Source: a virus. Taken from it: 64,000 nucleotides of DNA. The translations under genes were made by a program, and so were the position numbers. Location: the IMG/VR virus record IMGVR_UViG_3300007351_000277, positions 1 to 64,000 of that record; one strand, given 5' to 3'. Below the pieces are notes generated by a model. The model was not told where the DNA came from and searched no databases. It worked only from the letters and a program-made list of their open reading frames with translations. Positions 1 to 64,000 of this stretch are shown in pieces (within the stretch, counting starts at the first letter, position 1; each line of letters starts with the position of its first letter).

Positions 1-994
1 AGCCACAACCTGTACAAAGGAACTGAGATTGAGTCTTACGATTAGCTTTATCGATACAACCACAGATAGGACAGAGACGAGAGGTGTTGCGAGGATCGAT
101 AGCAACAACCCTAACGCCAGCCATCTGCGCCTTGTACTGGACAAAGCCGCGCAACTGAGCAAAGGCCCACGAGTGGATTACCTTCCGCTGTGCCTTCTTA
201 ACCGTAACTCGTTCGCGAATACCCTTGAGGTCTTCAAGAGCAATCCCACGTCCGGTGTCTTTGGCACGAGTAATCAGTGCCTTGCTGATGCAGTGGTTGA
301 TGTTCGTTTGGAATCGGCGTTCGCGTCCTCGTCGCTTCTTGAGAAGCCGTTTGGCAGAGCGCGTACCTTTTCGCTGGAGCTTGCTGCGCAGACGAGAGAA
401 GCGGGCGCGCACGTTGTTGATAGCCTTACCACTGAAGGTATCGCCATCCGATGTGACAGCAATGTTCTTGATCCCCAGGTCCACGCCAAGAAAACTGTCA
501 GGGTTGATAATCGGTGGCTCTTCGACATTGCAGATTTGGTGGAGATAGTAAATACCATCACGATGTACAAGGTCAGCCTCGCCCTGCATGGTACGAAGAA
601 GTTCGAGCTGTTGCTCACCACAAACAAACGGGAGGCGTTGGCGACCGTCTATTGTCCACAGGCTGATAGTCCTATCTGTCAGTCGCCAGGAGAGAATGCG
701 CTCATCGTAAGCAATGCTACCGAGCGTAGCAAAGACACGCTGACGCTTCCGATCTATCTTGTAAGCATCAGCCACCTTCGCAATGCAGCGCACAGCCATC
801 TGTGCAGAAAGGCCAAAGCGTTCGCGTATCTCATAGTAGCAAGCCTTGTGCAGATCGTATTGGCGAAAGGTGCGAGTATCCCAAGCATGTTCAGATACAT
901 AATTAGCAGCAGCATTCGACGCTTCCATTGTGCGCTTGAGGCTTTGGGCTTGTTCGCATGTCGTTTCGAGTTTGACCTGGGCGATCAGTTTCAT
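1..994 (-). CDS. tnpB: IS200/IS605-family TnpB (OrfB) RNA-guided endonuclease, 3' end cut by window edge
   Basis: Absent from the ORF track because no stop lies inside the window. Hand reverse translation from ATG (complement of cat 992-994) gives MKLIAQVKLETTCEQAQSLKRTMEASNAAANYV... The codons at the window edge read ...GVRVVAIDPRNTSRLCPICGCIDKANRKTQSQFLCTGCG, the RuvC/zinc-finger end typical of TnpB. Track ORF 29..1006 (+) is its antisense shadow. Confidence 0.85.
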   Translation of the reverse strand, partial: MKLIAQVKLETTCEQAQSLKRTMEASNAAANYVSEHAWDTRTFRQYDLHKACYYEIRERFGLSAQMAVRCIAKVADAYKIDRKRQRVFATLGSIAYDERILSWRLTDRTISLWTIDGRQRLPFVCGEQQLELLRTMQGEADLVHRDGIYYLHQICNVEEPPIINPDSFLGVDLGIKNIAVTSDGDTFSGKAINNVRARFSRLRSKLQRKGTRSAKRLLKKRRGRERRFQTNINHCISKALITRAKDTGRGIALEDLKGIRERVTVKKAQRKVIHSWAFAQLRGFVQYKAQMAGVRVVAIDPRNTSRLCPICGCIDKANRKTQSQFLCTGCG

Positions 995-1007
995 GGCAAC
1001 CTGTAAT

Positions 1008-1022
1008 GTTCAAGTCTTGAAC
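1008..1022. repeat. perfect 7+1+7 palindrome GTTCAAGTCTTGAAC just upstream of the tnpB start
   Basis: Read directly from the sequence. It lies between a possible - strand promoter (TTGACT-N18-CATACT, complement of 1025..1054) and the tnpB ATG. A CCCCG/CGGGG hairpin follows at about 1078..1097. The position fits an IS605-type left-end or leader structure. Confidence 0.4.
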
Positions 1023-1121
1023 AGAGTATGGCACAAACGTTCTGCGGAAGTCAAGTGAAAGGAGATGGTGCATTCATCCCCGCATTAAAAGACGGGGTAT
1101 CCTGCGCTAACGTAAATCCAA

Positions 1122-1490
1122 ATGAAACGCTACAAGAAGATTCGGTATCGATGTCGTGGACGCAACATTCCCTGCAATGACCCAGATGATCCCATGGTGC
1201 AGCAGTGGGCACAGGCAGCGGAACTGGCCCGTAGTCCCAAAACACCACTGATGGTGCTGGAAAAGCTGGCTGACTCACCGGAAGAAATAGTGCTTATCGC
1301 TCTTATGGCTAACTCTCAATTACCTATGTCGCTTTGGCGAAAGCTGGCGTTTCATCGGGGGGTCGATGTGGCAGAGGCCGTGATGGAAGCGGAATTGTGC
1401 CCCATGGCTGTCTTGATAGACGCAGCCAAGCATCATCCCAGCAAACGTATACGTAACGTTGCTGGTAACATTTTAGGATGGCAAGAATGA
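1122..1490 (+). CDS. hypothetical protein; small terminase by position only
   Basis: 122-aa ORF that overlaps the terL start by 13 nt. It has helical-repeat-like segments (SPKTPLMVLEKLADSPEEIVLIALMANSQLP). No diagnostic motif. Confidence 0.4.
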   Translation: MKRYKKIRYRCRGRNIPCNDPDDPMVQQWAQAAELARSPKTPLMVLEKLADSPEEIVLIALMANSQLPMSLWRKLAFHRGVDVAEAVMEAELCPMAVLIDAAKHHPSKRIRNVAGNILGWQE

Positions 1491-3022
1491 CCACCGCGAC
1501 AGATTTCTGGACCAAAATCCAATGCGACCCCGTAGAAATGTCACGGGTCGCTAGCGAGTTGCGCAAGTGCATCGAAAGTTTCGACTACTACATGGAAAAC
1601 TACGTCTACATCCTGGATAGGCAGAAGCAGGCCAAAGTCAAGTGGCATCACTGGCCCTGCCACCGTCAGTTCGTGAAGGCAGTGCAAAGTAACAAGTTCA
1701 CCATTATCCTCAAAGCACGCCAACTAGGTATCTCGTGGATGTCGGTGGCTTATGGCCTCTGGCTTACTACGCTGCATTATGGTAGTACGGTAGCGGTGTT
1801 TTCCCAGCGTGAGGAAGAAGCATCGGACCTGCTTAACCGCGCCGAGTTCATCTACAATAACCTGCCCCCCTTTCTGCAGCCTGGCGTGAAAAAGAGGAAC
1901 GAGACCGAGTTTTCCTTCAACGATGTGGAAAGTGGCTTCAAGGCTTACCCTGCCAAGGGGAACGCTGGACGTTCGCAATCCGCGACCCTTGTGATCTGCG
2001 ACGAGTGGGCACACCATCCCGAGGCTGAGGAACAGTGGTCAGCTATGTTGCCTATCATTAACGAGGGCGATGCCAAGTTCGTTGGGGTTTCCACGGCCAA
2101 CGGCGCCGGTAACTTCTTCCACTCTACCTGGCAGGCTGCATCGGAAGGCGAGAACGACTTTACGCCTTTGTTCTTCAGTTGGCGAGCCCGTCCTGATCGT
2201 GACGAAGAATGGTACGAGCGTACCCGTAAGAATATGAAGCGTGAGTTGTTCTTGCAGGAATATCCGAACACCCCACAAGATGCGTTCCGTCAGACCGGGT
2301 CGCCATTCTTCGATGCTGAGTTTTTGAAGATTACGGCGCTGTACAGCACCCCTATACCATTTAGTCAGTTACCCCCTGATATCCAGTTGGATTCGTCGAT
2401 TCAGGTATTCATGCTGCCTAAAGCGGGGCGAAAGTATTGTATCGGGGTTGACATAGCTGAGGGCGAGCCGGGGGTAACCAAGACCGACGCTACCGATATA
2501 ACGATAGTTGACTGGGAAGCCAACACCGAGGTGCTACACCTCAATGGTCGTTGGCGAGTGGATAGGCAGGGCGAGATGATCAATGCGCTGGCACGGTTCT
2601 ACACACCCAGTGTGGTGGGGATCGAACGGAACGGTATCGGCGTGGCGGTTATCAAGAAGTGTGAGGACCTGAGCACACCAGGACTCTATCGGGATACGCC
2701 ATTACTGCGTAAGCCGGGCGAGCCTGAAAGACCCGGTAAATATGGGTGGGTTACGTCAGGTTTCAACAAGTCGGTTATGCTCGAGGACTTGGAAGAGGCA
2801 TTGCGGATGGGCTACCACCGGGTAGCCTCGCAGAAGTTCATCGACCAGGCAACGGTGTTTCAGTACCTTGGTGGTGACAAATATGGCGCGCCAAGGGGCT
2901 TCTTTGACGATGCGGTGATGAGTCGGGCTATCGCGCTGCAGATGCGCAAGCATATCCGACAGGCACCCGTGGTGGGATCGAGGGTAAGTAAGCGTAGTCC
3001 TGCCTTTGTGCAGGTTGCCTAG
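1478..3022 (+). CDS. terL: terminase large subunit
   Basis: 514 aa. Walker A-like ILKARQLGISW, Walker B-like TLVICDEWAH, and a C-terminal nuclease-like region (CIGVDIAEG, VVGIERNGIG). Confidence 0.9.
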   Translation: MARMTTATDFWTKIQCDPVEMSRVASELRKCIESFDYYMENYVYILDRQKQAKVKWHHWPCHRQFVKAVQSNKFTIILKARQLGISWMSVAYGLWLTTLHYGSTVAVFSQREEEASDLLNRAEFIYNNLPPFLQPGVKKRNETEFSFNDVESGFKAYPAKGNAGRSQSATLVICDEWAHHPEAEEQWSAMLPIINEGDAKFVGVSTANGAGNFFHSTWQAASEGENDFTPLFFSWRARPDRDEEWYERTRKNMKRELFLQEYPNTPQDAFRQTGSPFFDAEFLKITALYSTPIPFSQLPPDIQLDSSIQVFMLPKAGRKYCIGVDIAEGEPGVTKTDATDITIVDWEANTEVLHLNGRWRVDRQGEMINALARFYTPSVVGIERNGIGVAVIKKCEDLSTPGLYRDTPLLRKPGEPERPGKYGWVTSGFNKSVMLEDLEEALRMGYHRVASQKFIDQATVFQYLGGDKYGAPRGFFDDAVMSRAIALQMRKHIRQAPVVGSRVSKRSPAFVQVA

Positions 3023-3030
3023 GGGGGAAA

Positions 3031-4893
3031 ATGCCAAGGTTTGACATAAAGGACCCGTCGAGTATTGTTTCCTATGCGGACCATCTGGAAGAGTTCTACC
3101 AACCACGAAACGATACCATGGTAGACCACCAGAAACTCTATAAGCTGGACCCTACTGTGCAGGCGGGCACGGGGCATACTGCTATTACGGAAAACAATCC
3201 ATGGGTGATTGTTAACTTCGCTACATCTATCATTGCCATGCGCCCTCCGCAGCACAAGGTTCCGCTCGCGTTTGGTGCAGGCGATCACGAACTAAATGAT
3301 TACCGTTCGGCTGAACTGGAACGCTACCTCATCAGTATCTGGAATAACGTGGATAAGCAGCAGCGTTTACAGAAGCATTCCCGGTTCGATTGGGAACTGT
3401 CCTTCTACGCAGTGCTGCGAGGATGGGTCGCGGGGGTGGTAGCGTGGGACGATGAGAACCCACAGTTCCCCTTTCATATCAAACTTTGGGACCCTTACCA
3501 CGTTTATCCCGATCCCGATATCTCGGACCTGATCATCCGTCGTTATCGTCGTTCAGCCGCGTCGGTCATCGATGAGTATCCTGCGCTGGACGGCAAGATA
3601 GACGACGACAAGCATAAGGACCATGATATCATCGAGATATTTCATCGGGACAAACATGGAATACTGGTGGGCAACGAGTGGGCCAAGCCGATGACGGAAC
3701 ACGATCTGGGCAGGCCCCAGGTGATCATGATCCCCGTAGGCCCCATGCCTATTCGGTCCCTGGCGGGAAAGTACAATCGTACCGAGAGCATCAGCAGGTT
3801 GGGTGATAACTCATACACCGGTTACATGGGACAGGGCATCCTGTTTCCCGTGGTGTCAGCGCAGAAGTATCAGAACCTGCTGGCCAGCCAGATAGCGGAC
3901 CTCGTGCAGCAGTTCAGCCAGCCAGCCATCATCGTAAAAACCGATGAGGGGCAACCGGTCGATATCGAGACTACCCCCGGTGTTACCATTGGAATGAAGC
4001 CTCATGAGGGGGTGGACTTTGCGCGACCCAACACCTTCCCCCCGGACCTTATGGCTTGGATGCAGCGACAGGCTTCCATGATCGAGCGAGGGTCGTTCCC
4101 GAACGTCATGTATGGGGCCACGCCACACGAAATGTCCGCTCTGGCGCGAAGCCTGATCCATAATGCCGGCGTTATGCGTATAGAACCAGCCATTGACGCC
4201 TGTACCTTCTTCTATGAAGCTGCCGACGCTTTGATTCTGGAACAGACGGAACTGTACGCCACCGACCGAACCGTCAATATGCGGGGCACCGACTATCTCA
4301 ACAAGCCCTTTCGTGCTGTCAAAAGTCTGTGGGAAATAAAGAACCTTATCCAGAACGATTACGAAGTAGTGGTAGACAAAAAACCCTTCCTGCCCCAGGA
4401 TCGTGCAGGCAATGTTCAGATGGCAGGGATGATCAAGCAATATGGCATATGGGACAACAAGACTATCAACGATGTTCTGTTTTCTGAGGACGTACACGAC
4501 CCACAGGGGGTAGAGCAAAGGCTGATAGATGAGAAGGTACGGAACAACCCCGAGGCCATTGCGCTGTTGGCTGAGACCACTGCACCCATCACGGTATCCC
4601 GTAACCTGAGACTACAGCTCGAGCGCGGCAACATCACCCGTGAAGAGTTCAACATGGCCATGTCGATGCTGAACGTCAAGGTGGGGATCAAAATCGAAAC
4701 CGAGAGCAAGATGCTGGGCGAAGTAGCAGCGCCGGTGCCAGCGCCTAGCCAGATACTTGGACCTAGGGGGCAACCGATAAACCGGGATGAGATGTTGATG
4801 GCGCAAAGAGGGCAACCACAACAGACGCCACCGGAATTTCTATCGCCACAACTACAGGGGGCGGACTTCCCGCCCGGCATCGCAGAGGAGTAG
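3031..4893 (+). CDS. portal protein (by position and size)
   Basis: 620-aa ORF starting 9 nt after terL, with RBS GGGGGGAAAATG. Size and synteny are typical of a portal. No motif-level proof. Confidence 0.7.
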   Translation: MPRFDIKDPSSIVSYADHLEEFYQPRNDTMVDHQKLYKLDPTVQAGTGHTAITENNPWVIVNFATSIIAMRPPQHKVPLAFGAGDHELNDYRSAELERYLISIWNNVDKQQRLQKHSRFDWELSFYAVLRGWVAGVVAWDDENPQFPFHIKLWDPYHVYPDPDISDLIIRRYRRSAASVIDEYPALDGKIDDDKHKDHDIIEIFHRDKHGILVGNEWAKPMTEHDLGRPQVIMIPVGPMPIRSLAGKYNRTESISRLGDNSYTGYMGQGILFPVVSAQKYQNLLASQIADLVQQFSQPAIIVKTDEGQPVDIETTPGVTIGMKPHEGVDFARPNTFPPDLMAWMQRQASMIERGSFPNVMYGATPHEMSALARSLIHNAGVMRIEPAIDACTFFYEAADALILEQTELYATDRTVNMRGTDYLNKPFRAVKSLWEIKNLIQNDYEVVVDKKPFLPQDRAGNVQMAGMIKQYGIWDNKTINDVLFSEDVHDPQGVEQRLIDEKVRNNPEAIALLAETTAPITVSRNLRLQLERGNITREEFNMAMSMLNVKVGIKIETESKMLGEVAAPVPAPSQILGPRGQPINRDEMLMAQRGQPQQTPPEFLSPQLQGADFPPGIAEE

Positions 4894-4945
4894 ATACAGA
4901 CGGACTAAACTATAAACGAAGACCTAAACGAGGGGGTGGCTAACA

Positions 4946-5746
4946 GTGGCTACATATTATGAGGAACCGGTACCTGGTGGGGGAACGCAAACTACGCAGA
5001 CAGGAGCAGCGCCTGGGGGAACAACGATGGGCGCATATCAGCGGTGGTTGCAAGCATTCAATGCTGCACCAATAAACTGGGGGGGCATATACGACGTTTA
5101 TGAAGGACGACCAGGAACTCGACCTGGGGACGAGGGAAAAACTTACTCAGCCAAAGAAATAGCTGATTGGGAACAGAATGTGGCAAATGCTGCTTTTAGG
5201 CAGAAGATGGCAGCATCGGGGGCACAGCGCAAATTGGCACCGTGGGTACGGGCACGTATGCTAGAGGGGGTTGGCGAATCTGCCATTGCGCAGGATGACT
5301 TCTCTCGCTTGGGACAAATGTCCAAGAGGGTTCTCGGTGGTGAGGATCAGGCTGCGTTGGGCGGCACGTTGCTAAACCGGGATATGGAAACGCAGCTGCA
5401 GGGTATTTTGGCTAATTACCTTCAAGCCCAACGTGTACCTGCTGGGCAGAGGTATGCGGATAGTCGTTCTAATTTGGACAGTATACGACAGTACCTGGCA
5501 CGGGTGGACGCGGGGACAATGCCGGAAGGGGACTATGTGCCCCAGGCCATATATCAAGATCCCGCCAAGGCATTGGCCATAGCACAGATGGCGGTACGGT
5601 CCTCGGGCTATGGTAATCTCTGGGGTGATTACCTGGCACGACGTATCGCAGATTCCTATAGTGACTATATGGCTGGTGTTCGTCCTGCAGGACGTGGCGA
5701 CCTGGGCGTTGGGGAATGGCTACTGACTACAGATTGGTTGCGATGA
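4946..5746 (+). CDS. hypothetical head-module protein
   Basis: 266-aa ORF with a GTG start after GAGGGGG. No recognisable domain. Confidence 0.5.
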   Translation: MATYYEEPVPGGGTQTTQTGAAPGGTTMGAYQRWLQAFNAAPINWGGIYDVYEGRPGTRPGDEGKTYSAKEIADWEQNVANAAFRQKMAASGAQRKLAPWVRARMLEGVGESAIAQDDFSRLGQMSKRVLGGEDQAALGGTLLNRDMETQLQGILANYLQAQRVPAGQRYADSRSNLDSIRQYLARVDAGTMPEGDYVPQAIYQDPAKALAIAQMAVRSSGYGNLWGDYLARRIADSYSDYMAGVRPAGRGDLGVGEWLLTTDWLR

Positions 5747-5752
5747 TCTTCT

Positions 5753-5786
5753 ATAGGTCCTCTGGTGTCAATACCAGAGGACCTAT
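5753..5786 (+). promoter_or_regulatory. 13-bp perfect inverted repeat hairpin (ATAGGTCCTCTGG / CCAGAGGACCTAT, 8-nt loop)
   Basis: Read directly. It starts 7 nt after the stop of 4946..5746 and has no T-run after it. It covers the GTG 5765 start proposed by the ORF track. Confidence 0.4.
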
Positions 5787-6181
5787 CCCCTGCCTTTCGA
5801 TACAATGACCCGGGGGTTAGACGTGAGATGGCGAATTACCAGAACTCGATATGGACCAATCTAAAACAACAGTATCCCAGCTACGCTGGGGCATATGCTG
5901 GCTTGGTGGACCCCGATTTTGGTGAGGAAAAGCCAGATGCTGCATATTCCCTGTGGCGACAATATCAGAAGCAGAGTAACCCCTACCAAAACTGGCTGCG
6001 TAATCAACAGAACAAGTACTACTCTGATTACATGGGTGCGACTTATCTTGAGCCTGGACTGATGTGGCAGGACTACTTGCAAGCACTCAAACCTGACCTC
6101 GACTTCCGTACTGCGTCCCCCTACGAACGTGGTGAACGTCCCAGTGCGTTTGCCACCAGAAGTCGGTGGGTAGGATTCTAA
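5765..6181 (+). CDS. hypothetical protein (start uncertain)
   Basis: 138-aa track ORF. GTG 5765 lies inside the hairpin, and in-frame ATG 5828 (MANYQNSIW) is an alternative start. Confidence 0.45.
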   Translation: MSIPEDLSPAFRYNDPGVRREMANYQNSIWTNLKQQYPSYAGAYAGLVDPDFGEEKPDAAYSLWRQYQKQSNPYQNWLRNQQNKYYSDYMGATYLEPGLMWQDYLQALKPDLDFRTASPYERGERPSAFATRSRWVGF

Positions 6182-6199
6182 GGTTAAGAGGGTAGGGAT

Positions 6200-9100
6200 T
6201 TGGATATCTTTGACATTCTTGAGAGTTGGGGTGAGTCCTTTAATAGGGCTCTCGATTGGGGCGAGGATGATCCTCGCCTTCACGATATCCCGACCTATAC
6301 GCCACGGGATATGGGCTATGATGGCACGCCCGAAACCGATCTCAATACTGTAAGTACACAGGACCTGTACCCTCGGGACTTCACCCCCTTCAGTGACTTT
6401 CTGTCCCAGTTAGCACCCGAGCCTGAGCCACTACCTGAACTTGAGCCAGAGTGGGTGCCCCCACAGGAAGCAGCACCCGAGCCTGTGCCTGAAATCAAGA
6501 TACCTGACTACCGGCCGTTTTCTCAGGAACCTACGGACCTTGGCGAGAAATTGTACCGTAGCATCATGAGTGGCTTCGGGGACTTCCTTGCCACATCAGC
6601 CTCAGCATCTGATCTGTTCCGTAAGGTCGTTCCGTTGCCGGAAGCACCACAGAAGCAGTTGGCCAATGCGGTGTTGGAACGCCTGGGGTTTGCACCGTTG
6701 GTCTCACAGGAATCCGTAGATATCGACGTAGCTGAGAAAACACAGGAACTGGGGGAGACCTTACGAGAAGAAAACTACGTTGAGCCTACTGAATGGACGG
6801 GATGGGAGTCACTAGCGGACCCCGAGTTTCTGGCAACCACGGGTGCCCGTAGTCTTGCTTTCGCGGCGCCCCTGATGGCTGCCAGCACCGTCGCGGCGCT
6901 AACAGCCCCGCTGTGGGTGCCAGCTGGACTTCCTGCTGGTGGCGCGGCTGCGGTATCGGTGTTGGGTGCGGTAGTGGCACCACGAGTCTTCGAGTCGCTG
7001 CTGGAAGCTGGTGGTACGTATGAGGAATCCTTGGCGCGCGGTATGAGCGATGATGAGGCTGTAGAAGCAGGAAAGAAGACCTTCATTGCCAACATGCCAT
7101 TGAGCGCACCGGATGCACTGCAGATGCTGTTGACGTTCCCCGGACTATTCAAGGCTGTACCGTTGCAGGCACGCAAGGCTGTGGTGACGAATCTCATGGG
7201 CCAGTTCGGGCAGAAGGGCGTAGGTGCTGCTAAGCTGCTGGGCGTGGCGGGTTCTGAGGCACTTGAGGAAGTAGCACAGGAAGCTATTGGCAAATGGTCG
7301 CTTGGGGACCCGGTGCAGTGGGATAAAGAGATGGAACAGGCAGCGGGCATTGGTGCGTTGCTGGGCGGTGGCATGTATGGTGGGGGCACTGCTGCACAGC
7401 GTCTTGTTAGCCAGGGTGCGCCACCGGTGGGGCTAAGCATCGAGGACGTAACCCGTGTGGACCCTAGCGAAGCGCAAAGGCAATGGAAGTCATGGCGTGC
7501 GATGATGGAGCGTGAAAATAAAGAATTTGATGTGTGGTCTTTTGGTGGGGAAGCGCCAAAACGATATCGTCCCCAAGAAACAGCACAGCTAACTCAGGAA
7601 CAGCACGAACGAGCAAGGGATACTTGGCGTAATGCGCTCATGTCAGATTTGCTGGGCGGGAAGACGGTACCAGAAAGTACAAAAGCAGAGTACATGAAGG
7701 CGCGACAGAAGCTAGAGTTTGAGGGGCGTTCCGGTAAGCCTGACAAGTCTATGAGGGAAGATTGGGGCGACCAGTATGACGAGATGGTAGATCGGGCCAA
7801 GGAATATGGTCTACCTGTGCGTGGCAAGGCTGCTCGTGCAGAGGAAGTGGCATCCCCCGTAACCACAGTTGAGGCGCCAGCGTCCTCACCCGTTCCCGAT
7901 GTTGCTGCTGGCCAGATGCCACGCTCGCCTGACTTGGCAGCGATGGAAGCAGAGACGGTGGCTAAGCAGCCTTGGGAGATGACGAGAGATGAGTGGGGCC
8001 TGAAAACAAACACACGTAAGGTTAGGTTCCAGAAAGCAAGCACAAAGGATGATGTTGTTGAGGTCTCCCCGTGGTTAGCCCTATCTAATCTGCGTGTGGG
8101 CGAGTCGTTCACTATTGGTCGAGACAAGTCTTTTACAGTCAAGTCCATTACCGATAAGACACTGACTCTTGTTGATGATAAAGGGAAGCAGTTGCGATTG
8201 GATGGATTGCCCGGCAGTCCTCGCGTCAACAGCTTCCTTCGTGATGTAGAGGACGAACTATCTATGGCCAGAACGACTCAATCGTACGAGTCAATATTCC
8301 GTCTCAATACAAAGCCCACGCCTAAGCATCCACTTCTGGTTGCACTTGAACGTGATCCGGTAATACAACACAGGGCGTTGGTAGTGCAGGCAATACGTGA
8401 AGGCAAGCCTGTTCCCCCCGAAGTGCTGGCTGACTACCCCGACCTGGCAGCGCAGTATGGCAAGGCAGAGACGGTCACGCCTACCGAGCCAGTTGCGCCC
8501 CAGCCAGAGCCAACCGTGACGCCAGCAGTCGAGACGCAGGCTGCGGAACTTCTGGACGTGACCCCCGAAGTCGCAGCAGGGGAAGAGGTGGAAGCGACAG
8601 GTGCTGCACCATTGGCACACAAGTATTGGCCGGTATGGGAACCAGTTCCTGGGCGCAAACCGTGGCGCATTCGAGACATGGAAACGGGTGAAAATATTAG
8701 GAACAAGAGCGGGAATGTGCTTGCCTTTGAGAGTGACGAGAAGGCATCCGAGCATCGCGACAAGATTGAGGCTACGTGGCGCAAGCAGCAGGGAATTGAT
8801 ATCCCGACAAACGAGCCACTGCCTGAATATGCCGAGTGGCAGAAGATGCAGCAGGCTGCTGGTGAGCCAGTCCCCACCGGAACAGCCCCAGAAGTAACCA
8901 GCGCAATTCCCGAAGGTGGCCAGCCTACTTCAGTCCAATTGGCTGCAGCAAGCGAGGCGCGCCCTGCGCCTGACTTGACACCAGAGCCTATAACGCGGCA
9001 AGAGCCTGTGGGTACGATTGATTCTGGTCAAGCTACGACCCGACCGATGGCAGAAGATGTTTCGTTGCCAGTGGACCTGCAGGGTGCCAAGCCTACATAC

Positions 9101-12100
9101 CGTTATGGCGACACGCAGTTTGACATAACGTTTGAGTCAGATGTCGATAAGGCACTTTACATCGTGCAAGACGCTGGGAAAAGCAAGTCGGATGCTAAGT
9201 ACATGACGTATTTGCGTGAGCGATTTTCCGGCCTTGACGATACTGCGATTCGGGACATGGGACGTACTCTTCGGGATAGCGTGATCAAGCCAATTGCGCA
9301 AGAGGCGCGCAAGACGGATGTGTCCGAACTGACGGTGCCACGCACCTATGCTGCTGAGCCTGTCTCGCCACCTATCATCGAGCCTGCCCCGACCTTGCCC
9401 TCGGTAGAAGAGGCAATGCCAGAGACGGTGACCGAGCCCGTGCCAACAGAAGTGACGCAGCCTGTACCTGAACTACCACAAGAACCAACGCCAGAGGAAC
9501 GCAAGGCGGCAAGGGATGCCCTGTTTGAGGAAGATACTGCTGCAGCTGGTAAGCCAGACGCACCGGCGGATTACTATGCTAAGGCGCTGGATTGGGCCAA
9601 GGCCGATGAGGACGCAACACCATTCCTGCCTAGACTGGTTAGTGCCTATCCCAACCTGAGCGATAAGCAGGTAGCGGATATCGTTAGAGAGAAGCAGGTC
9701 ATTAACAACGTGCCAGCGATGGACGTTACGCAGAAAGCGGGACGTGGGCGAAGGATCACGCAGACGCCAGCAAAGATCAACGACCCCCAGCCAGTGTTGA
9801 CCAAGGTGGACATTGACAATGCGCAGGAGACGGTAGACAATGCAGCCCCCTTTGGTAATCGGACCCATATTACGGCAGGGCTGGACGCTACCCTGATAGC
9901 GCCTAGCAAGCCATTGCTTACCAGGGTACGGGACTTCTTCTGGAACCTGAATGAAAAGTTCTTCTGGCAGGACACGTGGCTGAGCGAGCTTGAGAAAAAG
10001 GGAAAGCGAAGCCAGAAGGACCTTGCCCTTATCAATCTGGACCTTATTCCCCAGTCTGCTCTCGATATGGCTGCGGATATGGCATCGAAAGGCGTGGTGG
10101 ACGCTGGAAAGATCGCCAAGGCGTTTCCTCAACTGATTCCCCAGCAGGTCGATGCGCTGGTACAGCACTTCACAGTGAAATTGCCAGCAGAAGCGGTTGC
10201 CCGACGGACCGTGCAGCGTGGTGCAGCCAACGCTGCTGAGCGCTATCTGTCCAAGGTTGGTGGCTATATCGAACTGCTGAAAAACATACCGACGGATATT
10301 CGGGACGCACTGGATGTGTACCTGATCGCAATGGACCAAGTGGACAAGGCTGCCATCAAAAACAATCCCGACCGAAACTGGTCCTGGGGTACGGACCCCG
10401 CGCTTATCGAAAAGACCATCGACGAGCTCATCATGGGCGTGCCCGAAAGAACCGCGCAGACGATCCTGGCTCAATTGGAACCGATCCTGGGAAGTGATAT
10501 CTTTCGCCAGATGGACCAACGGGCGCTGATTGCCAAAGTAGGAAAGCCTCTTGGTGCTGACGGACTGGCAGAGGTCAAGAGGCTGGCAAACCAGCTATAC
10601 CGAATGAAGAACGAAATGCTGGAACTGAAGTACGAGACTGGTCTTATTACCAAAGAGCAGTACGATTTCTTCCATGACAACTTCCCTCACTATTCACCCA
10701 TACGGATTACCAACTACCTCAAGCAAGCGTCTGAGGGGAATCCCAAGGGGGTTACGGTTAAGAGCAATCTGATCCAGCATCTGACCGACGAGGGTACGCA
10801 GAAATCCCAAATGAGTGCGCTACAGGCATATTCCGAGATGGTACACCAGACCTTTAGTCTGGTGATGAGAAACCGAACGGCACGTGAGATAGCACGGCTG
10901 CGCTTTATGCCTGGTACGGAAGCGATAGTCAAGGAAGTTCCCATCGAGTATCAAGTGCAGGAAGGTACCAAAGAAGCCGAGTTCTACGTATTCGAGAATG
11001 GCATACGCAAGAAGATGCTGGTAATACCCGAGTGGGCCAAGGCTATTCGGATGGACGACTATGTCTTGTCGGGCGGGATGGCTACATTGGCGAAGTGGCT
11101 TGTTAGTCCCCTCAAGTGGGGCGCTACCGGTGCCAACGTGTTGTTTCTGCAGCGCAACATGATTGGCGACATGCTGACCGGATTTGTGCGTGAGGGGGTC
11201 ACGCCACGCCAGTACATGCAGGCAGTTCGGGATGTGTTTGGTAAGCAGGTGTACCTGACACAATTCGAGTTGGGCGGTGGTGGCCTTGGTGGGCATGGCT
11301 ACCACAAGTTTGACAGTATCCCTGACGAAGCCAGGGCGTTCAAGCAGTCAGTTACCAGGCTCAGTACCAAGGAAGCTCTAGCCAAGTTCATACAGGATAT
11401 GGTGACGCTCAAGCCGGTGCAGGATATAGGGCACAAGGTCGAGATGCTAACCAGAGTAGCAACGTTCATGAAGCGCTTGACCCCCGAGCAGCGAGCAGCT
11501 ATCGAGAATGGTACCATGAAAATACTGGACATTCCGGTCGAGGCTGTGGTGGCGGGCAAACGGGTGACGATGGACTTCCAGCGTGGGGGTACGGGAGCTT
11601 TGGTTCTCAACCGTTTCATACCATACTTCAACGTAGCATTTCAGGCACCGGTGCAGATCGTTCGCACCTTTACCGAGCAATCAGGACCAGTAGGCGCAAC
11701 GCTTCGGTTGGCAGCAATCGTCGGATTACCGGTTCTGCTGGCTGAGATATGGAACAGTATGTTCGATGAGTACGAGGACGTGCCTCAGTACGTGAAGAAC
11801 CGGTCTGCCATCATCATGATGCCTTCACCGGGGAAGGACCGTTTTGGTAAGGCTGTACCGGCCTACGTCGAGATACCGTTGCGTGAGTGGGCACCAGTGG
11901 GGATGACGATTCGAGAGTCTCTACGGTCCATACGTAAAGAAAACCCGGAAATGTGGCGTGATATGGTGGCGCAGACTCTGCGTGACCAACTGGGCGACGA
12001 GCGGTTTGCGCCAGTGGATAGGCTGGCCGAGGGCTGGCGCAACATGATTCCACCGGACCGAACCGAAACAGCCCTGAATGCTATCAGCGCCATCAATCCT

Positions 12101-14449
12101 GTTCAAGGTAGCTCGCTGGATAGTGCCATTATTGGTATCCTGCCGCCTATCTTGGGAACGTATTTTGAGATTCTTCTGAATAGGGACCTGTATCGTAACC
12201 GAGAGATCGTGCCGGATGATCGGAAGTATCTGCCACGTCCCGAGCAGTACACGCAGTGGACAGGTGAGTTTGCGATCCTGATGGGCAAGCAACTCAATAT
12301 GTCGCCAGCGCAGATTGAGCATCTTGTGATGGGCAACCTCGCTGGTGTGGGCAAGCAGATACTGGCTGGGGCTAACCTGGCAACACAACAACTTGTGCCT
12401 GTCAACAAGGGAACGGTGCAACCACGTGCTGGGGATTCTATATTTGCCTACTGGGTGCCAAAGGACGGGGACCCTGAATACTACACAAAGGACAAGGTTC
12501 CCGAAATAAGAATTAAGGCTGAGGCTGGTGAGGGTGCCTTGTACGTCGTATCGGCCAAGGACCGAGACGAAGCTGTATCCAAGGTCTACTCTAAGGACTT
12601 CCTGCATACCTACGGGGTAGAGACGCCTATCACGACCTTCCCGATAGTCGGTGGTATGGTAGGGGTGTTGTACCGAACCGGTGGGGGTGAGATTGACCGA
12701 CGTGCAAAAGAGGCAGTAGATCAAGAGATGGGTGAGGGTACGGTTGCGGAAACCCGACGTGGATGGGAATCTGCACGTCCCAAGCTGGATGAACTGAAAG
12801 CTGAGCAGATCAAGCTGGACGATAAGCTGTCAGCAGCGCTTATTAGCGTAGATGAATGGAAGCAGGAACGTCGTTTTCTGCAGACAAAGAGGGCTGCAAC
12901 TCTTGAAGCCATACAAGCAGTGCTGAGAAGGGCTGCGCTAACGGGTGATAAGGCTGCAATGTACAAGGAACTGCACGCCACCGTTGGTCGGGCGATTCCC
13001 GATAGGCGAGATCGAATCGAGGCGATGACGGCACTCTACATGGCGATAGAGCCAGGGGTACGTGATGACAATGAGCCGGACCTGGATGCTTTCTATGTTG
13101 CACGCAACGAGTTTCTGACGTCACTACCTGCTGCTGATCAGGAACTGGTCAAGGCGCAGTTGCGCAAGAATGCGACCCCTACTGAGTTGCGCTACTACGA
13201 GGCGCAGGACCTGTACCGACAGTATCTGCAGATACCACGTTACAAAGGGGTGGCTAGTGCCGAGAAAGCAGACGCTATGTACCAAGCACGTCGTAGGCTT
13301 GAGGAAATCGAGAACACCCTTCCGACCAATACCCCTAATCGTCGCTTGGTGGCACTGGACGCCTTGTCCAAAGTAGACGCCAGTGTTGCGTCGTTGGCCC
13401 GTGACGCATTCTTGCAGCAGGACAACTTGGATCGACGGAAGTTCTGGGATGATCATCCCTTGATGACCGAGTGGTTTGGGAAGGGCGTAACCGATAAGCC
13501 TGGACTCGCTACTGTATCGGTAGCTACCACGCTAGCGGGTCTACCCAAAGATACAGGGATCGTGCAGGCCAACGTCTACAATCAGTACCGGAACGAACTA
13601 GCTCGCCAAGAGAACGAATACTATGGGGGTGGCAGCGAGCAGGTACAGCAGCTAGTAACTGACTATGGTGCCCTGAGTACCGAACAACGAACGGCGTATC
13701 GGAAGGCGAATCCCGAAGAATACAAACTGGTTCAGTCAGAGTACGATAGGCGAGCCAAGTTGCTGGAACGTCCTGAGTTTGCTCTGTATGCTCGCTTTAT
13801 TCAGTTCCGTGACAGCATGGGGGATTACGATACCCGTAAGTTGGTGGAAAAGTTTGGAAGCAAGGATGCCAAAGAGATATTCCTGAGTGCGCTGATATCG
13901 GGTGACATTAAGCCAACGTGGGCTACGGGTACTGTGGCCTCGACGGAAGGTGCAGCAAAGCCTGCTACCACGACGACCACACGTACCACAACGACGACAG
14001 CAAAGGCTACCACTGCGTCGACGACAAAGACGACGACAACAGCGCCCAAGGTAGCCACAGCCAAGGCACCACTTACGCGTGCCGATCTGGTGGGTCAACG
14101 TACAGGGACGACTCGGCGTGACATATTCTTCACGTCGGATGGTAAGTTACGTCGGGACGTGGTGGTACGACCCGGTCTTCTGCCCGTGGCGCCACCAAAA
14201 CCAGGACGGTTTATAGCACCTGTACGAGAAGGCGCACCCTTCGACGAGACGCCGTATACCGGACCGGATAAGGAATGGGCCAAGGATTTTGAAAAGATAC
14301 ATGGTCGTCGTCCGACCTGGCTTGATTACGAGGATAGGCTTTGGTCGCTTGACTTCCTAGCTAAAAACAAAAGGCCACCCACTGACGCAGAATGGCGCGA
14401 GCAATACGGACTAAAATATCAACAGATACCGGTTAGGCTAAATGTCTGA
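6200..14449 (+). CDS. giant 2749-aa virion-associated (internal/ejection or polyvalent-type) protein
   Basis: Uninterrupted 8.25 kb ORF between portal and scaffold. It has an N-terminal acidic/Pro-rich region, a hydrophobic Ala/Gly-rich membrane-like block (SLAFAAPLMAASTVAALTAPLWVPAGLPAGGAAAVSVLGAVVAP) and several PE/PT-rich linkers. Near the C terminus there is a Thr-rich tract and then a ~60-aa module shared with the next gene. No catalytic motif recognised. Confidence 0.75.
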   Translation: MDIFDILESWGESFNRALDWGEDDPRLHDIPTYTPRDMGYDGTPETDLNTVSTQDLYPRDFTPFSDFLSQLAPEPEPLPELEPEWVPPQEAAPEPVPEIKIPDYRPFSQEPTDLGEKLYRSIMSGFGDFLATSASASDLFRKVVPLPEAPQKQLANAVLERLGFAPLVSQESVDIDVAEKTQELGETLREENYVEPTEWTGWESLADPEFLATTGARSLAFAAPLMAASTVAALTAPLWVPAGLPAGGAAAVSVLGAVVAPRVFESLLEAGGTYEESLARGMSDDEAVEAGKKTFIANMPLSAPDALQMLLTFPGLFKAVPLQARKAVVTNLMGQFGQKGVGAAKLLGVAGSEALEEVAQEAIGKWSLGDPVQWDKEMEQAAGIGALLGGGMYGGGTAAQRLVSQGAPPVGLSIEDVTRVDPSEAQRQWKSWRAMMERENKEFDVWSFGGEAPKRYRPQETAQLTQEQHERARDTWRNALMSDLLGGKTVPESTKAEYMKARQKLEFEGRSGKPDKSMREDWGDQYDEMVDRAKEYGLPVRGKAARAEEVASPVTTVEAPASSPVPDVAAGQMPRSPDLAAMEAETVAKQPWEMTRDEWGLKTNTRKVRFQKASTKDDVVEVSPWLALSNLRVGESFTIGRDKSFTVKSITDKTLTLVDDKGKQLRLDGLPGSPRVNSFLRDVEDELSMARTTQSYESIFRLNTKPTPKHPLLVALERDPVIQHRALVVQAIREGKPVPPEVLADYPDLAAQYGKAETVTPTEPVAPQPEPTVTPAVETQAAELLDVTPEVAAGEEVEATGAAPLAHKYWPVWEPVPGRKPWRIRDMETGENIRNKSGNVLAFESDEKASEHRDKIEATWRKQQGIDIPTNEPLPEYAEWQKMQQAAGEPVPTGTAPEVTSAIPEGGQPTSVQLAAASEARPAPDLTPEPITRQEPVGTIDSGQATTRPMAEDVSLPVDLQGAKPTYRYGDTQFDITFESDVDKALYIVQDAGKSKSDAKYMTYLRERFSGLDDTAIRDMGRTLRDSVIKPIAQEARKTDVSELTVPRTYAAEPVSPPIIEPAPTLPSVEEAMPETVTEPVPTEVTQPVPELPQEPTPEERKAARDALFEEDTAAAGKPDAPADYYAKALDWAKADEDATPFLPRLVSAYPNLSDKQVADIVREKQVINNVPAMDVTQKAGRGRRITQTPAKINDPQPVLTKVDIDNAQETVDNAAPFGNRTHITAGLDATLIAPSKPLLTRVRDFFWNLNEKFFWQDTWLSELEKKGKRSQKDLALINLDLIPQSALDMAADMASKGVVDAGKIAKAFPQLIPQQVDALVQHFTVKLPAEAVARRTVQRGAANAAERYLSKVGGYIELLKNIPTDIRDALDVYLIAMDQVDKAAIKNNPDRNWSWGTDPALIEKTIDELIMGVPERTAQTILAQLEPILGSDIFRQMDQRALIAKVGKPLGADGLAEVKRLANQLYRMKNEMLELKYETGLITKEQYDFFHDNFPHYSPIRITNYLKQASEGNPKGVTVKSNLIQHLTDEGTQKSQMSALQAYSEMVHQTFSLVMRNRTAREIARLRFMPGTEAIVKEVPIEYQVQEGTKEAEFYVFENGIRKKMLVIPEWAKAIRMDDYVLSGGMATLAKWLVSPLKWGATGANVLFLQRNMIGDMLTGFVREGVTPRQYMQAVRDVFGKQVYLTQFELGGGGLGGHGYHKFDSIPDEARAFKQSVTRLSTKEALAKFIQDMVTLKPVQDIGHKVEMLTRVATFMKRLTPEQRAAIENGTMKILDIPVEAVVAGKRVTMDFQRGGTGALVLNRFIPYFNVAFQAPVQIVRTFTEQSGPVGATLRLAAIVGLPVLLAEIWNSMFDEYEDVPQYVKNRSAIIMMPSPGKDRFGKAVPAYVEIPLREWAPVGMTIRESLRSIRKENPEMWRDMVAQTLRDQLGDERFAPVDRLAEGWRNMIPPDRTETALNAISAINPVQGSSLDSAIIGILPPILGTYFEILLNRDLYRNREIVPDDRKYLPRPEQYTQWTGEFAILMGKQLNMSPAQIEHLVMGNLAGVGKQILAGANLATQQLVPVNKGTVQPRAGDSIFAYWVPKDGDPEYYTKDKVPEIRIKAEAGEGALYVVSAKDRDEAVSKVYSKDFLHTYGVETPITTFPIVGGMVGVLYRTGGGEIDRRAKEAVDQEMGEGTVAETRRGWESARPKLDELKAEQIKLDDKLSAALISVDEWKQERRFLQTKRAATLEAIQAVLRRAALTGDKAAMYKELHATVGRAIPDRRDRIEAMTALYMAIEPGVRDDNEPDLDAFYVARNEFLTSLPAADQELVKAQLRKNATPTELRYYEAQDLYRQYLQIPRYKGVASAEKADAMYQARRRLEEIENTLPTNTPNRRLVALDALSKVDASVASLARDAFLQQDNLDRRKFWDDHPLMTEWFGKGVTDKPGLATVSVATTLAGLPKDTGIVQANVYNQYRNELARQENEYYGGGSEQVQQLVTDYGALSTEQRTAYRKANPEEYKLVQSEYDRRAKLLERPEFALYARFIQFRDSMGDYDTRKLVEKFGSKDAKEIFLSALISGDIKPTWATGTVASTEGAAKPATTTTTRTTTTTAKATTASTTKTTTTAPKVATAKAPLTRADLVGQRTGTTRRDIFFTSDGKLRRDVVVRPGLLPVAPPKPGRFIAPVREGAPFDETPYTGPDKEWAKDFEKIHGRRPTWLDYEDRLWSLDFLAKNKRPPTDAEWREQYGLKYQQIPVRLNV

Positions 14450-14462
14450 GAGGGGGTAGGGA

Positions 14463-15716
14463 ATGGCAACTTGGGAAGAACTGATTGAGCAGTTGAAAAC
14501 TGCTGTTGGCAATAATCCTGAAACTATACAGCAGCTTATTGCTGGGCTTACGACCAACACAGAACCTGCGGAAGATGCAACGGGCGACATGCCTGAAGAG
14601 CCTGCTGGTGGCAGTCGCATAGCGGGCGGGACGCGGTGGCATGGCTCGACTTACCCCTATGTGCGCTCTCAGGAACGTGAGCAGGACCTGTACGAGTATG
14701 ATGGTCCCGACAAGCGATGGGCTGCTGCCTTTGCCTCGCAGCATGGGGGTGAAGGGCCAACGTGGGAAGACTATTATGACAAGTTATGGTCCGAGCAGTT
14801 TGCCAGGATAAACGGTAGGCCACCAGAGATGAACGACTGGCGAGTTCACTACTACGTCAAATACATGGGTAACGAGCCAGAGCAAGCAGAGGCCAGGGTA
14901 CGGTACGAGACTGGTAACCAGGGATTCAATCGTGCTACTGACTATTCCTACAAAGACACCTTTGGACCGGATAGCATAAAGGTGGGTAGTACAGGTGGCG
15001 CAACTACACCGAAAGCAACTACCCCGACTAAGGCAGCTACTACAGGTACATCTACGGGTGGCGCTGGTGGCGCTGGAACCCCCAGTTCACCAAGTGGGGC
15101 TTCTTATCCCAATCGTAAGCTAGAGGACGCTCTCTACAATATACCTATGTATCCTCCAACATCGCCTGCAGCGAGGCCACAATATTATGTAGACACCTTT
15201 CGTGACCAGTGGAACAAAGCTGCTGATGCGCCCGCGTCTTTGTTGCGGCGCGCGAATGCGCAGGCGGAGCGGGAAGTGGAAGAGTATTTGCGTAATTTGC
15301 CCATGTCCCCTGATGTGCAGAACATGTTGACAGAGATGCGCCAAATGTCTGGGCAAGATTACCTTGATCGTCTTGGACAATTTGTCCCACTAGGTATAGG
15401 ACAACCTGTACCTGAGTTTAATTTCACTGATGCTGGGCCAGGAATAAACCGAGTCCAAATTGGTGGTACAGCACGAACGCCAGAATCATGGGAATTGGTG
15501 GGGGATTTGCTTGGTCAGTATGCAGGGGGAATGCCCGAGTTTGGTTTTGCTGATGCTGGGCCAGGTCCCAATCGATACACTATAGGTGGTACAGCCCAAG
15601 CACCTGAGTCGCTGGATGTATTGGCTGATGCACTGGTACAGGCACCCTTTATGGACTACTTGGCAGATCTGATGCCACAGGTACGGCAAAGGCGATATTA
15701 TGCAGGGGGACGGTAA
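14463..15716 (+). CDS. hypothetical virion-module protein sharing a ~60-aa module with the giant protein
   Basis: 417 aa. The segment YEYDGPDKRWAAAFASQHGGEGPTWEDYYDKLWSEQFARINGRPPEMNDWRVHYYVKY aligns with the giant protein C terminus. It has a Thr/Gly/Ser-rich linker and an internal ~35-aa duplication. Confidence 0.7.
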   Translation: MATWEELIEQLKTAVGNNPETIQQLIAGLTTNTEPAEDATGDMPEEPAGGSRIAGGTRWHGSTYPYVRSQEREQDLYEYDGPDKRWAAAFASQHGGEGPTWEDYYDKLWSEQFARINGRPPEMNDWRVHYYVKYMGNEPEQAEARVRYETGNQGFNRATDYSYKDTFGPDSIKVGSTGGATTPKATTPTKAATTGTSTGGAGGAGTPSSPSGASYPNRKLEDALYNIPMYPPTSPAARPQYYVDTFRDQWNKAADAPASLLRRANAQAEREVEEYLRNLPMSPDVQNMLTEMRQMSGQDYLDRLGQFVPLGIGQPVPEFNFTDAGPGINRVQIGGTARTPESWELVGDLLGQYAGGMPEFGFADAGPGPNRYTIGGTAQAPESLDVLADALVQAPFMDYLADLMPQVRQRRYYAGGR

Positions 15717-15719
15717 ATT

Positions 15720-16088
15720 ATGCAAGATAATCCGATGGCATTCACAGAGTACCTAGCGGAAAGGCAGGGGGCACCAATGGGACCGGACCCCATGATGGCA
15801 GGGGGGATGGGACCACCGATGGGTGGCGCTGGACCCATGGGCGACCCCGCGATGATCGAGGCACTGCGCCCTGGCCTTGAGGTGGTACGAAGAATCATCG
15901 ACATGCTGATTGGACCTGGTGCGGGCGCACCCCCTGGCCCCCCGATGGGCCCCCCAATGGGACCAGTACCAGAAATGCCAGCGCCCCCACCGGATGCAAT
16001 GGGTGGCATGAGCGCAATGGGGATGCCTGCCCCCGTACCCGAGATGCCCCCGGCCAGACTACCCAGGCGATATCTCCCAAAAGTGTGA
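15720..16088 (+). CDS. Met/Gly/Pro-rich low-complexity protein
   Basis: 122 aa, for example MGPDPMMAGGMGPPMGGAGPMGDPAM ... PPGPPMGPPMGPVPEMPAPPPDAMGGMSAMGMPAPVPEMPP. Confidence 0.55.
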   Translation: MQDNPMAFTEYLAERQGAPMGPDPMMAGGMGPPMGGAGPMGDPAMIEALRPGLEVVRRIIDMLIGPGAGAPPGPPMGPPMGPVPEMPAPPPDAMGGMSAMGMPAPVPEMPPARLPRRYLPKV

Positions 16089-16152
16089 AGCCAGTAGGCT
16101 ACTGACAACTACACATCTGTGGGGCTACTGGCTATACTGGAAATGAGGGTGT

Positions 16153-16425
16153 ATGGCGACGATCAAGGGTATACCAGGCGCAGCACAACAAGCACTGAAT
16201 AGTGGGCTGATAGGCGATGAGGCACTGGCAGCAGCCATTCTGATTCAGGCGGTGCGTGACTGGGACTGGAAGTTCTTTGAAACCGATTGGGCAATACAGT
16301 TAATCGAACTTATGGGGGTCAACCCGATACGCTTCGATGAACTGTTAGCGCTATATCGGGCAAGAAAAAGTCGTGGTTACCTGAGTTCCGGTACTGACCC
16401 TCGGTTAGTTGGTAGGGTGTGCTGA
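16153..16425 (+). CDS. hypothetical protein
   Basis: 90-aa ORF with RBS GAGGGTGTATG. Confidence 0.5.
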   Translation: MATIKGIPGAAQQALNSGLIGDEALAAAILIQAVRDWDWKFFETDWAIQLIELMGVNPIRFDELLALYRARKSRGYLSSGTDPRLVGRVC

Positions 16426-16520
16426 TGCAGGACGACGAACTGCGTGAGTTTCTGCTGGTGTTGCGCAGGGCACTACTGATGATCGTGTCCTACATAGAGA
16501 AGCGCTATGGCGTGAACTAA
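16425..16520 (+). CDS. small hypothetical protein (31 aa)
   Basis: Hand-translated MQDDELREFLLVLRRALLMIVSYIEKRYGVN*. Its ATG overlaps the preceding TGA (TGATG coupling). Too short for the ORF track. Confidence 0.3.
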   Translation: MQDDELREFLLVLRRALLMIVSYIEKRYGVN

Positions 16521-16552
16521 CCTAAGAGTTAGCCTGCACTCGAAAGAGTCCC

Positions 16553-16601
16553 GGCCCGCATGTCTGGCCCATTGGCCCAGACGGACGGGCCTTTCTTTTT
16601 G
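16553..16601 (+). terminator. rho-independent terminator-like hairpin plus T-run
   Basis: GGCCCG...GTCTGGCC-CATT-GGCCCAGAC...CGGGCC followed by TTTCTTTTTG. Lies between the 16425..16520 ORF and the scaffold gene. Confidence 0.6.
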
Positions 16602-16661
16602 TGTCACTGGGGCAGAAGCCCCTGGACATACATATACCCGGTGAAAGGGGGAACGGAATAC

Positions 16662-17471
16662 GTGGGTTCCGAGGAACGAATCGCTGCAAACCCTGATGGT
16701 CAGACCGCTGCATCTGCAGGGGTATCTGCGCCAATGACCGGAGCCGCTGTACCAGGGGTGGCCGGGGGTGAGGCAGGGACACCACCACAGGAAGCGCCAC
16801 GCCCGCAGGGTGTTTCCGAAGAGGACTTCAAACGATACCAGCGTAGCATGAACCAACAGGTCGACATGCTGCGCAATCAAGCTCAGTCTGCCGCGCAGTT
16901 GTCCCAACAGCAGGCAGAAATTCTGAATACTTTGCAGCAGGAACTGAATGCAAAGGAACAGGAAATCTTCAAGCTGAAAACACAGGACCTACCAGACGAC
17001 CAGCAGGAACGAGAATCCCTGAAAAGGGATAGGGAAATGTTGGCACGTCGAGTAGCTCAGGCGGAACAGGCACTGAAGCAAAGCCATGCTGCGTTATCTC
17101 AGGCAAACATGGTCGTCCAAGAACGAGAGGCAAGAACGAAGGTGATCGATCTTCTTATGGAGGGTGACTCTAGTGTAGGGCTCGACGGATACCGTCAATA
17201 TGGCCTTACGATGGCAGACCTCGAGCAGTGCAAAACCCCTCAAGAAATGGAAGCTAAAGCGAGGGCTAAGCACAAGGAATGGTATCAGAAGCAAAAGGTA
17301 GACTTGGAGAAGAGTCGGGCAGAGATAGCAGCACAGAAGCGTATCGAAACCGGCTCTACGAAAGTGGACAAGGGCGAGCCAACCGGCGGTGGTTCGGGGA
17401 TTCCCAAAGCAGGGACGCCTGAGTTCAAAGCCTTTTCACAGGAAGTCATGGCGGGACGTCGTCGCCTCTAA
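16662..17471 (+). CDS. scaffolding-like coiled-coil protein
   Basis: Track ORF is 16560..17471. I moved the start to in-frame GTG 16662 after RBS GAAAGGGGGAA, because the upstream part covers the terminator. The protein is Gln/Glu/Lys-rich with heptad character (QQQAEILNTLQQELNAKEQEIFKLK) and sits directly upstream of the capsid gene. Confidence 0.6.
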   Translation: MGSEERIAANPDGQTAASAGVSAPMTGAAVPGVAGGEAGTPPQEAPRPQGVSEEDFKRYQRSMNQQVDMLRNQAQSAAQLSQQQAEILNTLQQELNAKEQEIFKLKTQDLPDDQQERESLKRDREMLARRVAQAEQALKQSHAALSQANMVVQEREARTKVIDLLMEGDSSVGLDGYRQYGLTMADLEQCKTPQEMEAKARAKHKEWYQKQKVDLEKSRAEIAAQKRIETGSTKVDKGEPTGGGSGIPKAGTPEFKAFSQEVMAGRRRL

Positions 17472-17535
17472 CGTCCCTAGCATAGCCTAGGGAGGCTCGC
17501 CGGGTCATTAACTCACAAGTAAGGAGGTGAGAACG

Positions 17536-17883
17536 ATGACTCTGCAGTCCTATGATGCTTTAACATCTGAACAGCGTGTTTACTACGATAGCCTGCTGCT
17601 GGACCGGGCAATCCCCAAACTGGCATTCGCCAACTATGGGGTGAAGCGTCCTATTCCCGCTAACATGGGTGATAGGATCAACTTCCGAAGGGTAGAGCTT
17701 ATCAGCGCTGCCCCCTCGTCCATCACGGCGTTGACCGAGGGCACAGCGGGCGCAAAGGCTACACCGTCTATCAGCAATCTGACCGCCACTGTTTCACAGT
17801 ACGGTCGGTGGATTGAAATAACGGACAAGCTAGAGGATCAGGCTATCGACCAGGTGCTTAGCGAGTACACAGCGATGTTGGGT
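17536..17883 (+). CDS. major capsid protein, exon 1 (116 codons)
   Basis: RBS AAGGAGGTG then ATG 17536. MTLQSYDALTSEQRVYYDSLLLDRAIPKLAFANYG...INFRRVELISAAP...VSQYGRWIEITDKLEDQAIDQVLSEYTAMLG has an HK97-fold capsid N-terminal pattern. The frame hits a stop 8 codons after GGT 17881-17883. Confidence 0.85.
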
Positions 17884-17941
17884 AGTTCCAGAAGTTTGCC
17901 CAACTAAAATCTCTTCTAGATAACGGGAACGGCTGAGATGC

Positions 17942-18406
17942 TTACCCGATGCAAGGTTCTTTGACAAGTGAATAGCGACCGTTGAGACGCCGCATCTCGA
18001 CAAAACATTCATATCGGAAGGCTCTTATTTGGGGGCTTAGTGGCATAATCTGGCCATTGGACTTGTGAGTCAAAGGGCCAAAGGAATCACGAAATCGCAG
18101 GGCCAATTCCAATTGGGCTTTCTTGATGATGATATAAGGCAACACGGCGTTGCATAGTTGATCAAAGAGGCGTCGCTCGACAATCCATTCGTATTTGGTT
18201 TTCCACCCCGAACGAGTTTCTCGTTTGTACTGTAAACCACCAAAAGTGGTTTGAAGCCAGTCAATCAGAATCTTATCGGTAGAGACCACGTAGATACGAA
18301 TACTATAGTCGGTCCTTGGATACTTCCCGCTACGGTAGATATTGATGCACCCTTCGCCATCAATGATACCAGCGAGATAGGCCAACTGGGAAACGGTCCA
18401 GCACAT
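17942..18406 (-). CDS. LAGLIDADG homing endonuclease, single-motif type
   Basis: Track ORF is 17942..18448. The motif LAYLAGIIDGEGCINIY lies near the N terminus. The start is probably ATG 18406 (MCWTVSQ) after AAAGGGG. Antisense to the capsid gene and intron. Confidence 0.85.
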   Translation of the reverse strand: MCWTVSQLAYLAGIIDGEGCINIYRSGKYPRTDYSIRIYVVSTDKILIDWLQTTFGGLQYKRETRSGWKTKYEWIVERRLFDQLCNAVLPYIIIKKAQLELALRFRDSFGPLTHKSNGQIMPLSPQIRAFRYECFVEMRRLNGRYSLVKEPCIG

Positions 18407-18438
18407 AAGATACACCCCTTTCATTGTGTCTGAGACTA

Positions 18439-18467
18439 AGTGTATCACTATAGTGTTAACTTGTCAA
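18439..18467 (-). promoter_or_regulatory. sigma70-like promoter for HEG-1 (TTGACA-N17-TACACT on the - strand)
   Basis: The reverse complement reads TTGACAagttaacactatagtgaTACACT. The -35 is formed by the 3' strand of the stem that closes the HEG-1 loop. Confidence 0.5.
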
Positions 18468-18580
18468 TACCGGCAGCAGAGACTAAACGAAGAGACACCG
18501 AAAGGTGAAGCGATAGTCCGATCTTATGGGAAATGAACCGTAAGAGCCAGGCAGAAATGGCCTGGACGCACCTTAACAAT

Positions 18581-19351
18581 CTACTTGACTTTATATAGCA
18601 TCGATGGTGCCCAATAGGGTGCCATGATGTCCATCAACCTACGTGCATCGGAACCATAGAAGGTAACTCGATAACCCCCCTCACGCAAAAAGCGTAGGTG
18701 GGAATTCAGCCCATATGTTTTCCGAAACCAGTCTTGGATTGAATGCTGGACAGATTCGGGCCAAAGGCCAGTACAAAAGTAAAAGCCTTTGTCAAAGGTC
18801 CCAGACCCATCATCCATAAACCAGACTGCTAAAGAACGTGGGGTCAATTGCTGAAGTGCCTTTAGTGTGGGGACCTTGCCATCATCACACATAAACAACT
18901 TGAATGGCGTAAAGAGGTCAGAATGCACACAGGTGCGAAAACGCACGGAGCCAGCATTGATAATCACCCTGCCCTGACAGACAGTAGTTCGAGGAGCGTA
19001 ATGCTCAAGTTTGCCAGGAAAAGGCTGTAGTTGGCTATGAAGCCACAGAACATACCCTTCCTGATTGGCGCCATGCTCAATTGATAAGGATGGCCAGCGA
19101 CACCGAGTTGGGATGGCCAGGGAGCCATCACCCATCAGTTTTCCATATACGATTTCGAGTTGTTGCTGTGAGAATGGGGTTTGCTGGGCAGTAGTAAGGG
19201 GATAGCCCCTGCAGGGAATGGCATAGCGATGCAAGTAGGTGTAAACATCACCGTACTTGCGAGTGAGTGCCTTAGTTGACAATCCGAGATCAACATACTC
19301 GTGATACAACTCTTCCTTGGTCGGTGTTAATGTGGTTTTTGGTCGGCCCAT
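18581..19351 (-). CDS. LAGLIDADG homing endonuclease, double-motif type
   Basis: Track ORF is 18581..19372. The start is probably ATG 19351 (MGRPKTT) after GAGGAAG. Two motifs are present: YGKLMGDGSLAI and AVWFMDDGSGT. Antisense to the intron. Confidence 0.85.
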   Translation of the reverse strand: MGRPKTTLTPTKEELYHEYVDLGLSTKALTRKYGDVYTYLHRYAIPCRGYPLTTAQQTPFSQQQLEIVYGKLMGDGSLAIPTRCRWPSLSIEHGANQEGYVLWLHSQLQPFPGKLEHYAPRTTVCQGRVIINAGSVRFRTCVHSDLFTPFKLFMCDDGKVPTLKALQQLTPRSLAVWFMDDGSGTFDKGFYFCTGLWPESVQHSIQDWFRKTYGLNSHLRFLREGGYRVTFYGSDARRLMDIMAPYWAPSMLYKVK

Positions 19352-19371
19352 ATCTTCCTCTATTTTCGCCA

Positions 19372-19400
19372 AGCATAGCAGAAAATGAGGAGTAAGTCAA
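19372..19400 (-). promoter_or_regulatory. sigma70-like promoter for HEG-2 (TTGACT-N17-TATGCT on the - strand)
   Basis: The reverse complement reads TTGACTtactcctcattttctgcTATGCT. The -35 again lies in the 3' strand of the loop-closing stem. Confidence 0.5.
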
Positions 19401-19426
19401 GTAGGTTGCGGTGAGGTAACAGATTG

Positions 19427-19948
19427 GATCAGGCTGGGGTAGATGTGGACACAGTGGTACGTGATGTACTAACTGCGGGCACGTCTATCCAGTTTGCCTC
19501 AACCGCTATCTCTCGTGGCCAGGTGGGGTCGGGCATGTTGTTCAACTCGGCAGAGATCAGGGAAGTTCTACGGACTATGCGTCGAAACAACGCAAATCCT
19601 GTGGAGGACGATAAGTATATCGCTTTCGTTCATCCAGACACCTGGTCGGACCTGTTGAGCGATACCGACTTCAAGAGCTTCGGGCAGCACGCACAGCCGC
19701 GTGATACCACGAACGTTCTGTCCCATGCTAACACAGTGGATTACCTTGGTATCCGGTTCGTCATGACGAGTCGGGCCACGATTCATGCGTCGCTGGGTCT
19801 GTCTGGCGCTGATGTTTACTCGACCGTGGTGGTGGGTGACCAGGCTTATGGTGTTTCCGAACTGGAGACTCAGAACCTGCGAATCTACTTCAAGCCACGG
19901 GGATCGGGTGGAACCGGTGACCCAATAGACCAGATCAGCACGCTGGGT
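19427..19948 (+). CDS. major capsid protein, exon 2 (174 codons)
   Basis: DQAGVDVDTVVRDVLTAGTSIQFAS...YIAFVHPDTWSDLLSD...GIRFVMTSRA...VYSTVVVGDQAYGVSEL...KPRGSGGTGDPIDQISTLG. There is no plausible start or RBS of its own. It continues exon 1 in phase 0. Confidence 0.85.
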
Positions 19949-20196
19949 AAAGTGATAGTAGTAATACTTGTAGCCCAGCTAAAACCTGTCAAATTCAGGG
20001 AAAGTCCCTATAGGGGGATAATCCTGAGCCAAGGCCAGCTTTATGGCTGGCAAGGTGCAACGACTAGACGGCAGGGACTCGGTTTACTGAACTGAGTCAA
20101 GGTATAGTCTGAACTCACGAGTAATCGTGAGAGGTGGCAGAAATGGCCACCCGCCTATTCAGGTGGATGCCTGTTAGGTCCATAAGTAACAGAACG
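19949..20196 (+). mobile_element. group I intron 2 (248 nt, no ORF)
   Basis: P1: exon GCTGGGT (19942-19948) pairs with guide GCCCAGC (19973-19979). Core strings are GTCAAATTCAGGGAAAGTCCC (19988-), GAGCCAAGG, GACTAGACGGCA (20062-20073) and AAGGTATAGTC. These closely resemble my recollection of the Azoarcus/Anabaena tRNA group I introns. It ends GTAACAGAACG. Confidence 0.85.
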
Positions 20197-20283
20197 TACA
20201 AGTGTGCATTTGCTGCACGTATCCTCAACGACAACTTCATGTTGCGTGTTGAGCACGTGACCACAGCAAAGCAGGCGGCATAA
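20197..20283 (+). CDS. major capsid protein, exon 3 (28 codons plus stop)
   Basis: Hand translation gives YKCAFAARILNDNFMLRVEHVTTAKQAA*. There is no start codon. It joins exon 2 in phase 0 after the omega-G at 20196. The spliced product is 318 aa. Confidence 0.7.
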   Translation, partial: YKCAFAARILNDNFMLRVEHVTTAKQAA

Positions 20284-20292
20284 GCGATTAGT

Positions 20293-20316
20293 AGGGGTCG
20301 GGGTGACTCGACCCCT
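20293..20316 (+). terminator. 8-bp GC-rich hairpin after the capsid stop (AGGGGTCG / CGACCCCT)
   Basis: Read directly. The T-run is weak or absent, so function is uncertain. Confidence 0.35.
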
Positions 20317-20344
20317 TAACAAAACAGGAAAGGGACATACTCAT

Positions 20345-20887
20345 ATGCCCAGAGTGAGCAAGGATGATAATGTCGTACAGTCTGTGATAGAAATGCAGGC
20401 TGTACCAGTTGCTGCTGATGCAGTACAGTCTGCAGAAGAGACGCAGGCTGCGCCAGTTGATGCTGACAAAGTGACTATGTTGCTAGCTAGACTAGCAGAC
20501 ATGGAAGCAAAGCTGGTAGCGCTTACAGCAGCAATCCCCCCTACCCCTCAGAACATTGGTGAAGCGCCCCCCCAAAGCAAGGGGACCAAGTGGAGTACCA
20601 ACGCCGGGGAAGTGGTGCACGGTAACAAAGTACCATTCACTCACCATGATCTGGTAGAGCGGACCGGTGAGGTCAGTTGGTACAACTGGACGCGGTTCGA
20701 TCACTGTATCGTGATGGGTGTGCCCTATCGGGTTCCTGTCAACACCTTCGTGACTACGCCAGGGATCGTCAAAGCGCATCTTGAGGAGACCGAGCACGCG
20801 CAACGTCGGCCTGATTTTGTAGAACGGACGGGGGGCCATGTAGCGACTGGTGCCTTGGAAGGTCCGCCACCGCAGCGACCAGCCTAA
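20345..20887 (+). CDS. hypothetical structural-module protein
   Basis: Track ORF is 20303..20887. I moved the start to ATG 20345 (MPRVSKDD) after AGGAAAGGGA, because GTG 20303 lies in the hairpin loop. Confidence 0.55.
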   Translation: MPRVSKDDNVVQSVIEMQAVPVAADAVQSAEETQAAPVDADKVTMLLARLADMEAKLVALTAAIPPTPQNIGEAPPQSKGTKWSTNAGEVVHGNKVPFTHHDLVERTGEVSWYNWTRFDHCIVMGVPYRVPVNTFVTTPGIVKAHLEETEHAQRRPDFVERTGGHVATGALEGPPPQRPA

Positions 20888-20908
20888 ATCAATTTGCAGG
20901 GGGATTTC

Positions 20909-23266
20909 ATGCCCAAGTTGGGCTTGACCATGATTGCACGCGGCGCGGAGAAAACGCTAGGCGCGTGTCTGGACTCTATCAAGGACTATGTTGATCCCAT
21001 CGTAATCGTGCTGGCTGGCAAGCCCACTGACAACACCGAGACGATAGCCTACCAGTACACCGACCACGTTTTCTGGTACGATGAAGAACTACTGCCCGAC
21101 GGGGGCATCAGTAACTTCGCTGCTGCCCGTAATGTTTCCCTCAAAAAGTTAGCTGAACTCACTGGCCCGGATTCCTGGTTCATGTGGGTTGATGCTGATG
21201 ATGAGGTGGTAAACGCTGAGAACATCCCCGGCATCATTCAGGAAGCAATCGACAATGGTGCCGAGGGTATCTGGCTACCCTACCACTATGCGTTTACCGA
21301 CCGTGGTCAATGTACCACCTTCTTCACCCGTGAGCGAATCATGTACGACCCGACCCGTTATCGGTGGCTGGGGCGTGTTCATGAAGTTATCGCCCCCAAT
21401 AGGCCCATCTCGTGGGGCGAGGCCAGGGAAGTAGCGATTCGTCACAGTGGTCACCAGTATGTAAGTCGGTCGGATCGTAATCTTGCGCTACTGCACATGA
21501 TGCTGGAAGAAGAACCTGGCAACGAACGAACACTGTTCTATCTTGGGCATCAACACTTTGCCAACGGTGAATGGGCAGAGGCTGTGCAGTGGTACGAAGG
21601 GCATGTGAGGGTGGCCAACAACGAGCTTGAGAAGTGGCAGTCTTATATCTACATGGCTAAGGCGCTACGTAAGCTCGAACGTTATGACGATGCCCTCGCT
21701 GCCAACGCAGCAGCACTGGTATTGGCCCCCAGCTTCAAGGATTCCTACTTCGACTTGGCGGAAACTTATGCGTTCAAAGAGGATTTCGAGGCTTGTTTGC
21801 TAATGGCCGAGCTGGGCAGAAAGCGAGAGTCCCCGCCCCCGATATTGTTCCTCAATCCCCTCGATCAGATGGGCTACAACGCTGGTGTAATGGAAGAGGT
21901 AGCACTTTTTCATACGGGCAAACTGGATGAAGCGTTAGCCAAAGTGCGTGAGCTGCTTCGGATAAACCCTGCCCCGGCCCTCATGCAAAAAGAGGCCACC
22001 TATATGGACTTCGTGGAAACACGGGATAAAGCAGAAGCGTGGCTAACGATATTGGACGGTCAGGACCCCGATAGGGTGGTTGATCTATCCAAAGCAATAC
22101 CGAAAAGGCTATTCAATATCCCGGAGATACGCAACTGTGTGCATGGTGCCAGGGCCCTGTTACGTGAGGACCAGGCATCCGAGAAGCGAGTGGCGTTTTA
22201 CTGTGGCGAGGCGATGGAAGCCTGGTCTCCACCGAGTATCAACGAAGGTGGCATCGGCGGGTCCGAGACTGCCTGTATCGAGATAGCCAGGCGTTTCGCT
22301 GCTGACGGTTGGCAGGTAGACGTGTTCAACAATCCTGGTCGGTACGAAGGTGAGCATGACGGTGTGTGCTACTGGCATCACAGTCGGTTCAAACCCCAAG
22401 TACCGTATGACCTGTTGGTGTCTTGGCGTCAGTTGGCTGCGCTGGCCAACATGAACATAAAGGCCAAGCGGATGTTCTTTTGGGCACACGACCTGAACTA
22501 CGGGCCCCTCATGACGCCCAAGATCGCTGACCGATTCGACCGCGTGCTGGGGGTAAGCGAATACCATGCTGACTACCTTAAGCTGGTGTACGACTTCCTT
22601 CCTGCTGAGAAGGTAAACTTTGTGCCTAACGGGATCGACCTTGAGCGCTTTGCTGATCCGGGTGTAGAGCGCAAGCGTACTAAGGTGGTATGGCTGAGTA
22701 GTCCTGACCGGGGACTTGATGTACTACTTTCCCTGTGGCCCAACGTTATCCAGTATTACCCTGATGCTGAACTGCACATCTTCTACGGGTTCAAAAACAT
22801 CGAAAAGCTAGCGCGCGCCAACCACAAGTACCAGCAGTGGGTCGATACCATGATGCGCCACATGGACAAGCCTGGCGTTACCTATCATGGTCGGGTCGGG
22901 CAGGACGTGCTGGCACGTGAACTTTGGGAATCCAGCATCTGGGCTTACCCGTCCGCGTTCCTCGAAACGTCGTGCATTTCGGCAATGGAAGCGATGGCCG
23001 CGGGCGTAACGGTGTTGGCGTCCAACATTGGGGCGCTGTCCTACACGGTGGGCAGCATATGGAATCCCGATAATCCTGGCGCTGGGTACCTACTGCCTGG
23101 GCACTCACGTTCCGAGTGGTACATGAACAAGTTTCTGGGGGTTCTGCTGGCACTATTGGCTGACGACAACATATGGCGAGCAGGACATGAAGCAAGCCTC
23201 AAAAGGGCACCGATGTTTAGCTGGGACAAGAGTTACGAGAAATGGAAGCAACTACTGTCGGCCTAA
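20909..23266 (+). CDS. tripartite glycosyltransferase: GT2-like N domain, TPR repeats, GT4 (GT-B) C domain
   Basis: Start ATG 20909 after GCAGGGGGA. The N-terminal part (LGLTMIARGAEKTLGACLDSI...VDADDE) has a GT-A pattern. The middle has TPR-like repeats (LFYLGHQHFANGEWAEAVQWYE, YMAKALRKLERYDDALAANAAAL). The C-terminal part (SIWAYPSAFLETSCISAMEAMAAGVTVLAS) is EX7E-like. Confidence 0.85.
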   Translation: MPKLGLTMIARGAEKTLGACLDSIKDYVDPIVIVLAGKPTDNTETIAYQYTDHVFWYDEELLPDGGISNFAAARNVSLKKLAELTGPDSWFMWVDADDEVVNAENIPGIIQEAIDNGAEGIWLPYHYAFTDRGQCTTFFTRERIMYDPTRYRWLGRVHEVIAPNRPISWGEAREVAIRHSGHQYVSRSDRNLALLHMMLEEEPGNERTLFYLGHQHFANGEWAEAVQWYEGHVRVANNELEKWQSYIYMAKALRKLERYDDALAANAAALVLAPSFKDSYFDLAETYAFKEDFEACLLMAELGRKRESPPPILFLNPLDQMGYNAGVMEEVALFHTGKLDEALAKVRELLRINPAPALMQKEATYMDFVETRDKAEAWLTILDGQDPDRVVDLSKAIPKRLFNIPEIRNCVHGARALLREDQASEKRVAFYCGEAMEAWSPPSINEGGIGGSETACIEIARRFAADGWQVDVFNNPGRYEGEHDGVCYWHHSRFKPQVPYDLLVSWRQLAALANMNIKAKRMFFWAHDLNYGPLMTPKIADRFDRVLGVSEYHADYLKLVYDFLPAEKVNFVPNGIDLERFADPGVERKRTKVVWLSSPDRGLDVLLSLWPNVIQYYPDAELHIFYGFKNIEKLARANHKYQQWVDTMMRHMDKPGVTYHGRVGQDVLARELWESSIWAYPSAFLETSCISAMEAMAAGVTVLASNIGALSYTVGSIWNPDNPGAGYLLPGHSRSEWYMNKFLGVLLALLADDNIWRAGHEASLKRAPMFSWDKSYEKWKQLLSA

Positions 23267-23841
23267 GATTATCGCTTGGCTGTGGTGCAGCATTGTTGCC
23301 ACCACCGTGGCGCAACCTGGACTACGCTAAGCAGTCGATACCGAAAGGATACCACTTCCAGCTTTACGACCTGCGTGATGGGTTACCGTACCCGGACAAC
23401 TCGGTGGACCTGATTCACTGTGCCCACGCTCTCGACCACGTTAGCTTTTATGATGCAGTGGCCTTACTAAAAGAGTGCAAGCGTGTCATGTGTCCTATGT
23501 CAGTAGGACGGTTTATCATGATGGACTTCGATGCCATCTGGAACGCCTATCAGGACCGGCAGGTCAACACCTTTGCCAAGTGGCAGCCCCCCGAGTGGGG
23601 GCGTCTGCGCAGCAATGCCTTGAAGCTATCGCTGTTCCTGATGGGTAGCATGTCAGGACAACGAGAGTATACCGGGCACTGGTGGGTAACGGACTTTGGT
23701 GGATTTCGGGAGATGGCGAGTATGGCGGGGTTTTCGGATGTAAAGCGGATGGAGTATGGCAAGAGTCAGAGTCGCGTCATAGAGATAGAGGTGCCCGAAG
23801 CCTACCCGGACCACAGCTTGTATGTTGAGGTAGTAAGGTGA
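23242..23841 (+). CDS. class I SAM-dependent methyltransferase
   Basis: LSLGCGAALLP motif I-like, then DNSVDLIHCAHALDHV and LKECKRVMCP. Confidence 0.7.
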   Translation: MEATTVGLRLSLGCGAALLPPPWRNLDYAKQSIPKGYHFQLYDLRDGLPYPDNSVDLIHCAHALDHVSFYDAVALLKECKRVMCPMSVGRFIMMDFDAIWNAYQDRQVNTFAKWQPPEWGRLRSNALKLSLFLMGSMSGQREYTGHWWVTDFGGFREMASMAGFSDVKRMEYGKSQSRVIEIEVPEAYPDHSLYVEVVR

Positions 23842-24554
23842 GAATCAATGATTATCACAAGGTTGTTGTTATTCCAGCACACAATGAGGCCAACAACATC
23901 GCTAATCTGGTGGCGCAGGCAAAAGAATACGGCAAAGTAATCGTGGTGGACGATGGCTCGACGGACAGGACAGCAGTAGAGGCTGCACTGGCTGGTGCTA
24001 TTGTGCTATCCAACCCACCTGGTTCCCAGTATGGCGACGGTTTCATGCGAGGCGTAAGTGCCGCGCTGTCCTATGGCGCCAAGCAGATTGTGACGATGGA
24101 CGCTGGGGGTAGCCATGACCCCAACGACCTTTCTGTTTTGCTGCGCCACCTTGTACTGCCCTATATGGTTGTCATCGGTACCCGTGGCACAGAAGGGGCC
24201 AAGATCAGTCAGCCACTGCATCGTAGGCTACTGACCAAGGCAGCTACCTATGCGATGTATCGACTGACCGGGCAGACAATATACGACTACAGCAGCTTTC
24301 GTGCTTTCACCTGCAACTCAGCCAGAGTGGTACTATCGGTCGCCAAAGACCTACCGAAACGATGTCATGTGTTCAATCCAGCCTTGGCGATGGCCATGGC
24401 ACAGCAGCCACTACTGCGCTTTATCCACGTCCCCATCAACTTCAGGTCCACCAACTCTAGCCTGAAGCCTATGGACATAATACAGGCAGCATGGCAGTTG
24501 GCTGTGATGCTGAAAGCAGAGAACATCGAAAGGACACTCAGGTGCTTACGGTAA
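23838..24554 (+). CDS. family 2 glycosyltransferase (dolichyl/polyprenyl-phosphate sugar synthase-like)
   Basis: VVIPAHNEANNIANLV...VIVVDDGSTDRT...TMDAGGSHDP. Confidence 0.85.
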   Translation: MRINDYHKVVVIPAHNEANNIANLVAQAKEYGKVIVVDDGSTDRTAVEAALAGAIVLSNPPGSQYGDGFMRGVSAALSYGAKQIVTMDAGGSHDPNDLSVLLRHLVLPYMVVIGTRGTEGAKISQPLHRRLLTKAATYAMYRLTGQTIYDYSSFRAFTCNSARVVLSVAKDLPKRCHVFNPALAMAMAQQPLLRFIHVPINFRSTNSSLKPMDIIQAAWQLAVMLKAENIERTLRCLR

Positions 24555-25273
24555 CAGCCTTCATCCCCTACTGCAACTACATGCACGACACTAGCAACCT
24601 GCAAGCGTGCCTGAAGACCGTGGCTGCGCAAACGCAGCCCTTCCACCAGATCATCCTATCGGACGACTCACACGCGGACGATAGACCAGAAGTACAGGAA
24701 CTATGTAGGCAATATGGGATAGAGTACCTTGAGTTTCCGTTTGTCAACTATGCGCCTGCCTTCGGTCGCAAGTTCAACAGGTCTTTTGCGCAGACCACCG
24801 GGGATGCTATCTGCCTATTGTGCAGCAATTGGGTGTTGGGCAGTAATTGGGTAGAGGAAATGGCACGGTGGCTTGATGAGTTAGGGCCGGGGCACGTCGT
24901 TGCGTCGGACAACGCACGGCACAAGATGCTTAACGCGCAAGGAATACCTTACGACTGGTTTGCTGGAAGCCCGGATCGCTTCAAAGCAAGCAATCACCAC
25001 CTGATAGATGAAGGCTTCCTGACCATACTTCATCGACAGGACTGGATACCCTTTCCTGAAGCTTATGACCCCCCAGAGGATGACCTGAGTGCGACCAAGG
25101 GTGCATGGCACGCAGTAATCGAATGGGGACGTGATCTGATGGGAAAACAGGGGGTACAGTTGTGGATACGGCGAGACCTGGAAGCTGAGCATCTGCCCAA
25201 GCGTGACCCGGTAGAGTGGAAAGAACAGTGCAAATGGTCCGATGGTATCTTGCAACAGAGGGGCGCAATGTAA
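24542..25273 (+). CDS. GT-A-like glycosyltransferase, paralog 1
   Basis: Track ORF is 24491..25273. In-frame GTG 24542 follows AAAGGA. Motifs: TAFIPYCN...QIILSDDSHADD. Clear paralog of the next gene. Confidence 0.55.
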   Translation: MLTVTAFIPYCNYMHDTSNLQACLKTVAAQTQPFHQIILSDDSHADDRPEVQELCRQYGIEYLEFPFVNYAPAFGRKFNRSFAQTTGDAICLLCSNWVLGSNWVEEMARWLDELGPGHVVASDNARHKMLNAQGIPYDWFAGSPDRFKASNHHLIDEGFLTILHRQDWIPFPEAYDPPEDDLSATKGAWHAVIEWGRDLMGKQGVQLWIRRDLEAEHLPKRDPVEWKEQCKWSDGILQQRGAM

Positions 25274-26016
25274 TGGAAGGTCCTACCGTATCCTGCTTTC
25301 TAGAGTTTGCGAACCCTTATCGGGATACCACGTTGTTTCGAGAAACCTTGCAGTCGCTGAGAAACCAAACATATCCCCTGCATGAAATCTTCGTCTGCGA
25401 TGATGCACCACCGGAAGACAGAGGTGAGATAGCAGCGTTGTGTAGCGAGTTCAACGCTATCCACGTGGAATACCCCTTCCGTAACTGGGGGTTAGCCAAC
25501 GGTGGCATGTACAACGACTGCTACCGAGCAAGTACGGGCGAAGTCTTACTGGTACTTTGCAGCGGGTTTATCCTTGGTGCTCGGTGGCTGGAAGAAATGC
25601 TGAAGACACTTATGGCCAAGGGCCCAGGCAATCTGGTGGGTACTGATTTTAACTGGATCAACCGAGAGTTTCCACACCCGTTTGATAGCCAGCCTGATCC
25701 CTACCAGACATTACGTAATGACAACTACGACCATGCCAAAACCATCTTGTTTCGTGAGGATTGGATTGATTACGATATCGAGTTTGATGCGGTTGGGTTT
25801 GATGGCCTGACTGGTAATCAGCACGGACAAGTCTGGTGGGGGAAGCAGCATCAGCATGCTGGACATAGCCTCTGGTTGCGTCGCAACATGGATATGCGAC
25901 ATCCACGCAGGCCACAACTAGAGGAATTTAGTAGACATGTCATGGATCGCTTCTTTTGGTCGCATGAGATTTTGGTCGAGAAGGAAGGCTTACCACCATC
26001 ACTAGACGTAGCGTGA
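25273..26016 (+). CDS. GT-A-like glycosyltransferase, paralog 2
   Basis: Track ORF is 25216..26016. ATG 25273 overlaps the preceding stop (TAATG). Motifs: VSCFLEFANP...EIFVCDDAPPEDR. It aligns along its whole length with 24542..25273. Confidence 0.55.
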   Translation: MEGPTVSCFLEFANPYRDTTLFRETLQSLRNQTYPLHEIFVCDDAPPEDRGEIAALCSEFNAIHVEYPFRNWGLANGGMYNDCYRASTGEVLLVLCSGFILGARWLEEMLKTLMAKGPGNLVGTDFNWINREFPHPFDSQPDPYQTLRNDNYDHAKTILFREDWIDYDIEFDAVGFDGLTGNQHGQVWWGKQHQHAGHSLWLRRNMDMRHPRRPQLEEFSRHVMDRFFWSHEILVEKEGLPPSLDVA

Positions 26017-27104
26017 TCCCACTTTTGAAACCGTCTTGTTCTGAACAGGAAATAGCAAACGTCACGGACGTGTTGCGTTCCGGTTGGTGGGGTATGGGAC
26101 CGAAGTGCGAGGAATTCGAGCAGAAACTGGCTGAACGGTACGAACGTAAGCATTGCGTGACGGTCAACAGCGCCACAGCAGCGTTGCACCTGGCACTGAA
26201 GGCTCACGGTATAGGACCAGGCGATGAGGTTATCCTGCCTGCCCTCACCTTTGTGAGCACGGCATTGGCGGTGGAATACTGTGGGGCCAAGCCGGTGTTT
26301 GCAGACGTGAGTCCCAAGACCCTTTGTATTGACTGGGATAGTGTTGGCGAGTGTTGCAGTGTTCGCACAGCAGCGGTGATCCCGGTTGATTATGCTGGGT
26401 ATCCAGCGATGGAAGGTGAGCCAGATAGCGTGCTGATTGTTCAGGACGCTGCACATTCCTGTGGTGGCATTGGGTATGGCGACTTGATCTGCCTTTCGTT
26501 TCATCCCGTGAAGCCATTGGCCACTGGCGATGGTGGTGCCATTCTAACTGATAACGACGAAGAAGCAGAGCGACTGCGATCCCTACGGTGGTGTGGAATT
26601 GATAAGAGCACGTGGGAAAGAGCCAGGCAGAAATATGGGTGGGATTATTCCATCCAAGCGATTGGCTACAAGTATCACTGGAATGACCTTCAGGCTGCGA
26701 TTGGCCTTGCACAGTTGGAACGCCTTGATGAGATGACCGAAAGGCGACGCCAGATCGCTACGTGCTACACAGCAGCGTTCAAGCCACTGGAAGGCCGAGG
26801 ATTGATTCAGTGTCCTGCGGTGCATGATCGCCATACCTGGCACCTGTACGTAATCAGGGTAGATGCTGATGCTCGTAATCAGCTTATCGACCACTTGACG
26901 AATCAGGGGATATCGGCAGGCGTGCACTACAAGCCACTGACGCATTATCGTATGTGGCAGGGGCAGCGAGGCAACTTACCGGTGACCGAACGGGAATGGC
27001 AGAGGATGGTGTCGTTGCCCATATACCCGGACATGACAGAGGAAGAGCAACTAAGGGTAATCAATGCAGTTAGAGAGTTCTTTGAGCAACGTCAATACGC
27101 CTGA
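26013..27104 (+). CDS. DegT/DnrJ/EryC1-family PLP-dependent sugar aminotransferase
   Basis: IPLLKPSCSEQEIANVTDVLRSGWWGMGPKCEEFE...; PLP-lysine context SFHPVKPLATGDGG. Confidence 0.9.
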   Translation: MIPLLKPSCSEQEIANVTDVLRSGWWGMGPKCEEFEQKLAERYERKHCVTVNSATAALHLALKAHGIGPGDEVILPALTFVSTALAVEYCGAKPVFADVSPKTLCIDWDSVGECCSVRTAAVIPVDYAGYPAMEGEPDSVLIVQDAAHSCGGIGYGDLICLSFHPVKPLATGDGGAILTDNDEEAERLRSLRWCGIDKSTWERARQKYGWDYSIQAIGYKYHWNDLQAAIGLAQLERLDEMTERRRQIATCYTAAFKPLEGRGLIQCPAVHDRHTWHLYVIRVDADARNQLIDHLTNQGISAGVHYKPLTHYRMWQGQRGNLPVTEREWQRMVSLPIYPDMTEEEQLRVINAVREFFEQRQYA

Positions 27105-27633
27105 ATTTTGGGATACGCAGTACAGCACAACCGAGCCATCTAGCTACATTGGCTGGACGTCACTGGTGTTACGTGTAGCCAAGAGATGCACGCAGGGTCC
27201 TCTCGTGGTGGATTTTGGCTGTGGCCACAGTGCATTCCATTACTCACTACACGAAGCCATGCCATGCACCTTAATCGGGATCGACTTCTCGGAAACAGTG
27301 CAACAGTATAACCGGGGTATCTTCCCTGATGATTTGTGGCTGGTGCGTGATGTTTGCGATACCAGGCTGGCCAGCGCTATAGCGGACATGGTGGTGAGCC
27401 ATGCGGTTGCAGAGCACCTTAACGATCCAGAGCATCTGGTTGCTGAGATGTGGCGAGTGCTGAGACCTGGGGGGATGTTCTTGTTGGGGATACCCCTTCA
27501 GTCCGTTCGTCCTGACCACGTTAAGCTATACGAGTGGAAGGATGTGCTGGCATTGGTTCAATCATATGGTGGTCTGCTAGAAACAGTACAGATATCCCGC
27601 AGGGCCTATGTCATGCTGAGGAAGGGGGATTAG
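27064..27633 (+). CDS. class I SAM-dependent methyltransferase
   Basis: VVDFGCGHS motif I, then DMVVSHAVAEHL and LRPGGMFLLG. Confidence 0.75.
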   Translation: MQLESSLSNVNTPEFWDTQYSTTEPSSYIGWTSLVLRVAKRCTQGPLVVDFGCGHSAFHYSLHEAMPCTLIGIDFSETVQQYNRGIFPDDLWLVRDVCDTRLASAIADMVVSHAVAEHLNDPEHLVAEMWRVLRPGGMFLLGIPLQSVRPDHVKLYEWKDVLALVQSYGGLLETVQISRRAYVMLRKGD

Positions 27634-27634
27634 G

Positions 27635-28657
27635 TTGGCAACGCCACTGTACGACTCACTGCATGGTCTGTTTGCCGCCTCAGACCAAAAGTGTCACGAG
27701 ATGGTGCAGGGGCTTACCCCTCGGATTCTACGGATAGGGTCACACTATAACCATCCGTATCGTGTCTTGCCCCTACCATTCCCTGGCGAAGTGCATACGC
27801 TAGACATTGTGCCTGAGACATTTGTAGAGCACCACCAGCTTTACCCAAGCGATATTCTGGTAGAGGGCGACATTCGTGATATCCCGTATCCTGCTCACCA
27901 CTTCGACTTTGTATTCGAGCTATCCACCATCGACCATATTCATCAGAAGTGGGTACCGTTGGCGCTGGACAACATATGTCGGGTTTTGAAGCCAGCAGGG
28001 AAGTCGGTCATCGCCACATGGATTGGGCAGCAAGGATTCCATGGACCTGAATCACCGGCTGCAATTGGCGGGCAATACCACTTTGACTACTCGGTGTTCA
28101 CCGGGGAACTGAAGCAACGATTCAGCGTGGACTCGGAAGAGTTGCTGTACACGGTGGATGGTAACGACTTCTACCTGTTTACTGCCCATAAAGAGAAGCG
28201 TGACGGGGTGGTGATCTATCCTGTAGCAGCTATTGATATGGACTGGATGCGTGAGCTACGCAACCGATTCCGTCATTCTTTCAAGTACAACCAGGAGATA
28301 GGTGAACAGCAGCAGAAAGAGTGGTACCAGAATTACTGGCAACAACCACGTGACGATTATACGGTGTTTGCTGTATGGGCCGGGGATGATCGTATTGGCC
28401 TCACTTCCTACCGACGGTGGGACAGTGAGAGATACGAGCTAGGCAACAACATCATCGATACCCCGTTTCAAGGGCAGGGGTACTTTTCGCAAATCTATCG
28501 AGCAGTGAAGGGCCGGGTGGGGAATGCACCTATGGTAGCAACGGTGCTGAAGGACAACACACACATGATAGACGTGTATCGGCACCTGGGGTTTCGTATG
28601 GCCCCTTATGACGTACCCAATATGGTGTTGATGGTTGAGAGAAAATATGTCAGTTGA
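27635..28657 (+). CDS. methyltransferase-like N domain fused to a GNAT-like acetyltransferase C domain
   Basis: N-terminal part: DIRDIPYPAHHFDFVFELSTIDHI...VLKPAGKSVIA. C-terminal part: FAVWAGDDRIGLTSY...FQGQGYFSQIY...VLKDNTHMIDVYRHLGF. Confidence 0.6.
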   Translation: MATPLYDSLHGLFAASDQKCHEMVQGLTPRILRIGSHYNHPYRVLPLPFPGEVHTLDIVPETFVEHHQLYPSDILVEGDIRDIPYPAHHFDFVFELSTIDHIHQKWVPLALDNICRVLKPAGKSVIATWIGQQGFHGPESPAAIGGQYHFDYSVFTGELKQRFSVDSEELLYTVDGNDFYLFTAHKEKRDGVVIYPVAAIDMDWMRELRNRFRHSFKYNQEIGEQQQKEWYQNYWQQPRDDYTVFAVWAGDDRIGLTSYRRWDSERYELGNNIIDTPFQGQGYFSQIYRAVKGRVGNAPMVATVLKDNTHMIDVYRHLGFRMAPYDVPNMVLMVERKYVS

Positions 28658-29969
28658 CTTGGCGTTAGTGTTCCCGCGCATGAAATATCCCAGTGGTGAC
28701 CCACCGCTGGGGGTGGCGTCTATTGCTGCTTTCGTACGTGAGCAGGGGTACAGAGTGGCGATTGTCGATGCTACATGGCACCCTTCAGAGCAATGGGTGC
28801 TGGATGAAATCGAACGACTGGACCCTGACTTCGTGGGTATCTATACCTCGACGCTGATGCTGAACGATGCTAAGTCAATTGGCAGCAAGATTAAGCTGCG
28901 TAGTGCCATCAGTGGTAGGAAACGCAAGGTAATGATCGGGGGGCCACACTTCTCGGCCATGCCAGATCATGGGGGCGACTTTTCCTACTGCGACGTGGTC
29001 ACGCGTGGTGAGGGCGAGTACACCGTTGTCAACATCATGCGTAGTTACTATGACTTTAACAATCCAGTGGACCTAGCCACATTGCCAGCACCTGCACTGG
29101 ACCTATTGGATATGGATCGCTACATGGATCGGTGGCACTACCTGGACAGCATACAGATGGGTATGCGTGGTACCAACCTGATGGCACACCGCGGTTGTCC
29201 GTTTTGCTGTACCTACTGCCAGCCAACCGTTAACAGGTTGTTTGGGAGCACAATACGTAGTCGAACACCACAACAGGTAGTGGATGAGATGGAAGAGCTA
29301 CACGACCGATATGGGATCGACGGCTTCTTCTTCCATGACGACACTCTGACGATTAAGCATGACTGGCTGGGTGAGTTTCTGAGGCTGCTGGGCCAGATGA
29401 GTTTCTATCCCCTGTGGGGCTGCAATTCGAGAGTCAACACCGTAGATGAGGATTTGTTGTGGGCGATGGTCGTGGGGGGCTGTAGGGCAATCCACTGGGG
29501 CATAGAGGCAGGCAGTCAACGTGTACTGGACGAAATCTATAACAAGGGGATCAAGATTGAGCAAGTACGCCAAACACTCGCGATGTCGCGCCGTTTCCGT
29601 ATCCACAATGGTGGCTTCTTCATCCTGGGGGCACCGGGGGAAACGAGGCAAGAAATGCAAATCACCGTGGACCTTGCGTGCAAACTGCCTTTGGACGAGG
29701 CGTCGTTTAGCATATGTGTCCCGTTGCCCGGTACGACGTTGTACGAGAGGATGGCGTCAGAGGGACGGGTTTTTTCCGGGGACCCTCTGGACTATGACTA
29801 TTACCAACGGCAACCATTCGAGCACGACGTACCGTTGGTGGAGATAAAGGCGCTACAGCGTAAGGCGCTCATACGTTTCTACGGGCAGCGCAAGGGCTAC
29901 CTGTTGCGCCACCTGACCAGTTGGCGTGGCGTTAAGCGACTAGCACAGAAAGTAGGAAGATTCCTATGA
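28647..29969 (+). CDS. B12-binding-domain radical SAM enzyme 1
   Basis: Track ORF is 28635..29969. N-terminal Rossmann/B12-like pattern LALVFP...PPLGVASIAAFVREQGYRVAIVDA. Cluster motif RGCPFCCTYC. GGFFILGAPGET. Confidence 0.9.
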   Translation: MSVDLALVFPRMKYPSGDPPLGVASIAAFVREQGYRVAIVDATWHPSEQWVLDEIERLDPDFVGIYTSTLMLNDAKSIGSKIKLRSAISGRKRKVMIGGPHFSAMPDHGGDFSYCDVVTRGEGEYTVVNIMRSYYDFNNPVDLATLPAPALDLLDMDRYMDRWHYLDSIQMGMRGTNLMAHRGCPFCCTYCQPTVNRLFGSTIRSRTPQQVVDEMEELHDRYGIDGFFFHDDTLTIKHDWLGEFLRLLGQMSFYPLWGCNSRVNTVDEDLLWAMVVGGCRAIHWGIEAGSQRVLDEIYNKGIKIEQVRQTLAMSRRFRIHNGGFFILGAPGETRQEMQITVDLACKLPLDEASFSICVPLPGTTLYERMASEGRVFSGDPLDYDYYQRQPFEHDVPLVEIKALQRKALIRFYGQRKGYLLRHLTSWRGVKRLAQKVGRFL

Positions 29970-30181
29970 CAGATGATACCAAGCGACCAAACACATGGGA
30001 TCGTTGCAAGTTACAGCCAGGGACACCGTTCAAGGTATATTCGCCACCGCCAGTAACGATTTATGGTGAAGATGGACTTGCTATCCTTTGCGACTTGGTA
30101 CGAGGGGCATGGGCGAGGGGTTGTGACTTCCAGATCGATGCAAACATTATTGTGTTCACGAGGAATAAGGTTGAACGGTAG
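29966..30181 (+). CDS. small hypothetical protein (71 aa) between rSAM genes
   Basis: ATG overlaps the preceding stop. No motif. It overlaps the maximal ORF of the next gene. Confidence 0.35.
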   Translation: MTDDTKRPNTWDRCKLQPGTPFKVYSPPPVTIYGEDGLAILCDLVRGAWARGCDFQIDANIIVFTRNKVER

Positions 30182-31553
30182 GCAGCAAATCCTGTTTGTC
30201 AACCCACCATCACCCGATCCGTCTGCTCTCGACCTGGGCCTAACGTATCTGGCGACCTATATCAATGAAACGACGGGCCACAGAGCACGTATTCTGGACC
30301 TGGTGTGGCACCGACGGGACTGGCGCCAGGCACTGGCCAATGAACTAAGTACGGTGCGACCGGATTGGGTGGGCATCAGTACCAACAAGCTGTACCTACC
30401 TTATGTCCGTGATATCACGAAGGAATGTCACCAGCAGGGATACGATGTGGTGATTGGTGGGCACCAGGCATCGGTGGACCCCACGGGTTCTCTGGCCTTT
30501 ACGGGTGCGGATGCCTGCTGTACGGGCGATGGCGAGACTTCCTTTGTCCCCATGTTGAATGGAAGCCAGGAACGCCAGGAACAGCGGGTATGGCGAGGTT
30601 CGTTCATACGCGATCTGGACTCACTACCGGTACCGGACTTCTCGCTGTGGAAGCATCTTGATCGGTACTACTACCTGCTGGGTAGCCAGTATATGATCGG
30701 TAGTCGGGGATGTCCTTATCGGTGTTCCTTCTGTGACGCCCACGAGATCGCGGGGAAGGTAGGTGGACGCTACTTTCGTATCATGGGACCCGATCGATAC
30801 GCTCATGTGCTAGCTGAACTAAAGGTCCAGCACAACGTACCGATGTTCCAGTTGTTTGACCCGGTGTTCACCATCGACCCACAGTGGGTACGGGACTTCG
30901 CCGCGTCCTACTCTGTATTGGCCAAGCGCACACCCTACTCGGTGTTTGCTCGCATAGACCAACTGGACGAGAAGCGTGTTATTGCGCTGGCGTCGTCAGG
31001 ATGCAAAGTAGTGCGTGTCGGTATCGAGGCGGGCAACGACTATATCCGTAACAGCGTTTACGGTAAACACCTGGGGAAAGACAAGATACGTAAGGTCGTC
31101 AGCCTTTGCAAGCGTTACCGATTGGCCATGACGGGCTACTTTATTTTGGGTGGACCCAGCGAGACATCATCGACGGTGGAAGAAACGATTGCGTTTGCCC
31201 GCGAGCTGAACATAGCCCGAACGGTATTTTTCGTCTACAAGGTACTGACTAACGAGGGGCGCTGCCAGATGCGTAACGCGGGGGCTAAACTCTATGAGGA
31301 ACGATCGGATAACATCACCTTCGGGGCAGTGGCAGACCTGCCCGGACTTCCTGCCTGGCGCACCGAGCTTTACCAGAAGCAGGCATATGCGCTGACGTTC
31401 AGTAATCGATTGGCAAGGCTTCTTCGTGCACAGGGGCCAGGGTACGCTTTTCGTTTTGTCCAGTATATGGCAAAGGGCATAATGTGGGGCATTTCGCCCA
31501 AATATCTAATCCCGTACTTCAACGTGTACGGTGGACCCAACTCTCGGATGTGA
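30171..31553 (+). CDS. B12-binding-domain radical SAM enzyme 2
   Basis: Track ORF is 30063..31553. In-frame TTG 30171 follows AGGAATAAGG, and ATG 30138 is an alternative. Motifs: ILFVNPPSP...LGLTYLATYI...ARILDL; cluster motif RGCPYRCSFC; GYFILGGPSET. Confidence 0.9.
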   Translation: MNGRQQILFVNPPSPDPSALDLGLTYLATYINETTGHRARILDLVWHRRDWRQALANELSTVRPDWVGISTNKLYLPYVRDITKECHQQGYDVVIGGHQASVDPTGSLAFTGADACCTGDGETSFVPMLNGSQERQEQRVWRGSFIRDLDSLPVPDFSLWKHLDRYYYLLGSQYMIGSRGCPYRCSFCDAHEIAGKVGGRYFRIMGPDRYAHVLAELKVQHNVPMFQLFDPVFTIDPQWVRDFAASYSVLAKRTPYSVFARIDQLDEKRVIALASSGCKVVRVGIEAGNDYIRNSVYGKHLGKDKIRKVVSLCKRYRLAMTGYFILGGPSETSSTVEETIAFARELNIARTVFFVYKVLTNEGRCQMRNAGAKLYEERSDNITFGAVADLPGLPAWRTELYQKQAYALTFSNRLARLLRAQGPGYAFRFVQYMAKGIMWGISPKYLIPYFNVYGGPNSRM

Positions 31554-31563
31554 GGATTAGTAG

Positions 31564-32769
31564 TTGAAGGTAGCGTTGATTCACCCCGGTAGCCCGTTCT
31601 TGATAGACTCGGCAGTTCATCCCCCCCTTGGCCTGTGGTACCTGGGGGCAGTGCTCAAGCAGCACTGCCATGAGGTAGTCTACGTGGACCTGGGGATGAA
31701 CGATACCTGGCCCAACGATGCTGACCTGTATGGCATAACGGGCACCACGCCACAATTGGACTCGATGGAACGGACTATCAACTTCCTGACCATGCAGGGC
31801 AAGGTAGTGATGGGGGGGGGGCCTCACGCTACCGTTTGCCCCAACGAGCTACTGAACATGGGGGCGTCGTTCGTGGTACAGGGGGAAGGCGAATATATCC
31901 TACGTGACATGGCTCACAACCCTTTTGCCAACTATCCGAACCAAGTTTTCAGGGCGCCTCGTATCGAGGATTTGGACAGTCTACCCTTCCCTGATCGAGA
32001 ACAGGTGTCCCGATACACCTATTACATACCCGACCGGCATGGGAACAAACATGGGGCCACGACCATGATTACGAGTCGTGGGTGCAGCCACCACTGCTCG
32101 TTTTGTTCCCATGCTGTGTGGGGGAAGTTCTATCGGGAACGCTCAGCAGAGAACGTCCTGGGGGAAGTGCGTCACATAAAGGACTTGGGCTACGATGCCG
32201 TGCATTTCTTTGACGATTCCATGTGCATTAACACCAAGCGATTGCTGGCCATCTGCGATGGTATCAAGCAGTTGGGCATGATATGGCGCTGTTTCGTTCG
32301 GGCTGACCAGGTAACACCGAGGATACTCAAGGCGATGGCCAACGCAGGCTGTGTGGAAATTGGTATCGGGATAGAGTCGGGTAGCCAGAAGGTGCTAGAT
32401 GCTATTCATAAGGGCGAGACGGTAGAGATGCAGGCCATCGCTATCGAGTGGGCACGATATGCGGGAATACGCAGCAAGGCATTTGTGATAATCGGCCTTC
32501 CGGGTGAGGACTGGCAGTCGGTGGACGACACCATAGCGTTTCTGAAGCAAACACGACCGGACGAACTGGACGTAACGACCCTTCAGATCATGCCAGGAAG
32601 TCCTATCTATGGCGACCCTACCACGTTTGGCATCACCCGTAACCAGATGGCTACCTGGTACAAGGGCAGACGTGGCGAGTACGTGGTCAACCACCGCACC
32701 GAGGCATTGGACGCCGATGACCTACTGGTCGCCAGGGACTATATTGACGCACGCTTCCGTAAAAGGTGA
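31564..32769 (+). CDS. B12-binding-domain radical SAM enzyme 3
   Basis: VALIHPGSP...PPLGLWYLGAVLKQHCHEVVYVDL; cluster motif RGCSHHCSFC; AFVIIGLPGED. Confidence 0.9.
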   Translation: MKVALIHPGSPFLIDSAVHPPLGLWYLGAVLKQHCHEVVYVDLGMNDTWPNDADLYGITGTTPQLDSMERTINFLTMQGKVVMGGGPHATVCPNELLNMGASFVVQGEGEYILRDMAHNPFANYPNQVFRAPRIEDLDSLPFPDREQVSRYTYYIPDRHGNKHGATTMITSRGCSHHCSFCSHAVWGKFYRERSAENVLGEVRHIKDLGYDAVHFFDDSMCINTKRLLAICDGIKQLGMIWRCFVRADQVTPRILKAMANAGCVEIGIGIESGSQKVLDAIHKGETVEMQAIAIEWARYAGIRSKAFVIIGLPGEDWQSVDDTIAFLKQTRPDELDVTTLQIMPGSPIYGDPTTFGITRNQMATWYKGRRGEYVVNHRTEALDADDLLVARDYIDARFRKR

Positions 32770-32807
32770 CTATCCTATAAACAGCAAGCGAAACAGGGGG
32801 TGCGAAA

Positions 32808-33179
32808 GTGCCTAAAGTTCATGGGTATGAGTCGATTCGCCGGGACCATCTAGGCAAAATAGACATCGAGATGGTCCTGGCAGCGAAACTCAACAAGGAC
32901 AACACCGTAAGTGAGTTGGTGACCTGTACACCTGCAGATACGGACGTGGCCGCTGCTGCGCCTATGCCAGAGGGGACCAAGTATGTTTCGGTCTATTGTG
33001 CGTCCGCTTATGTGGTGGCGATGGGGGAACCAACATCCACGACGATAGGGATCGGTCTGGGTGCAGGTCAGGCTACTACATTTCCAGTAGATCGTACTGG
33101 TGTAGCTGCACACGATACCCCCCATGTTCAGAGTCCCACCGATGGTGCGGTGGTACGGATTACCTATCATAAGGGATGA
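32808..33179 (+). CDS. hypothetical protein
   Basis: 123-aa ORF with a GTG start after CAGGGGG. Confidence 0.5.
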   Translation: MPKVHGYESIRRDHLGKIDIEMVLAAKLNKDNTVSELVTCTPADTDVAAAAPMPEGTKYVSVYCASAYVVAMGEPTSTTIGIGLGAGQATTFPVDRTGVAAHDTPHVQSPTDGAVVRITYHKG

Positions 33180-33195
33180 GAAGGGGGTGAACTAA

Positions 33196-33636
33196 ATGGC
33201 AGTTACAGGAAAACTCTACGGACAGTTCTTAAAGCTGGCACTTAACAAAGAGATTGATTGGGATAGTGACCTGATCAAGGTGCAACTACACACCAGCAGT
33301 TATACCCCGGACCAGGACGCTCACGACTATGCCGACGATGCTACCAACGAGGTAGCATCGGGTAACGGCTATGTGCCCGGTGGTGCCACACTTGGCAATA
33401 AGTCTATCACCTATACAGCAGACGGTAACATCATCAAACTGGACGCTGACGATGTAGAATGGCCATCAAGTACCATCACAGCGCGTACGGCTGTAGTGGT
33501 GGACGCTGCAACGGGCGGAGCAACGACCAACCCACTCATTTGCTATCAGCAAAGCGATAGCGATATCGCATCTTCCAACGGAACCTTCACCGTGGAATGG
33601 AACGCATCCGGTATCGTTTCCATAACGGTATCGTAA
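33196..33636 (+). CDS. hypothetical structural protein
   Basis: 146 aa, RBS AAGGGGGTG. The beta-rich composition (GNGYVPGGATLGNKSITYTADGNIIKLDADDVEW) is reminiscent of virion surface proteins. Confidence 0.55.
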   Translation: MAVTGKLYGQFLKLALNKEIDWDSDLIKVQLHTSSYTPDQDAHDYADDATNEVASGNGYVPGGATLGNKSITYTADGNIIKLDADDVEWPSSTITARTAVVVDAATGGATTNPLICYQQSDSDIASSNGTFTVEWNASGIVSITVS

Positions 33637-33650
33637 GGACGGGAAGAAAA

Positions 33651-34016
33651 ATGAGTATCCTGACAAATATCAAAAACTGGTTCATTGAGGCCCCTGTGCC
33701 TACCCCCATCGTGGCACCATCGATTGCCCCGGACATAGCAACAGCCACGGGAAAGTTAAGCGACGCCACGATAGCTACCATTAAGCTGTTTAAGCTACTC
33801 GAAGTCGAGGGCGCTCTTCGCATCATCACTGCCAAGCCTGATCCCAAGGGTGCCATGTATCCCGATACTGATAGTCGGCATTTCGTCATCCATAAGGTGG
33901 TAGCTATCGATGGACCAGACCAATTCGGTAACCTACATGCGGTTTCTGCAGAGGGGGATTGGTGCGATGGTAAGCCTACCGCGTTGCTGCGTAGGTTACA
34001 GGAATGGGCACGATAA
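33651..34016 (+). CDS. hypothetical protein
   Basis: Track ORF is 33597..34016. I moved the start to ATG 33651 after GGACGGGAAG. Confidence 0.5.
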   Translation: MSILTNIKNWFIEAPVPTPIVAPSIAPDIATATGKLSDATIATIKLFKLLEVEGALRIITAKPDPKGAMYPDTDSRHFVIHKVVAIDGPDQFGNLHAVSAEGDWCDGKPTALLRRLQEWAR

Positions 34017-34018
34017 CA

Positions 34019-34042
34019 CCATTGTGCTGGCCAGCACAATGG
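34019..34042. repeat. perfect 24-nt palindrome CCATTGTGCTGG/CCAGCACAATGG
   Basis: Read directly. It begins 3 nt after the stop at 34016 and has no T-run. It could be a hairpin or a protein-binding site. Confidence 0.4.
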
Positions 34043-34061
34043 GAATAAAGGACATAATACG

Positions 34062-34271
34062 GTGGCACACCCTATATGCAAACGCATCACGATGTTGATG
34101 CAACACCATGATGGTAGCCCTATAGAGTACCGGAATGGTTGGTACATTCGCAACTGGACGGTATTTGGACGATGGCTGGCAACGCAACGTCGTCCAAATT
34201 GCAACGACGGATATATCATGTGTGACGTTCTGCGAGCGTTAGTGAAAAGAGGTAAGGTTGACTGCCATTGA
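34062..34271 (+). CDS. hypothetical protein
   Basis: 69-aa ORF with no motif. Weak call. Confidence 0.3.
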   Translation: MAHPICKRITMLMQHHDGSPIEYRNGWYIRNWTVFGRWLATQRRPNCNDGYIMCDVLRALVKRGKVDCH

Positions 34272-34566
34272 GGTTTTCGTACTGAGTATATGGCTCATTA
34301 TCAACCTAGGTACAGCGGACATAGATGTTACGCAGGTCATTGCCAATGATTCGGGATTCACCTATACGTTCACGACCACAATATCGGCAGGGGGATCGGT
34401 AGAAATACGGGTACGAGACATTGAAGCTATCCCCAGTAATTTTCAGGGGCATTTGACACTATCAGCTCGCAAGCCATTCACCGCGTATTTGCTGGACCCT
34501 GAGTATATCAGCAGCCCCGCACCCGTCTGGCGCTGCAAATGGCATCTGTGTGGGGGGGGCTGGTGA
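34258..34566 (+). CDS. hypothetical protein
   Basis: 102-aa ORF with a TTG start and a hydrophobic N terminus. Confidence 0.4.
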   Translation: MTAIEVFVLSIWLIINLGTADIDVTQVIANDSGFTYTFTTTISAGGSVEIRVRDIEAIPSNFQGHLTLSARKPFTAYLLDPEYISSPAPVWRCKWHLCGGGW

Positions 34567-36230
34567 CCTACTTTCTCAACAACTGCACGGTCGTCGAGGA
34601 CCTGGGCAAAGGCAGGCAACGAGCCAGCATCAGCATAAAGCCGGTGGCGTTCTGGAAGGCCGCGGTCGGCGGGGGGCTGGTGCAGACTGCCATTGACCAG
34701 ACGGTGCGGGCCAGCAAAACGGGCGACCTACCCTTTGAGGTGGTGGACGGTCCGTTCCGGTTGCGACTGCCCGACAGGTTGGCCAAGGATAAGCCATGCA
34801 TGGCCACCGAGGTTGATGGCTTCGGTACTACCTGGCGACCGGTGGACGTGTCGGACGTGCCAGGCAAGTCGGTCCTTGACGGGGTAGGCAACGTCATCGG
34901 GCGGGAGTGGGCGGGTGCCTGGGCTGGCTGCACGCTCAGGTATGTCAACTACGGGTTCAAGGTCAAAGCGGACGTGGACCTGGGCAAGGGGCATCCGGCG
35001 TCAATCTCGTTTGCTCAGGCAGCGCCCGAGGCGAGCGTGGCGACGAAGGTGGCGACGCTGACAGCCCGCACCGCAGGCGGGTTCGCCCTCTCTGACGACA
35101 AGGGCAAAAGCCTGCTGACCAGTCGTGCGGGCTATCTCTATAAGACGGGCGACATCGACTCGCCATCGGTGCCGGTCGAGACGGTGCTGGTAGTCGAGAA
35201 GGGCATCACCTACCTACGCTACATCCTGCCCAAGCCGCCGGACGGACAGGTGGACTGGTCGGGCTGGACGCTGGACCCCACGTGGGAGTCGCAGCCGGAC
35301 GCGGCAGCGGGTATAGACAATTTCATGCGTAGCGATAACGGCAGCACAAACTATGGCACCGACACCACGCTACGCATGGGTAAAGTGTCGACGATAACGG
35401 CGCGCACGCTGTTGCAGTTCGCCGATCCAGCGATAACAGGGGTCACATCATCGACCTTGACGCTCACCGTCAGCTCTGAAGCGGCAGACGTGACGAGCTA
35501 CTTCCAAGTTCATCGGTTGAAAGTGGCCTGGGTGGAAGCGCAGTCCACGTGGAATATCCGCAGCACGGGTAATAACTGGACCACCGCCGGGGCGTTTGAT
35601 GCTGCTGATTGCGAACAGGCCTACATATCAATTTCTGCCGGGGTTTCTGCTACCGCACCTGCTGGCACACAGGTGCCATTTACGTTGCCGGTGCTGTGGG
35701 CTGATACCGATCTCGGATACGGGTGGCTGATCCGAGGGCAGGCCGAAAACAGCGACTATTTCCTGATGGCCTCTTCCGACCACGCCACCGCTTCCTACCG
35801 GCCCAAGCTGACGGTGGTGTACGAGTCTGGCACCAACGTGACGTTGTATGCGGTAGCAGCAGTAGCAACTGCAAATGTGGGGGGCAATGCTGAGTTGCTA
35901 CCCGGTTATCTCTTGAAGGCAAAGGTGGCAGGGGGGACAGCCAGCGTGTCGAGTTCTACCTTTGGCGCTGGCGCGACCCTGAGTGCAGCAGCAGCCGCAG
36001 CAACTGCTACTGCACCCGAAGCGCCCCTGCGTGCTCACGCGGTTCTGCTGGCTGCTGTGGGGCAAGCGATAGCATCTTCAGCCAACGCTGCGTTCAAGGC
36101 ATCGTCCAAACTGGTGGCGGTAACGTGCGAGGCCACAGCGTTGGCACGAAACGCCATACTGCGAACAGGCTCACGGGCCATACAGAACAGTCGATTTCTC
36201 GCCTTACGCCTTTTTCGATCACTACGATGA
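34563..36230 (+). CDS. DNRLRE-domain-like protein (possible surface or fibre protein)
   Basis: Track ORF is 34539..36230. GTG 34563 overlaps the preceding stop (GTGA). The central segment GIDNFMRSDNGSTNYGTDTTLRMGK...RTLLQFADPAITG...STLTLTV...VHRLKVAWVEAQSTWN matches the DNRLRE pattern as I remember it. The tail is Ala-rich. The gene is visibly GC-richer than its neighbours. Confidence 0.65.
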   Translation: MTYFLNNCTVVEDLGKGRQRASISIKPVAFWKAAVGGGLVQTAIDQTVRASKTGDLPFEVVDGPFRLRLPDRLAKDKPCMATEVDGFGTTWRPVDVSDVPGKSVLDGVGNVIGREWAGAWAGCTLRYVNYGFKVKADVDLGKGHPASISFAQAAPEASVATKVATLTARTAGGFALSDDKGKSLLTSRAGYLYKTGDIDSPSVPVETVLVVEKGITYLRYILPKPPDGQVDWSGWTLDPTWESQPDAAAGIDNFMRSDNGSTNYGTDTTLRMGKVSTITARTLLQFADPAITGVTSSTLTLTVSSEAADVTSYFQVHRLKVAWVEAQSTWNIRSTGNNWTTAGAFDAADCEQAYISISAGVSATAPAGTQVPFTLPVLWADTDLGYGWLIRGQAENSDYFLMASSDHATASYRPKLTVVYESGTNVTLYAVAAVATANVGGNAELLPGYLLKAKVAGGTASVSSSTFGAGATLSAAAAAATATAPEAPLRAHAVLLAAVGQAIASSANAAFKASSKLVAVTCEATALARNAILRTGSRAIQNSRFLALRLFRSLR

Positions 36231-36243
36231 GAAGGATTGGACA

Positions 36244-37389
36244 TTGAAAATTGCACTCATTACCCCACTGTACAAGATGTGGGCACCCCTGACCCCCCAT
36301 AAGCTCTACGAACCCGGTGGAATGGTGGGGGGTGGCGAAACCTCTATGATTCACGTCTCTCAGGAACTGGCCAAGCACGGACACGAAATGACGGTCTACA
36401 CTCACACCAAGAAGGAAGAAGTCTATGATGGCGTGCGATGGGTCCCCCTGCGACCGGACGGGAAGTTCAAGGACAGGCCCGCGTCCGTTGACGTTGCCAT
36501 TGCCTACGATAGCCCCCAGATACTGATGTCCATCAATGCTCACGTGCGCATACTGGAAAACCAGACCAACAACCCCACGTTGATCGGCTTACCTGACGGG
36601 CTGATCGATATGTTTGTCTTCAAAAGCGAGTGGCACAAAACCGCGGTGTCGCACGTGACGCCCACGTTACCACTGGAACGGTGCGTGGTGATCAGCAACG
36701 GGATCAACATCAGCCTTTATGCGGACCGGGCCAACATCAAAAAGGTGCCCAACCGTCTCATCTGGACTTCCTCACCGGACCGGGGGCTTCACCATGCGCT
36801 GCGCATCTTCGAGAGGGTACAGAGAGAAATACCGGACGCTACCTTCCACGTCTACTACAACTTTGATAACGCCTTTGAGTCAAGTAAGTACGGTATGGAC
36901 TACCGTACCGAGTGCTTGTGGCGGGCCAAGCGGTTATTGCAGACAGTGCCCAACGTGACCTACTTCGGGGCGGTGGACAAGAAAACGTTGGCCCAAGCGC
37001 AGATGGAAGCGCAGATGTTGCTGTTCCCCGAGGATACCATCACGCCCACCGAGGGCTTTGGCATTTCGGTCGGGGAGGCGATGGCCGCGGGCGCAATGGC
37101 CTTGCTTTCGACCTGCGACTGCTTGCCTGAAGTGTGGGGACCTGCCTCTGCAATGTTGTCTCTGCCGATAAACGATATCGTGTGGGCAGACGCTGTTTGT
37201 GAACTGCTGGGCGACCACGAAAAGAGGTCCATGTGTGTCGTCAAGGGCTATGAGCACGTCGAGAACTTCTCGTGGGATCGGGTTGGTGGCTATTGGAACA
37301 CACTTGTGACAGAACTGTATAACACCACCCCATGCCCGTACTGTAGTTCGCTAATAGGTTCGGATACAGCATGTCCCGTTGCTGCCTAA
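36244..37389 (+). CDS. family 4 (GT-B) glycosyltransferase
   Basis: KIALITP...GGGETSMIHVSQELAKHGHEMTVYTH; EX7E-like PTEGFGISVGEAMAAGAMAL. Confidence 0.85.
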   Translation: MKIALITPLYKMWAPLTPHKLYEPGGMVGGGETSMIHVSQELAKHGHEMTVYTHTKKEEVYDGVRWVPLRPDGKFKDRPASVDVAIAYDSPQILMSINAHVRILENQTNNPTLIGLPDGLIDMFVFKSEWHKTAVSHVTPTLPLERCVVISNGINISLYADRANIKKVPNRLIWTSSPDRGLHHALRIFERVQREIPDATFHVYYNFDNAFESSKYGMDYRTECLWRAKRLLQTVPNVTYFGAVDKKTLAQAQMEAQMLLFPEDTITPTEGFGISVGEAMAAGAMALLSTCDCLPEVWGPASAMLSLPINDIVWADAVCELLGDHEKRSMCVVKGYEHVENFSWDRVGGYWNTLVTELYNTTPCPYCSSLIGSDTACPVAA

Positions 37390-37462
37390 ACACAGGCGCT
37401 TCATGTGACTAAACTATCTCTGGCGAGGGCATTTAGGTGCTAATCTTGGGCAGGGAGCGGGC

Positions 37463-38311
37463 ATGGCCACACGTAGAATAGATATACGCAACTGGTTGGC
37501 TGATAAGATGGGCGACTACTTCTCGGGTTCCGTAGATTTCCCGGCCATCGGTACCATGTCGTCCACCACCATAAGCGACTCGAAGCTGACCCAACTGGAC
37601 ACCGACTACTGGAAGGGTGCCGATATTACGTTCGAGCATGCCACCGGGAGCATCGAAAATCGAACCGTGACTGACTACGTACCCTCGATAACCGGTCTTA
37701 CGGGTGGGATCATCCGACTGGACACTGCCCTCAGCACCGTTCCTTCGACCAATACTTACTACTATCTCTACCGACGTTTTCCCGTCGATTCCTACAATCG
37801 GGCCATCAATGGGGCGATACGTGACCTTCAGGGTAGGGTCGAAGTACGAAAGCGTGACACATCGCTGGTCGCTACCACCACGGTATTCGAGTACGTAGTG
37901 CCCACCATATCGCTCATCGACCGAGTGCTCGACATAGGCTATCTGGATGCTAACTACCATGACGAACCCAAGCGACTCGATAATCGGGTCTGGCTCGAGG
38001 AATGGAAAGATGGACTGCTTTCTATTCGCTTCAAGTCCGATGGCAACATAGCACCCAGCATGTCGATCTGTATCTGGGGGGCGGGCAAGCCACAGGAGCT
38101 GAGCAGTGATGCGTCGGTGTTGGAAACCGAGATACCCCCGGAGTACGTGCAGTCCTATGCAGCCGGTGAGCTAATGCAGAGTAAGTGGAGTGGGGTGGAC
38201 CCCCAGGACTCAGCAAGGCTGGCTACCTTCTACAAGCAGGAAGCGGAGTCGAAGATTCGACGGGTAAGGCGCTACGTCCCACGAGGGCGACTTATCAGGC
38301 AATGGGAGTAG
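37463..38311 (+). CDS. hypothetical tail/adaptor-region protein
   Basis: 282-aa ORF with RBS GGGAGCGGG. Called by position only. Confidence 0.55.
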   Translation: MATRRIDIRNWLADKMGDYFSGSVDFPAIGTMSSTTISDSKLTQLDTDYWKGADITFEHATGSIENRTVTDYVPSITGLTGGIIRLDTALSTVPSTNTYYYLYRRFPVDSYNRAINGAIRDLQGRVEVRKRDTSLVATTTVFEYVVPTISLIDRVLDIGYLDANYHDEPKRLDNRVWLEEWKDGLLSIRFKSDGNIAPSMSICIWGAGKPQELSSDASVLETEIPPEYVQSYAAGELMQSKWSGVDPQDSARLATFYKQEAESKIRRVRRYVPRGRLIRQWE

Positions 38312-38314
38312 CGC

Positions 38315-40156
38315 ATGGGTGCAGTCAACAGCGAAAATGAGGTCTTTCTGTATGGCGTACACTTCCCCATCACTGCCCCAGTTACACGCCAGCAGATAGC
38401 GCCATTCCCCCCCAAGCAGGTTATTGGTGATGCGACCCGTTCCGACCAGACCATCGTATCCGAGTGGATTATGACGGACTGGCGTGGTGGTCTTGGCGTT
38501 TTCGAGATGGACGAGAAGACGCAGCAAGACCGGTACTGGGATGGTAATGCGCTGGGGATATTTCGCAAGCAGTTGACGTTACCCTTGAAACCCTACCCGA
38601 CCGGTGGCAGTGCATCAGTGACTGACCCGGTCGTCTATGGCTTTCTCGACTACGGAACCGACCTTTATGCAGCCTTCAACACCTATCTATGCAAATGGAA
38701 CAACACTACTGCCACGTGGGATGCTGAGCGAACCCTGGCCGACCGACCCTACAGCGCGGTCGTGTTCGATGACAAGATGTTTTGGTTTACCGACGATGAG
38801 TATGACTACTATGACGGGTCCGCCTGGCATCGGGTCAACATACCAGGCAGGTATGGCTGTGTATTCGATGAGCAGCTAGTGCTGCTGGACACCAACGGGA
38901 ACATCCGGTGGAGCGTTGACGGCGCCATCTGGTACGACAAACTCAGGATGCCCCTGGAGAGTGGCAAGTACACCGACATTGGCGTGTTCTGGAACGCAGC
39001 GGGTGAACCAGCGGTGTACGTGGGTACCACTACAGGCATTTGGGTGCTGGACTATTGGGCTGAAAAAGCCTATCCCACCATTCTCGAATATGCACCGGGT
39101 GACTACTCGGGCATCTTTGAGGTCTACAAAGATGGCCACATGTATGTAGCAGATGGTCTACCCGTTTATCGGTTCTCGGGTAACACCGTATCGTCGGTTG
39201 GTCTGGACAAGGATGATGGCCTACCTGTCTATTTACGGGGCAACATAGTAGCGTTTGCCAAGACGCCCAACTGGATAACGGCGGTGCTGGACGCTACCGC
39301 TGTTGAGGTCAATACCGATGACTGGGTATATCTGGGCAGTTACAGCGGAAGCGATGTGATAAATCGGGCGGTAGGCTACAGTGCTATCCTGGCTTTTACC
39401 GGTGGGGGTTGGCACATACTGTTTCGTAGTGGCAGCCTGAACACGGGCAGTCGGGCAGCGCATTTCTCTACCGTGCATGGTGAAAACCGTTTCTGGTTTG
39501 GTGCTGATGGCCAGGCATATTATCTAAAGCTACCCGAAGGTGTCTACAATCCTTTGGATGACACCGAGGCTGAGTACGCCAGCACAGGCGACAGAATTAC
39601 CCCGTGGTTTGATGGTGGTTTTTCCGAGTCCCCCAAGATCGCCAAGTCACTACGGGTGCGTGGGAAGAACCTTTCGACTGCCAAGTATATCAACGTCTAC
39701 TACGCCATTGACGATGCCACAAGCTGGACGTTTCTCACGAGCGTGACGACCGATAAACCGGACCCAATTGTGTTTGGTAGCGGGAAAGGCGTCGAGTTCG
39801 AGAAGATACGGTTTCGATTTGATCTGGCTACCGATGACGAAGATGTGACGCCGGTCCTGTCCTTCGCATCGCTGCGATACGTCAAGATTCCCCAGACCGT
39901 ATGGGGCTGGACCTTCCAGATTGACTGCACCAAGTCCTACCGTGGTCGTTCGCCCGAGGAACTCATCGCTATCATTCAGGACGCAGCCAACAAACGATAT
40001 AGGGGCGAGACGGACTACCAGTTTGGCGAGTTTACCTACCGGGATGGCACGGGGACCGATCAGACATATTGGGTGATGATCAGCAGCATGGCGGGACGGG
40101 AATGGACCGGTGCAAAAGAAGAGGCCACGTTCAACGTTACGGTGGTGGCACCATGA
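38315..40156 (+). CDS. hypothetical large tail structural protein
   Basis: 613 aa, aromatic/Gly-rich with a beta-propeller-like composition. It lies upstream of the fibre gene. No motif proof. Confidence 0.6.
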   Translation: MGAVNSENEVFLYGVHFPITAPVTRQQIAPFPPKQVIGDATRSDQTIVSEWIMTDWRGGLGVFEMDEKTQQDRYWDGNALGIFRKQLTLPLKPYPTGGSASVTDPVVYGFLDYGTDLYAAFNTYLCKWNNTTATWDAERTLADRPYSAVVFDDKMFWFTDDEYDYYDGSAWHRVNIPGRYGCVFDEQLVLLDTNGNIRWSVDGAIWYDKLRMPLESGKYTDIGVFWNAAGEPAVYVGTTTGIWVLDYWAEKAYPTILEYAPGDYSGIFEVYKDGHMYVADGLPVYRFSGNTVSSVGLDKDDGLPVYLRGNIVAFAKTPNWITAVLDATAVEVNTDDWVYLGSYSGSDVINRAVGYSAILAFTGGGWHILFRSGSLNTGSRAAHFSTVHGENRFWFGADGQAYYLKLPEGVYNPLDDTEAEYASTGDRITPWFDGGFSESPKIAKSLRVRGKNLSTAKYINVYYAIDDATSWTFLTSVTTDKPDPIVFGSGKGVEFEKIRFRFDLATDDEDVTPVLSFASLRYVKIPQTVWGWTFQIDCTKSYRGRSPEELIAIIQDAANKRYRGETDYQFGEFTYRDGTGTDQTYWVMISSMAGREWTGAKEEATFNVTVVAP

Positions 40157-40713
40157 TAAAGGTCATTGCGCTACCCAAAATTCCCAAGGTGCCCAAGCCA
40201 CCGAGCGGACAGCAAAAGATGCTAACTCGGAAGCCTAGCCTACCCAAGGTGGACCGGCCACCAGTGTTTGCTCGTGGGCCACAGTCTATCTTGACCGCAC
40301 TGGTGAAGACCGAATCTCAATATCCACCGATACCGGACAACTTCGTGGGGACGTTGCCTGAGTGGTTGGTGTACTGGGTGTTGCTTCAGTTGGGCTATCG
40401 GGACGGCGAGGATTTCACCTTTCAGTCATCCATGATGGGGGTACGCTATGAAGCTGGGGCAGCGGTAGTGGACTTTCTGATCATTAGTCGCGTGCCACAG
40501 CTTTGCATCCGCATACAGGGAATTTACTGGCATTACCTGATGGGGGCAGAGAAGATTCGCAAGGACATTACGCAGAGGCAGGAACTGGAAACACGTGGAT
40601 TTGAGGTAGTCGATCTGGATGAGGACGATATCCTGAGAGACCCATTCTACTACACAAAGCGAGCGCTTGAGGGTATAGACCTGAGTCGCAGCATGACAGG
40701 GGGTGTGCGATGA
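40153..40713 (+). CDS. Vsr/DUF559-like (PD-(D/E)XK fold) domain protein
   Basis: Track ORF is 40069..40713. ATG 40153 overlaps the preceding stop (ATGA). AAVVDFLIISRVPQLCIRIQGIYWHY...RKDITQRQELETRGFEVVDLDEDDI resembles the Vsr/DUF559 core, but Gln replaces the usual acidic residue before Gly. Confidence 0.4.
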   Translation: MIKVIALPKIPKVPKPPSGQQKMLTRKPSLPKVDRPPVFARGPQSILTALVKTESQYPPIPDNFVGTLPEWLVYWVLLQLGYRDGEDFTFQSSMMGVRYEAGAAVVDFLIISRVPQLCIRIQGIYWHYLMGAEKIRKDITQRQELETRGFEVVDLDEDDILRDPFYYTKRALEGIDLSRSMTGGVR

Positions 40714-42563
40714 CCATAGCACTAAAAGGATGGCTTTTTGATGATGCAGGGGCTGTGCAGGCTAGCAAAACCGTAGAGGCATTTGTAAGCGGAACCACCA
40801 CTGCTGCTACGACCAGTACCACGGACGCTGGGGGGGCCTGGGAGTTTGGCAGCATGGATTCCGATAGGGTCTGGGACATACGGCTCACCAGTGGCAACCA
40901 GAAACGATGGCAGCGCGGGGGTGCCAAGCCTCAGTTTGCTGAGGTAAGCGTCACGGGCAAGATACAGGTGGGCGACGGGGCTGTGGGTGCACCGAGTGTC
41001 ACGTTCTGGAACGACCCCGATAGTGGACTATACCGGATAGGCGCCAACAACCTGGGGATAGCAGTTAACGGTGCCAAGGTGCTAGACGTGGCGACCACGG
41101 GACTAGGCGTCACCGGTATCCTGAGTGCCACGGGTGTCATAAAGGCACCAGATGGTGCGGTGGATGCCCCTGCCATAACGTTTACGGACGACACTGACTG
41201 TGGCCTGTATCGCATCGGTGCCAACAACATTGGTGTTGCTGTGAACGGGGCCAAGGTACTGGATGTTGGGACCGCAGGACTAGGCATAACAGGCGTGGCA
41301 AAGCTAGGCAATGGCACCGTAAGCCTACCGGCTTATTCGTTTACCGATGATCCTGACAGTGGCATCTACCGGATAGGTGCCAACAACCTGGGGATAGCAG
41401 TGGGCGGTGCCAAGGTAGTAGATGTAGCGACTACAGGTGTGACCGTTACGGGCATTATTCAGGCTACCGGTAAGGCTTACGTGGGCGGCACCTACGCCGA
41501 CCCTGGGGCCAACAATCTGACGGTGCAAAACCAAATTGGTGTGGCGGGAGCACCCAGTTATGCTCTACATATCACTGGGGGTGGACAGACCAGTACGCAT
41601 GGGACTAGCTACGCGGGTATCTATGTGAATCCCAACGCCACCCAGGCCCAAATCTCCGTTGAGAGTAACCGCGGCTGCGAGGCCGGGATAATGATTCATT
41701 CGTCAGATATTGCCTATATTGGCTCATGGTCCAACCATGACCTGGTGCTGCGAACCAACAACACCGATAGAGGGCGATTCTACACCTCCGGTGGCCTCTA
41801 CGTCGGCTCCTCGCCCAGTGATCCGGGTGCCAATAACCTGACGGTGCAAAGCAAACTCTTCGTCAACGAAACCGCCAACGCCAACATGACGACCGGCCTC
41901 ACCATCAACCAGGGAGCGGCTGACAATGAGATTTTGGCGCTAAAGTCCAGCGACGTGGCGCACGGCATGACCGACTACACAGAGACTGATACCTATTGCT
42001 GGATACGAAAATACTCTGCCACAGAAGGCGGCTGTAGTATTACCGGAATGCGTGCTACTGGCAGTCGGTCCTTGTCTTTCAACGGGTTCGGCACAGCAGA
42101 TAATACCGCCAAAACGACAGCGGCGGATGCGTATGTTTACATCAACACGGGCAAGAAATCCGGGACCGCCGTGGCGGCGTGTGGAGCCGATGCTAACCTA
42201 CTGGTCATTGGCAATGCCTCGACGGCTCGCTTCATTTTCGACGCCGAGGGCAGCGCCCACGCGGATGTTGAATGGACAGCCTACGACTCCTACGACGACC
42301 TGGCGCTGCTGGACTCGCTCGAAAGCCACTTGGTCAAACGGGAGTTCGGGGAGTTCCTGCGGTACAACCGGGACGCTTTGCAACGGGCAGGTATCGTCAA
42401 TTTCTACGACACCGGGCCAAGAGCAATGGTCAATTTCACTCGTCTAAGCATGTTGCATACAGGAGCAATACGCCAGTTGGGACGCAAGCTGGACGACATG
42501 GCAGGACGACTGGCCATTACCGAACAACGAATGGCTCTTATAGGAGGACACAGTGGCATTTGA
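40710..42563 (+). CDS. tail fibre protein
   Basis: 617 aa. It has three tandem ~57-aa repeats (G.V.AP..TF..D.D.G.YRIGANN.G.AV.GAKV.DV...G..VTG, about 40975-41470) and a C-terminal coiled-coil-like tail. Confidence 0.8.
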   Translation: MTIALKGWLFDDAGAVQASKTVEAFVSGTTTAATTSTTDAGGAWEFGSMDSDRVWDIRLTSGNQKRWQRGGAKPQFAEVSVTGKIQVGDGAVGAPSVTFWNDPDSGLYRIGANNLGIAVNGAKVLDVATTGLGVTGILSATGVIKAPDGAVDAPAITFTDDTDCGLYRIGANNIGVAVNGAKVLDVGTAGLGITGVAKLGNGTVSLPAYSFTDDPDSGIYRIGANNLGIAVGGAKVVDVATTGVTVTGIIQATGKAYVGGTYADPGANNLTVQNQIGVAGAPSYALHITGGGQTSTHGTSYAGIYVNPNATQAQISVESNRGCEAGIMIHSSDIAYIGSWSNHDLVLRTNNTDRGRFYTSGGLYVGSSPSDPGANNLTVQSKLFVNETANANMTTGLTINQGAADNEILALKSSDVAHGMTDYTETDTYCWIRKYSATEGGCSITGMRATGSRSLSFNGFGTADNTAKTTAADAYVYINTGKKSGTAVAACGADANLLVIGNASTARFIFDAEGSAHADVEWTAYDSYDDLALLDSLESHLVKREFGEFLRYNRDALQRAGIVNFYDTGPRAMVNFTRLSMLHTGAIRQLGRKLDDMAGRLAITEQRMALIGGHSGI

Positions 42564-42804
42564 CAGATTATCCGCACGCACACCAACGAGCATCCCTATC
42601 GTCAGCATTATCCTTACCGATACTGCTGACGGTGAAAATGTATCACAGGGGGGAAAGTATGACCTGCTGGTACAGTTCAGCGATGGCACGAGGGAACGTC
42701 GTTCAGGCAACCTCGTTCCTCACCTGACATCCCAGCAGGTCAGCACCATCCAGTCGTTTTTAGCAGCCATACGTACTAAGGCAAAACAAGAGATGTTGCC
42801 CTGA
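42553..42804 (+). CDS. hypothetical protein
   Basis: 83-aa ORF. Confidence 0.45.
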   Translation: MAFDRLSARTPTSIPIVSIILTDTADGENVSQGGKYDLLVQFSDGTRERRSGNLVPHLTSQQVSTIQSFLAAIRTKAKQEMLP

Positions 42805-42816
42805 TAAGGAAGTGAA

Positions 42817-43065
42817 ATGTCGGATTACAAGGAACTAAGGACCGAACAGCAGGTAGCAATGGTGCAAAACGCCTTGCTGCAACTAGAGCAGAAGATGTTC
42901 GAGGCTCAGATGAACATCACCATTTGTAAAGCGTTAGGACCCAAGCATATTCAGAGTCTAACTGTTCACCACAACCACCTGGAAGAGGCAACTATCGGGT
43001 TAGCGGCACTACGCCAGCAATATGCTGACCTTTTGGCCAAAGATGTAACAAGGGAATCACCGTGA
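42817..43065 (+). CDS. hypothetical coiled-coil protein
   Basis: 82-aa ORF with RBS AAGGAAGTG. Confidence 0.5.
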   Translation: MSDYKELRTEQQVAMVQNALLQLEQKMFEAQMNITICKALGPKHIQSLTVHHNHLEEATIGLAALRQQYADLLAKDVTRESP

Positions 43066-43547
43066 ACTGGGATCGTCTGCGTTCGCACATCGCCACCGGT
43101 AGGGTGTATCGGGGAGCTACGCCACAGGTAACGTTGGCCACGGGGCAGTGCCTGAACATGCTACTACAGGCACCGTCTACGTCGGGGCTTACCATTGACC
43201 TAGCGGGCTTTCTGGTATCTGCCGATGCAGACATATGGACGCAGGCGAGAACTAACGGAACAATGGGGGGCACCCCTACCACAATGACACCAGCCAATTT
43301 GCTGGTAGGGGCTGTCTCGGAACCTACCGGAACCATCTATTACGCCATCTGTGGGTCGCTATCGAGCTTGGGCAAGCTCTATGACTCGATTCGTCGGTTT
43401 GCTGACCGCACAGCAGACAACAGCGATGACACAACGACGCCGCTCATCATCGCGGCAGGCAATCACGTGATCCTGGGAATTGGACCAGCAGCAGCAACCG
43501 TCAACGTGTCCGCAGTGGTTACGTGGCGCGAGCAGGGGAATAGCTAG
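43062..43547 (+). CDS. hypothetical protein
   Basis: 161-aa ORF whose GTG overlaps the preceding stop. Confidence 0.5.
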   Translation: MNWDRLRSHIATGRVYRGATPQVTLATGQCLNMLLQAPSTSGLTIDLAGFLVSADADIWTQARTNGTMGGTPTTMTPANLLVGAVSEPTGTIYYAICGSLSSLGKLYDSIRRFADRTADNSDDTTTPLIIAAGNHVILGIGPAAATVNVSAVVTWREQGNS

Positions 43548-43566
43548 AAACAAGGGGTAGTATGCG

Positions 43567-43677
43567 ATGGAGCCATCAATTACATGGGGGGAAATAATCA
43601 ACTATATCATTGCGTTCTGCTCGGGCTACGTAGTGCGATTCTTACAGGAGCGACTGTCCTGTTGGAGGCCACGGTGA
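43567..43677 (+). CDS. small membrane protein (36 aa), holin/antiholin-like candidate
   Basis: Hand translation gives MEPSITWGEIINYIIAFCSGYVVRFLQERLSCWRPR*. The next ATG follows the stop immediately. Confidence 0.3.
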   Translation: MEPSITWGEIINYIIAFCSGYVVRFLQERLSCWRPR

Positions 43678-43887
43678 ATGGCTGATACAAGTGGTAACGG
43701 TAAGCTCGGGTGGAACTACCGGACCATTGTACTCATTGCCGTGGTATCGATGTGGGTGATATGCGTGGTTGCTGATGTCGTACTGGAACCATATGAAGTA
43801 CCAGCGCAAGTACACATGGCACTTCTTGGCCTGATCGGATACCTGTTCAAGGACGTACTACCGAGCAGGAAAGGCGATGGCAACTGA
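43678..43887 (+). CDS. holin-like membrane protein
   Basis: 69 aa with two hydrophobic segments (TIVLIAVVSMWVICVVADVVL, VHMALLGLIGYLF) and a charged C terminus. Lies upstream of the muralytic genes. Confidence 0.5.
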   Translation: MADTSGNGKLGWNYRTIVLIAVVSMWVICVVADVVLEPYEVPAQVHMALLGLIGYLFKDVLPSRKGDGN

Positions 43888-44011
43888 TGCCAGGCGCGTG
43901 TGTCCTGAGTGCAAGAAGCTGGTTGACGTGGGCATAGCGAGGGTGCCAGGCAAGATAGGCTATATCTGCTGCGAGTGCTATCATGAATGGGAGGAGAAGA
44001 ATGCGCGTTAG
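43877..44011 (+). CDS. small zinc-ribbon protein (44 aa)
   Basis: Hand translation gives MATDARRVCPECKKLVDVGIARVPGKIGYICCECYHEWEEKNAR*. It has CxxC...CxxC and overlaps both neighbours. Confidence 0.4.
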   Translation: MATDARRVCPECKKLVDVGIARVPGKIGYICCECYHEWEEKNAR

Positions 44012-45161
44012 ACCGGAATGGGCTTGGTGGCGACAGGGAAGGGATAAGTTTGGGATAGGGGTCCAAGGAAACGATTATGGTTCACTCGACCGCCTTAACG
44101 CCAGTAAGCTACTTTATATGGAAGCCGAGCTGCCTTTGTATGCTGAGAAGTATGGCAACCGAGGCATGCTGCGCACCTATCATGGCACCGAAAAGGACTG
44201 GAAGAATCCCAACAACTGGGCCTGGCATTGTGCACAGAACGTTGAGCGGTGCTATGGGTTCGGTTGTCGCGACCTTCAACCCGTGAACGAAATATGGGGA
44301 CTTGAGGGCCTTGGCGATGGCCCAGATGACTACCGGTGGGTTGGCTATGAGTGGGCGCCACGATTCCTGGATGCACTCGAACTAGAGCTTGGCGTGCGCG
44401 GCATACCGATTTGGCCTGATCCTAATGGTATAAGGATCTGGTTGTTTGCGCCAAGTCCGGGGCATAACTATGAGGATAACCACATTGGCCTGCGTCACCT
44501 GGTCAATGTGTTCAAGGACCCACGGGTCTTTGGAAGCTGCGAGCACTACTACTGGGAACGTGCCTTCGGATTCTTCGGTACCCCGGAATGGTATTACCTG
44601 GGACCTGGACGCATGCTAAAGGTGCGCGAGCGTATGCTGGGGTACGGGATCGATAAGCCAGTGTGGATTGGCGAGTACAACCGACCAGTGGACAGGCTTT
44701 CGGATAACGATATCCGTGCCTATGCTGAGGAAATAAAGCGCTTTACTCGGTGGATCAACAGTCTGGATTGGGTGGTTGGTGCCACCTACTTCCTGGGGTG
44801 CTGCTTTGACAGCAGCAATGACTTTTTTGACCTGACGTGGAATCGGACGCCAGGCATAATCGAGATGTTGTCCGACGGTTGGGACCGTCGAGATGAAGGG
44901 GAATGGGGGACAGGCGTGGTAGAGCCAATTGTAGGCGAAGGATTTAGGAAGGCTGAGGCGCTGGTGGGACCGTGGAAAGAGAACGAAATCTGGCACTTTC
45001 CCGGCGAAGAGCACGAAACGTCGATGGCCGTGGGTGCCAGGGGATTTGCTACCTGGCGACGCAGAACCAATGAGACCATCGTGTACTGTGATAACGGGGA
45101 CGTGTGGACGGACCTGGGCAACCGAGGCAACGGGCAACTGGTAAAGGTGCACCCGAGATAG
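44001..45161 (+). CDS. clan GH-A-like TIM-barrel glycoside hydrolase (endolysin or depolymerase candidate)
   Basis: Track ORF is 43983..45161. ATG 44001 follows GGGAGGAGAAGA. QPVNEIWG fits the Asn-Glu acid/base motif and VWIGEYN fits a nucleophile Glu. Confidence 0.5.
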   Translation: MRVRPEWAWWRQGRDKFGIGVQGNDYGSLDRLNASKLLYMEAELPLYAEKYGNRGMLRTYHGTEKDWKNPNNWAWHCAQNVERCYGFGCRDLQPVNEIWGLEGLGDGPDDYRWVGYEWAPRFLDALELELGVRGIPIWPDPNGIRIWLFAPSPGHNYEDNHIGLRHLVNVFKDPRVFGSCEHYYWERAFGFFGTPEWYYLGPGRMLKVRERMLGYGIDKPVWIGEYNRPVDRLSDNDIRAYAEEIKRFTRWINSLDWVVGATYFLGCCFDSSNDFFDLTWNRTPGIIEMLSDGWDRRDEGEWGTGVVEPIVGEGFRKAEALVGPWKENEIWHFPGEEHETSMAVGARGFATWRRRTNETIVYCDNGDVWTDLGNRGNGQLVKVHPR

Positions 45162-45175
45162 AAGGAGCAACAGGC

Positions 45176-45334
45176 GTGACACAGAGCATACTACCCTATT
45201 TGGACGACATCTGGGGCAGGCTGAACGAGATGGAAGCAATGGCCAACGAGATACTGGCCAAGTGTGCGCGTATCCGGGCACAGATCATCACGATCAAGCA
45301 GGGGGCAGGGCTTGACAGCCCAAAAGTGCCATAA
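45176..45334 (+). CDS. small hypothetical protein (52 aa)
   Basis: In-frame GTG 45176 after AAGGAG within track ORF 45104..45334. Confidence 0.4.
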   Translation: MTQSILPYLDDIWGRLNEMEAMANEILAKCARIRAQIITIKQGAGLDSPKVP

Positions 45335-45372
45335 GCGTTACCGATACCGAGGGTATAGAGATCGGTTTCCTG

Positions 45373-45888
45373 GTGACGCAGATGTGTGGACAATATAACG
45401 TTGATGTTTTGCTGTTTCTGGCCACCCTCATGGCAGAGTCAGGGCTGAATCCCAAGGCTGAAAGGTTTGGGTTCGAGACCCTGAACGCACAGCAGGCAAT
45501 CAACGCGGGAGACTGGGTAGCGTTACAGGCCATCATAGACCGTACCAAGCCAGATATCAGCTTTGGGTACACTCAGCTGATTGTGGGGACAGCAGCAGGC
45601 TATGGGATCGGGAATGGGCAGCACACGGTCGAGAACGTCCTTGATGTACGCGATAGGCTGTTCAATCGTCACGCATCCCTTGACTTGGGTGCTCAGCATT
45701 TACTGCGCAACATGGCTTCACCTAGTGATTGGGGCGATGATTGGCGACTACAGACCCTCATTGCCTACAACTCAGGCAGCCATCAGCCAAGGGGCAACTG
45801 GTACTGGCAAAGGTATCAGCAGAACATTCAGAACTACCTAGGGTGCCTGATCTGGGCTGAGAATCTACTGAAAACACAAGGGGGATAA
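45373..45888 (+). CDS. lytic transglycosylase (SLT-domain) endolysin
   Basis: LLFLATLMAESGLNPKAERF carries the catalytic Glu-Ser context. Further motifs: ISFGYTQL and LIAYNSG. Confidence 0.75.
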   Translation: MTQMCGQYNVDVLLFLATLMAESGLNPKAERFGFETLNAQQAINAGDWVALQAIIDRTKPDISFGYTQLIVGTAAGYGIGNGQHTVENVLDVRDRLFNRHASLDLGAQHLLRNMASPSDWGDDWRLQTLIAYNSGSHQPRGNWYWQRYQQNIQNYLGCLIWAENLLKTQGG

Positions 45889-45889
45889 C

Positions 45890-46156
45890 ATGGAAGGGGA
45901 CTTTCTGGTAGCCGGGGTATCGGCGCTGGCCATCACGATTGCGTTTGTGTTTGCGTTGCGCAGGATGTTGCATCTGACACGACAGGGTACGGTGGTGGCT
46001 GCATTCGTGATAGGCCAACTGCTTAGCGTTGGCAGTTACATGGCAGTACGTTACCCCGAGTTCACCGAGCTTTGGCAGGCCATCGTCGGTGGGCTTGTGG
46101 TGGCGCTGATGGCGATGGGCACATGGTCGGGTGGTAAGGCGCTGCAAGAGAAGTGA
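45890..46156 (+). CDS. membrane protein (three hydrophobic helices), holin/spanin-like candidate
   Basis: 88 aa: FLVAGVSALAITIAFVFAL, VVAAFVIGQLLSVGSYMAV, IVGGLVVALMAMG. Confidence 0.5.
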   Translation: MEGDFLVAGVSALAITIAFVFALRRMLHLTRQGTVVAAFVIGQLLSVGSYMAVRYPEFTELWQAIVGGLVVALMAMGTWSGGKALQEK

Positions 46157-46177
46157 TAGTGTGCCTGCAACATCCTA

Positions 46178-46206
46178 TTGACTCGTGGCGCCAGGCATGA
46201 TATATT
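46178..46206 (+). promoter_or_regulatory. sigma70-type promoter P-Y1 (TTGACT-N17-TATATT)
   Basis: Read directly. The upstream box CTGCAACATCCTA is duplicated at the second promoter. Confidence 0.65.
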
Positions 46207-46210
46207 GATG

Positions 46211-46350
46211 TTGGCAACCCCCGAGGGAAACTAATAAATAATCCGGGTCAGACCCTCTTGGTTGCTAACCCCCCTACCCGCTTCGATGAGTAGGGGCTTG
46301 GTCAAAACAAAGCAGGCACATGTGATGCATAATGTGCCTGCTTTGTTTTT
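46211..46350 (+). ncRNA. structured small RNA 1 (Y-RNA-like candidate)
   Basis: 5' TTGGCAACC (46211-46219) pairs with GGTTGCTAA (46260-46268). A second hairpin is CCCCTAC...GTAGGGG (46271-46296), followed by an intrinsic terminator. No ORF. Paralogous to RNA 2. Confidence 0.6.
46310..46350 (+). terminator. rho-independent terminator
   Basis: AAGCAGGCACAT...ATGTGCCTGCTT forms a 12-bp stem followed by TGTTTTT. Confidence 0.75.
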
Positions 46351-46366
46351 GCTCTGCAACATACTG

Positions 46367-46395
46367 TTGACTTATGGCATTAGGCATGATATATT
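46367..46395 (+). promoter_or_regulatory. sigma70-type promoter P-Y2 (TTGACT-N17-TATATT)
   Basis: Near-identical copy of P-Y1, including GGCATGATATATTGAT. Confidence 0.65.
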
Positions 46396-46399
46396 GATA

Positions 46400-46600
46400 T
46401 TGGCAACTGAGGCTGGAGGACGGGTCGAGTGTCGAGCAGCGCTTGTTATGCAATCGTCACGTCCCAAGTGCTGCTCAATGGACGTAGTGACGGACACGCA
46501 GAAGCTTGGTCCCACCATCTTGGTTGCTAATCCCCCTACTCACCTCGGTGGGTAGGCGCTTGGCGACTGTCGTAGCTTCAAAGGGGCTACGCCTAGTAAG
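46400..46600 (+). ncRNA. structured small RNA 2 (Y-RNA-like candidate; 3' end uncertain, may be the rsr leader)
   Basis: TTGGCAAC (46400-46407) pairs with GGTTGCTAA (46522-46530). Internal long-range stems are GAGCAGCGCTTG/CAAGTGCTGCTC and CGTCACGTCC/GGACGTAGTGACG. A hairpin CCTACTCACC/GGTGGGTAGG follows, then a T-loop-like hairpin CGTAGC-TTCAAAGGG-GCTACG. Confidence 0.5.
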
Positions 46601-46640
46601 GAACTACTGTATCCTGACTGGCCAGTCGCCCGAAGCACCC

Positions 46641-46668
46641 GAGGCCAGTCTTGCGCAGGACTGGCCTC
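46641..46668 (+). promoter_or_regulatory. 10-bp perfect hairpin GAGGCCAGTC/GACTGGCCTC upstream of the rsr RBS
   Basis: Read directly. It lies 22 nt upstream of ATG 46690 and may be a processing or attenuation structure. Confidence 0.4.
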
Positions 46669-46689
46669 AACTTTAGAAAGGAAACGCAG

Positions 46690-48276
46690 ATGCCCAGCAA
46701 AATCACAACCGTCTTTGGTAGTGGATCGGCACTTGAGAAGGCACCCCTGATCAACTATGAGGGTGCGCCTGCTTTCGACCGTGGCGACGAAGAGGGTCTG
46801 ATACGCACACTGATGACGGGCACGTTCGAGCCGACCTTTTACGCGGATGCCAAGACCCTGGCCAAAGATGCACAGGCCATCTTTCAGCAGTGGGCAGAGC
46901 GTGACCCCAAGTTTCTGGCCCAAGCCATTGTGTATGCTCGTAACCAGGGCTTCATGCGACTGGCCCCCATAACAGCGTTGGTGTACCTGTCGCAGGCAAA
47001 GGACAAGGTGCCCTTTTATTCAGCGTTCCGGCAAGCCATTAGGACGCCAGGGGACCTTCAGGACTTTCTGGTACTGGTTCGCGTCAGCAAGTTACGTGGC
47101 ACTGGACGGGCTGTGAAGCGTGCCTGCAACGAGTTTCTGGCTGGCCTTAGCGAGTACCATGTAATCAAATATGGCGCTGAGTCCCAGGCGTTGAGCCTGC
47201 GGGATATGTATCGCATTACCCGGCCCAAACTGGAAGGTAAGGCAAATGATCTGGCCAGGTATGTTATTGCCGGGGTCTGGACACCAGCGATGGAACAGGT
47301 TGAGTTATACGAGAGATTCAAGAGGGAGACCCACCCGGAAGAGAAGGCATGGCTGATCAATGAGGGCAGGTTGCCTCACGAAATCGTGACTGCCCACATC
47401 GGTAAGGACAAGGCGATGTGGACAAGCGTGGCTCGCCAGATGCCTATGTTTGCTTTGCTGCGCAATCTGGTCACCCTGTATCGACATGACTGCTTCGAGG
47501 ACAAGGCATTACTAGATCATGTGCTGGGGATGCTGACCAATAAGGAACGAGTGGCCAAATCCAAGCTGTTCCCATTCCGGTTTCTGGCAGCAAAGCGCAA
47601 GTGTGAGGAAGTAGGGCTTCCGCGCCTTATCCTAAGTGCACTTGAAGAAGCAGTAGAGCATTCACTGGTCAACGTCCCTGCTTTGCCTGGGCGAGTTCTG
47701 ATTGCCAACGACATATCGGGCAGCATGCAGAGTCCGATTAGTGCAACGTCGGACCTGCGTTGCTGTGATGTGGCGGGGGTACTGGCTGCTGCAATCTACC
47801 GTAAGTGTGAGGATGCAACGATCGTGTCCTTCAATCACGAGGCGCATCCCAGGGAACACCTTGGGGGACGTGGCATCCTTGAGATTGCAAATCGGATTAG
47901 CCAAGGGGATGGCGGGACTGATCTTTCGGCACCTCTCAGTTGGGCACACCGAATGAATAGGCAATTTGATACGGGCATTTTCATCACTGACTCCGAAGAT
48001 TGGGTGGCGTGGATGAAAGGCACAGAACTTACGTGGTATGGCATTCCTAGGACACTGGGGCGTGGTGCCATTGACATACTACGTTCTTATAAGAAACGGA
48101 ATCCTAATTTCAAGGCTTTTTTTCTGCAGGTACTGCCTTATGAACATGCCGTAGTACTACCATCTGAGCCTAACACGTGGTACTGCTACGGATGGAACGA
48201 TGAGGTGCTACGCTACATAGCGACTGAGGCATCTGGTGCAACGCAACTTGACACCGTGCGTAGCACGGTGTTATGA
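46690..48276 (+). CDS. rsr: Ro60-related protein Rsr (TROVE plus vWA domains)
   Basis: Track ORF is 46651..48276. ATG 46690 follows AAAGGAAA. Motifs match my recollection of Deinococcus Rsr: HVIKYGAESQALSLRDMYRITRPK, MPMFALLRNLVTLYRH, the MIDAS motif LIANDISGSM, GGTDLSAPL and IFITDSEDW. Confidence 0.92.
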   Translation: MPSKITTVFGSGSALEKAPLINYEGAPAFDRGDEEGLIRTLMTGTFEPTFYADAKTLAKDAQAIFQQWAERDPKFLAQAIVYARNQGFMRLAPITALVYLSQAKDKVPFYSAFRQAIRTPGDLQDFLVLVRVSKLRGTGRAVKRACNEFLAGLSEYHVIKYGAESQALSLRDMYRITRPKLEGKANDLARYVIAGVWTPAMEQVELYERFKRETHPEEKAWLINEGRLPHEIVTAHIGKDKAMWTSVARQMPMFALLRNLVTLYRHDCFEDKALLDHVLGMLTNKERVAKSKLFPFRFLAAKRKCEEVGLPRLILSALEEAVEHSLVNVPALPGRVLIANDISGSMQSPISATSDLRCCDVAGVLAAAIYRKCEDATIVSFNHEAHPREHLGGRGILEIANRISQGDGGTDLSAPLSWAHRMNRQFDTGIFITDSEDWVAWMKGTELTWYGIPRTLGRGAIDILRSYKKRNPNFKAFFLQVLPYEHAVVLPSEPNTWYCYGWNDEVLRYIATEASGATQLDTVRSTVL

Positions 48277-48283
48277 TGGGCAT

Positions 48284-48388
48284 GGCGAGGTGTAGATAAG
48301 CGTTACTTCAAGTTGTAACGCTAGTCCCTAACACGGACTAGCCAGTGGGTGCAAATCCCACAAAGTCGTTTATCGCTGCTTCCTTGCC
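48284..48388 (+). ncRNA. Y-RNA-like module A
   Basis: Terminal stem GGCGAGG/CCTTGCC. It carries the 5' box TGTAGATAAGCGTTACTTCAAG shared with modules B and C. Three internal hairpins are GCGTTAC-TTCAAGTT-GTAACGC, TAGTCC-CTAACAC-GGACTA and GTGGG-TGCAAAT-CCCAC. It starts 8 nt after the rsr stop. Confidence 0.5.
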
Positions 48389-48402
48389 ACTCTTAACAGC
48401 AT

Positions 48403-48471
48403 AGTGAGGTGTAGATCAGGGTTACTTCAATTTGCAGATTTGACCCGTACCTTGGTCGTCTCTTCCTCACT
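48403..48471 (+). ncRNA. Y-RNA-like module B (short, possibly degenerate)
   Basis: Terminal stem AGTGAGG/CCTCACT with the same 5' box (TGTAGATCAGGGTTACTTCAAT) and 3' box (CGTCTCTTCCTCAC). Confidence 0.35.
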
Positions 48472-48882
48472 TACCTTTTCAGCAGCCTCTGGTGAGGTGT
48501 AGTTCAGGGTTACTTCGATGGTTAATCGGGTGGTTGTGGGTTCAAGTCCCGCCACATACGTAACCCGTATGTGTAGCTCAATTGGTAGAGCACCTACGTG
48601 CCTTGAGCGCTTCTTCCTCACCTGATGACCTGCATACTCTGGTTTGTAAAGCAGTGATGCCAGGTCAGATTTTAATGCCTCAGCCAGATTGCAAACGGTG
48701 CTGATACGTGCATTGCCCCCACGCCTGCCCCGCTCTAGACGTGAGATTACCGATTGATCCACTTTGGCTTTTGCCGCTAACTGCCCCTGCGACCAGCCCC
48801 GTGCTAATCTCAATTCCCTTAAGACTGATCCGTCAAGCCTTACGTCTGTTTTGTGGGCGTTGATGCTTCCCCCTTGAAACAT
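48427..48882 (-). CDS. XRE-family HTH repressor-like protein (C-terminal extent doubtful)
   Basis: The N-terminal part LRELRLARGWSQGQLAAKAKVDQSVISRLERG is a classic cI/XRE HTH. The last ~70 codons run antisense through RNA module C and part of module B, and may be fortuitous. Confidence 0.65.
   Translation of the reverse strand: MFQGGSINAHKTDVRLDGSVLRELRLARGWSQGQLAAKAKVDQSVISRLERGRRGGNARISTVCNLAEALKSDLASLLYKPEYAGHQVRKKRSRHVGALPIELHIRVTYVAGLEPTTTRLTIEVTLNYTSPEAAEKVSEEETTKVRVKSAN
48491..48622 (+). ncRNA. YrlA-like RNA (module C) with a circularly permuted tRNA mimic
   Basis: Terminal stem GGTGAGG/CCTCACC. T-arm GTGGG-TTCAAGT-CCCGC (48536-48552). Loop-closed acceptor-like hairpin CACATACG-TAACC-CGTATGTG (48553-48573). 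D-arm TA-GCTC-AATTGGTA-GAGC-A (48574-48592). The order T-arm, closed acceptor, D-arm is the architecture described for bacterial YrlA. Confidence 0.65.
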
Positions 48883-48950
48883 GTCGATCCCCTTATTGTC
48901 ATTTTATCATAACATGAGGCATAATGCGACCAAACTGACTCCGAAATGCC

Positions 48951-48980
48951 TTGACAAGCTATGACAAAAGGCATTATAAT
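48951..48980 (+). promoter_or_regulatory. sigma70 consensus promoter (TTGACA-N18-TATAAT) for the rightward early operon
   Basis: Read directly. It is flanked and overlapped by AAGGCATT/AATGCCTT half-sites at 48945-48952, 48968-48975 and 49005-49012. Confidence 0.6.
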
Positions 48981-49010
48981 AGGGTCAGCCAAAAAGCAGG
49001 GATTAAGGCA

Positions 49011-49250
49011 TTGACAGATATTGTGACCAGACTCAAAGAACTACAACGACAACGCACCCAGGCAGAGTTTGCTGCCGAGCTGGAAATCAGCCAGGGTATG
49101 CTCAGCAAGATTTATGCCAGGAAGCGACGCATCGGCATAACGACCGCCAGAGCAATCGTCAGGCACTACCCTGACCTGACGTTACCCCTGGCTCTTTTCT
49201 TGCTATCCGATCTGGCAAGCGACAATGTGTCAGGCGCACACGGGGCCTAG
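49011..49250 (+). CDS. Cro/XRE-like HTH protein
   Basis: Track ORF is 48951..49250, but its first 20 codons are the promoter. In-frame TTG 49011 follows GGATTAAGG. HTH: QAEFAAELEISQGMLSKIYARKR. Confidence 0.6.
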   Translation: MTDIVTRLKELQRQRTQAEFAAELEISQGMLSKIYARKRRIGITTARAIVRHYPDLTLPLALFLLSDLASDNVSGAHGA

Positions 49251-49278
49251 TCCCCTGTGGATAACGAGGAGGTGACCT

Positions 49279-49491
49279 ATGGTAGCGACCTATCATCCGA
49301 CCTTGGCTGACATGGAACACCGATTCAGGCTTGCCATCCCGTTCACACCCGACGAGGATTACCAGGAGGTGGCGAGGGATGCGAAATGCGAGAACTGCGG
49401 GAAAAGGGGGATGCAAGCCTACGGGTGGAAGGGCCAGAGCACCCATTGGGTGTTCTACTGCCGACGCTGCGGGGCAGCGTCGGAAATCTAG
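49279..49491 (+). CDS. small zinc-finger protein
   Basis: 70 aa with RBS GAGGAGGTG. Cys pairs: CENCGKRG...YCRRCG. Confidence 0.5.
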   Translation: MVATYHPTLADMEHRFRLAIPFTPDEDYQEVARDAKCENCGKRGMQAYGWKGQSTHWVFYCRRCGAASEI

Positions 49492-49502
49492 GGCCATCAA
49501 AG

Positions 49503-49811
49503 ATGCGCGTCGCATCTGGCTTAAGTGCAGACAGAACAGGGAGCAAGCAAGTGGATTGCAATTGCAAAGCGTGCCAGGGCCTGAATAGGAGATACAAGAA
49601 CGACCCGGTTTTGTTGGCGCACTATCGCAAAAAGTTACTCGTTCGAGGGTGGGCAGGCAAGAGTAACGACCCAGTTGAAAAGGCTTACGTTTTGGCACAT
49701 GCAGAGTGGGCGCGAAAAGCCAGTGAACGCTGTAAAACCAACGCTGGCATGCAAAACACCCGTATCAGGCGTGCCATTTCGACCGAGACAGTATCCAGGG
49801 TATCCGACTGA
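49503..49811 (+). CDS. hypothetical Cys-motif protein
   Basis: In-frame ATG 49503 within track ORF 49386..49811. GTG 49551 after GGGAG is an alternative start. Motif DCNCKACQGLNRRYKND. Confidence 0.45.
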   Translation: MRVASGLSADRTGSKQVDCNCKACQGLNRRYKNDPVLLAHYRKKLLVRGWAGKSNDPVEKAYVLAHAEWARKASERCKTNAGMQNTRIRRAISTETVSRVSD

Positions 49812-49844
49812 TTTTCTACCGACATTTATAGCGAGGAGACGACG

Positions 49845-50468
49845 ATGACCGACAAGTTCGATGCAAGCAAATACCTGATGAAGCTGAAGGGCAAGGACTA
49901 TCTTGAGGTTAAGTGGCGACTACTGTGGCTCAGGACCGAGCACCCTGACGCCATCGTCAGCACCGAGCTTATGGCACGGGAAGATGGGTACGCACTCTTC
50001 AAGGCCACGGTTAAGATTCCGGGGGGTGGCGAGGCTACCGGGTGGGGAAGCGAGACCAAGCAGGACTTTGGGGATTTCGTCGAGAAAGCCGAGACCAAAG
50101 GATTAGGCAGGGCCTTGGCTGCACTTGGCTATGGCACCCAGTTCTGTGACGACTTCGACTTCAACAAGGGTGAGCAGGCAGAGAAAATGAAGGTGGTGGA
50201 TGCACCGGCAGAGAAGCCTAAAGCGCCAACCAAGGCTACTGTGTCCATAGACGACGCGAAGAAGGCACTGCTGACCAAGATTAGGAACAAGGTTGACGAC
50301 TATCCCGAGCTGTTTGAATCTTACGACAAGGTGTTGGCACGTATTGCTACGTCCTGCAATCGTGAGATTGCTGACCTGACCACGGGCCAGCTCGAAGCTG
50401 CACTGAAGGGCATGCAGACCAAGATCGATGCTGCTGCCAAGGCGCAAGAGGGGGGGAAATCCAAATGA
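49845..50468 (+). CDS. Rad52/Sak-like single-strand annealing protein
   Basis: YLEVKWRLLWLRTEHPD... and EKAETKGLGRALAALGYG resemble the Rad52-family (K)AxTDAxKRAxxxFGIG signature. The C terminus is a charged tail. Confidence 0.55.
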   Translation: MTDKFDASKYLMKLKGKDYLEVKWRLLWLRTEHPDAIVSTELMAREDGYALFKATVKIPGGGEATGWGSETKQDFGDFVEKAETKGLGRALAALGYGTQFCDDFDFNKGEQAEKMKVVDAPAEKPKAPTKATVSIDDAKKALLTKIRNKVDDYPELFESYDKVLARIATSCNREIADLTTGQLEAALKGMQTKIDAAAKAQEGGKSK

Positions 50469-50965
50469 TAACCAGGCATGATGTGGACGGAACGTACCAC
50501 ATACTGGAAATCGATGCGCAGTGTACCGACTGCCAAGGCACGGGGGTGTATAGGGGCTCGCGTGAACGAGATGGTAGTGGGGTTGTGTGTGATTATTGCA
50601 AAGGCACTGGCAGGCAAACAATGGTCATTAGGTGGGACGACTTCTCTGGACGTAAGCCACGAACCGACATTGTACGTATCTACGAAACCAACCCCTTTGC
50701 GGTAATCCGTGTGAGCCAAGAAACATCCCTGGAAGACTTTGGGGGGATGCCTTACGAGGACTGGTTGCAAGGAAAGCCCTTTCCCCCAAAATCGGAAATG
50801 CGCAAGTTCACTTGTCCTGCTCAGTGGTTCAATGGCAAAATCCACTTTTCGTGGGATACCTGCACACGTGGATCATTTTCTTTATGTGCGCACTACGCAG
50901 AGAAAGACAAGTGCTGGGAACGGTGGGACACAGAGCAGGAAGGGAAGGTGTTTTATGGCATGTGA
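50465..50965 (+). CDS. DnaJ-type zinc-finger (CxxCxGxG x2) protein
   Basis: CTDCQGTG and CDYCKGTG. Confidence 0.55.
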   Translation: MITRHDVDGTYHILEIDAQCTDCQGTGVYRGSRERDGSGVVCDYCKGTGRQTMVIRWDDFSGRKPRTDIVRIYETNPFAVIRVSQETSLEDFGGMPYEDWLQGKPFPPKSEMRKFTCPAQWFNGKIHFSWDTCTRGSFSLCAHYAEKDKCWERWDTEQEGKVFYGM

Positions 50966-51311
50966 TGAGAATTTCCGTTTTACAGACATGAGCATGAAAA
51001 CTTGCATGGGGAAAGGTCCCAATCAAGAGATAGAGAAAACCTTAACCGACATACGCATTGAGTCTCGTCGTATCGCTGATCGACTGCGCATTGCTGCAGG
51101 TGCCATCGAACGGTTTGGTGTTAACTACACCCACAATCCATCCGAAGGATCAATGCACTGGCTGTGGTTGTTCATGCATGACATGCCCAGAAGTGTGCAC
51201 ATTAAGTATGTTGGTGTGCCACTGATCCTTTCGGTTGATGTAGACCAGCTGGGGAGGTTGTTCGAGAAACTTCATGGCCTGTGTCAAGAAGCAGGGCAGA
51301 AATGCGACTAG
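50955..51311 (+). CDS. hypothetical protein
   Basis: In-frame ATG 50955 within track ORF 50739..51311. It overlaps the preceding gene end by 11 nt. Confidence 0.45.
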   Translation: MACDENFRFTDMSMKTCMGKGPNQEIEKTLTDIRIESRRIADRLRIAAGAIERFGVNYTHNPSEGSMHWLWLFMHDMPRSVHIKYVGVPLILSVDVDQLGRLFEKLHGLCQEAGQKCD

Positions 51312-51547
51312 AACCACCAGCCACACCGGAAATGCTAAGCCAGTATCTTCCTGTTACGCTAACAGAAGAAGAGAATCGCATTGACGCACTGATTCTCTTG
51401 CAACTGACAGCCAGGGAACAAGGCAGAGACTGGGACTACTACAAGGCGCTGATCGAGGAACGAGAGTGCCAGAAACTTGAAGAGCTCAGTCTAACGCGGT
51501 TGCGTCACTATGTGCAGATTCTACTGGCAAGCAATCCGTTGCGATGA
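51302..51547 (+). CDS. hypothetical protein
   Basis: In-frame ATG 51302 within track ORF 51281..51547. Confidence 0.4.
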   Translation: MRLEPPATPEMLSQYLPVTLTEEENRIDALILLQLTAREQGRDWDYYKALIEERECQKLEELSLTRLRHYVQILLASNPLR

Positions 51548-51605
51548 CCGTGGACGATTGACAATCGGTGGGCCTGGGAACGATAGGAAAAGGGGAAAGA
51601 TACTC

Positions 51606-52085
51606 ATGAGCGAGGAACCGGGAGTTTACGAGGTTGATGCGCAGTGCTTCGACCCGAAGCAGCTTGTTGAGCGAGTGTACAAGTTGCGCCAGGTAGTCGC
51701 GGATGCGTCGTCGGTGCTGGCAGAGCGTCGGCGCCAGTGGGAAGAGCAGAACCAGACGCTTCTCAACGCAAGCAAAGCGTTGCAGAGTGACCTGGTACAG
51801 GCTGAAACCGACCTGCGATCCTGGGCGGTAAGCCAATACTACCGCACGGGCAACAAGGCACCCGGACCGGGCGTCAATATCCGCATGAGGACGACTGTGG
51901 AGTACAACGATGCCGAGGCGCTTGAGTGGGCCAAGGCGCATAGCACCTGCCTAGTACTGGACGCCAAGACGTTCGAGAAAGCAGCCAAGGCGGGGCTTGT
52001 GGACGCCGGGGTCGCCACGATTGTCGAGGAGCCGACCGCCACTATCGCCACCGACCTAGGTAAGGCACTGGAGGTGGGGGTGTGA
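51606..52085 (+). CDS. hypothetical protein (siphovirus Gp157-like by pattern)
   Basis: ATG 51606 follows AAAAGGGGAAAG. It has an N-terminal coiled coil and C-terminal LVLDAKTFEKAAKAGLVDAGVATIVEE. The resemblance is from memory only. Confidence 0.4.
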   Translation: MSEEPGVYEVDAQCFDPKQLVERVYKLRQVVADASSVLAERRRQWEEQNQTLLNASKALQSDLVQAETDLRSWAVSQYYRTGNKAPGPGVNIRMRTTVEYNDAEALEWAKAHSTCLVLDAKTFEKAAKAGLVDAGVATIVEEPTATIATDLGKALEVGV

Positions 52086-52384
52086 TTACGGACAAAGCGA
52101 CGCCAGCACAGTACATCGAATGGGTGGGTGAGCCGCCGGAACTCACGGCCGCCATAGGGGATGCCAAGAGCGAGCTACGGGTGCTGGCGCAGACGTGCAG
52201 GGACGTGGGGGCGAAGCTGGACAAGGCGGCCGAGGACTTTGACGGCGAGTTGCGGGCTTATGACCTGGGGCTGCAGTTGGGCGAGAATGCCGACTGGCCC
52301 TTCACCGATATCTACATCCGGGCAACAATGGCGATGTTGGCCGTCAACAAGGCAGCCGACATCTACGAGGGCCTGGCCGAGTAG
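52082..52384 (+). CDS. hypothetical protein
   Basis: 100-aa ORF whose GTG overlaps the preceding stop. Confidence 0.45.
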   Translation: MITDKATPAQYIEWVGEPPELTAAIGDAKSELRVLAQTCRDVGAKLDKAAEDFDGELRAYDLGLQLGENADWPFTDIYIRATMAMLAVNKAADIYEGLAE

Positions 52385-52494
52385 GGACGAACGAAATGGG
52401 GCACTGTTGGCGCAGTGCCCCTCATGGCAGAGCGTCGGGTGTCAGCCCAGGCTCTCGCTGTGTGTATCGCAAGAAGCATGCCAAGGAGGTGGAA

Positions 52495-52716
52495 GTGCCG
52501 ATATATCCTCGAACGAAGGCAGACATACAAGAGTCGCTCATCAGCGAAAGCAAGGCGAGACTAGATGCAATCGACCTGCTAGAGAAATCCGGCGCGATTA
52601 CCGAGGACCAGGCCATCGATGCATACGAGGGGGTGGCACTGTCGCTGGGGCGGAAGTTAATAAGACACGAGGGATATCGACGAAAGTTAATAAGACACGA
52701 GGGATATCGGTGGTGA
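52495..52716 (+). CDS. hypothetical protein ending in a duplicated decapeptide
   Basis: In-frame GTG 52495 follows the strong RBS AAGGAGGTGGAA. The C terminus RKLIRHEGYR-RKLIRHEGYRW is encoded by the 30-bp tandem repeat. Confidence 0.45.
   Translation: MPIYPRTKADIQESLISESKARLDAIDLLEKSGAITEDQAIDAYEGVALSLGRKLIRHEGYRRKLIRHEGYRW
52654..52709 (+). repeat. tandem direct repeat, 2 copies, 30-bp period (AAGTTAATAAGACACGAGGGATATCG)
   Basis: Read directly. Identical 26-nt cores lie at 52654-52679 and 52684-52709, ending 20 nt upstream of the C5-MTase ATG. Confidence 0.9.
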
Positions 52717-52728
52717 AAGGAGCCAAGC

Positions 52729-53484
52729 ATGAGATGGGGCGAGAGTCTGACTATGGATCAACTGGTTTTGTCGCTGTTCCCCGGTATCGGGCTGCTCGAC
52801 ATGGCATTCGAGCAGGTGGGATTTAGCGTTGTGCGTGGGCCCGATACGCTGTGGGGCGGCGATATCAAACGTTTCCATGTGCCTGCCCGAAGATTCGAGG
52901 GCGTGATAGGCGGCCCGCCATGTCAAGCATTTAGCCGTCTACGCCACCTGGTGGAGCACAATGGCTACACAGTGGCGGAGAATCTGATCCCGGAGTTCGA
53001 GCGAATATGCGGGGAGGCTCAGCCTATATGGTTCCTGATGGAGAATGTACCAGCAGCACCAGAGCCGACCGTGCCAGGATATATCGTGAACTCGCTACTG
53101 CTCAACAATCGATGGCTAGGAGGGGTGCAGAATCGAGTACGACGATTCTCATTTGGCACGCGCACTGGGATAGCGTTGGATGTCTGCGTGTGCGCGCTAG
53201 AGGCGTTGGATTGGCAGCCTGCTGTTATGGCGTCGGGCACCCGCCCGACGCCTGTACGTTTGGGGCCAAAAGGCAAGCCGAAACGAACGGCGGCGCGCAA
53301 TATCGGCTACAAGACGCGGGACTACCTCCAACGAGGCTGTGTTCTACAGGGGCTACCTGCTGATTTTCTGGACGATGCCCCGTTCACCGTAGCAGGCAAA
53401 ATTAAAGTGGTTGGCAATGGCGTGCCTCTAGAGATGGGGCTGGCCATTGCCGGAGCAATTAAGGCGGCTACAGGAGGAGGCTAA
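52729..53484 (+). CDS. DNA (cytosine-5) methyltransferase
   Basis: Motif I LSLFPGIGLLD, motif IV GGPPCQAFS, motif VI FLMENVP, and C-terminal GNGVP. Confidence 0.9.
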   Translation: MRWGESLTMDQLVLSLFPGIGLLDMAFEQVGFSVVRGPDTLWGGDIKRFHVPARRFEGVIGGPPCQAFSRLRHLVEHNGYTVAENLIPEFERICGEAQPIWFLMENVPAAPEPTVPGYIVNSLLLNNRWLGGVQNRVRRFSFGTRTGIALDVCVCALEALDWQPAVMASGTRPTPVRLGPKGKPKRTAARNIGYKTRDYLQRGCVLQGLPADFLDDAPFTVAGKIKVVGNGVPLEMGLAIAGAIKAATGGG

Positions 53485-53485
53485 C

Positions 53486-53674
53486 ATGGAATGGCTGACG
53501 GTTGTGGTTGGCGTGGTGGCGTTTATTGTGGGGGCGAACGTCGGCCTGGTTATGGCAGGGCTGTGCCAGGTGGCGAAGGAAAACGAGATCAAGCAGCACG
53601 CGCCAGCGCCAGAGCAGGACGGACAGGACACGGCAGAAGCCGTAGTCCGGTATCTGAACGGGGGGAAGTCGTGA
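53486..53674 (+). CDS. small membrane protein
   Basis: In-frame ATG 53486 within track ORF 53447..53674. Hydrophobic segment WLTVVVGVVAFIVGANVGLVMAGL. Confidence 0.45.
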   Translation: MEWLTVVVGVVAFIVGANVGLVMAGLCQVAKENEIKQHAPAPEQDGQDTAEAVVRYLNGGKS

Positions 53675-54177
53675 TCATACTTTGCGATATTGACGGGGTG
53701 TTGGCTGATTGCAGCCACCGCAAGCACCACATCGAGCAGAACCCAAAGGACTGGGAAGCATTCTTCGATCCCGATGAAGTAATCAATGATGAGGTCATTC
53801 CAACGGGGAGAGATGTGTTGCACTGCCTGACAGAACAGGGACGCAGCTGGGTAACATTCGTTTCGGGGCGCAGCGAGACAACGAGGAAAGTAACCGCAAA
53901 ATGGATTGATAAGAATGTGCTGCTTGGATACATGGACGATGATTTCCTCTTTCGGACTATAGATGACCATCGTCCTGATTATCAATTCAAGGGCGAGATT
54001 TACCGCCGATTTAGAATGCTGTATCCCAAGTGTCGTATCTTCGTCATTGACGACAACATACGCAACGTAGAGGCTGCGATAGCGTGTGGCTGCACTGCCC
54101 TGCATTTCCGTTGGCCTGGGGAAGATAAAATGTGGGTGATGTCGGGTGCCAACAACGCGTTCGAGGTGACCGCATGA
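53671..54177 (+). CDS. HAD-superfamily phosphatase (nucleotidase / polynucleotide 3'-phosphatase-like)
   Basis: In-frame GTG 53671 within track ORF 53491..54177. DxDxT-type motif ILCDIDGVL, then VSGRSE and FVIDDN. Confidence 0.65.
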   Translation: MIILCDIDGVLADCSHRKHHIEQNPKDWEAFFDPDEVINDEVIPTGRDVLHCLTEQGRSWVTFVSGRSETTRKVTAKWIDKNVLLGYMDDDFLFRTIDDHRPDYQFKGEIYRRFRMLYPKCRIFVIDDNIRNVEAAIACGCTALHFRWPGEDKMWVMSGANNAFEVTA

Positions 54178-54491
54178 CTGATCGTTGGTCTGGCTTTCAT
54201 GGACACCCGGAATTCTATCAATTATTGGACATGATGGCTGACCTGCACAGCAGGAAGAACTCGGACTATGCAGGGAGCCAGGACCCCCTGTCCAACTTTC
54301 GTCGGGCTGAGCAGTTTGGGATACCAGCGTGGAAAGGCGCACTGGTGCGCATGAGCGACAAATGGAGCAGGATCGTAACGCTGGCCACCAAGGAACAGGC
54401 AGAGGTTAGGGATGAGTCTTTTGAGGACACACTGATAGACCTGGCTGTCTACAGCCTGCTGACCATCATACTGAGAAAGAGAAGCAAATGA
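54174..54491 (+). CDS. DUF1599 / MazG-like all-alpha NTP-pyrophosphohydrolase-fold protein
   Basis: In-frame ATG 54174. LHSRKNSDYAG...LVRMSDKWSRI...DESFEDTLIDLAVYSLL fits the pattern of this family as I recall it. Confidence 0.55.
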   Translation: MTDRWSGFHGHPEFYQLLDMMADLHSRKNSDYAGSQDPLSNFRRAEQFGIPAWKGALVRMSDKWSRIVTLATKEQAEVRDESFEDTLIDLAVYSLLTIILRKRSK

Positions 54492-55078
54492 CAGAGACTG
54501 ACATGGCGGAATTCCCATCAGCGCGTTTTGTAGAAATTACCCCAAATGCTGAGGGACTGATTTGTGCTGCCTATGGTATCTGTACCGGGCGACCGGCTAT
54601 CGAGCCAGAGCGCATTCAACGCTGGATTACCAAGGGACACGAGTCGCCATTGGAGCATGCGTCAGCTACCTTCTACATAGTATGCAGTAGGGTGGTGAGC
54701 CATCAGTTAGTACGCCACCGACTGTGCAGCTTTTCACAACGGAGCGACCGGTATGCACAGCAAGAGTGTGAAATCTATTGGCCTTCCGAATTACCGACAA
54801 ATGTGGGGATGGTAATACGCACAGCCATTGATGCATACAATCATCTGATCAGCAAGGGATATCCCAAGGAACTAGCCCGCTATATACTTCCGTGTGGTGT
54901 TACGACTGAACTCTACATAACTGCTAACCTGCGAGAGTGGCGACACATCATCAAGTTACGTGCCAGCAAGCATGCTCAGCCGGAAATGCAAGTGCTGGCC
55001 AGGAAGATTCTGAGGATTCTGCTAGTGCCATGTCCCCACGTCTTCGAGGATTTGGCACCATTACTGGACCACGATTAG
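54488..55078 (+). CDS. thyX: flavin-dependent thymidylate synthase
   Basis: ThyX signature SHQLVRHRLCSFSQRSDRY (RHRxxSxxxxS), then EWRHIIKLR. Confidence 0.9.
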   Translation: MTETDMAEFPSARFVEITPNAEGLICAAYGICTGRPAIEPERIQRWITKGHESPLEHASATFYIVCSRVVSHQLVRHRLCSFSQRSDRYAQQECEIYWPSELPTNVGMVIRTAIDAYNHLISKGYPKELARYILPCGVTTELYITANLREWRHIIKLRASKHAQPEMQVLARKILRILLVPCPHVFEDLAPLLDHD

Positions 55079-55098
55079 CCTATTAAGGAGAGAAGTAA

Positions 55099-55473
55099 TT
55101 GTTCGCACAGACAACCATCCTGGGTAGGGTAGGACAAACCCCCGAGCTTCGCTTCACCGAAAATGGCACAGCTGCCTGTAAGTTCTCGGTAGCGGTCAGT
55201 CGAAAGTACAAGACCAAGACCGGTGAGCAGAAGGAAGAGACGGTCTGGTACAAGGTACAGACCTGGCAGGCAACAGCGGAGAACGTGAGCAAGTACGTCA
55301 GCAAGGGCGACATGATTTTTGTCACGGGCGCGCTACAAACACCACGGGTGTACGACAGCAAGGGCGAGTCAAGATGTGACCTTGAGCTGCGTGCTGATGT
55401 GGTGCGATTTCTGGGAAGCAAGAAGAAGGAAGCAGCAGACCCAGAGATTGACATAGACGAGATACCATTTTAG
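55099..55473 (+). CDS. ssb: single-stranded DNA-binding protein
   Basis: OB-fold N terminus TILGRVGQTPELRFTENGTAACKFSVAV...WYKVQTW and the acidic C-terminal tip DIDEIPF. Confidence 0.9.
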   Translation: MFAQTTILGRVGQTPELRFTENGTAACKFSVAVSRKYKTKTGEQKEETVWYKVQTWQATAENVSKYVSKGDMIFVTGALQTPRVYDSKGESRCDLELRADVVRFLGSKKKEAADPEIDIDEIPF

Positions 55474-55482
55474 GAGAAGCTT

Positions 55483-56586
55483 TTGCAACTAACGATTGAA
55501 CGTAAGCGATTATGCGAGGCGCTACTACTGGCCAAGGCTGTCACCCACCGAAAAGCAAGCATGTATTCCGTGACGACCAACGTGCATCTCATGACAGCCA
55601 ACGACAAGCTGACGGCAACCGCTACCAACTTTGAGACGACCTCGCGCGAGGATGCGGCTTGCGAAGTCAAAGAAGAAGGCGCTGCACTAGTAACGGTTGA
55701 CCTGCTGGTTGATATCGTCAACGCACTGCAGGACGAAACCGTATCACTCAGGACCACCAAGACGCAGTTGGTAGTAGAGGGGAAGAATGGCAACGCTAGG
55801 CTAAACCTCTTCCGAATTGATGACTACCCTTTCTTGCCACCCCTACCTGACAGTATAGGCCAGATAGAAGCAAGCAAACTACGACATGCCATCAGGCAGG
55901 TCGCGCCTGCCATCGCACAAGACAACACCCGACCAGCGTTGACAGGGATGTGCTGGACCCTGGCTGACCATCAGATCGCTATGGCGGCAGCGGATGGATT
56001 CCGACTGCATGTCAAAACCCTGCCTGTCAACACGGACACCGCGCTACAGGTCATAGTACCCAAAACTAGCGTACAGGCTATTTCCAAGGCGTTTTCGAGT
56101 TCGGACATGGTAGATATCCATCTTGTCCCTGATGGGCCTCTCTGTGGCGTATCTGATGCGTCTCAGACCGTTATGGCACAACGCATAGCATCGTCATATC
56201 CTGATTTCAGGCGGTTAGTTCCAACAACCTGGGAACAGGAAATATCGATCAACGTAGCTGCTATGCAGGAAGCACTCAAAGCAGTGGCACCGTTTGCTAA
56301 CGAGAACGATGGCATTGTCCGCTTTGTGTGGGATTCGCCTGGTGGCCTTGCCATGTCCGCTAGAGGTGAGCTAGTAGGCGACGGGGTAGTGACGATAGAG
56401 TGCCAGGCCAACATGGAAGGCAAGGTAGCACTGCACCTGAAATACATATCGGACATGCTGGCAGCGATTAGTGGCGAGCAGTTGGTCATGAGGGCGAAGG
56501 ACCCCACGTCGCCAGTGCTGTTTGTTCCTGCTGACGATGACCCGTTCTTGTGTGTGATCATGCCCATGCAGGTGCTGTGGGACTAG
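55483..56586 (+). CDS. dnaN: DNA polymerase III beta sliding clamp
   Basis: 367 aa. LTIERKRLCEALLLAKAV...LTATATNFETT...DLLVDIVNAL...DDYPFLPPL is the typical beta-clamp pattern. Confidence 0.85.
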   Translation: MQLTIERKRLCEALLLAKAVTHRKASMYSVTTNVHLMTANDKLTATATNFETTSREDAACEVKEEGAALVTVDLLVDIVNALQDETVSLRTTKTQLVVEGKNGNARLNLFRIDDYPFLPPLPDSIGQIEASKLRHAIRQVAPAIAQDNTRPALTGMCWTLADHQIAMAAADGFRLHVKTLPVNTDTALQVIVPKTSVQAISKAFSSSDMVDIHLVPDGPLCGVSDASQTVMAQRIASSYPDFRRLVPTTWEQEISINVAAMQEALKAVAPFANENDGIVRFVWDSPGGLAMSARGELVGDGVVTIECQANMEGKVALHLKYISDMLAAISGEQLVMRAKDPTSPVLFVPADDDPFLCVIMPMQVLWD

Positions 56587-56599
56587 AAGGGATGTAAGC

Positions 56600-57133
56600 G
56601 TGACAAATCTAGATGTGCATTTCTCAAGTGCATCACAGCAACATCTTACACCCCAACACATTCTTGATGCTGTAGTTGGGTGCATGGGCATGATCGATCT
56701 GGACCCATGTGCAGAGACGATGGCGAACCCCAACGTTCCTGCAAGCGCTCATTTCACGGAAGACGATGATGGGCTGAAGCAGGAATGGTGGGGCAAAGTA
56801 TTCATGAATCCCCCTTACGGTAGGCAAATTGGGGACTGGTGCAACAAACTGGTTGCTGACTATCGCTTCGGTATCGTCACCGAAGCTATTGCACTGTTGC
56901 CTGCTCGTACCGATACACTATGGTTCCGAAAAATGCGTAACTTTCCTGCCTGCTTTGTGACTGGTAGGCTCAAGTTTGGGGAAGCAAGTAATACTGCGCC
57001 ATTCCCGTCTGTTCTGTTCTATCTAGGCCAGAACCTGTCAGCGTTTTTCCGAGAGTTCGCATATATCGGTGATATCTGGACCCGGATTGAGCTACACGAT
57101 ACCGAGTTAATTATACCGTGGGGGTGGCGGTGA
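56600..57133 (+). CDS. phage Dam-type DNA N6-adenine methyltransferase
   Basis: HLTPQHILD...IDLDPCA...VFMNPPYGRQIGDW...LLPARTDTLWF...GRLKF. Confidence 0.8.
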   Translation: MTNLDVHFSSASQQHLTPQHILDAVVGCMGMIDLDPCAETMANPNVPASAHFTEDDDGLKQEWWGKVFMNPPYGRQIGDWCNKLVADYRFGIVTEAIALLPARTDTLWFRKMRNFPACFVTGRLKFGEASNTAPFPSVLFYLGQNLSAFFREFAYIGDIWTRIELHDTELIIPWGWR

Positions 57134-57135
57134 CG

Positions 57136-57324
57136 CTACCGCTCGGCCAGCAGCGCCTCGACCTCGGCGCGGGGGATGCCCACGGGACCGTGCTTGGCAT
57201 AGAAAGGCTTTTGGGGACGCGGGTGCAGGCGACCGTCCCGAATAAGACGGTATACCGTCTTGATGGTACAGTTCAGCATGGCTGCTGTGCCTTTGATGGT
57301 AAGGTCGTCCGTGTTGTCCTGCAT
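57136..57324 (-). CDS. excisionase/MerR-type HTH DNA-binding protein (62 aa)
   Basis: This is the C-terminal third of track ORF 57136..57705. MQDNTDDLTIKGTAAMLNCTIKTVYRLIRDGRLHP... starts at ATG 57324 downstream of its own promoter. The upstream part of the track ORF is antisense to the ParB-MTase gene. Confidence 0.6.
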   Translation of the reverse strand: MQDNTDDLTIKGTAAMLNCTIKTVYRLIRDGRLHPRPQKPFYAKHGPVGIPRAEVEALLAER

Positions 57325-57330
57325 AATTCT

Positions 57331-57359
57331 AGTATACCACAGTATTGCCAGTATATCAA
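57331..57359 (-). promoter_or_regulatory. sigma70-like promoter (TTGATA-N17-TATACT on the - strand) for the HTH gene
   Basis: The reverse complement reads TTGATAtactggcaatactgtggTATACT. Confidence 0.5.
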
Positions 57360-57372
57360 TGTTATTCCCTGC

Positions 57373-57401
57373 TTGCATACAGGGTAATACTATGATATAC
57401 T
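57373..57401 (+). promoter_or_regulatory. sigma70-like promoter (TTGCAT-N17-TATACT) for the ParB-MTase operon
   Basis: Read directly. Its -10 is overlapped by one arm of the 10-bp inverted repeat CCAGTATATC (57348-57357) / GATATACTGG (57394-57403). Confidence 0.55.
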
Positions 57402-57429
57402 GGAATGCACTAGGGAATAGGGGGAAGAC

Positions 57430-58695
57430 TTGACAGAAACGATAGTTCGTAATGTAGACGCCATCATTTGGCGTAAGGATTTGTACCCGAGGTTCGATCC
57501 GAACCCAAGTATCATTGACCAGTACGTGGAAAGCCTGGACGAATTGCCGCCAATCGAAATTAACCAGCGTGATGAGTTGATTGACGGTTACCATAGATGG
57601 ACAGCGCACAAGGTAGCCAAGGCTGATAGCATCACTGTATTTGTGACTGAGACAGAGAGTGACAAGCATTTCATGCGGCTGGCTGTAGCACGCAATGCCA
57701 GTCACGGATTGCAGCTTACCTCTGCGGAGAAGAAAGCCTTAGTGTTAAGCATGTACGAGGGGAAGCCGGAAGAAAAGTCCGAACTGTCTAAGCTATTCTC
57801 AGTTTCAGAGCGTACCATAGCAACATGGACAGCACGCAGAGACAAGGACATGAAGGCACGTCGCAACCAGCGCATAGTCGAGATGTGGCTAGCCTGCTAC
57901 ACCGACGAGGAAATAGCGGAGGCGGTGGGGGTAGACCAGTCTACTGTCACTCGCGAGATGGAAGAACCATGCAAAAATGAAACCTTGCAGAAATGCATGA
58001 TTCTTGCCAACTACCAGGAGCCTGACTGGAAGCCACCGCTGTACAACGTGTGGAAGTTGCAGGAGAAAACCAATACCACTAATCACTTCGGCAATTCTGA
58101 GGCGTCATTCCTTGACAGCCTTGTCTATCTCTATACCCAACCTTTCGATATCGTAGTTGATCCATTTGCAGGCGGAGGCGCTGTTATAGACGTGTGCAAG
58201 AGACGGTTGCGCCGATACTGGGCAAGTGACCGGGTACCAACTGTAAAACGAAATGATATTAGAGAATGGGACATTACAAAGGGCCCGCCTTCGTTGCATA
58301 AGCGGTGGGGGGATGTGCATCTTCTCTTTCTCGACCCGCCTTATTGGAAGCAGGCAGAAGGCCAATACAGCAAGGATGCTAACGATCTTGCCAACATGCC
58401 ACTCGATAAGTTTTATAGCACACTGGCGGGGTTTGTCAAGGCATGTGCAGATAAGATGCAGGCAGGAAGCCACATCGCCTTGATGATGCAGCCAACACAA
58501 TGGAAGAACGAGGACAGGTCGGTTACGGATCATGTTGTTGACCTTTGCCAATTGCTGAGTGGAAAGCTGACTCTTCATAAGCGGATATCGTGTCCATATG
58601 AGTCTCAGCAATGCAATGCGCAACAAGTGACATGGGCAAAGGACAATAGGGAACTACTTGTCATCTCGCGTGAGATTATCGTCTGGACGGTATAA
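57430..58695 (+). CDS. ParB-like nuclease domain fused to an N6/N4 DNA methyltransferase
   Basis: ParB-N motif ELIDGYHRW, central HTH-like EIAEAVGVDQSTVTRE, and MTase motifs VVDPFAGGG and LFLDPPY. Confidence 0.85.
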   Translation: MTETIVRNVDAIIWRKDLYPRFDPNPSIIDQYVESLDELPPIEINQRDELIDGYHRWTAHKVAKADSITVFVTETESDKHFMRLAVARNASHGLQLTSAEKKALVLSMYEGKPEEKSELSKLFSVSERTIATWTARRDKDMKARRNQRIVEMWLACYTDEEIAEAVGVDQSTVTREMEEPCKNETLQKCMILANYQEPDWKPPLYNVWKLQEKTNTTNHFGNSEASFLDSLVYLYTQPFDIVVDPFAGGGAVIDVCKRRLRRYWASDRVPTVKRNDIREWDITKGPPSLHKRWGDVHLLFLDPPYWKQAEGQYSKDANDLANMPLDKFYSTLAGFVKACADKMQAGSHIALMMQPTQWKNEDRSVTDHVVDLCQLLSGKLTLHKRISCPYESQQCNAQQVTWAKDNRELLVISREIIVWTV

Positions 58696-58697
58696 GA

Positions 58698-59180
58698 ATG
58701 GCGCAGGAAGAACGTTATGGTACTCGAGGCAGGCACTACTCAGCATGGCACCGGCGAATGTCTACACAGAGATTCATTGGGATTGAGAACGCTCAACTTC
58801 TCGCCATGATTGATTTGGATGCAAGCCTATATGTCGAGTACGACGACCAAACGAAAGAGCCACTAGCACTTATCGAAACAGCTAGGGACGTGGACCAACA
58901 ATACAAGTCAGCTACAGTCACGTGTAATTTAGCCAAACGTACAGTCCCACCTGTCCCATGCTACATCGTCCTGTACAAGTTGGCTAATACGTATAATCCC
59001 GCAGACAGACAATGGCAGGACATATCAGGCTTTCGAGTAAGAAGGTTATGGCCAGAGCCACCTACCGGATGGGTATGCTATTCACCAGAAGAATGGGCCA
59101 AACAGCTATTGCTACTGCGACGATATTGTGCTCATAAGGTTGATGAAATGTTGATGCAGCCAGACGAAATCCCGTTTTAG
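58698..59180 (+). CDS. hypothetical protein with an SSB-like C-terminal tip (PDEIPF)
   Basis: 160 aa. It ends ...DEMLMQPDEIPF*, while the SSB ends ...IDIDEIPF*. Confidence 0.55.
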   Translation: MAQEERYGTRGRHYSAWHRRMSTQRFIGIENAQLLAMIDLDASLYVEYDDQTKEPLALIETARDVDQQYKSATVTCNLAKRTVPPVPCYIVLYKLANTYNPADRQWQDISGFRVRRLWPEPPTGWVCYSPEEWAKQLLLLRRYCAHKVDEMLMQPDEIPF

Positions 59181-59198
59181 CGCATTGAGGAGGCAGAC

Positions 59199-59507
59199 AT
59201 GCAACACGACGACCTCATCGACTTCCCTTGCTCGCCAACATACGCTAGCTACTTTGCGCACATCGGGATAACGCAGGACTACCCAAGGGAATACTACGAG
59301 CAGGAACGCAAGCCTAGCCAGAGCGAGTTCGAGCGCACGGTAGAACTGCACGCTGGTCTGGAACGACAGGAACGACAGATTGCCGAGTTACAGGTGCAAG
59401 TTCAACGGTTGCAGTCTTCACAGACAACTCGGCCTAAAATCGCACGGATCGATGAATACCGTGCACCAAAGCCAGCCAGCAAGCCCGTACAGGGGATTGA
59501 GATTTGA
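59199..59507 (+). CDS. hypothetical coiled-coil protein
   Basis: 102-aa ORF with RBS GAGGAGGCAGAC. Confidence 0.5.
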   Translation: MQHDDLIDFPCSPTYASYFAHIGITQDYPREYYEQERKPSQSEFERTVELHAGLERQERQIAELQVQVQRLQSSQTTRPKIARIDEYRAPKPASKPVQGIEI

Positions 59508-60751
59508 GCAAGCCCACCATTCACGAGGGTCCGGGCAGTTACCAATTCACATGGCCGTCAGACGAGGTTGAAATTGTTGTGTCTCGAATACGAGACCACC
59601 GAGATGGCAGCACGACCGGTGAGGTACGCATACGGTCCTTGAGTGAGGGCGTTTCAGGCCATATCCATCAGGCCAAACTGAACCTGACATCGACTCAAAG
59701 CAAGCAGGGACTGGCCAAGCTACTGACCACTCAGAACGGTCACGTAAACTGGTCGGTGATAATCGAGCAGCTATGTGTCAACACCCTTGACCTGCTTCGC
59801 CAGGGTGAACCGGCTGTGGATGTTGGTGACGACGAAACCATAGAGCCACCATCATATCTGCTCTACCCAATTATCCCTGCGAATCGTCCAGTCATTATCT
59901 TTGGTCTAGGGGGTACGTTCAAAAGCACTTTTGCTTTACTTTGTGGACTGATCGTGCAACGGGGATGGACAGACAATTCCCTGGGGCTGAAGCCTGATGA
60001 GAACCCGGTGAACGTTTTGTATCTGGATTGGGAAACTGATCGGTCCGACATATCCTGGCAGATACAACGACTACGACGAGGCATGAAGTTGGCACCGACT
60101 AAGATCAAATACCGTCGCTGTGCAGCTTCTCTGGCTGACGATCTGGATGCTACACGAGACATAGTGGCGAAGTTCAATATTGGCCTCGTCATATTGGATT
60201 CGGCTGCAGCAGCGTGTGGTGGTGACATTACGACGGTCGAGCCGGTCAGCAGGTTCTTTGCTGCCATACGCCAGATAGGTGCTACCACGTTGATCCTGGC
60301 ACATACAGCCAAACACTCAGGGGAAAATGGCAAAGGACGACGGACCCCCTACGGTAGTGTGTTTTTTGAGAACTATGTTCGCTCACAGTGGGAGATAAGA
60401 CGAGAGCAGGAGGTGGGGGAAGATGAGATTGAGTTAGGCTTAATACACACGAAGGTCAACGGTATGAAATTGCAGAAGCCCTTGGGGTTTGTAGTCACGT
60501 TCGGGGACGATACGATCACGGTTCGCAAGCGAGACCCATCCCAGATAGCATTTATTGCCGAGAAAATGCCGACCACCATTAGGATTCTGGGATTGCTGCG
60601 ATCTTTTGGTCGTATGTCGGTAACGGATTTGGCGACTGAGTTGGACGCAAAAGAGGGTGCGGTTCGTAAGGCATTGCAACGTATGGAAGCCAAACAGGAA
60701 GTCGTGAAGGTCGCGGGTGGGTACGGATTGAAGGCTGATGAGCCATTTTAG
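59504..60751 (+). CDS. RepA/DnaB-like RecA-fold ATPase (replicative helicase or initiator) with a C-terminal winged-helix domain
   Basis: Walker A-like VIIFGLGGTFKST, Walker B-like GLVILDSAAA, ILAHTAKH, and wHTH IRILGLLRSFGRMSVTDLATELDAKEGAVRKALQRM. It ends ADEPF. Confidence 0.7.
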   Translation: MSKPTIHEGPGSYQFTWPSDEVEIVVSRIRDHRDGSTTGEVRIRSLSEGVSGHIHQAKLNLTSTQSKQGLAKLLTTQNGHVNWSVIIEQLCVNTLDLLRQGEPAVDVGDDETIEPPSYLLYPIIPANRPVIIFGLGGTFKSTFALLCGLIVQRGWTDNSLGLKPDENPVNVLYLDWETDRSDISWQIQRLRRGMKLAPTKIKYRRCAASLADDLDATRDIVAKFNIGLVILDSAAAACGGDITTVEPVSRFFAAIRQIGATTLILAHTAKHSGENGKGRRTPYGSVFFENYVRSQWEIRREQEVGEDEIELGLIHTKVNGMKLQKPLGFVVTFGDDTITVRKRDPSQIAFIAEKMPTTIRILGLLRSFGRMSVTDLATELDAKEGAVRKALQRMEAKQEVVKVAGGYGLKADEPF

Positions 60752-60754
60752 AAA

Positions 60755-60843
60755 TTGGACATTTTGTCCAAGACAGTTGGACATTGTGTATTGGACAATT
60801 GGACAGGACATTCCCCCTTTTAAGGGGAATGTCCAATGTCCAA
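60755..60843. repeat. iteron cluster / putative origin: 7 copies of TTGGACA (4 direct, 3 inverted) around an 11-bp-arm palindrome
   Basis: TTGGACA at 60755, 60777, 60791 and 60799. TGTCCAA at 60765, 60830 and 60837. Palindrome GGACATTCCCC (60806-60816) / GGGGAATGTCC (60824-60834). The cluster starts 4 nt after the helicase stop. Confidence 0.7.
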
Positions 60844-60907
60844 TTCTTTCCAGAAGATGTCCAGGTGTACAAAGATAAGCACGAGAACTGGTGGGGGTAC
60901 AGGTAGT

Positions 60908-61180
60908 ATGTCGAGCATACAGCAGGCAATCGAGGAACTACAGTGCAAGATTCAATCGCTAACTGCAAGGTTGGAAAAAGGCAGCGCCATGATCGAGGCA
61001 GCACGCGAATTGGGTATGCAGGAACAGTTGCTCGAGTACGAGACGTTCTGGATTGGCCTGCTACGAGAGTACGAGCTCGCTTGCGACAAGCTGCAGGTGT
61101 TGGTCGGGGTAGATAGCCACGCAGAGAACGGGGTGGGCAATGAGCGAGCAACGAGTAGCCCCAATGTGGACAGCAATTAA
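60908..61180 (+). CDS. hypothetical coiled-coil protein
   Basis: In-frame ATG 60908 within track ORF 60836..61180, whose first codons are iteron DNA. Confidence 0.45.
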   Translation: MSSIQQAIEELQCKIQSLTARLEKGSAMIEAARELGMQEQLLEYETFWIGLLREYELACDKLQVLVGVDSHAENGVGNERATSSPNVDSN

Positions 61181-61478
61181 GGACTGCCTTGATTGCGAGG
61201 CTGCTAGATGGACAGGAATGCAGTGGGTATGTACAGAGACCAACGAGGTTATTTCTGGACCAGAGGGGAAATTCCCCGAGTTTTGTCCGTTGACGACCAA
61301 GGCCATTGACGTGTTCGATCTGCTGGCAAAGGCCAGAGCACTGGTGGACGAAGAATGTCCTACAGTCAGCAGCTCGTATGGTCCGTGGTGTTTCTACTGC
61401 AATTGGTACGAGGGCCACAGCGAAACCTGCAAGTGGGCAGCACTAGAGCGGGTCGTGAAGGAAGCGGCAAGTGTCTGA
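61140..61478 (+). CDS. hypothetical Cys-rich protein
   Basis: 112-aa ORF. Confidence 0.45.
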   Translation: MSEQRVAPMWTAIKDCLDCEAARWTGMQWVCTETNEVISGPEGKFPEFCPLTTKAIDVFDLLAKARALVDEECPTVSSSYGPWCFYCNWYEGHSETCKWAALERVVKEAASV

Positions 61479-61863
61479 TTACTTGAGCAACGAGAAGAGG
61501 TCCAAGTATCTGAACATCAAGGCAACGCGTAATGGCCAGGTGTATGACTCGAAGGCTGAGGCTGCACGCTACACGGAACTAAGACTGTTGGAAATGGCTG
61601 GCGAGATATCGGACCTAGAGCGTCAGCCAAAGTACACCGTGCTGGACGGGTTCCGAGATGGGTTTGGAAAGTGGCACCGAGTGGTAACGTGGACGCCTGA
61701 CTACCGATACTTTGACAAGCAAGCAGGTCATTGGGTGGTCGAGGACGTTAAGGGTGGTGATGGTCGGTGGTCTACGAAAACGACCGACTGGTCGCTCAGG
61801 ACGAAGTTGTTTCGGTTAAGGTATCCCGATATCGAGGTGAGGGTAGTAGAGAAGGGGGGTTAA
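61471..61863 (+). CDS. DUF1064-family protein (PD-(D/E)XK nuclease, putative Holliday-junction resolvase)
   Basis: KYLNIKATRNGQVYDSKAEAARYTELRLLEMAGEISDLERQPKY...TPDYRY...VEDVKG fits the family pattern. Confidence 0.65.
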   Translation: MSDYLSNEKRSKYLNIKATRNGQVYDSKAEAARYTELRLLEMAGEISDLERQPKYTVLDGFRDGFGKWHRVVTWTPDYRYFDKQAGHWVVEDVKGGDGRWSTKTTDWSLRTKLFRLRYPDIEVRVVEKGG

Positions 61864-61867
61864 GGCA

Positions 61868-62068
61868 GTGGATAAACGAATGGCTGACTTAGGTTTTTGG
61901 GTGATGGGCCTAGGAATACTTCTGTTCCTGTGGTCCATAGTGGCACTGATTATCCTGGTATTTATAAAGTGGGAGGTTCCCTGGCCAGTCCTGGCTATAG
62001 TAGCTAGTGCAGGCGTGATGGTTACTGGGGGCGTAATTGGTGGTTGGTTTGGGGGATATGGCAAATGA
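61868..62068 (+). CDS. small membrane protein
   Basis: 66 aa with two hydrophobic helices. Confidence 0.45.
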   Translation: MDKRMADLGFWVMGLGILLFLWSIVALIILVFIKWEVPWPVLAIVASAGVMVTGGVIGGWFGGYGK

Positions 62069-62865
62069 ACGACATTAGCAAAACCATTGGGTATGCACAG
62101 TATAGCTGGAATCCCATCACTGGCTGCTTGAGGGGCTGTCCTTACTGCTATGCTCGGCGCATAGCGGAACGGTTCCATACTTGGAAATCGCGTGCTGCTG
62201 ATGCGTCGGGGGTGCTTTGCGCTTTGCCTGGCGATGTGTTCCCGTGTGGGTTTGCGCCAACGTCCTATGAACATCGGCTGCACGAGCCTAGGCTGAAGAA
62301 GACGCCAAGCATTATCTTCGTTGGTGACATGGGGGACCTGTGGGGGTCGTTCCCCAAGTGGGTGCATATCAAGGTCCTTGAGGCCATAGATCTGGCACCA
62401 CAGCACCAGTACCTTATGTTGACCAAGAGTCCTGGGTTTTATCCGTACCTACTGCCTGACAACGTGTGGACAGGATTGACGGTAGAGAGCTATGACAAAG
62501 AGGAACGCATGGGCGATCTGTGGAAGACAGTGCACCCCCTAGCAAACATTTGGCTGTCTTGCGAGCCTATGTTGGGGCCTATCGATCAGTGGATAGTGGA
62601 CGAAGGTGACTGGATCGAGTGGGTAGTGGTGGGGGCGCAGACAGGGGCAGGGGCTCAGTTTCCTGAGAAGAAGTGGCTGGATGCCTTGGTTAAGGCATGC
62701 AAGGAAGAATCTGTGCCTATCTACATGAAGAAGAGTTTGAGCCAGGTGTGGGGCGACAACTTGATCCAGCAGTGGCCAGTGGGGTTGCAGCAGCATCGAC
62801 CTGCAATCGAGAAGGGACGAGGCTTATGGGTGCCCATGAAGGCAGAGAAGGAGGTAAGGGGATGA
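62065..62865 (+). CDS. phage Gp37/Gp68 family (DUF5131) protein
   Basis: In-frame ATG 62065 overlaps the preceding stop (ATGA). N-terminal signature YSWNPITGCLRGCPYCYA. Confidence 0.75.
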   Translation: MNDISKTIGYAQYSWNPITGCLRGCPYCYARRIAERFHTWKSRAADASGVLCALPGDVFPCGFAPTSYEHRLHEPRLKKTPSIIFVGDMGDLWGSFPKWVHIKVLEAIDLAPQHQYLMLTKSPGFYPYLLPDNVWTGLTVESYDKEERMGDLWKTVHPLANIWLSCEPMLGPIDQWIVDEGDWIEWVVVGAQTGAGAQFPEKKWLDALVKACKEESVPIYMKKSLSQVWGDNLIQQWPVGLQQHRPAIEKGRGLWVPMKAEKEVRG

Positions 62866-63146
62866 GTATCAGGCCCCGATTGGGACAGAAGGTGCGAGTC
62901 AAGGGCAAAATCAAATATGAGTACAGCCGAAGGGTGAGAAACATAGGGCGAGAGGACTACGAGGCAGAGGGCATCTACTGCGGGGCTCGTAGCATCCCCG
63001 TCCTGCGTGAGGATGATCAGTTATTAGACTACGGCTATACAACGGTGTTTATTCCTGTTAGTGGCAAGCAGGTGTATCTTGTCGCAGTATCCGAGCGTAG
63101 CATCGTCAAGTGCTTGCCAGAGGATGTAGAGGTGCAGGGATGTTGA
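62862..63146 (+). CDS. hypothetical protein
   Basis: In-frame ATG 62862 overlaps the preceding stop. Confidence 0.45.
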   Translation: MSIRPRLGQKVRVKGKIKYEYSRRVRNIGREDYEAEGIYCGARSIPVLREDDQLLDYGYTTVFIPVSGKQVYLVAVSERSIVKCLPEDVEVQGC

Positions 63147-63475
63147 AAGGTGCATGTTGGGTATGCAATTGGTGGATTGCGCCTACAAGCACAACAGATC
63201 AAACAGGTGGGCTATGTCAAATTACCCGTAAAGTGGTGGCCCAGCGCGATGTTTTCCCTGGGCCACCGCCAGATAGCTGTCTGTTTGTACAGGTTGAGCG
63301 ATTGCAGGCAGAGAACGAGTCCCTCCGCTCGCAGTTGGCGGAAGCGCAGGAGGCATTGCGTCGCCTGGTAGAGGATATGCGGGCCGAACTGGCACTGACA
63401 GCAATCGGGACCAATCCGGGGAGAGTCCTGGGGGAAGGGGGCGACGATGGGGACGACTGTCCAGGCTATCGTTGA
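63140..63475 (+). CDS. hypothetical protein
   Basis: In-frame ATG 63140. CWVC motif and a coiled-coil segment. Confidence 0.45.
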   Translation: MLKGACWVCNWWIAPTSTTDQTGGLCQITRKVVAQRDVFPGPPPDSCLFVQVERLQAENESLRSQLAEAQEALRRLVEDMRAELALTAIGTNPGRVLGEGGDDGDDCPGYR

Positions 63476-63671
63476 GGACTACCTGAAGACGAATGGCTAC
63501 GATGGCCTCTACAATGCCGCTGCCGACTGTGCGTGCGATCTGTCGGACTTGATGCCGTGCGGGTTTGACTGTTCGGCGTGCAAGCCTGGCTACCGGGTGC
63601 CATGCAGGTGCGGTGAGAACTGCCTGTTCGACATCGTGTCTGAGAAGCCAGTGAAAGGAGGTGATGCCTGA
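63447..63671 (+). CDS. hypothetical Cys-rich protein
   Basis: 74 aa with 9 Cys (CACDLSDLMPCGFDCSACKPGYRVPCRCGENC). Confidence 0.4.
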   Translation: MGTTVQAIVEDYLKTNGYDGLYNAAADCACDLSDLMPCGFDCSACKPGYRVPCRCGENCLFDIVSEKPVKGGDA

Positions 63672-64000
63672 TGGCCGGTAACGATGCCACGTCGAGAATA
63701 CCTGAGGGCGACCCGGCGACGGGTGAGGGCGGGGGCCGGGAGGTCCAACAGCTGTTGCAGGTTTGTCATGAACTGTATCCCGTGATTGCGGGACAGTGCA
63801 TCGCTCATGGGATGGCGGGCGAGGTGGAGGCAGAAAAGCGATGGGATGGTCATGCAAGGCAACTCCTGGCGGCAGTGGAGGCCGTTGCTGGTACTGGTTG
63901 GGCTCGTCCATATGCGGTGCGATGTGGAGTATGTGGTACCCTGGATGATGTTAGGCTGATGCAGCGTATCGAATTGGCGCCGGAAGGGGCTTGGATGGGT
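63671..64000 (+). CDS. hypothetical protein, 3' end beyond the window
   Basis: Hand translation from ATG 63671 (which overlaps the preceding TGA) gives MAGNDATSRIPEGDPATGEGGGREVQQLLQVCHELYPVIAGQCIAHG... The frame stays open to the window edge. Not in the ORF track. Confidence 0.45.
   Translation, partial: MAGNDATSRIPEGDPATGEGGGREVQQLLQVCHELYPVIAGQCIAHGMAGEVEAEKRWDGHARQLLAAVEAVAGTGWARPYAVRCGVCGTLDDVRLMQRIELAPEGAWMG

Follow-up and report, generated by a model that had tools for sequence, protein, structure and literature searches.

The major capsid gene of the window, by which is meant the whole stretch of 64,000 nt that was analyzed, lies in three pieces on the plus strand. The source contig is metagenomic and the phage is an uncultured, podovirus-like one. 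It is very likely that the three pieces are exons of one major capsid gene, whose 318-aa product results from removal of two group I introns. The predicted features of the locus are the following:

17536..17883, plus strand: capsid exon 1, residues 1-116; ends in GTTGGGT, the 5' strand of P1, with U at -1
17884..19426, plus strand: intron 1, a 1543-nt group I intron with ribozyme pieces at 17884-17969, 18459-18589 and 19396-19426
17898..17904, plus strand: intron 1 guide sequence GCCCAAC, pairing with exon positions 17877-17883 (GTTGGGT) over 7 bp, with U-G at the splice site
17942..18448, minus strand: HEG1, single-motif LAGLIDADG endonuclease gene (LAGIIDGEG) in the P6 loop, ORF of 168 aa
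18439..18467, minus strand: candidate sigma-70-type promoter of HEG1, TTGACA-17-TACACT with TG before the -10, 10/12 matches; consensus match only
18581..19372, minus strand: HEG2, double-motif LAGLIDADG_2 endonuclease gene (GKLMGDGSL, WFMDDGSG) in the P9.2 loop, ORF of 263 aa
19372..19400, minus strand: candidate sigma-70-type promoter of HEG2, TTGACT-17-TATGCT with TG before the -10, 9/12 matches; consensus match only
19427..19948, plus strand: capsid exon 2, residues 117-290; ends in GCTGGGT
19949..20196, plus strand: intron 2, a 248-nt group I intron without ORF, with P3-P9 plus P9.1 and the 3' end GTAACAGAACG
20197..20283, plus strand: capsid exon 3, residues 291-318 and the stop codon (28 codons plus stop)

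Exon 1 starts at ATG 17536, with the RBS AAGGAGGTG upstream. As the original prediction had it, this frame halts eight codons past 17883: seven more codons follow G116 (SSRSLPN) before TAA 17905-17907. The lengths of all three exons are divisible by 3 and the joined CDS encodes 318 aa, with G116|D117 at site 1 and G290|Y291 at site 2. The intron/exon borders read ...GATTG|GAT for intron 1 and ...GAACG|TAC for intron 2, and the predicted spliced junctions are ...ATGTTGGGT|GATCAGGCT... and ...ACGCTGGGT|TACAAGTGT..., respectively. The exon coordinates and in-frame product proposed from the sequence hold throughout, the joined product aligning gapless across both junctions with more than 100 uninterrupted homologues (about 317 aa, identity up to 71%, coverage 100%). 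Both G290 and K292 are invariant among 115 sequences. The joined protein matches the family profile PF25209 (N4-gp56 / Pfam Phage_capsid_4; E 7.9e-12), and its AF2 model is one HK97-fold protein with pLDDT 86, for which Foldseek ranks podophage capsids, among them that of N4, highest (TM 0.7-0.79, E 1e-18 to 1e-16). In this model each junction interrupts a single secondary-structure element of the HK97 fold, site 1 falling within a long helix (107-132) and site 2 within a beta-strand (286-299). No second major capsid gene was found in the window. Automatic gene calling gave only a 186-aa piece of the capsid gene (P0014).

The insert between exons 2 and 3 is a minimal, ORF-less ribozyme. It scores 86.3 bits (E 1.4e-20) against Rfam RF00028, above the gathering threshold of 50 bits, and 115.6 bits against a profile of its intron family built without insert 1. 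All 41 conserved columns of the family are kept and 23 of the 25 family pairs are formed, the other two falling at a gap or at the edge of the alignment in P9.1 (GGTGGC-AGAAATG-GCCACC, 20133-20151). Its guide GCCCAGC (19973-19979) pairs with exon positions 19942-19948 (GCTGGGT) over 7 bp with a terminal U-G. The original prediction had named this guide and that of intron 1, each followed by TAAAA; both are present with 7-bp complements to the GGGT exon ends. The four core motifs that it quoted for insert 2 are all there, and the shared 3' ends are borne out by GTAACAGATTG and GTAACAGAACG. The idea that the capsid frame turns to junk right after 19948 was mistaken, as the exon-2 frame continues for 48 codons into the intron before a stop, and ribosomes translating there could therefore disturb its folding. 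Taken together, the gapless alignment of the product at both junctions and the RF00028 score place the split-gene pattern beyond chance. An intein is ruled out by the in-frame stops after 7 codons in insert 1 and 48 codons in insert 2, and the long ORFs of insert 1 lie on the opposite strand. A group II intron was also rejected: the window gave no group II Rfam match, at gathering or at E <= 0.1, and the insert 1 ORFs are LAGLIDADG, not reverse transcriptase.

By sequence and predicted folding, insert 1 is a ribozyme of the same kind, its core split in three by the two LAGLIDADG genes. The elements assigned to it, all on the plus strand, are:

17910..17969: 5' domain, from MFE and centroid folds and family pairs
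17910-17916: P3 5' strand TCTCTTC
17924-17927 with 17945-17948: P4, CGGG/CCCG
17931-17933 with 17940-17942: P5, GGC/GCT
17950-17952, 17955-17957 and 17961-17969 (TTGACAAGT): P6/P6a 5' strands
18459..18589: catalytic core piece, from folds, profile and family pairs
18459-18475: P6a/P6 3' strands
18481-18485 with 18514-18518: P7, GACTA / TAGTC
18489-18495: P3 3' strand GAAGAGA
18496-18507: P8, CACC-GAAA-GGTG
18523-18529 with 18538-18544: P9
18547-18565: P9.1, CCAGGC-AGAAATG-GCCTGG
18581-18589: P9.2 5' arm CTACTTGAC
19396..19426: 3' piece, with the P9.2 3' arm GTCAAGTAG (19396-19404) and then the family 3' motif GGTAACAGATTG up to the omega G

The intron closes with the omega G (G 19426), and the TAAAA after the guide contains the in-frame TAA 17905-17907. 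P3 is a perfect 7-bp helix, P5 has just 3 bp, and the sequence profile does not recognize the 5' domain. No convincing P10 was found in intron 1 or intron 2. An RF00028 search had been proposed as a check on both inserts; it recovered insert 2, but in insert 1 the Rfam search gave no match even at E <= 10. Such a result is expected, given that the ribozyme is interrupted twice, by 489 and by 806 nt. To take the lack of a covariance-model hit as refutation, as the original prediction did, would wrongly reject insert 1, since RF00028 detects just 3 of 23 full-length, ORF-less family members. A profile made from other members finds its core (18476-18572) at 32.4 bits (E 1.4e-8). With the ORFs deleted, the score on the family profile rises to 38.2 bits (none of 300 shuffles exceeds 3.5 bits), the fold has z = -6.2 with P3-P9.2 recovered, and 24 of 25 covariation-supported family pairs form. 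Intron 1 retains 40 of 42 conserved family positions.

The missing Rfam match could also be read as a sign that insert 1 is decayed and does not splice (for instance endonuclease cassettes with ribozyme remnants), the capsid being made from separately translated fragments like the split NrdA of Aeromonas phage Aeh1, or that the contig is a defective genome. Gene-splitting endonuclease insertions without splicing are documented (PMC7344957), and TTG 19424, following GGTGAGG, could start exon 2. The claim that exon 2 has neither start nor RBS was thus too strict as worded, but its substance stands, in that the TTG and the GGTGAGG both belong to the conserved 3' end of the intron. We regard separate translation as very unlikely: the intron 1 core is intact in its conserved positions and pairs, as are the guide, the U at -1 and the omega G; the 28 codons of exon 3 have no plausible start of their own; the fragments would be cut within the modeled helix and strand of the HK97 fold; and the window offers no other capsid gene. 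Still less likely is that insert 1, instead of being a single ribozyme with two loop insertions, combines several mobile elements, either nested as a twintron (one intron inside another) or in tandem as neighboring introns. Its 1543 nt, the two unrelated endonuclease genes and a 9-bp inverted repeat flanking each would fit such an origin, but the insert holds one core set only (a single guide, P3, P4, P7, P8, P9 and P9.1), the profile yields one core match, and the three pieces are collinear with single introns after both ORF loops are removed. Exon/intron boundaries, family membership, the fit to the family structure with its covariation, the endonuclease families and the capsid fold are all shown by this computational analysis; the actual splicing of both introns is inferred.

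Both introns belong to what we define here, by profile, as the LittleE-type phage intron family. It is marked by a probably IC3-like core, by conservation of the P9.1 hairpin and by introns that end in GUAACAGAnnG; the 3' domain (J6/7-P7 GAGACUA, J8/7 AUAGUC, P9, and P9.1 GGCAGAAAUGNCC) is present in introns 1 and 2. The signature occurs in at least 119 stretches of viral contigs. Pairing extends to 93% of cells in the alignment of the family (A3), compared to 32-40% in slid controls, P7 is 99% paired, and compensatory changes appear in 28 of 31 pairs; none of 500 shuffles reached the observed values. The Azoarcus-type core recognized earlier agrees with a 30.7-bit match of the family profile (positions 17-116) to an uncurated copy of the Azoarcus IC3 intron sequence, whereas the Tetrahymena IC1 intron gave no alignment. 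Introns 1 and 2 were previously thought to be duplicates. They are homologous, but they are only 48% identical, fall in different sub-lineages and rank 36th or 24th of 45 among each other's relatives, which speaks against a recent duplication. An insert is found at site 1 in L007 and L246 as well, while the syntenic relatives L129-L131 have this site empty, an indirect pointer to homing. The major capsid gene 13 of mycobacteriophage LittleE (Cluster J) carries a group I intron (Pope et al., 2013, PMC3706429), which the profile places in this family (L128 3888-4093, 60 bits, E 8.4e-19). Its splicing was demonstrated by RT-PCR and N-terminal sequencing (PMC3706429), which supports splicing competence for the family. 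With this intron, and with 6 of 57 related capsid loci interrupted (one of these at least five times), the description of the arrangement as uncommon was an overstatement.

The two minus-strand LAGLIDADG ORFs of insert 1 (17942-18448 and 18581-19372) had escaped the original prediction. HEG1 passes the Pfam LAGLIDADG_1 cut-off (24.7 bits vs 23.1) and HEG2 that of LAGLIDADG_2 (77.7 bits vs 25; motifs MGDGSL and MDDGSG). Among PDB sequences, the two found weak matches in I-MsoI/I-CvuI/I-AniI and in I-SceI. Both ORFs are intact with the acidic residues of the LAGLIDADG motifs in place. The likely start of HEG1 is ATG 18406 (AAGGGG 8 nt upstream) or ATG 18424, and that of HEG2 is ATG 19351, preceded by GAGGAAG; the 3' end of HEG1 overlaps the complement of P4'/P6. 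Since they lie on the opposite strand, neither can be translated from the capsid pre-mRNA. Sequence matches suggest that they are probably transcribed from their own promoters, as candidates lie directly upstream of both. The -35 hexamer of the HEG1 candidate coincides with the complement of the 3' arm of P6a, and that of HEG2 lies within the complement of the P9.2 3' arm. The promoter scan showed no significant enrichment overall (8 sites vs 3.7 +/- 2.5 expected), and its sigma-70-type consensus may not represent the phage's own transcription signals.

The following sequence of events can be proposed. A late pre-mRNA would be read through both introns. In each ribozyme the guide would pair with the exon end (GUUGGGU/GCCCAAC and GCUGGGU/GCCCAGC), placing a U-G pair at the cleavage site, and two guanosine-initiated transesterifications would ligate the exons after the terminal G. 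Both excisions would restore G116|D117 and G290|Y291 and thereby the 318-aa capsid. The P6 and P9.2 terminal loops of intron 1 would have been colonized by the two antisense genes, whose products, by analogy with other LAGLIDADG enzymes, may cut intron-less capsid alleles of co-infecting relatives, repair then copying the intron in (homing). The expression, activity and targets of HEG1 and HEG2 are likewise inferred. It might instead be that the introns splice while the HEGs are inactive passengers or do something other than homing, such as helping the introns splice as maturases or attacking co-infecting phages; the intron endonuclease of PhiPA3 is documented to serve phage competition (PMC11620839). 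The capsid transcript cannot express them, as both are antisense, and the orientation of HEG2 is atypical: 25 of its 25 relatives are in sense orientation, so that HEG2 could be a dead-end insertion here. Against these points stand the intact ORFs with their acidic residues, the promoter-like and RBS-like sequences upstream, and the conservation of the HEG1-type layout, the nearest relatives of HEG1 being likewise antisense at the same position. About 8 loci share this layout, with identities of 33-42%, which argues for selection on the protein. We consider the passenger and non-homing readings unlikely, though deserving of some weight. A more specific version, somewhat more doubtful again, is that intron 1 acts as a mobility hub: of its two unrelated antisense genes, set in peripheral loops with -35 boxes in the closing stems, one enzyme would home intron 1 at site 1, and the other would mobilize intron 2 in trans at site 2 (collaborative homing) or target endonuclease-free intron copies.

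As RF00028 misses intron 1 and about 87% of the full-length family members, split structural genes are probably under-counted in viral metagenomes, and capsid-based phage classification can fail on capsid genes split by introns. The locus joins, as a well-resolved example, the evidence that a phage's most highly expressed late gene can tolerate several ribozymes. It also offers a compact model in which to test how antisense endonuclease genes get expressed inside a ribozyme, and whether one intron can provide mobility functions to another.

The closest known system is LittleE, where a phage major capsid gene is likewise interrupted; there too a U precedes the 5' splice site and the intron closes with G. 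The bottom strand of this intron holds an ORF of LAGLIDADG type, gp14, which shares 30% identity with HEG1 across 73 aa (E 1.8e-9). However, LittleE carries a single intron, whose lone endonuclease gene follows GAGTCAGGC (P9.1 loop), whereas here there are two introns, one ORF-less and the other hosting a different antisense LAGLIDADG gene in each of P6 and P9.2. LittleE is a temperate siphovirus of Mycobacterium, and its capsid is unrelated in sequence to the N4-gp56-type capsid of this podovirus-like phage. The IC3 introns of Azoarcus tRNA-Ile and cyanobacterial tRNA-Leu have a similarly compact P3-P8 core with a short P4-P6 and no P5abc. They reside in tRNA anticodon loops, lack endonuclease genes and end shortly past P9, in contrast to the family described here, which interrupts protein-coding genes of phages and adds the hairpins P9.1 and P9.2 (absent from the Azoarcus intron) and a GUAACAGA tail.

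Intron-bearing phage genes are well known from T4 (td, nrdB, nrdD) and from Twort and SPO1 relatives. Jug jumbo phages carry many small ORF-less introns of about 206 nt, whose splicing was confirmed by metatranscriptomes (PMC12880540). In all of these, essential phage genes likewise contain one to several self-splicing group I introns, but the hosts are mostly DNA-metabolism or terminase genes, and the endonucleases are typically HNH or GIY-YIG in sense orientation instead of antisense LAGLIDADG. More than half of the viral introns in a recent database are of subtype IA2 (PMC11835236). An antisense endonuclease gene with its own promoter has a precedent in I-DirII of a Didymium iridis rDNA group I intron (PMC3073962). 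That gene encodes a His-Cys box enzyme within eukaryotic nuclear rDNA; it has a promoter of the Pol II type, contains a spliceosomal intron and gives a polyadenylated transcript, compared to two LAGLIDADG genes in a bacterial or phage setting here. The literature searched held no description of a double-antisense endonuclease arrangement in a phage intron, nor any example of a phage intron with several endonuclease genes. Fungal mitochondrial group I introns can contain more than one non-overlapping LAGLIDADG gene, single- and double-motif, which was called surprising and previously unreported (Selles Vidal et al., 2025, PMC11835236). Those introns are mitochondrial and the orientation of their genes is not discussed, whereas here the setting is a phage and both genes are antisense. 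The introns of this capsid gene, the larger with its two endonuclease genes, are thus an elaborate form of a mobile element type already known and do not represent a new one.

The major capsid gene is divided into three in-frame segments by two inserts within 17536-20283, exactly as the original prediction had placed them from the sequence alone. We conclude that the split is real and that both inserts are group I introns, whose splicing we infer.

17536-17883, plus strand: capsid exon 1, ATG behind AAGGAGGTG, ending ...GTTGGGT
17884-19426, plus strand: insert 1 (intron 1), 1543 nt
19427-19948, plus strand: capsid exon 2, ending ...GCTGGGT
19949-20196, plus strand: insert 2 (intron 2), 248 nt
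20197-20283, plus strand: capsid exon 3

Each exon length is divisible by 3, and the joined coding sequence specifies 318 aa. The predicted spliced junctions are ATGTTGGGT joined to GATCAGGCT and ACGCTGGGT joined to TACAAGTGT; an intron-less allele would read ACAGCGATGTTGGGTGATCAGGCTGGGG at site 1 (after residue 116) and AGCACGCTGGGTTACAAGTGTGCATTT at site 2 (after residue 290). The joined product matches Pfam Phage_capsid_4 (E 7.9e-12). More than 200 proteins of about 317 aa are uninterrupted homologues, and several of these bear the name 'N4-gp56 family major capsid protein'. Identity reaches 71% for the best of them, at 100% coverage, and the alignment with the homologues is free of gaps at both junctions (MLG/DQAG and STLG/YKCAFA). 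On either side of site 2, G290 and K292 do not vary across an alignment of 115 sequences. An assembly artefact is ruled out by these exact in-frame junctions at conserved residues, and an intein by the stop codons in the inserts. A search of PDB sequence profiles with the capsid alignment gave no match, so that a fold search was needed. In the AlphaFold2 model built on the 115 sequences, which is confident (pLDDT 86, pTM 0.80), residues 107-132 form a single long helix that contains site 1, and residues 286-299 a single beta-strand that contains site 2. As anticipated for the 318-aa product, Foldseek sets this model among HK97-fold podophage capsids including that of N4 (E ~1e-18, TM 0.7-0.79).

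The gene stands in a module of terminase, portal, giant protein and capsid, and the 64-kb window holds no second capsid gene; in the syntenic relatives L129-L131 the capsid gene is uninterrupted. Between the portal and capsid regions a 2749-aa ORF (6200-14449, plus strand) possibly encodes an N4-type giant virion protein; its sole match is phrog_14770, of unknown function (E 4.3e-12). A 186-aa gene call in a public protein collection, P0014, from a 90,067-bp JGI contig, corresponds to the region 19559-20095 of the window: it matches a part of exon 2 at 100% identity before continuing into intron 2, from which we conclude that the capsid gene was split when its source contig was annotated automatically.

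Insert 2 is readily recognized by the Rfam group I model RF00028 (86.3 bits, E 1.4e-20). In the Rfam alignment the P1-P2 part of the model fell on the exon; P1 proper is GCUGGGU paired with GCCCAGC, as originally proposed. Also present are the guide sequences of both inserts, each with TAAAA immediately 3', the terminal GTAACAGAWYG of each insert and all four core motifs noted for insert 2. The intron continues past the Rfam model with two further hairpins, to 20196, and keeps all 41 of 41 columns conserved at 90% or more in its family. Four successive stops (TGA TAG TAG TAA, 19951-19962) lie in frame +1 at its start. The exon frame itself is free of stops for 48 codons (19949-20095), and ribosomes could therefore read through P3-P8. 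In intron 1, by contrast, an in-frame TAA occurs 7 codons in, within the TAAAA 3' of the guide sequence.

For insert 1 the same scan, which had been proposed for both inserts, found nothing: in permissive mode (17800-19500, E <= 10) Rfam returned only a chance Ysr197 match. This blank is explained by the anatomy of the insert, in which two ORFs split the core. On the plus strand, between and around these ORFs, lies a complete set of group I elements, and two perfect 9-bp stems bracket the ORFs:

17898, plus strand: guide sequence GCCCAAC
17910 and 18489, plus strand: P3, TCTCTTC with GAAGAGA
18481 and 18514, plus strand: P7, GACTA with TAGTC
18496, plus strand: P8, CACC-GAAA-GGTG
18547, plus strand: P9.1 hairpin CCAGGC-AGAAATG-GCCTGG, preceded by P9
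17961 and 18459: stem bracketing the HEG1 ORF, TTGACAAGT with ACTTGTCAA
18581 and 19396: stem bracketing the HEG2 ORF, CTACTTGAC with GTCAAGTAG

When each ORF loop was replaced by GAAA, the resulting 256-nt RNA took up the group I layout unaided, at -89.7 kcal/mol (z = -6.2); 200 shuffles all folded less well. Because the 1.5-kb intron exceeds the span that a covariance model can bridge, insert 1 was assessed by sequence profile and explicit pair counting instead. Profiles built without insert 1, and thus an independent test of it, matched 18476-18562 (four other introns, E 3.4e-5) and 18476-18572 (15 other introns, E 1.4e-8). With its ORFs deleted the insert reached 38.2 bits; the highest score among 300 dinucleotide shuffles was 3.5 bits. 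Standard pairs occur at 24 of 25 consensus pairs, and 40 of the 42 columns conserved at 90% or more are kept. A group II intron was ruled out for want of any signal, and a twintron is ruled out since there is one core only.

Intron 1 is unusually elaborate, as it carries two LAGLIDADG endonuclease genes, both antisense to the capsid gene, whose expression and targets we infer.

17942-18448, minus strand: HEG1 ORF, 168 aa, LAGLIDADG_1, one motif (LAGIIDGEG)
18581-19372, minus strand: HEG2 ORF, 263 aa, LAGLIDADG_2 (E 1.3e-21), two motifs (MGDGSL, MDDGSG)
18467-18439, minus strand: candidate sigma-70-like HEG1 promoter, TTGACA-17-TACACT, extended -10
19400-19372, minus strand: candidate sigma-70-like HEG2 promoter, TTGACT-17-TATGCT, extended -10

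The nearest solved relatives by sequence, weak in both cases, are I-MsoI/I-CvuI/I-AniI for HEG1 and I-SceI for HEG2. The closest HEG1 relatives (33-42% identity; L125, L107, L083, L042, L037, L051, L068 and L071) share the antisense orientation and sit immediately 5' of the 3' core of their intron, whereas more distant ones are in sense orientation; the antisense arrangement is thus a trait of the lineage. These orientations were taken from tblastn. A longest-ORF census, which undercounts antisense genes in AT-rich loci, found the inserted ORFs across the family to be mostly in sense orientation. HEG2 relatives are at most 30% identical, and the family-intron matches adjoining them lie on the strand of the endonuclease in 25 of 25 cases. 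In a distant capsid gene (L246, 992-1894), an intron of about 900 nt at site 1 carries a sense-strand HEG2-like LAGLIDADG ORF (24% identity, E 8e-11), which starts right after the J6/7-P7 region with AGGAG upstream.

The promoters are only candidates because the scan as a whole was not significantly enriched (8 sites versus 3.7 +/- 2.5). From their positions, the likely starts are ATG 18406 or 18424 for HEG1 and ATG 19351 for HEG2. Each candidate site adjoins its gene directly on the upstream side, and both -35 boxes fall inside the 9-bp closing stems (17961-17969/18459-18467 and 18581-18589/19396-19404). Each stem contains TTGAC on the minus strand as the candidate box, which may be coincidence or a built-in expression signal.

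Both introns belong to a widespread family. At least 119 stretches in viral contigs carry its hairpin and tail signature. In an alignment of 46 sequences RNAalifold recovered P4, P5, P7, P9 and P9.1; pairing with P3 as pseudoknot partner held in 93% of cells, compared with 32-40% for slid partners. Compensatory changes occur at 28 of 31 family pairs, and the observed values were reached in none of 500 shuffles. The core recognized in the original prediction as of Azoarcus/Anabaena type agrees with an alignment of the family profile to the Azoarcus IC3 intron at 30.7 bits, short of a formal subgroup assignment; the profile gave no alignment with Tetrahymena.

Other interrupted capsid genes were found among the capsid relatives in viral contigs. 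The related gene of L007 (IMGVR_UViG_3300021495_000006, 2750-5090) has at least five family inserts:

ending at about 2854: intron
3036-3692: intron
3772-4000: intron
4201-4460: intron
4789-5012: intron

All have the GGCAGAAATGRCC hairpin and AGTAACAGA tail, and Rfam detects only one. Two carry sense-strand LAGLIDADG ORFs. The L007 intron at site 1 of the window has an ambiguous last nucleotide (...GATCA/GAACAG), the frame requiring a terminal A, not G. At gathering score RF00028 finds 3 of 23 full-length, ORF-less members (20 loci, L012-L122). An absent Rfam hit is thus not evidence against insert 1, and standard scans badly under-detect the family. BLASTN of the whole region, intron 2 and the intron 1 core against cultured phages produced four short matches at most, this intron RNA being beyond the sensitivity of BLAST. 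In the cultured Ralstonia phage BOESR1 (L127, OR367448.1, 284-2716) the annotation divides the terminase large subunit into two separate CDS and places a 'homing endonuclease' CDS in the gap, and since the family profile matches on both sides (1533-1619 and 2191-2232), we regard this as an unannotated family intron.

The proposal that the two window introns are duplicates did not hold. They share 48% identity, and when the relatives of either are ranked, the other comes 36th or 24th of 45. Insert 1 falls in a group marked by a J3/4 of TGATTGAC type and a TGARAT loop on a short P5 (L082, L123, L072, L107), and insert 2 in that of the AAATTC type (L099, L007c, L097). The two are homologues within one family, each acquired separately.

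Family introns interrupt 6 of 57 related capsid loci, recurrently after residue 91 (five loci) and after residue 116 (site 1; L007, L246). An intron at site 2 was found only in the window, the nearest L007 intron lying 9 nt downstream. In the nearest syntenic alleles both sites are vacant, and the Gly codon is retained at each. Among metagenome proteins, a scan for close relatives of the capsid found none above 36% identity. L131, whose uninterrupted allele encodes a 69% identical protein, has a minus-strand gene (2288-3097) with a faint LAGLIDADG_3 match, two genes downstream of the capsid gene and between plus-strand genes; the family profile found no match in this contig.

Elsewhere in the window, 48503-48624 (plus strand) resembles a Y RNA (YrlA, RF02553; 41.1 bits against a gathering score of 69; E 9.4e-8 computed on a 501-nt stretch), with a tRNA-like module, GUUGUGGGUUCAAGUCCCGCC; GUAGCUCAAUUGGUAGAGC. 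ARAGORN found no tRNA in the whole window.

Introns in phage capsid genes are already documented (PMC3706429), and some phages are rich in introns; the Jug phages, for instance, have 18.5 per genome (PMC12880540). The gene for the endonuclease I-DirII lies antisense and is driven by a promoter of its own (PMC3073962), and the presence of several endonuclease genes in one intron was recently called surprising in fungal mitochondria (PMC11835236). In a limited literature search no phage intron bearing two antisense endonuclease genes came up. The value of the present case lies in this double-antisense architecture and in the breadth of a family mostly missed by standard models, with consequences for the annotation of viral metagenomes. 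The closest known system is the capsid intron of phage LittleE, which splices as demonstrated by RT-PCR and protein sequencing and for which a bottom-strand LAGLIDADG-like ORF was noted (Pope et al., 2013; PMC3706429). By profile it is a member of the family of the window introns (60 bits), and HEG1 has a relative in its gp14. LittleE and the window share a capsid-gene intron with a LAGLIDADG-type ORF on the opposite strand.

Follow-up and report, generated by a model that had tools for sequence, protein, structure and literature searches.

In bacteria and their phages, intron endonucleases are usually described as sense passengers that are expressed from or within the host transcript, and keeping ribosomes off the folding ribozyme is a known problem for the sense homing endonuclease genes (HEGs) of introns. 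Sense HEGs in the introns of phage T4 also possess internal promoters (PMC2988022). Antisense HEGs have been described in the nuclear rDNA group I introns of Didymium, where the genes of I-DirII (intron Dir.S956-2) and I-DsqI (intron Dsq.L2066) belong to the His-Cys box family (PMC3073962, PMC9548176). In a phage, the capsid intron of mycobacteriophage LittleE, whose splicing was detected by RT-PCR, contains a LAGLIDADG gene oriented leftward, gp14 (Pope et al. 2013, PMC3706429). A study of fungal mitochondria describes group I introns that hold several HEGs each, a situation for which its authors knew of no previous report (Selles Vidal et al. 2025, PMC11835236).

The locus considered here lies in a stretch of 64,000 nt (the window, analysed in full) from the IMG/VR virus record IMGVR_UViG_3300007351_000277. 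The interrupted gene encodes a major-capsid protein of an uncultured tailed phage. Its first intron is a group I intron, probably a mobile one, and carries two different LAGLIDADG genes, HEG1 and HEG2, both antisense to the intron. Antisense intron HEGs are already known from the LittleE capsid intron and from Didymium rDNA; the layout with two HEGs, each behind a predicted promoter of its own, is a new variant.

Capsid exons and the group I ribozyme

The capsid gene is encoded on the + strand in three exons: exon 1 (17536-17883, 116 codons), exon 2 (19427-19948, 174 codons), and exon 3 (20197-20283, 28 codons plus stop). Intron-less homologues of the capsid gene are common. Exon 1 aligns to them without gaps across EYTAMLG/DQAG (slash, junction), and both junctions, MLG/DQAG and STLG/YKCA, are gap-free against uninterrupted homologues at 49-71% identity. 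Exons 1 and 2 have no stop or start signal of their own where they meet and, once joined, match homologues of 317-320 aa without a gap; judged by this comparison, excision of intron 1 would restore the capsid reading frame. The joined junction of exons 1 and 2 is the intron-less sequence ...ATGTTGGGT/GATCAGGCT..., and that of exons 2 and 3 is predicted to be ...CTGGGT/TACAAG.... The GC content is 47% in the intron vs 54% in the exon. A weak PreQ1 match at 20288-20333 (23.9 bits, below the gathering score of 39) was taken as chance or as a hairpin after the capsid stop codon.

Intron 1 (17884-19426, + strand), with borders set by the homologue alignment, is 1543 nt long and ends in ...GATTG, its last base being the G at 19426. 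P1, as read from the sequence, is formed by the 3' end of exon 1, TTGGGT (17878-17883), and GCCCAA (17898-17903), the final U of the exon being the partner in a U.G pair; this helix covaries with the exon (TTGGGT/GCCCAA vs CTCGGT/GCCGAG), as seen in the relatives L049, L056, L059 and L053. The core is split into three pieces, all on the + strand, which are joined by two long-range stems, the P6 extension and P9.2. The 5' core (17910-17960) includes the 5' strand of P3 (TCTCTTC, 17910-17916), P4 (CGGG, 17924-17927, with CCCG, 17945-17948), P5 (GGC/GCU) and the base of P6, and contains a 33-nt block that is identical in L049. The central catalytic core (18468-18576) includes J6/7, P7 (GACTA, 18481-18485, with TAGTC, 18514-18518), P3' (GAAGAGA, 18489-18495), P8 (CACC-GAAA-GGTG, 18496-18507), P9 (18522-18545) and P9.1 (18547-18565, with the loop CAGAAATG). 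An earlier note on this DNA had placed a conserved-looking catalytic segment between both ORFs at 18468-18580, and it is this segment that holds P7, P3', P8, P9 and P9.1. The third piece (19394-19426) is formed by the 3' arm of P9.2 and the intron tail ...GGTAACAGATTG, which is common to the whole intron family.

From P3 to P9.1, including the P3/P7 pseudoknot, 97% of the cells of 44 pairs are paired and 15 of the 44 pairs are compensatory, a count based on four close sequences only, among which P4 is invariant. None of 500 shuffles was as high, and slid controls were paired in 35-48%. Two distant introns, L050_II and L053, were left out of this count because the MAFFT alignment that included them misaligned P1 and P9. 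The Rfam model RF00028, applied with E-value and gathering thresholds, gave no match on 17884-19426 and found only intron 2. Intron 1 was missed because the two ORF inserts split the model, and its group I membership therefore rests on the hand-built helices and their covariation; ORF-poor relatives score 22-35 bits against the RF00028 gathering score of 50. Intron 2 (19949-20196, + strand), an ORF-less group I intron, scores 86.3 bits, forms P1 as CTGGGT/GCCCAG and P10 as TACAAG/CTTGTA, and is of the same lineage as intron 1.

Endonuclease genes, loop-closing stems and promoter-like sites

HEG1 (17942-18406, - strand) is a single-motif gene (LAGIIDGEG) of 154 aa situated in P6, whose stop codon and final codons share sequence with the ribozyme helices P4' and P6. 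HEG2 (18581-19351, - strand), situated in P9.2, is a double-motif gene (LMGDGSL and FMDDGSG) of 256 aa with an N-terminal extension. The earlier note had described two different LAGLIDADG genes that run antisense to the intron and occupy separate loops, each closed by a stem, and the coordinates, the strand and the Pfam matches all agree with that description: HEG1 matches LAGLIDADG_1 (PF00961; 25.0 bits, cut-off 23.1) and HEG2 matches LAGLIDADG_2 (PF03161; 77.8 bits, cut-off 25). For HEG1, 34 relatives were found, and in 10 members of the family the motif residues D16, G17 and E18 hardly vary (at least 90%); in the PDB it has weak matches to I-MsoI and I-CvuI (E = 3e-4 to 7e-3), and the protein is predicted to be of the homodimeric I-CreI/I-MsoI type. 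The second motif of HEG2, WFMDDGSG, aligns to WFMDDGG of I-SceI, and a homologue (P0122) that is 51% identical keeps both motifs, the second of which is also present in a fragment from L056; by its sequence, HEG2 is assigned to the monomeric I-SceI type. The start codons of both genes agree with the N-termini of homologues. Neither gene is a decayed pseudogene; both ORFs are intact and retain their catalytic motifs in comparison with homologues, which points to selection on the proteins.

The 9-bp stems that the earlier note had seen around the loops are present. In the HEG1 loop, TTGACAAGT (17961-17969) pairs with ACTTGTCAA (18459-18467), and the pairing extends to the 12 nt (92%) of the P6 extension stem, with a 5' arm at 17961-17972, which on the - strand also encodes SLVK at the C-terminus of HEG1, and a 3' arm at 18456-18467. 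In the HEG2 loop, CTACTTGAC (18581-18589) pairs with GTCAAGTAG (19396-19404) within a P9.2 stem of 15 nt (93%), whose 5' arm (18577-18591) contains the HEG2 stop TAG (18583-18581, - strand) and whose 3' arm lies at 19394-19408; outside this stem, CACC (18569-18572) pairs with GGTG (19410-19413). A 9-bp inverted repeat alone is not significant, as the same 1.7 kb contain 25 pairs of 8 nt or more; the two stems are credible because of their placement and of compensatory changes in relatives, such as those of P9.2 in L049. The arms were also considered as terminal inverted repeats of a transposon, a candidate that was rejected: there is no transposase, and the arms covary as RNA pairs and continue P6 and P9.2.

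On the - strand, the 3' arm of each stem contains a predicted -35 box. The putative expression signals of HEG1 (18407-18467) comprise a -35 TTGACA (18467-18462), a 17-nt spacer, a TG-extended -10 TACACT (18444-18439) and the RBS AAAGGGG, with a start predicted near 18432; those of HEG2 (19352-19400) comprise a -35 TTGACT (19400-19395), a 17-nt spacer, a TG-extended -10 TATGCT (19377-19372) and the RBS GAGGA, with a start predicted near 19365. The palindrome TTAGTCTCAGACTAA is a possible operator. The two sites match the sigma70 consensus at 10/12 and 9/12 positions, respectively, a consensus from which that of the host may differ. Sites with at least 9/12 matches, a 17-nt spacer and the TG occur five times on both strands of the 64-kb window (128 kb), as against 0.53 +/- 0.66 in shuffles; two of them lie 20-32 nt upstream of the HEG1 and HEG2 start codons, and the other three are also in plausible promoter contexts. 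In L049, the HEG2 promoter has identical hexamers and 17-nt spacing with an unrelated spacer. The HEG1 homologue of L050 (P0124) has TTGACA-17-TATACT, again with an unrelated spacer, and near-consensus promoters precede three further antisense LAGLIDADG genes of L050; the promoter of the L053 homologue of HEG1 is degenerate. The proposal of the earlier note, that each gene has a promoter of its own, is strengthened by the retention of the predicted hexamers and 17-nt spacing in diverged relatives whose spacers differ. A general rule linking antisense HEGs to sigma70 promoters across IMG/VR was not supported, a strong match being found for 1/6 antisense vs 7/23 sense ORFs in a survey of introns sharing the P9.1 hairpin, for which the start-site estimates were rough.

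It could be argued that the pairing of the RNA stems gave rise to the hexamers incidentally, the genes being expressed by read-through, if at all, or persisting as silent, decaying passengers. The -35 boxes do lie within pairing-constrained stem arms, and TTGACA and TGTCAA are reverse complements, so that a stem can create the hexamer; besides, most antisense HEGs in the IMG/VR sample are without a strong match. However, the -10 boxes lie in the loops and not in the stems, yet they are kept at exactly 17 nt while the spacers diverge completely, and both sites have the TG extension and an RBS at a proper distance. The window has about ten times as many such sites as chance would give, and each of the five is in a promoter-like context. 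In L050, the arm without the -35 varies (TTAACA, with an A.C mismatch), whereas the -35 arm stays TTGACA. With the ORFs of HEG1 and HEG2 free of decay as well, we regard an origin of the hexamers as by-products as unlikely.

The explanation that we prefer, and that we consider probable as a whole, combines the ribozyme with antisense cassettes, transcription of their own, homing and a stepwise history. Each loop holds a complete antisense cassette, running from the predicted -35 in one stem arm through the 17-nt spacer, the TG-extended -10 and the RBS to the LAGLIDADG ORF, whose stop codon or last codons run into the other arm. The host sigma70 RNA polymerase would transcribe both HEGs from the - strand, independently of the late capsid transcript, and the endonuclease dosage would be uncoupled from the very strong late transcription of the capsid gene. 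The two enzymes may cleave alleles of co-infecting relatives that lack the intron or the HEGs, and the element would then be copied in during repair. Because the ORFs are antisense, ribosomes would be kept out of the intron in the pre-mRNA, and the ribozyme could therefore fold and splice undisturbed.

Relatives and history of the intron

In L049 and L062, the same intron is found at the same site with an antisense HEG2 and with HEG1 absent, and P6 is a short GAAA hairpin (P6 region of L049, GATGCAAGCAACCGAAAGGTGTGCAGCAGC). An intron of the same family occupies a different capsid site in L056 and has an ORF resembling HEG2, likewise antisense. In L050, a phage contig, each of two capsid introns bears a pair of antisense LAGLIDADG ORFs. 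The antisense two-HEG layout of capsid introns recurs in uncultured phages, and an antisense precedent in a cultured phage was noted once, in LittleE. Relatives of HEG1 are antisense and adjoin fragments of major-head genes in six of seven contexts. Orientation is variable in the wider family: L045 and L047 have related introns at the same capsid site with a sense HEG of the same family, and sense ORFs number 23 vs 6 antisense in IMG/VR, which indicates that the antisense orientation is not required for function. HEG1 relatives from cultured phages (Streptomyces, Stenotrophomonas) were discarded as evidence on orientation, being free-standing and on the same strand as their neighbours and thus uninformative. 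No close relatives were found in GenBank phages, where the sole match was to a small part of intron 2 and fell within the terminase gene of Ralstonia phage BOESR1. An exact 20-mer of the P4-P5 block had no match in IMG/VR; its one match in reference genomes, in a high-GC MAG, was identical to the chance matches L057 and L061 and was dismissed as chance, so that this search gives no clue to the host.

The sequential invasions suggested by the earlier note find support in these relatives. The stepwise gain is indicated by L049 and L062, with the same intron at the same site and HEG2 only, and by affinities that differ within intron 1 itself, its ribozyme core standing nearer to introns that lack HEG1, whereas the HEG1 cassette is flanked by sequence similar to that in a distant intron that bears HEG1. 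HEG2 would belong to the intron lineage, and HEG1 would have joined later as a cassette with its own P6 stem.

As a tentative extension, possible but on balance doubtful, the HEG1-type unit could be a mobile element in its own right and a parasite of the intron. Such a unit would consist of the closing stem, the sigma70 promoter, a start-site palindrome, the ORF and a stop in the other arm, and its homing target would be the palindromic stretch of DNA coding for the P6 hairpin in group I introns of capsid genes. A homodimeric LAGLIDADG enzyme cuts at the centre of a pseudo-palindrome, and the P6-hairpin palindrome would for this reason be a natural target of HEG1. If true, this would explain why HEG1 relatives are always found in P6, adjoining J6/7 and antisense, at different sites and in at least three capsid gene families; why the ribozyme of intron 1 is closest to HEG1-less introns and the cassette flanks are like those of a distant HEG1-bearing one; and how two endonuclease genes came to accumulate in one intron. 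The backward orientation and the early host-type promoter would be an adaptation to residence in the most heavily expressed late gene, without disturbing its splicing.

A different purpose would be served if the antisense RNA itself were the product that matters, pairing with the capsid pre-mRNA and controlling how it is spliced or how the capsid gene is expressed late, whether as a timer or as an inhibitor. Both promoter-like sites face the capsid transcript, and no intrinsic terminator was predicted on the - strand after either HEG, so that the HEG transcripts may run antisense into exon 1; P8, P9 and P9.1 also fold into hairpins in the antisense RNA, none of which has a clear U-run. Interference is also discussed as a real concern for antisense rDNA intron HEGs (PMC9548176). 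On the other hand, the intact ORFs and conserved catalytic motifs point to selection on the proteins; the sense HEG at the same capsid site in L045 and L047 implies that the capsid gene has no need of antisense RNA; intron-less homologues are common; and nothing ties the arrangement to regulation. A regulatory purpose is thus quite unlikely, and antisense interference with splicing or late expression, as raised in the earlier note, is speculation. A further reading, highly improbable, is that splicing is absent and that the capsid fragments are translated separately, with the two ORFs as free-standing endonuclease genes between them. In its favour, no Rfam group I match spans 17884-19426, and free-standing HEG1 relatives adjoin capsid genes in cultured phages (e.g. 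Stenotrophomonas phage StenR_269). Against it, the exons without stop or start at their junction join into a gap-free match to the 317-320-aa homologues, every hallmark of a group I intron is found and shows covariation, HEG1 is enclosed by the two P6 strands, and the closely related intron 2 scores 86 bits. The ORFs are thereby placed within the ribozyme and not between separate capsid genes.

Comparison with known systems

Under the preferred explanation, that of a ribozyme with two self-promoted antisense cassettes, intron 1 and its relatives in uncultured phages would represent another solution to the problem of sense HEGs, namely backward cassettes with predicted host-type promoters in the loops of the ribozyme, the cassette ends doubling as the loop-closing RNA stem. 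Versions with two, one and zero endonucleases, in one intron family and one capsid family, form a natural series that allows tests of how HEGs invade introns, of how orientation affects splicing and homing, and of whether an endonuclease targets the intron or the host gene. The practical value is modest and consists of two new candidate site-specific nucleases and a caution for annotators: where a phage capsid gene seems to be broken up, with ORFs of the opposite strand separating the fragments, the gene can be intact and spliced. The interpretation given in the earlier note is supported in part, namely for the antisense genes, the predicted promoters and the sequential gain; it needs correcting in that antisense self-promoted HEGs have precedents in I-DirII and I-DsqI, and LittleE is a precedent for an antisense HEG.

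The LittleE locus (JF937101, genes 13 and 14) is similar in that a group I-type intron interrupts a major-capsid gene and carries a single-motif, I-CreI-like LAGLIDADG gene on the opposite strand. HEG1 and gp14 are distantly homologous (30% identity over 73 aa, E = 6e-10), and Rfam gives a weak group I match upstream of gp14. It differs in having one HEG instead of two, and in capsid family, host and ribozyme sequence; a scan found no promoter upstream of gp14 in this high-GC phage, and none is described in PMC3706429. The multi-HEG group I introns of fungal mitochondria share with intron 1 the presence of more than one LAGLIDADG ORF per intron and the mixing of single- and double-motif types, but they are organellar, and separate promoters are not reported, nor is strand or orientation mentioned, in PMC11835236.

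The intron HEGs of T4 also reside in peripheral loops of phage group I introns, where ribozyme folding is shielded from translation, and are transcribed from their own promoters within the intron with a timing separate from that of the host gene, as is predicted for HEG1 and HEG2. They are, however, sense genes of the GIY-YIG and HNH families with T4 middle and late promoters, and it is RNA hairpins, not the choice of strand, that hold back their translation. I-DirII and I-DsqI differ in being eukaryotic (with a Pol II promoter, spliceosomal introns and polyadenylation), in belonging to the His-Cys box family, in residing in rRNA genes and in occurring as one HEG per intron. In arrangement they are alike: the HEG is antisense in a peripheral loop (P9.2 in Dsq.L2066), the question of antisense interference arises there too, and an internal promoter makes expression independent of the host transcript, as is likewise predicted for HEG1 and HEG2.

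The split capsid gene and the ribozyme of intron 1

The capsid gene lies in a region in which nearly every long ORF is on the + strand, downstream of genes for terminase, portal and a 2749-aa polyvalent protein (6200-14449, +; 'large polyvalent protein associated domain 38', LPD38), the last placed between the portal region on one side and the scaffold and capsid genes on the other. Two introns interrupt it after its start at 17536, and its exons (17536-17883, 19427-19948 and 20197-20283) together encode a 318-aa protein with more than 200 relatives, many labelled 'N4-gp56 family major capsid protein'. The best relatives are uninterrupted (317-320 aa, 55-71% identity) and align without gaps across both junctions (...EYTAMLG/DQAGVD... 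and ...STLG/YKCAFAA...), which sets the bounds of intron 1 (17884-19426) and intron 2 (19949-20196); GC content is 47% in the intron against 54% in the exons. Just 3' of the capsid stop codon, before the next gene, a weak PreQ1-riboswitch-like match (20288-20333; 23.9 bits against a gathering score of 39) more probably reflects chance or a hairpin rich in GC (GGGGTCGGGGTGACTCGACCCC).

Rfam clearly identifies intron 2 as group I (86.3 bits), and the search of the window returned no match for intron 1. When both ORF loops of intron 1 were swapped for GAAA, minimum-energy folding recovered P1, P8, and P3 enclosing P4-P6. The same intron is present in L049, the contig that carries a HEG2 homologue, and searching JGI metagenomes for a 20-mer of P4-P5 yielded three real relatives (L056, L059 and L062) together with four chance hits. 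Covariation was tested on four close sequences with a hand-written structure (P3, P4, P5, P6, P7, P8, P9 and P9.1, with P3/P7 as a pseudoknot): 97% of cells were paired and 15 of the 44 pairs had changed on both sides, a result matched by none of 500 shuffles, while slid partners were 35-48% paired. P1 covaries with the exon (TTGGGT/GCCCAA in the window, CTCGGT/GCCGAG in L049, GTCAACATT/GGTGTTGAC in L056 and CTCAGT/GCTGAG in L059). The covarying helices place HEG1 between the two P6 strands; HEG2 lies within P9.2, flanked by P9.1 and the 3' tail GGTAACAGATTG. Both genes are inside intron 1, and the structural claims on this intron are close to certain. As for intron 2, its core (19980-20066) is 77% identical to OR367448.1 1541-1618, annotated as coding in the terminase large-subunit gene of Ralstonia phage BOESR1, which, judged by this similarity, may hold an unannotated group I intron.

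Endonuclease genes, closing stems and promoter-like sites

The earlier note had described two antisense LAGLIDADG genes in intron 1, and this observation proved correct in every checkable detail. HEG1 (17942-18406, - strand; 154 aa) exceeds the Pfam LAGLIDADG_1 cut-off and has one motif, LAGIIDGEG; its PDB matches, I-MsoI, I-AniI and I-CvuI, are all weak. It has 34 relatives in the protein collection, and a ten-sequence alignment indicates that the motif and later conserved positions are retained. The window copy is intact, and its C-terminus is about 8 aa longer than in the nearest relatives and overlaps the ribozyme's P6 and P4' strands. HEG2 (18581-19351, - strand; 256 aa) scores 77.8 bits against LAGLIDADG_2, its alignment to I-SceI spans the second motif, and its one close relative, P0122 (51% identity), retains both motifs. 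Neither gene looks decayed from its sequence.

The loops are closed by inverted repeats of 12 nt (HEG1; 17961-17972/18456-18467, 92%) and 15 nt (HEG2; 18577-18591/19394-19408, 93%). Length is little proof of such stems, because the region has many inverted repeats as long as these; the proof comes from the relatives. The stem enclosing the HEG2 homologue of L049 (AACAACTGATT/AATCAGTTGTT) is altered on both sides in its outer part, the outer helix, CACC/GGTG in the window, becomes CCATG/CATGG, and the stem enclosing the HEG1 homologue of L050 (TTAACAACTTAG/CTAGGTTGTCAA) keeps the inner part and has the outer part replaced on both sides.

Promoter-like sites with a TG extension precede both genes on the - strand, each with a Shine-Dalgarno sequence downstream: TTGACA-17-TACACT, 32 nt upstream of the HEG1 ATG, and TTGACT-17-TATGCT, 20 nt upstream of that of HEG2. 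The whole window, searched on both strands, has only five sites this good, compared with 0.53 +/- 0.66 in shuffles, and the remaining three likewise resemble genuine promoters. Two of these (46160-46400, starts 46178 and 46367, +) are identical sigma70-like sites, TTGACT-N17-TATATT with TG, spaced by about 190 nt within a unit repeated in tandem; a conserved 'cttggttgctaaYccccctac' element comes after each, and the two sites may be early promoters for short structured RNAs. The third, a strong TTGATA-17-TATACT with TG (start 57359, -), precedes a small ORF, also on the - strand, whose sequence resembles a helix-turn-helix (...TIKTVYRLIRDGRLHP...; site and ORF at about 57136-57365). This ORF may be a regulator since it runs opposite to the surrounding + strand genes.

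Conservation in relatives is a stronger argument for promoters than the rarity of the sites. Upstream of the HEG2 homologue of L049, both hexamers, the TG and the 17-nt spacing are those of the window, with an unrelated spacer; P0124, the HEG1 homologue of L050, is preceded by TTGACA-17-TATACT, whose spacer is likewise unrelated. Three more antisense LAGLIDADG genes of L050 have TTGACA-17-TAGAAT, TTGACT-17-TATAAT and TTGATC-16-TACAAT, and sites with TG occur in L067 (TGTACA-17-TATGAT) and L068 (TGTACA-17-TATAGT), loci with further HEG1 homologues. Every resolved case has the -35 box within or beside the closing stem's 3' arm and the -10 box in the loop. The HEG1 and HEG2 promoters proposed by the earlier note are likely to function. 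In HEG1-family cassettes a palindrome, TTAGTCTnAGACTAA, immediately follows the -10 box and spans the predicted start site; four relatives retain it (L050, 3967-3985; L053, 3953-3995; L067 and L068, upstream of 3501), and it has a degenerate form in the window (TAGTCTCAGACAC, about 18425-18438). By analogy with I-TevI, it could be an autorepression operator for a homodimeric enzyme, or else a 5' RNA hairpin.

Probable stepwise gain, and orientation among relatives

All the introns of L049, L062, L056, L059, L045 and L047 lie in homologues of the window's capsid gene. L049 and L062 have the intron at the window's site, with an antisense HEG2 and no HEG1, since P6 there is a short GAAA hairpin. 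Introns of the same family occur in L056 (about residue 49; antisense HEG2-like ORF) and L059 (about residue 286; sense single-motif ORF), and L045 and L047 have, at residue 116, the window's site, a sense LAGLIDADG_2-type gene distantly related to HEG2 (E = 4e-12). The gene family is an intron hot-spot (L045, L046, L047, L048, L056, L059, L062 and the window), with at least six insertion sites, near residues 49, 91, 112, 116, 286 and 290, and single- or double-motif LAGLIDADG genes in either orientation. In L045 an exon of about 23 codons lies between two introns. In L062 (- strand reading) an extra ORF-less group I intron (oriented about 820-1075), absent from L049, ends only 12 nt before the next intron's 5' splice site, so that a micro-exon of 12 nt, GACATGCTCGGT (DMLG), separates the two group I introns.

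HEG1 homologues occur elsewhere than in these loci and are antisense in six of seven contexts. L050 has two introns in a different major-head gene, each with two antisense LAGLIDADG ORFs, and P0124 occupies P6 of the second (L050_II); that of L053 is also antisense in P6. Those of L067, L068 and L071 are antisense and adjoin major-head gene fragments (phrog_1357 in L067 and L071; no family matched that of L068), and that of L069 shares the strand of its neighbours. The window core is 71-88% identical to HEG1-less introns against 56-66% to L050_II and L053, whereas the P6 flanks of the HEG1 cassette are 70% identical to L050_II against 37-48% to L049. This pattern fits lateral gain of the HEG1 cassette, stem included, and bears out the sequential invasions suggested earlier.

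The wider family was surveyed through a 17-nt P9.1 hairpin common to part of it, with 128 occurrences in IMG/VR loci. Within 1.8 kb of these sites lie 29 distinct LAGLIDADG-type ORFs, of which 23 are sense and 6 antisense, so the antisense orientation is a recurrent minority state. A strong sigma70-type match precedes one of the six antisense and seven of the 23 sense ORFs, counts that depend on rough starts and on a consensus that may not be that of the hosts; the promoter rule applies to the window and its closest relatives but does not extend to the wider family. Several of these introns appear to have two LAGLIDADG-type ORFs. In L184, an IMG/VR locus, the hairpin around 769 has a sense ORF on its upstream side and an antisense ORF on its downstream side, which would be a mixed-orientation pair in one intron.

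Comparison with known systems

As a proposed selective rationale, antisense orientation would keep ribosomes out of the intron and uncouple endonuclease dosage from late capsid transcription. In the interpretation of the earlier note, the structure, promoters and stepwise invasion held up; antisense interference found no support, and the novelty of antisense genes was overstated. No description was found in the literature of a phage or bacterial intron that holds two antisense endonuclease genes, each with its own promoter, a negative that is not proof of absence because coverage was incomplete. A 2014 review of bacterial group I introns says nothing about orientation, and a 2025 database paper describes multi-HEG introns in fungal mitochondria, its authors being aware of no earlier reports (PMC11835236). 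In nuclear rDNA group I introns, I-DirII and I-DsqI are established antisense genes with their own promoters (PMC3073962, PMC9548176), I-DsqI being located in P9.2 as is HEG2. The capsid-gene intron of mycobacteriophage LittleE was shown to be spliced and carries an I-CreI-like LAGLIDADG gene 'on the bottom strand' (Pope et al. 2013, PMC3706429), annotated in GenBank as gene 14 on the - strand within the joined gene 13; its product, gp14, is a distant homologue of HEG1. The intron genes of T4 also have internal promoters but, unlike HEG1 and HEG2, are in sense orientation (PMC2988022).

Follow-up and report, generated by a model that had tools for sequence, protein, structure and literature searches.

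Mycobacteriophages glycosylate their capsid and tail tube proteins with glycosyltransferases (GTs) encoded in the structural operon (Freeman 2023 via PMC12619734; PMC11256854). Diverse glycans are also built on DNA by some phage GTs (Pyle 2024, cited in PMC12619734). Phage sugar clusters are usually interpreted as acting on the host envelope (PMC7824862, PMC7029224). Our literature search found no study of the cassette core described below.

Here, we analysed 64,000 nt of an uncultured viral genome (IMGVR_UViG_3300007351_000277, positions 1 to 64,000; hereafter the window), where a sugar-tailoring island spans 20909-32769. An earlier note, made from the sequence without database searches, had described it as 13 genes between the capsid and tail genes. 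The flanks are indeed the major capsid gene and an SU10-type adaptor gene, and every ORF and domain assignment held up on re-analysis, but the note's own gene list sums to 12. These 12 genes are co-oriented and mostly overlapping, and like all features below they lie on the plus strand.

The island within the late structural block

Upstream of the island, the late structural block comprises the terminase, the portal, a giant LPD38 protein and the capsid gene. The capsid gene (17527-20283), which anchors the island, matches the phrog_1357 major head protein. It is split by intervening sequences into three pieces (17527-17883, 19427-19948 and ~20194-20283), which are 65%, 74% and 68% identical (tblastn) to the intact 320-aa capsid protein of the nearest relative, a 71-kb phage contig (L001). 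An Rfam group I intron lies at 19881-20131, inside the capsid gene region. Between the capsid gene and the first GT is a small gene, p194 (20345-20887), with 47% identity to a 118-aa gene at the same position in L001. It had no Pfam or PHROG match, and a protein database search returned only p194 itself. We regard it as a candidate capsid accessory protein or acceptor.

Neighbouring island genes share 4-64 nt or leave gaps of at most 21 nt, and GC content is flat throughout. Promoter and terminator sites were not enriched in a scan of the cassette. Since every enzyme gene had a significant Pfam match, chance ORFs were ruled out. No membrane segment was found in any island enzyme, and no flippase, GT-C, polymerase, initiating phosphoglycosyl transferase or other membrane protein was found with the island.

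Downstream, five window-specific ORFs (32808-36230; 123, 146, 121, 102 and 563 aa) have no orthologs at the corresponding place in L001. The ORF at 33196-33636 matches phrog_644, and the one at 34539-36230 has a weak Pfam match to Disaggr_repeat. They are probably structural, as candidate acceptors or fibres. A stand-alone GT4 (36244-37389), already proposed in the earlier note and confirmed by Pfam, follows them; it is a core gene with 59% identity to its L001 ortholog. The cassette ends at a head-to-tail adaptor-like gene (37463-38311; weak match to SU10-adaptor PF24175), also 59% identical to its L001 counterpart, and another lineage has a strong SU10_adaptor match at the equivalent position. 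The flanking genes support the view that the island belongs to the phage and forms part of its late structural genes.

Enzymes of the island

The first gene (20909-23266) encodes a three-domain enzyme with GT2 (aa 13-157), TPR (~197-293) and GT4 (455-719) domains by Pfam. Its WxDADD (DxD) motif and its GT4 Glu residues are invariant in 26 homologs. When the family profile was compared with the PDB, GmaR (1.9e-21) and SunS (~5e-19) were the best GT2 structures. For the AF2 model (pLDDT 91.8), Foldseek placed ThuS and SunS on top, followed by PimA, MshA, OGT and SPY, the last two also resembling the TPR and GT-B part. The earlier suggestion that this TPR-linked GT acts on protein thus gained real support, from GmaR and SunS by profile and from ThuS and SunS by AlphaFold plus Foldseek.

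Three more GT2-type genes follow the methyltransferase MT1. The one at 23838-24554 is a GT2 (PF00535, 1e-15), Dpm1/PpgS/AglJ-like and lacking a membrane anchor; no transmembrane segment and no L001 ortholog were found. Its assignment as a polyprenyl-phosphate-sugar synthase is weak: the best NCBIfam matches (PpgS, AglJ and Dpm-like) were all well under cutoff (PpgS, 70 bits vs. 370), and the PDB match to DPMS 5mlz was weak. The genes at 24491-25273 and 25216-26016 are GT-A (GT2)-like (PF00535 at 2e-7 and 2e-8, respectively) and matched no NCBIfam family. They are paralogs, as the earlier note had proposed (31% identity, E=1e-37).

Among the sugar-tailoring genes, MT1 (23242-23841; Methyltransf_11) belongs to the core and is 58% identical to an L001 ortholog at the equivalent position. 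The DegT-family PLP-dependent nucleotide-sugar aminotransferase (26013-27104; Pfam 345 bits) carries the SFHPVK lysine motif and is closest to ArnB and PseC. NCBIfam gave 293 bits for PseC and 283 bits for ArnB, each under the equivalog cutoff, and the best PDB match was ArnB 1mdo (233 bits). Next come a second SAM-dependent methyltransferase, MT2 (27064-27633; Methyltransf_11, 3.6e-17), and a methyltransferase-GNAT fusion (27635-28657; Methyltransf_11 at aa 43-125, Acetyltransf_3/1 at aa 216-321), for which no close relative was found among JGI metagenome contigs.

The three remaining enzymes combine a B12-binding domain with a radical SAM domain, each with a CxxxCxxC motif, and are class-B-type. 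Enzyme 1 (28647-29969; Pfam B12-binding plus rSAM barrel; CPFCCTYC) had AprD4 and MgmA as best PDB matches, and enzyme 2 (30171-31553; Pfam; CPYRCSFC) had AprD4. Enzyme 3 (31564-32769), a core gene 62% identical to its L001 ortholog, was modelled at AF2 pLDDT 92.5, and AprD4 was again its best Foldseek match (TMq 0.84). Between enzymes 1 and 2 lies a 71-aa ORF (29966-30181) that contains Cys and has a Shine-Dalgarno-like AGGAAG ahead of its ATG; it had no Pfam match and no phmmer match in 164 related loci. Enzyme 2 most likely starts at TTG 30171 rather than at ATG 30063, judging from the alignment of its N-terminus with enzymes 1 and 3, which begins only near residue 37 of the longer reading. 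With this start, the 71-aa ORF overlaps enzyme 2 by 11 nt only.

Conservation and position in other phages

The cassette core consists of the three-domain GT, a methyltransferase, one B12-type radical SAM enzyme and the GT4. In L001 it is syntenic at 58-62% identity. This core is common among uncultured phages. The order three-domain GT, (SDR), GT4 and radical SAM recurs in at least 10 further viral loci, and in 28 loci a GT4 comes after the three-domain enzyme. In 35 of 88 loci, the major capsid gene precedes the three-domain GT by a median of 607 nt; by chance, ~5% would be expected for a random gene to be no more than three genes away from the capsid gene, given ~60 genes per genome. These capsid-adjacent loci span three unrelated capsid sequence families (phrog_1357, SU10_MCP PF17236 and phrog_1005). 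In 10 further loci, the three-domain GT is next to collagen-like tail fibres.

Among the findings that would overturn its proposal, the earlier note had named an O-antigen fragment transduced from a host and not conserved in phages. Such a fragment is excluded by the flat GC, the syntenic L001 core and the capsid adjacency, and the core is conserved in phages. A 7.7-kb segment (23838-31553) that starts with the Dpm1-like GT2 is missing from L001, and for two of its genes the metagenome collection contained no close relative; in other phages, variable sugar genes (SDR, DegT, methyltransferases) fill the equivalent slot.

Homologs of radical SAM enzyme 3 are numerous (4816 below 1e-20). The cellular ones are located in glycan or sugar clusters; of 68 viral loci, at least 44 have GT, SDR or DegT genes next to the homolog. 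In seven loci (L167-L172 and L174), a homolog is flanked by the capsid and tail-tube genes wherever the two could be recognised; four of these loci (L167, L168, L171 and L172) gave no match to a glycosyltransferase seed, L169 and L174 had GT-like matches, and L170 had an SDR. In L237, radical SAM and sugar genes are mixed in among replication genes. Some relatives are temperate: L004 carries an integrase and a repressor, and L005 and L006 are prophages. Phage inteins are mostly located in important genes. GT and radical SAM homologs contain inteins, which suggests that these genes matter to the phage.

Possible roles and comparison with known systems

We consider it about an even chance that the cassette is expressed late and glycosylates virion proteins in the cytoplasm, using a tailored amino sugar. 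A nucleotide-activated keto-sugar would be drawn from host metabolism, because no NDP-sugar (4,6-)dehydratase or other keto-sugar source was found within the window. The ArnB/PseC-like DegT enzyme would aminate it, the GNAT domain would N-acylate it, and the three SAM methyltransferases would add N- or O-methyl groups. The radical SAM enzymes may then alter unactivated carbons; C-methylation (GenK, GenD1 style) and deoxygenation (AprD4 style) are both candidate chemistries. The SunS/ThuS/GmaR-like GT-A domain would attach the initial sugar, at a Ser, Thr or Cys residue, to a protein gripped by the central TPR domain, and the glycan would then be extended by the GT-B domain together with the stand-alone GT4 and the other three GT2 enzymes. 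If so, the phage could gain shielding, stability or host recognition.

Targets might be the capsid protein, a capsid-associated protein, or the giant and 417-aa Thr-rich proteins. Ser/Thr counts bear out the tracts noticed earlier in the 2749-aa LPD38 giant protein (13955-14070; 19 Ser/Thr per 30 residues) and, also rich in Pro and Gly, in the 417-aa protein (14993-15105; 13 per 30). Both are candidate O-glycosylation sites, and the L001 giant protein has a Ser/Thr-rich tract close to its C-terminus. Were these two proteins internal or ejected, however, glycans on them would be hidden. No conserved acceptor gene is evident, because the small gene between capsid gene and GT is not homologous between lineages.

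The proposal that the island tailors virion proteins is thus partly supported, by its conservation in phages, tight packing, capsid adjacency, protein-directed GT fold, lack of membrane proteins and the sugar-cluster setting of the radical SAM enzyme 3 family, with the mycobacteriophage systems as precedent. Besides the points on acceptors above, several observations count against virion glycosylation: the GT2 at 23838-24554 and the DegT enzyme resemble polyprenyl-phosphate sugar synthases and ArnB, respectively, which belong to envelope-modifying routes, the L237 sugar genes lie among replication genes, the keto-sugar source is absent from the window, four of the seven loci with a radical SAM homolog near the capsid gene gave no GT seed match, and the capsid tail is not Ser/Thr-rich.

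Host-envelope remodelling, the main rival, seems unlikely to us. The modified sugar would end on lipopolysaccharide, capsule, teichoic acid or S-layer glycan, could use a polyprenyl-phosphate carrier and host transferases, and would block superinfection or keep progeny from sticking to cell debris. Besides being the usual interpretation, it is favoured by the likeness of the 23838-24554 product to PpgS, AglJ, ArnC and DPMS, by the closeness of the DegT enzyme to ArnB of the lipid A Ara4N pathway, by the temperate relatives and by the L237 arrangement. However, the polyprenyl-synthase likeness is well under family cutoffs and the membrane machinery listed above is absent. Moreover, the genes form a translationally packed part of the late structural block and do not lie by an integrase or under their own promoter, the conserved core enzyme is closer to protein- and peptide-directed GTs than to polysaccharide synthases, and capsid adjacency is repeated in unrelated lineages. 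That the enzymes act on a non-virion protein (flagellin, pilin, a receptor or a defence protein of the host) or make a sublancin-like phage glycopeptide, with the 71-aa ORF as a possible precursor, is improbable and leaves the recurrent capsid adjacency unexplained. SunS, whose entry is named 'SPbeta prophage-derived', and ThuS modify secreted bacteriocin peptides, GmaR modifies flagellin, the RiPP-type families ApyD and rSAM_ocin_1 are among the weak NCBIfam matches, and the ORF between the radical SAM genes is small and contains Cys. Yet this ORF lacks the homologs that the GT and radical SAM genes have in related loci, the SunS equivalog score is only 36 bits against a cutoff of 350, the cellular neighbours of the radical SAM family are sugar enzymes and not peptide precursors, and the annotated genes revealed neither a leader peptidase nor an ABC exporter, an immunity gene or a thiol-disulfide oxidoreductase.

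Decoration of modified phage DNA bases, evading restriction, is very improbable: the TPR and SunS-like architecture indicates a protein or peptide acceptor, the cassette is in the structural and not the nucleotide-metabolism block, and the scanned ORFs yielded no gene for a hydroxymethylase or a thymidylate-synthase-like enzyme, despite the DNA glycans known from other phages, the DNA methyltransferases in the window and the replication-linked sugar genes of L237. Finally, accidental cargo, meaning recently captured host polysaccharide genes with no phage role, is hardly credible, and for the core it is largely refuted. The segment missing in L001 and its two genes without close relatives would fit, but GC is uniform, reading frames are intact, overlapping and co-oriented, the flanking core is kept in many phage lineages, and similar variable sugar genes occupy the equivalent slot elsewhere.

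Compared with the mycobacteriophage capsid, in which a Ser/Thr-rich C-terminal tail is used for glycosylation, the capsid protein here has no such tail and ends in ...VEHVTTAKQAA. AprD4, the nearest structure to the island radical SAM enzymes, is sugar-acting and non-methylating. The nearest solved relatives of the GT-A and TPR half are the protein- or peptide-directed SunS, ThuS and GmaR, and the predicted tailoring set appears unusually rich for phage virion glycosylation.

Genome setting and layout of the island

The window is a tailed-phage genome, and the phage is podovirus-like. It codes for a large terminase, a portal protein, a 2749-aa LPD38 polyvalent protein (the giant protein), the major capsid protein (phrog_1357), and an adaptor of the SU10 type; genes for a DnaN clamp, DNA methyltransferases, and a helicase-like ATPase lie further along. 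No near relative of the window was found among 50,697 deposited phages, and megablast of the island against the same records gave no match. Matches to Disaggr_repeat and AglJ suggested an archaeal host, which we rejected: the DnaN clamp is bacterial-type, Shine-Dalgarno-like GGAGG-type sequences lie upstream of several island genes, and distant relatives of the glycosyltransferase family are prophages in bacterial contigs.

The island is a continuous run of ORFs on the + strand at 20.9-32.8 kb of the window. Every domain call of the earlier note was reproduced with Pfam and NCBIfam, and its count of 13 genes is corrected here to 12. Neighboring genes overlap by 4-64 nt or are separated by gaps of at most 21 nt. 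The run opens with a three-domain glycosyltransferase (20909-23266) made of GT2 (aa 13-157), TPR (about 197-293), and GT4 (455-719) domains, followed by a SAM methyltransferase (MT1, 23242-23841) and a GT2 (23838-24554) with PpgS, AglJ, and Dpm-type polyprenyl-phosphate sugar synthases as best matches, all sub-threshold. Next come two GT2-like genes (24491-25273 and 25216-26016; 31% mutual identity, E=1e-37), a DegT aminotransferase (26013-27104), a second methyltransferase (MT2, 27064-27633), and a methyltransferase-GNAT fusion (27635-28657). The last part holds three B12-binding radical SAM proteins with pairwise identities of only 26-28% (radical SAM 1, 28647-29969; radical SAM 2, 30171-31553; radical SAM 3, 31564-32769) and, between the first two, a 71-aa ORF (29966-30181). 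The radical SAM 2 gene probably starts at the TTG at 30171. A further GT4 lies at 36244-37389, also on the + strand.

The three-domain glycosyltransferase starts 21 nt past a small gene (20345-20887, + strand) that succeeds the capsid gene, and the adaptor lies downstream. GC is flat across the island (0.52-0.55). Sigma-70-like promoters and terminators showed no excess at the island borders, with counts within about 1.4 sd of the shuffled expectation. No island enzyme has a 19-residue hydrophobic window above 1.6 (Kyte-Doolittle), and no flippase-like or GT-C-like ORF was found alongside them. The island is a late-operon cassette of soluble enzymes whose conserved core resembles protein glycosyltransferases and keeps a fixed place next to the capsid gene.

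Two interruptions divide the capsid gene into exon-like pieces (17527-17883, 19427-19948, and about 20194-20283) that are colinear with an uninterrupted homolog of 320 aa. A full-length group I intron (19881-20131; Rfam RF00028, 86 bits) occupies the second gap. The first gap (about 17884-19426) has a GC of about 0.49, no Rfam intron match, and two opposite-strand LAGLIDADG homing-endonuclease ORFs (17942-18448 and 18581-19372). In a distant relative (L003), the capsid gene is interrupted close to the corresponding site, and the interruption contains a LAGLIDADG-like ORF. After the last exon and before the small gene, a PreQ1 riboswitch-like match (20288-20333) scored 23.9 bits, below the gathering score (39), with E=0.074 for 3 kb searched, and is probably due to chance.

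Other features of the window deserve mention. The giant ORF (6200-14449), whose product has an LPD38 'large polyvalent protein' domain and a poly-Thr linker near its C-terminus, is located downstream of the portal region and upstream of the capsid gene; its versions in relatives vary in length from 3466 aa down to about 1400 aa, the shortest being cut at the locus end. A Ro60/TROVE and vWA protein is encoded at 46651-48276 (Pfam 1.8e-16 and 1.2e-14), and no Y-RNA and no further Rfam family reached the gathering threshold anywhere in the window. A polynucleotide-kinase-like gene is located at 53491-54177.

A three-domain glycosyltransferase beside capsid genes

Pfam, motif, AF2, and Foldseek results all gave a GT-A fold with DxD followed by a TPR/helical domain. 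In an alignment of 26 homologs, the WxDADD of the GT-A domain and the glutamates of the GT-B domain are invariant. When the family profile was compared with all PDB sequences, the best matches of the GT-A domain were GmaR (flagellin O-GlcNAc transferase of Listeria; 1.9e-21) and two glycocin S-glycosyltransferases, SunS and ThuS (5e-19 to 5e-15); the TPR region matched OGT, and the GT-B domain GlgM and MshA. The AlphaFold model (pLDDT 91.8; helices at 188-421) had ThuS and SunS as top Foldseek matches, followed by PimA, MshA, OGT, and SPINDLY; against 7msp, it aligned with a TMt of 0.70 and an rmsd of 2.9 Å over 298 columns. The profile and Foldseek matches therefore place the N-terminal half in the protein- or peptide-directed branch of GT2. 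On the curated SunS model (TIGR04195), the enzyme scored 35.9 bits, below the cutoff of 350. LAGLIDADG inteins interrupt homologs of the enzyme in other phage contigs.

About 30 full-length homologs were found in the protein database, one of them identical and located on a JGI contig of 90 kb. Apart from that copy, the closest relative (58%) is on a 71-kb phage contig, L001. There the giant protein is followed by the intact capsid gene, a 118-aa gene, GT2-TPR-GT4, a methyltransferase, and three small ORFs; then come one B12-type radical SAM, DUF5662, GT4, two more ORFs, the adaptor, and a 613-aa protein. Orthologs for capsid, GT2-TPR-GT4, MT1, radical SAM 3, GT4, adaptor, and the 613-aa protein are 58-62% identical between the window and L001. 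Since their orthologs are kept in L001, we define GT2-TPR-GT4, MT1, radical SAM 3, and GT4 as the core. The stretch at 23838-31553 is specific to the window phage (three GT2, DegT, MT2, the methyltransferase-GNAT fusion, radical SAM 1, the 71-aa ORF, and radical SAM 2), and so is 32808-36230. To trace this variable insert, JGI metagenome contigs were searched with two of its genes, the methyltransferase-GNAT fusion and that for radical SAM 1, and neither gave a match.

In more distant, temperate relatives of 43 kb, the corresponding slot holds GT2-TPR-GT4, GT4, and SAM methyltransferases, among them one of the Methyltransf_13/14 type, which is known from sugar C-methyltransferases. In MW202524, a complete 42.6-kb podovirus genome from GenBank, the capsid gene is followed by a hypothetical gene, the three-domain glycosyltransferase, two glycosyltransferases, a methyltransferase, a GT2, a methyltransferase, and then the tail genes. 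Variable sugar-nucleotide tailoring genes occupy the same slot in different phages. In one locus (L004:4506-5081), a RyR and Acb2/Tad1-hairpin protein lies between GT4 and methyltransferase, and in another (L236:19721-20002), a Tad2-like ORF is close to the glycosylation genes; both are putative anti-defence sponges.

Scanning IMG/VR with one protein at a time, capsid exon 2 or the three-domain glycosyltransferase, gave no match. With the alignment of 26 homologs as query, 191 relatives were retrieved from IMG/VR and 121 from GTDB genomes. The full-length three-domain protein is encoded in 88 loci, window included, whose neighbors were clustered and representatives annotated. A recognisable major capsid gene accompanied it in 35 of the 88, in most of them 1-3 genes upstream, with a median of 607 nt from capsid stop to glycosyltransferase start. 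Three capsid families of unrelated sequence are involved: phrog_1357, the window type (12 loci), SU10_MCP (PF17236; 19 loci), and phrog_1005, preceded by a prohead protease (4 loci). One further lineage has SU10-type adaptors downstream. In 10 loci, some of them on contigs of 180-240 kb, the next gene upstream encodes a collagen-like tail fibre, and in one locus a baseplate wedge. Two genome matches are prophages with the same gene order, on a 2.2-Mb contig assigned to Dehalococcoidia (CBDFLI010000002.1) and a 9.5-Mb chromosome assigned to Acidobacteriota (OY969418.1). This widespread capsid-linked glycosylation cassette, with a recurrent radical SAM partner, is a comparative result that goes beyond the original finding.

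Tailoring enzymes, candidate acceptors, and competing readings

PF04055 and PF02310 are above their gathering scores in all three radical SAM enzymes, with CxxxCxxC at residues 184, 181, and 174; none reached a curated NCBIfam cutoff, all matches being far below. For all three, the best solved-structure match, at about 20% identity, is AprD4 (PDB 6fd2), a 1,2-diol dehydratase acting on paromamine. The AlphaFold model of radical SAM 3 (pLDDT 92.5) is closest to paromamine-bound AprD4 (Foldseek, TMq 0.84), followed by MgmA, TsrM, CysS, OxsB, and TokK. In radical SAM 3, G85 G86 and E108 G109 are invariant in 25 homologs, yet AprD4, its closest structure, is not known to use cobalamin. Radical SAM 1 and 2 show GG/GE-like motifs in their sequences. 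Both motifs, GG and GE, have been described for the cobalamin domain (PMC9204698).

The radical SAM 3 family is large, with 4816 matches below 1e-20 among 8000 candidates scored. Two cellular contigs examined carry homologs (44-45% identity) inside glycan clusters, together with TylF and FkbM methyltransferases, SDR, an RmlC-like isomerase, a GHMP kinase, a nucleotidyltransferase, several glycosyltransferases, and TPR proteins. In IMG/VR, at least 44 of 68 radical SAM 3 loci have a glycosyltransferase, SDR, DegT, or nucleotidyltransferase within 10 kb, and the order GT2-TPR-GT4, (SDR dehydratase), GT4, (GT4), radical SAM is repeated in at least 10 loci. This glycan-cluster context and the similarity to AprD4 indicate that the family acts in sugar pathways. 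The chemistry may be deoxygenation, as in AprD4, or C-methylation, as in GenK and GenD1, which act on gentamicin sugars (PMC4039129, PMC4340712). We found no characterised member of the family and no curated family for it.

Some radical SAM 3 homologs are interrupted by LAGLIDADG inteins; intein cases, for this family and the three-domain glycosyltransferase taken together, are L007:12203-14824, L090:6284-8860, and the proteins P0037 and P0040. In a siphovirus-like lineage (L167-L172 and L174; L167:10001-11203), the homologs are 44-56% identical and, where both flanking genes were recognised (L167, L169-L171), lie between the capsid and tail-tube genes. Four of these loci (L167, L168, L171, L172) have no recognisable glycosyltransferase within the stretch read, a poor fit to the glycosylation reading. 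In a 53-kb phage contig (L237, JGI 3300041085), DnaB, SSB, RNase H, and DNA methylase genes are mixed in among those for DegT, a sulfotransferase, a hexapeptide acyltransferase, SDR, several GT2, a sugar nucleotidyltransferase, and two B12-type radical SAM enzymes; here the same set of enzymes has other genomic surroundings, which fits the virion reading poorly.

Possible acceptors comprise the capsid protein, the product of the small gene beside it, five ORFs inside the cassette, and the Thr-rich linkers. The capsid C-terminus (...RVEHVTTAKQAA) is colinear with that of L001 and lacks a Ser/Thr-rich extension. The Thr-rich tracts pointed out in the earlier note are real, and such tracts are found only in the giant protein and in a 417-aa protein (tract at 14993-15105). 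The small gene between capsid and glycosyltransferase differs between lineages, and its homolog search returned only itself. A conserved acceptor gene was dropped as a candidate: in profile-profile comparison, the small genes at position -1 of three lineages were unrelated. Neither a glycocin precursor with exporter or immunity genes nor a flagellin was present among the annotated genes. Related loci lack a conserved counterpart of the 71-aa ORF. Lacking precursor, exporter, and immunity gene, and with that ORF unconserved, a glycocin locus was rejected.

The earlier note had proposed that the phage makes a tailored sugar and attaches it to its own virion; the island itself proved real, and this interpretation is partly supported. 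We give glycosylation of virion proteins by the cassette an even chance of being right. Because no NDP-sugar dehydratase was found in the window, the pathway would start from a nucleotide keto-sugar supplied by the host. The DegT enzyme, with ArnB as its best structural relative, would transaminate it, the GNAT domain would acylate the sugar, the methyltransferases would methylate it, and the three radical SAM enzymes would edit it. The GT-A domain would then add the first sugar to a protein that the TPR domain holds, and the GT-B domain, GT4, and the extra GT2 enzymes would extend it.

The literature usually reads phage sugar clusters as host-envelope remodelling, and the Dpm/PpgS-like GT2, the ArnB-like aminotransferase, and the temperate relatives agree with that. 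The DegT enzyme (PF01041, 345 bits over 4-360 of 360, with the PLP-lysine motif SFHPVK) has ArnB (1mdo, 233 bits) as best PDB match, and it reaches neither the PseC nor the ArnB equivalog cutoff. The components of a polyprenyl-phosphate route (membrane GT2, flippase, and periplasmic GT-C, as in gtrABC, Arn, and PpgS) were not found, and GT2 family scores were 70 bits for PpgS (cutoff 370) and 23 bits for ArnC (cutoff 529). With no membrane component, and given the nature and position of the core enzyme, we consider envelope remodelling unlikely. The similarity to SunS and GmaR would also suit a protein or peptide target outside the virion; here the missing precursor, export, and immunity genes and the unconserved 71-aa ORF weigh against it, and we judge such a target quite improbable. 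DNA glycosylation has little support and is very improbable, and accidental host cargo, with equally little in its favor, we regard as barely credible.

Virion glycosylation, our preferred reading, has a broader and bolder version that we advance only tentatively, at somewhat less than an even chance. A dedicated GT-A/TPR/GT-B enzyme, with its gene beside that of the capsid, would coat the phages' own particles with sugar across a large group of uncultivated phages that includes SU10-like podophages, Dehalococcoidia- and Acidobacteriota-assigned prophages, and jumbo phages. The window phage would have gone furthest, with a glycan aminated, acylated, methylated, and edited in its carbon skeleton by three cobalamin-type radical SAM enzymes.

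To our knowledge, phage-encoded virion glycosylation is documented only for a few mycobacteriophages. The fold of the three-domain glycosyltransferase and its fixed capsid-side position suggest that particle glycosylation may be widespread in environmental phages. That would bear on phage-host recognition, evasion of defence and immunity, particle stability, and the design of phage therapeutics. The enzyme is a specific, testable family, with at least 88 loci and no cultured phage. If a radical-SAM-edited virion glycan is true, it would be the first that depends on radical SAM enzymes, as far as our searches show, would bring radical SAM sugar chemistry into virus assembly, and would make particle chemistry dependent on host cobalamin and anoxia. 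The radical SAM 3 family is a good enzymology target in its own right, since it has many homologs, sugar-gene neighbors, and no characterised member or curated family that we could find.

Comparison with known systems

Virion glycosylation in mycobacteriophages was reportedly described by Freeman et al. (2023, Cell Host Microbe). In those of the Che8, Corndog, and Myrna type, glycosyltransferases lie in the structural operon (PMC12619734, PMC11256854), next to the capsid gene and in some phages together with methyltransferases, an arrangement that the window repeats. The modification, cytoplasmic in those phages and predicted to be so here, has a proposed role in decorating or shielding the particle. 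However, the transferases have no detectable homology: tblastn of the three-domain glycosyltransferase against the 50,697 phage records (E<=1e-8) hit 20 records, no actinobacteriophage among them, and found the full three-domain protein in no cultured phage. Unlike in mycobacteriophages, the capsid protein has no Ser/Thr-rich C-terminal tail, the cassette adds an aminotransferase, GNAT, three extra GT2, and three B12-type radical SAM enzymes, and the phage is podovirus-like with an SU10-type adaptor. Judged on sequence, the cassette is outside the mycobacteriophage group both by homology and by acceptor type.

Like SunS, ThuS, and GmaR, the phage enzyme has a DxD-bearing GT-A domain and, after it, a TPR-like helical domain, which in those enzymes holds the protein or peptide substrate. 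Identity is about 16-18%, however, the phage enzyme has an extra C-terminal GT-B (GT4) domain, and the window lacks the bacteriocin precursor, exporter, immunity, or flagellar genes of those loci. A literature search returned no GT-A/TPR/GT-B enzyme described next to phage capsid genes.

Chlorovirus PBCV-1, with its multi-domain A064R, and mimivirus, with its viosamine/bacillosamine cluster, glycosylate capsid or fibrils with self-encoded enzymes, independently of the host machinery. They resemble the window in having their own aminotransferase, acetyltransferase, and methyltransferase together with multi-domain glycosyltransferases; on the other hand, they are eukaryotic viruses with unrelated capsids, and we know of no radical SAM enzymes described in their glycan clusters. 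GenK, GenD1, and AprD4 share with the phage enzymes an N-terminal Rossmann (B12-type) domain and a CxxxCxxC barrel, and act on sugars in glycosyltransferase-rich clusters, whereas the phage genes are in a structural module rather than in an antibiotic gene cluster. Our literature search retrieved no description of cobalamin-type radical SAM enzymes in a phage glycan context.

Finally, phage sugar clusters share with the window their variable sets of glycosyltransferase and sugar-nucleotide genes. Among them, gtrABC is responsible for serotype conversion; unlike gtrABC-type clusters, the window has no GtrA-type flippase or membrane glycosyltransferase, and its Dpm-like GT2 has no TM helix. Jumbo phage and cyanophage clusters (PMC7824862) and the pelagimyophage hypervariable region (PMC7029224) were read as O-antigen or capsule modification, and pelagimyophages have sugar genes in the structural region with radical SAM cassettes (PMC7029224). 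What sets the window apart from O-antigen-type clusters is a core enzyme of the protein-glycosyltransferase type and its conserved position adjoining the capsid gene.
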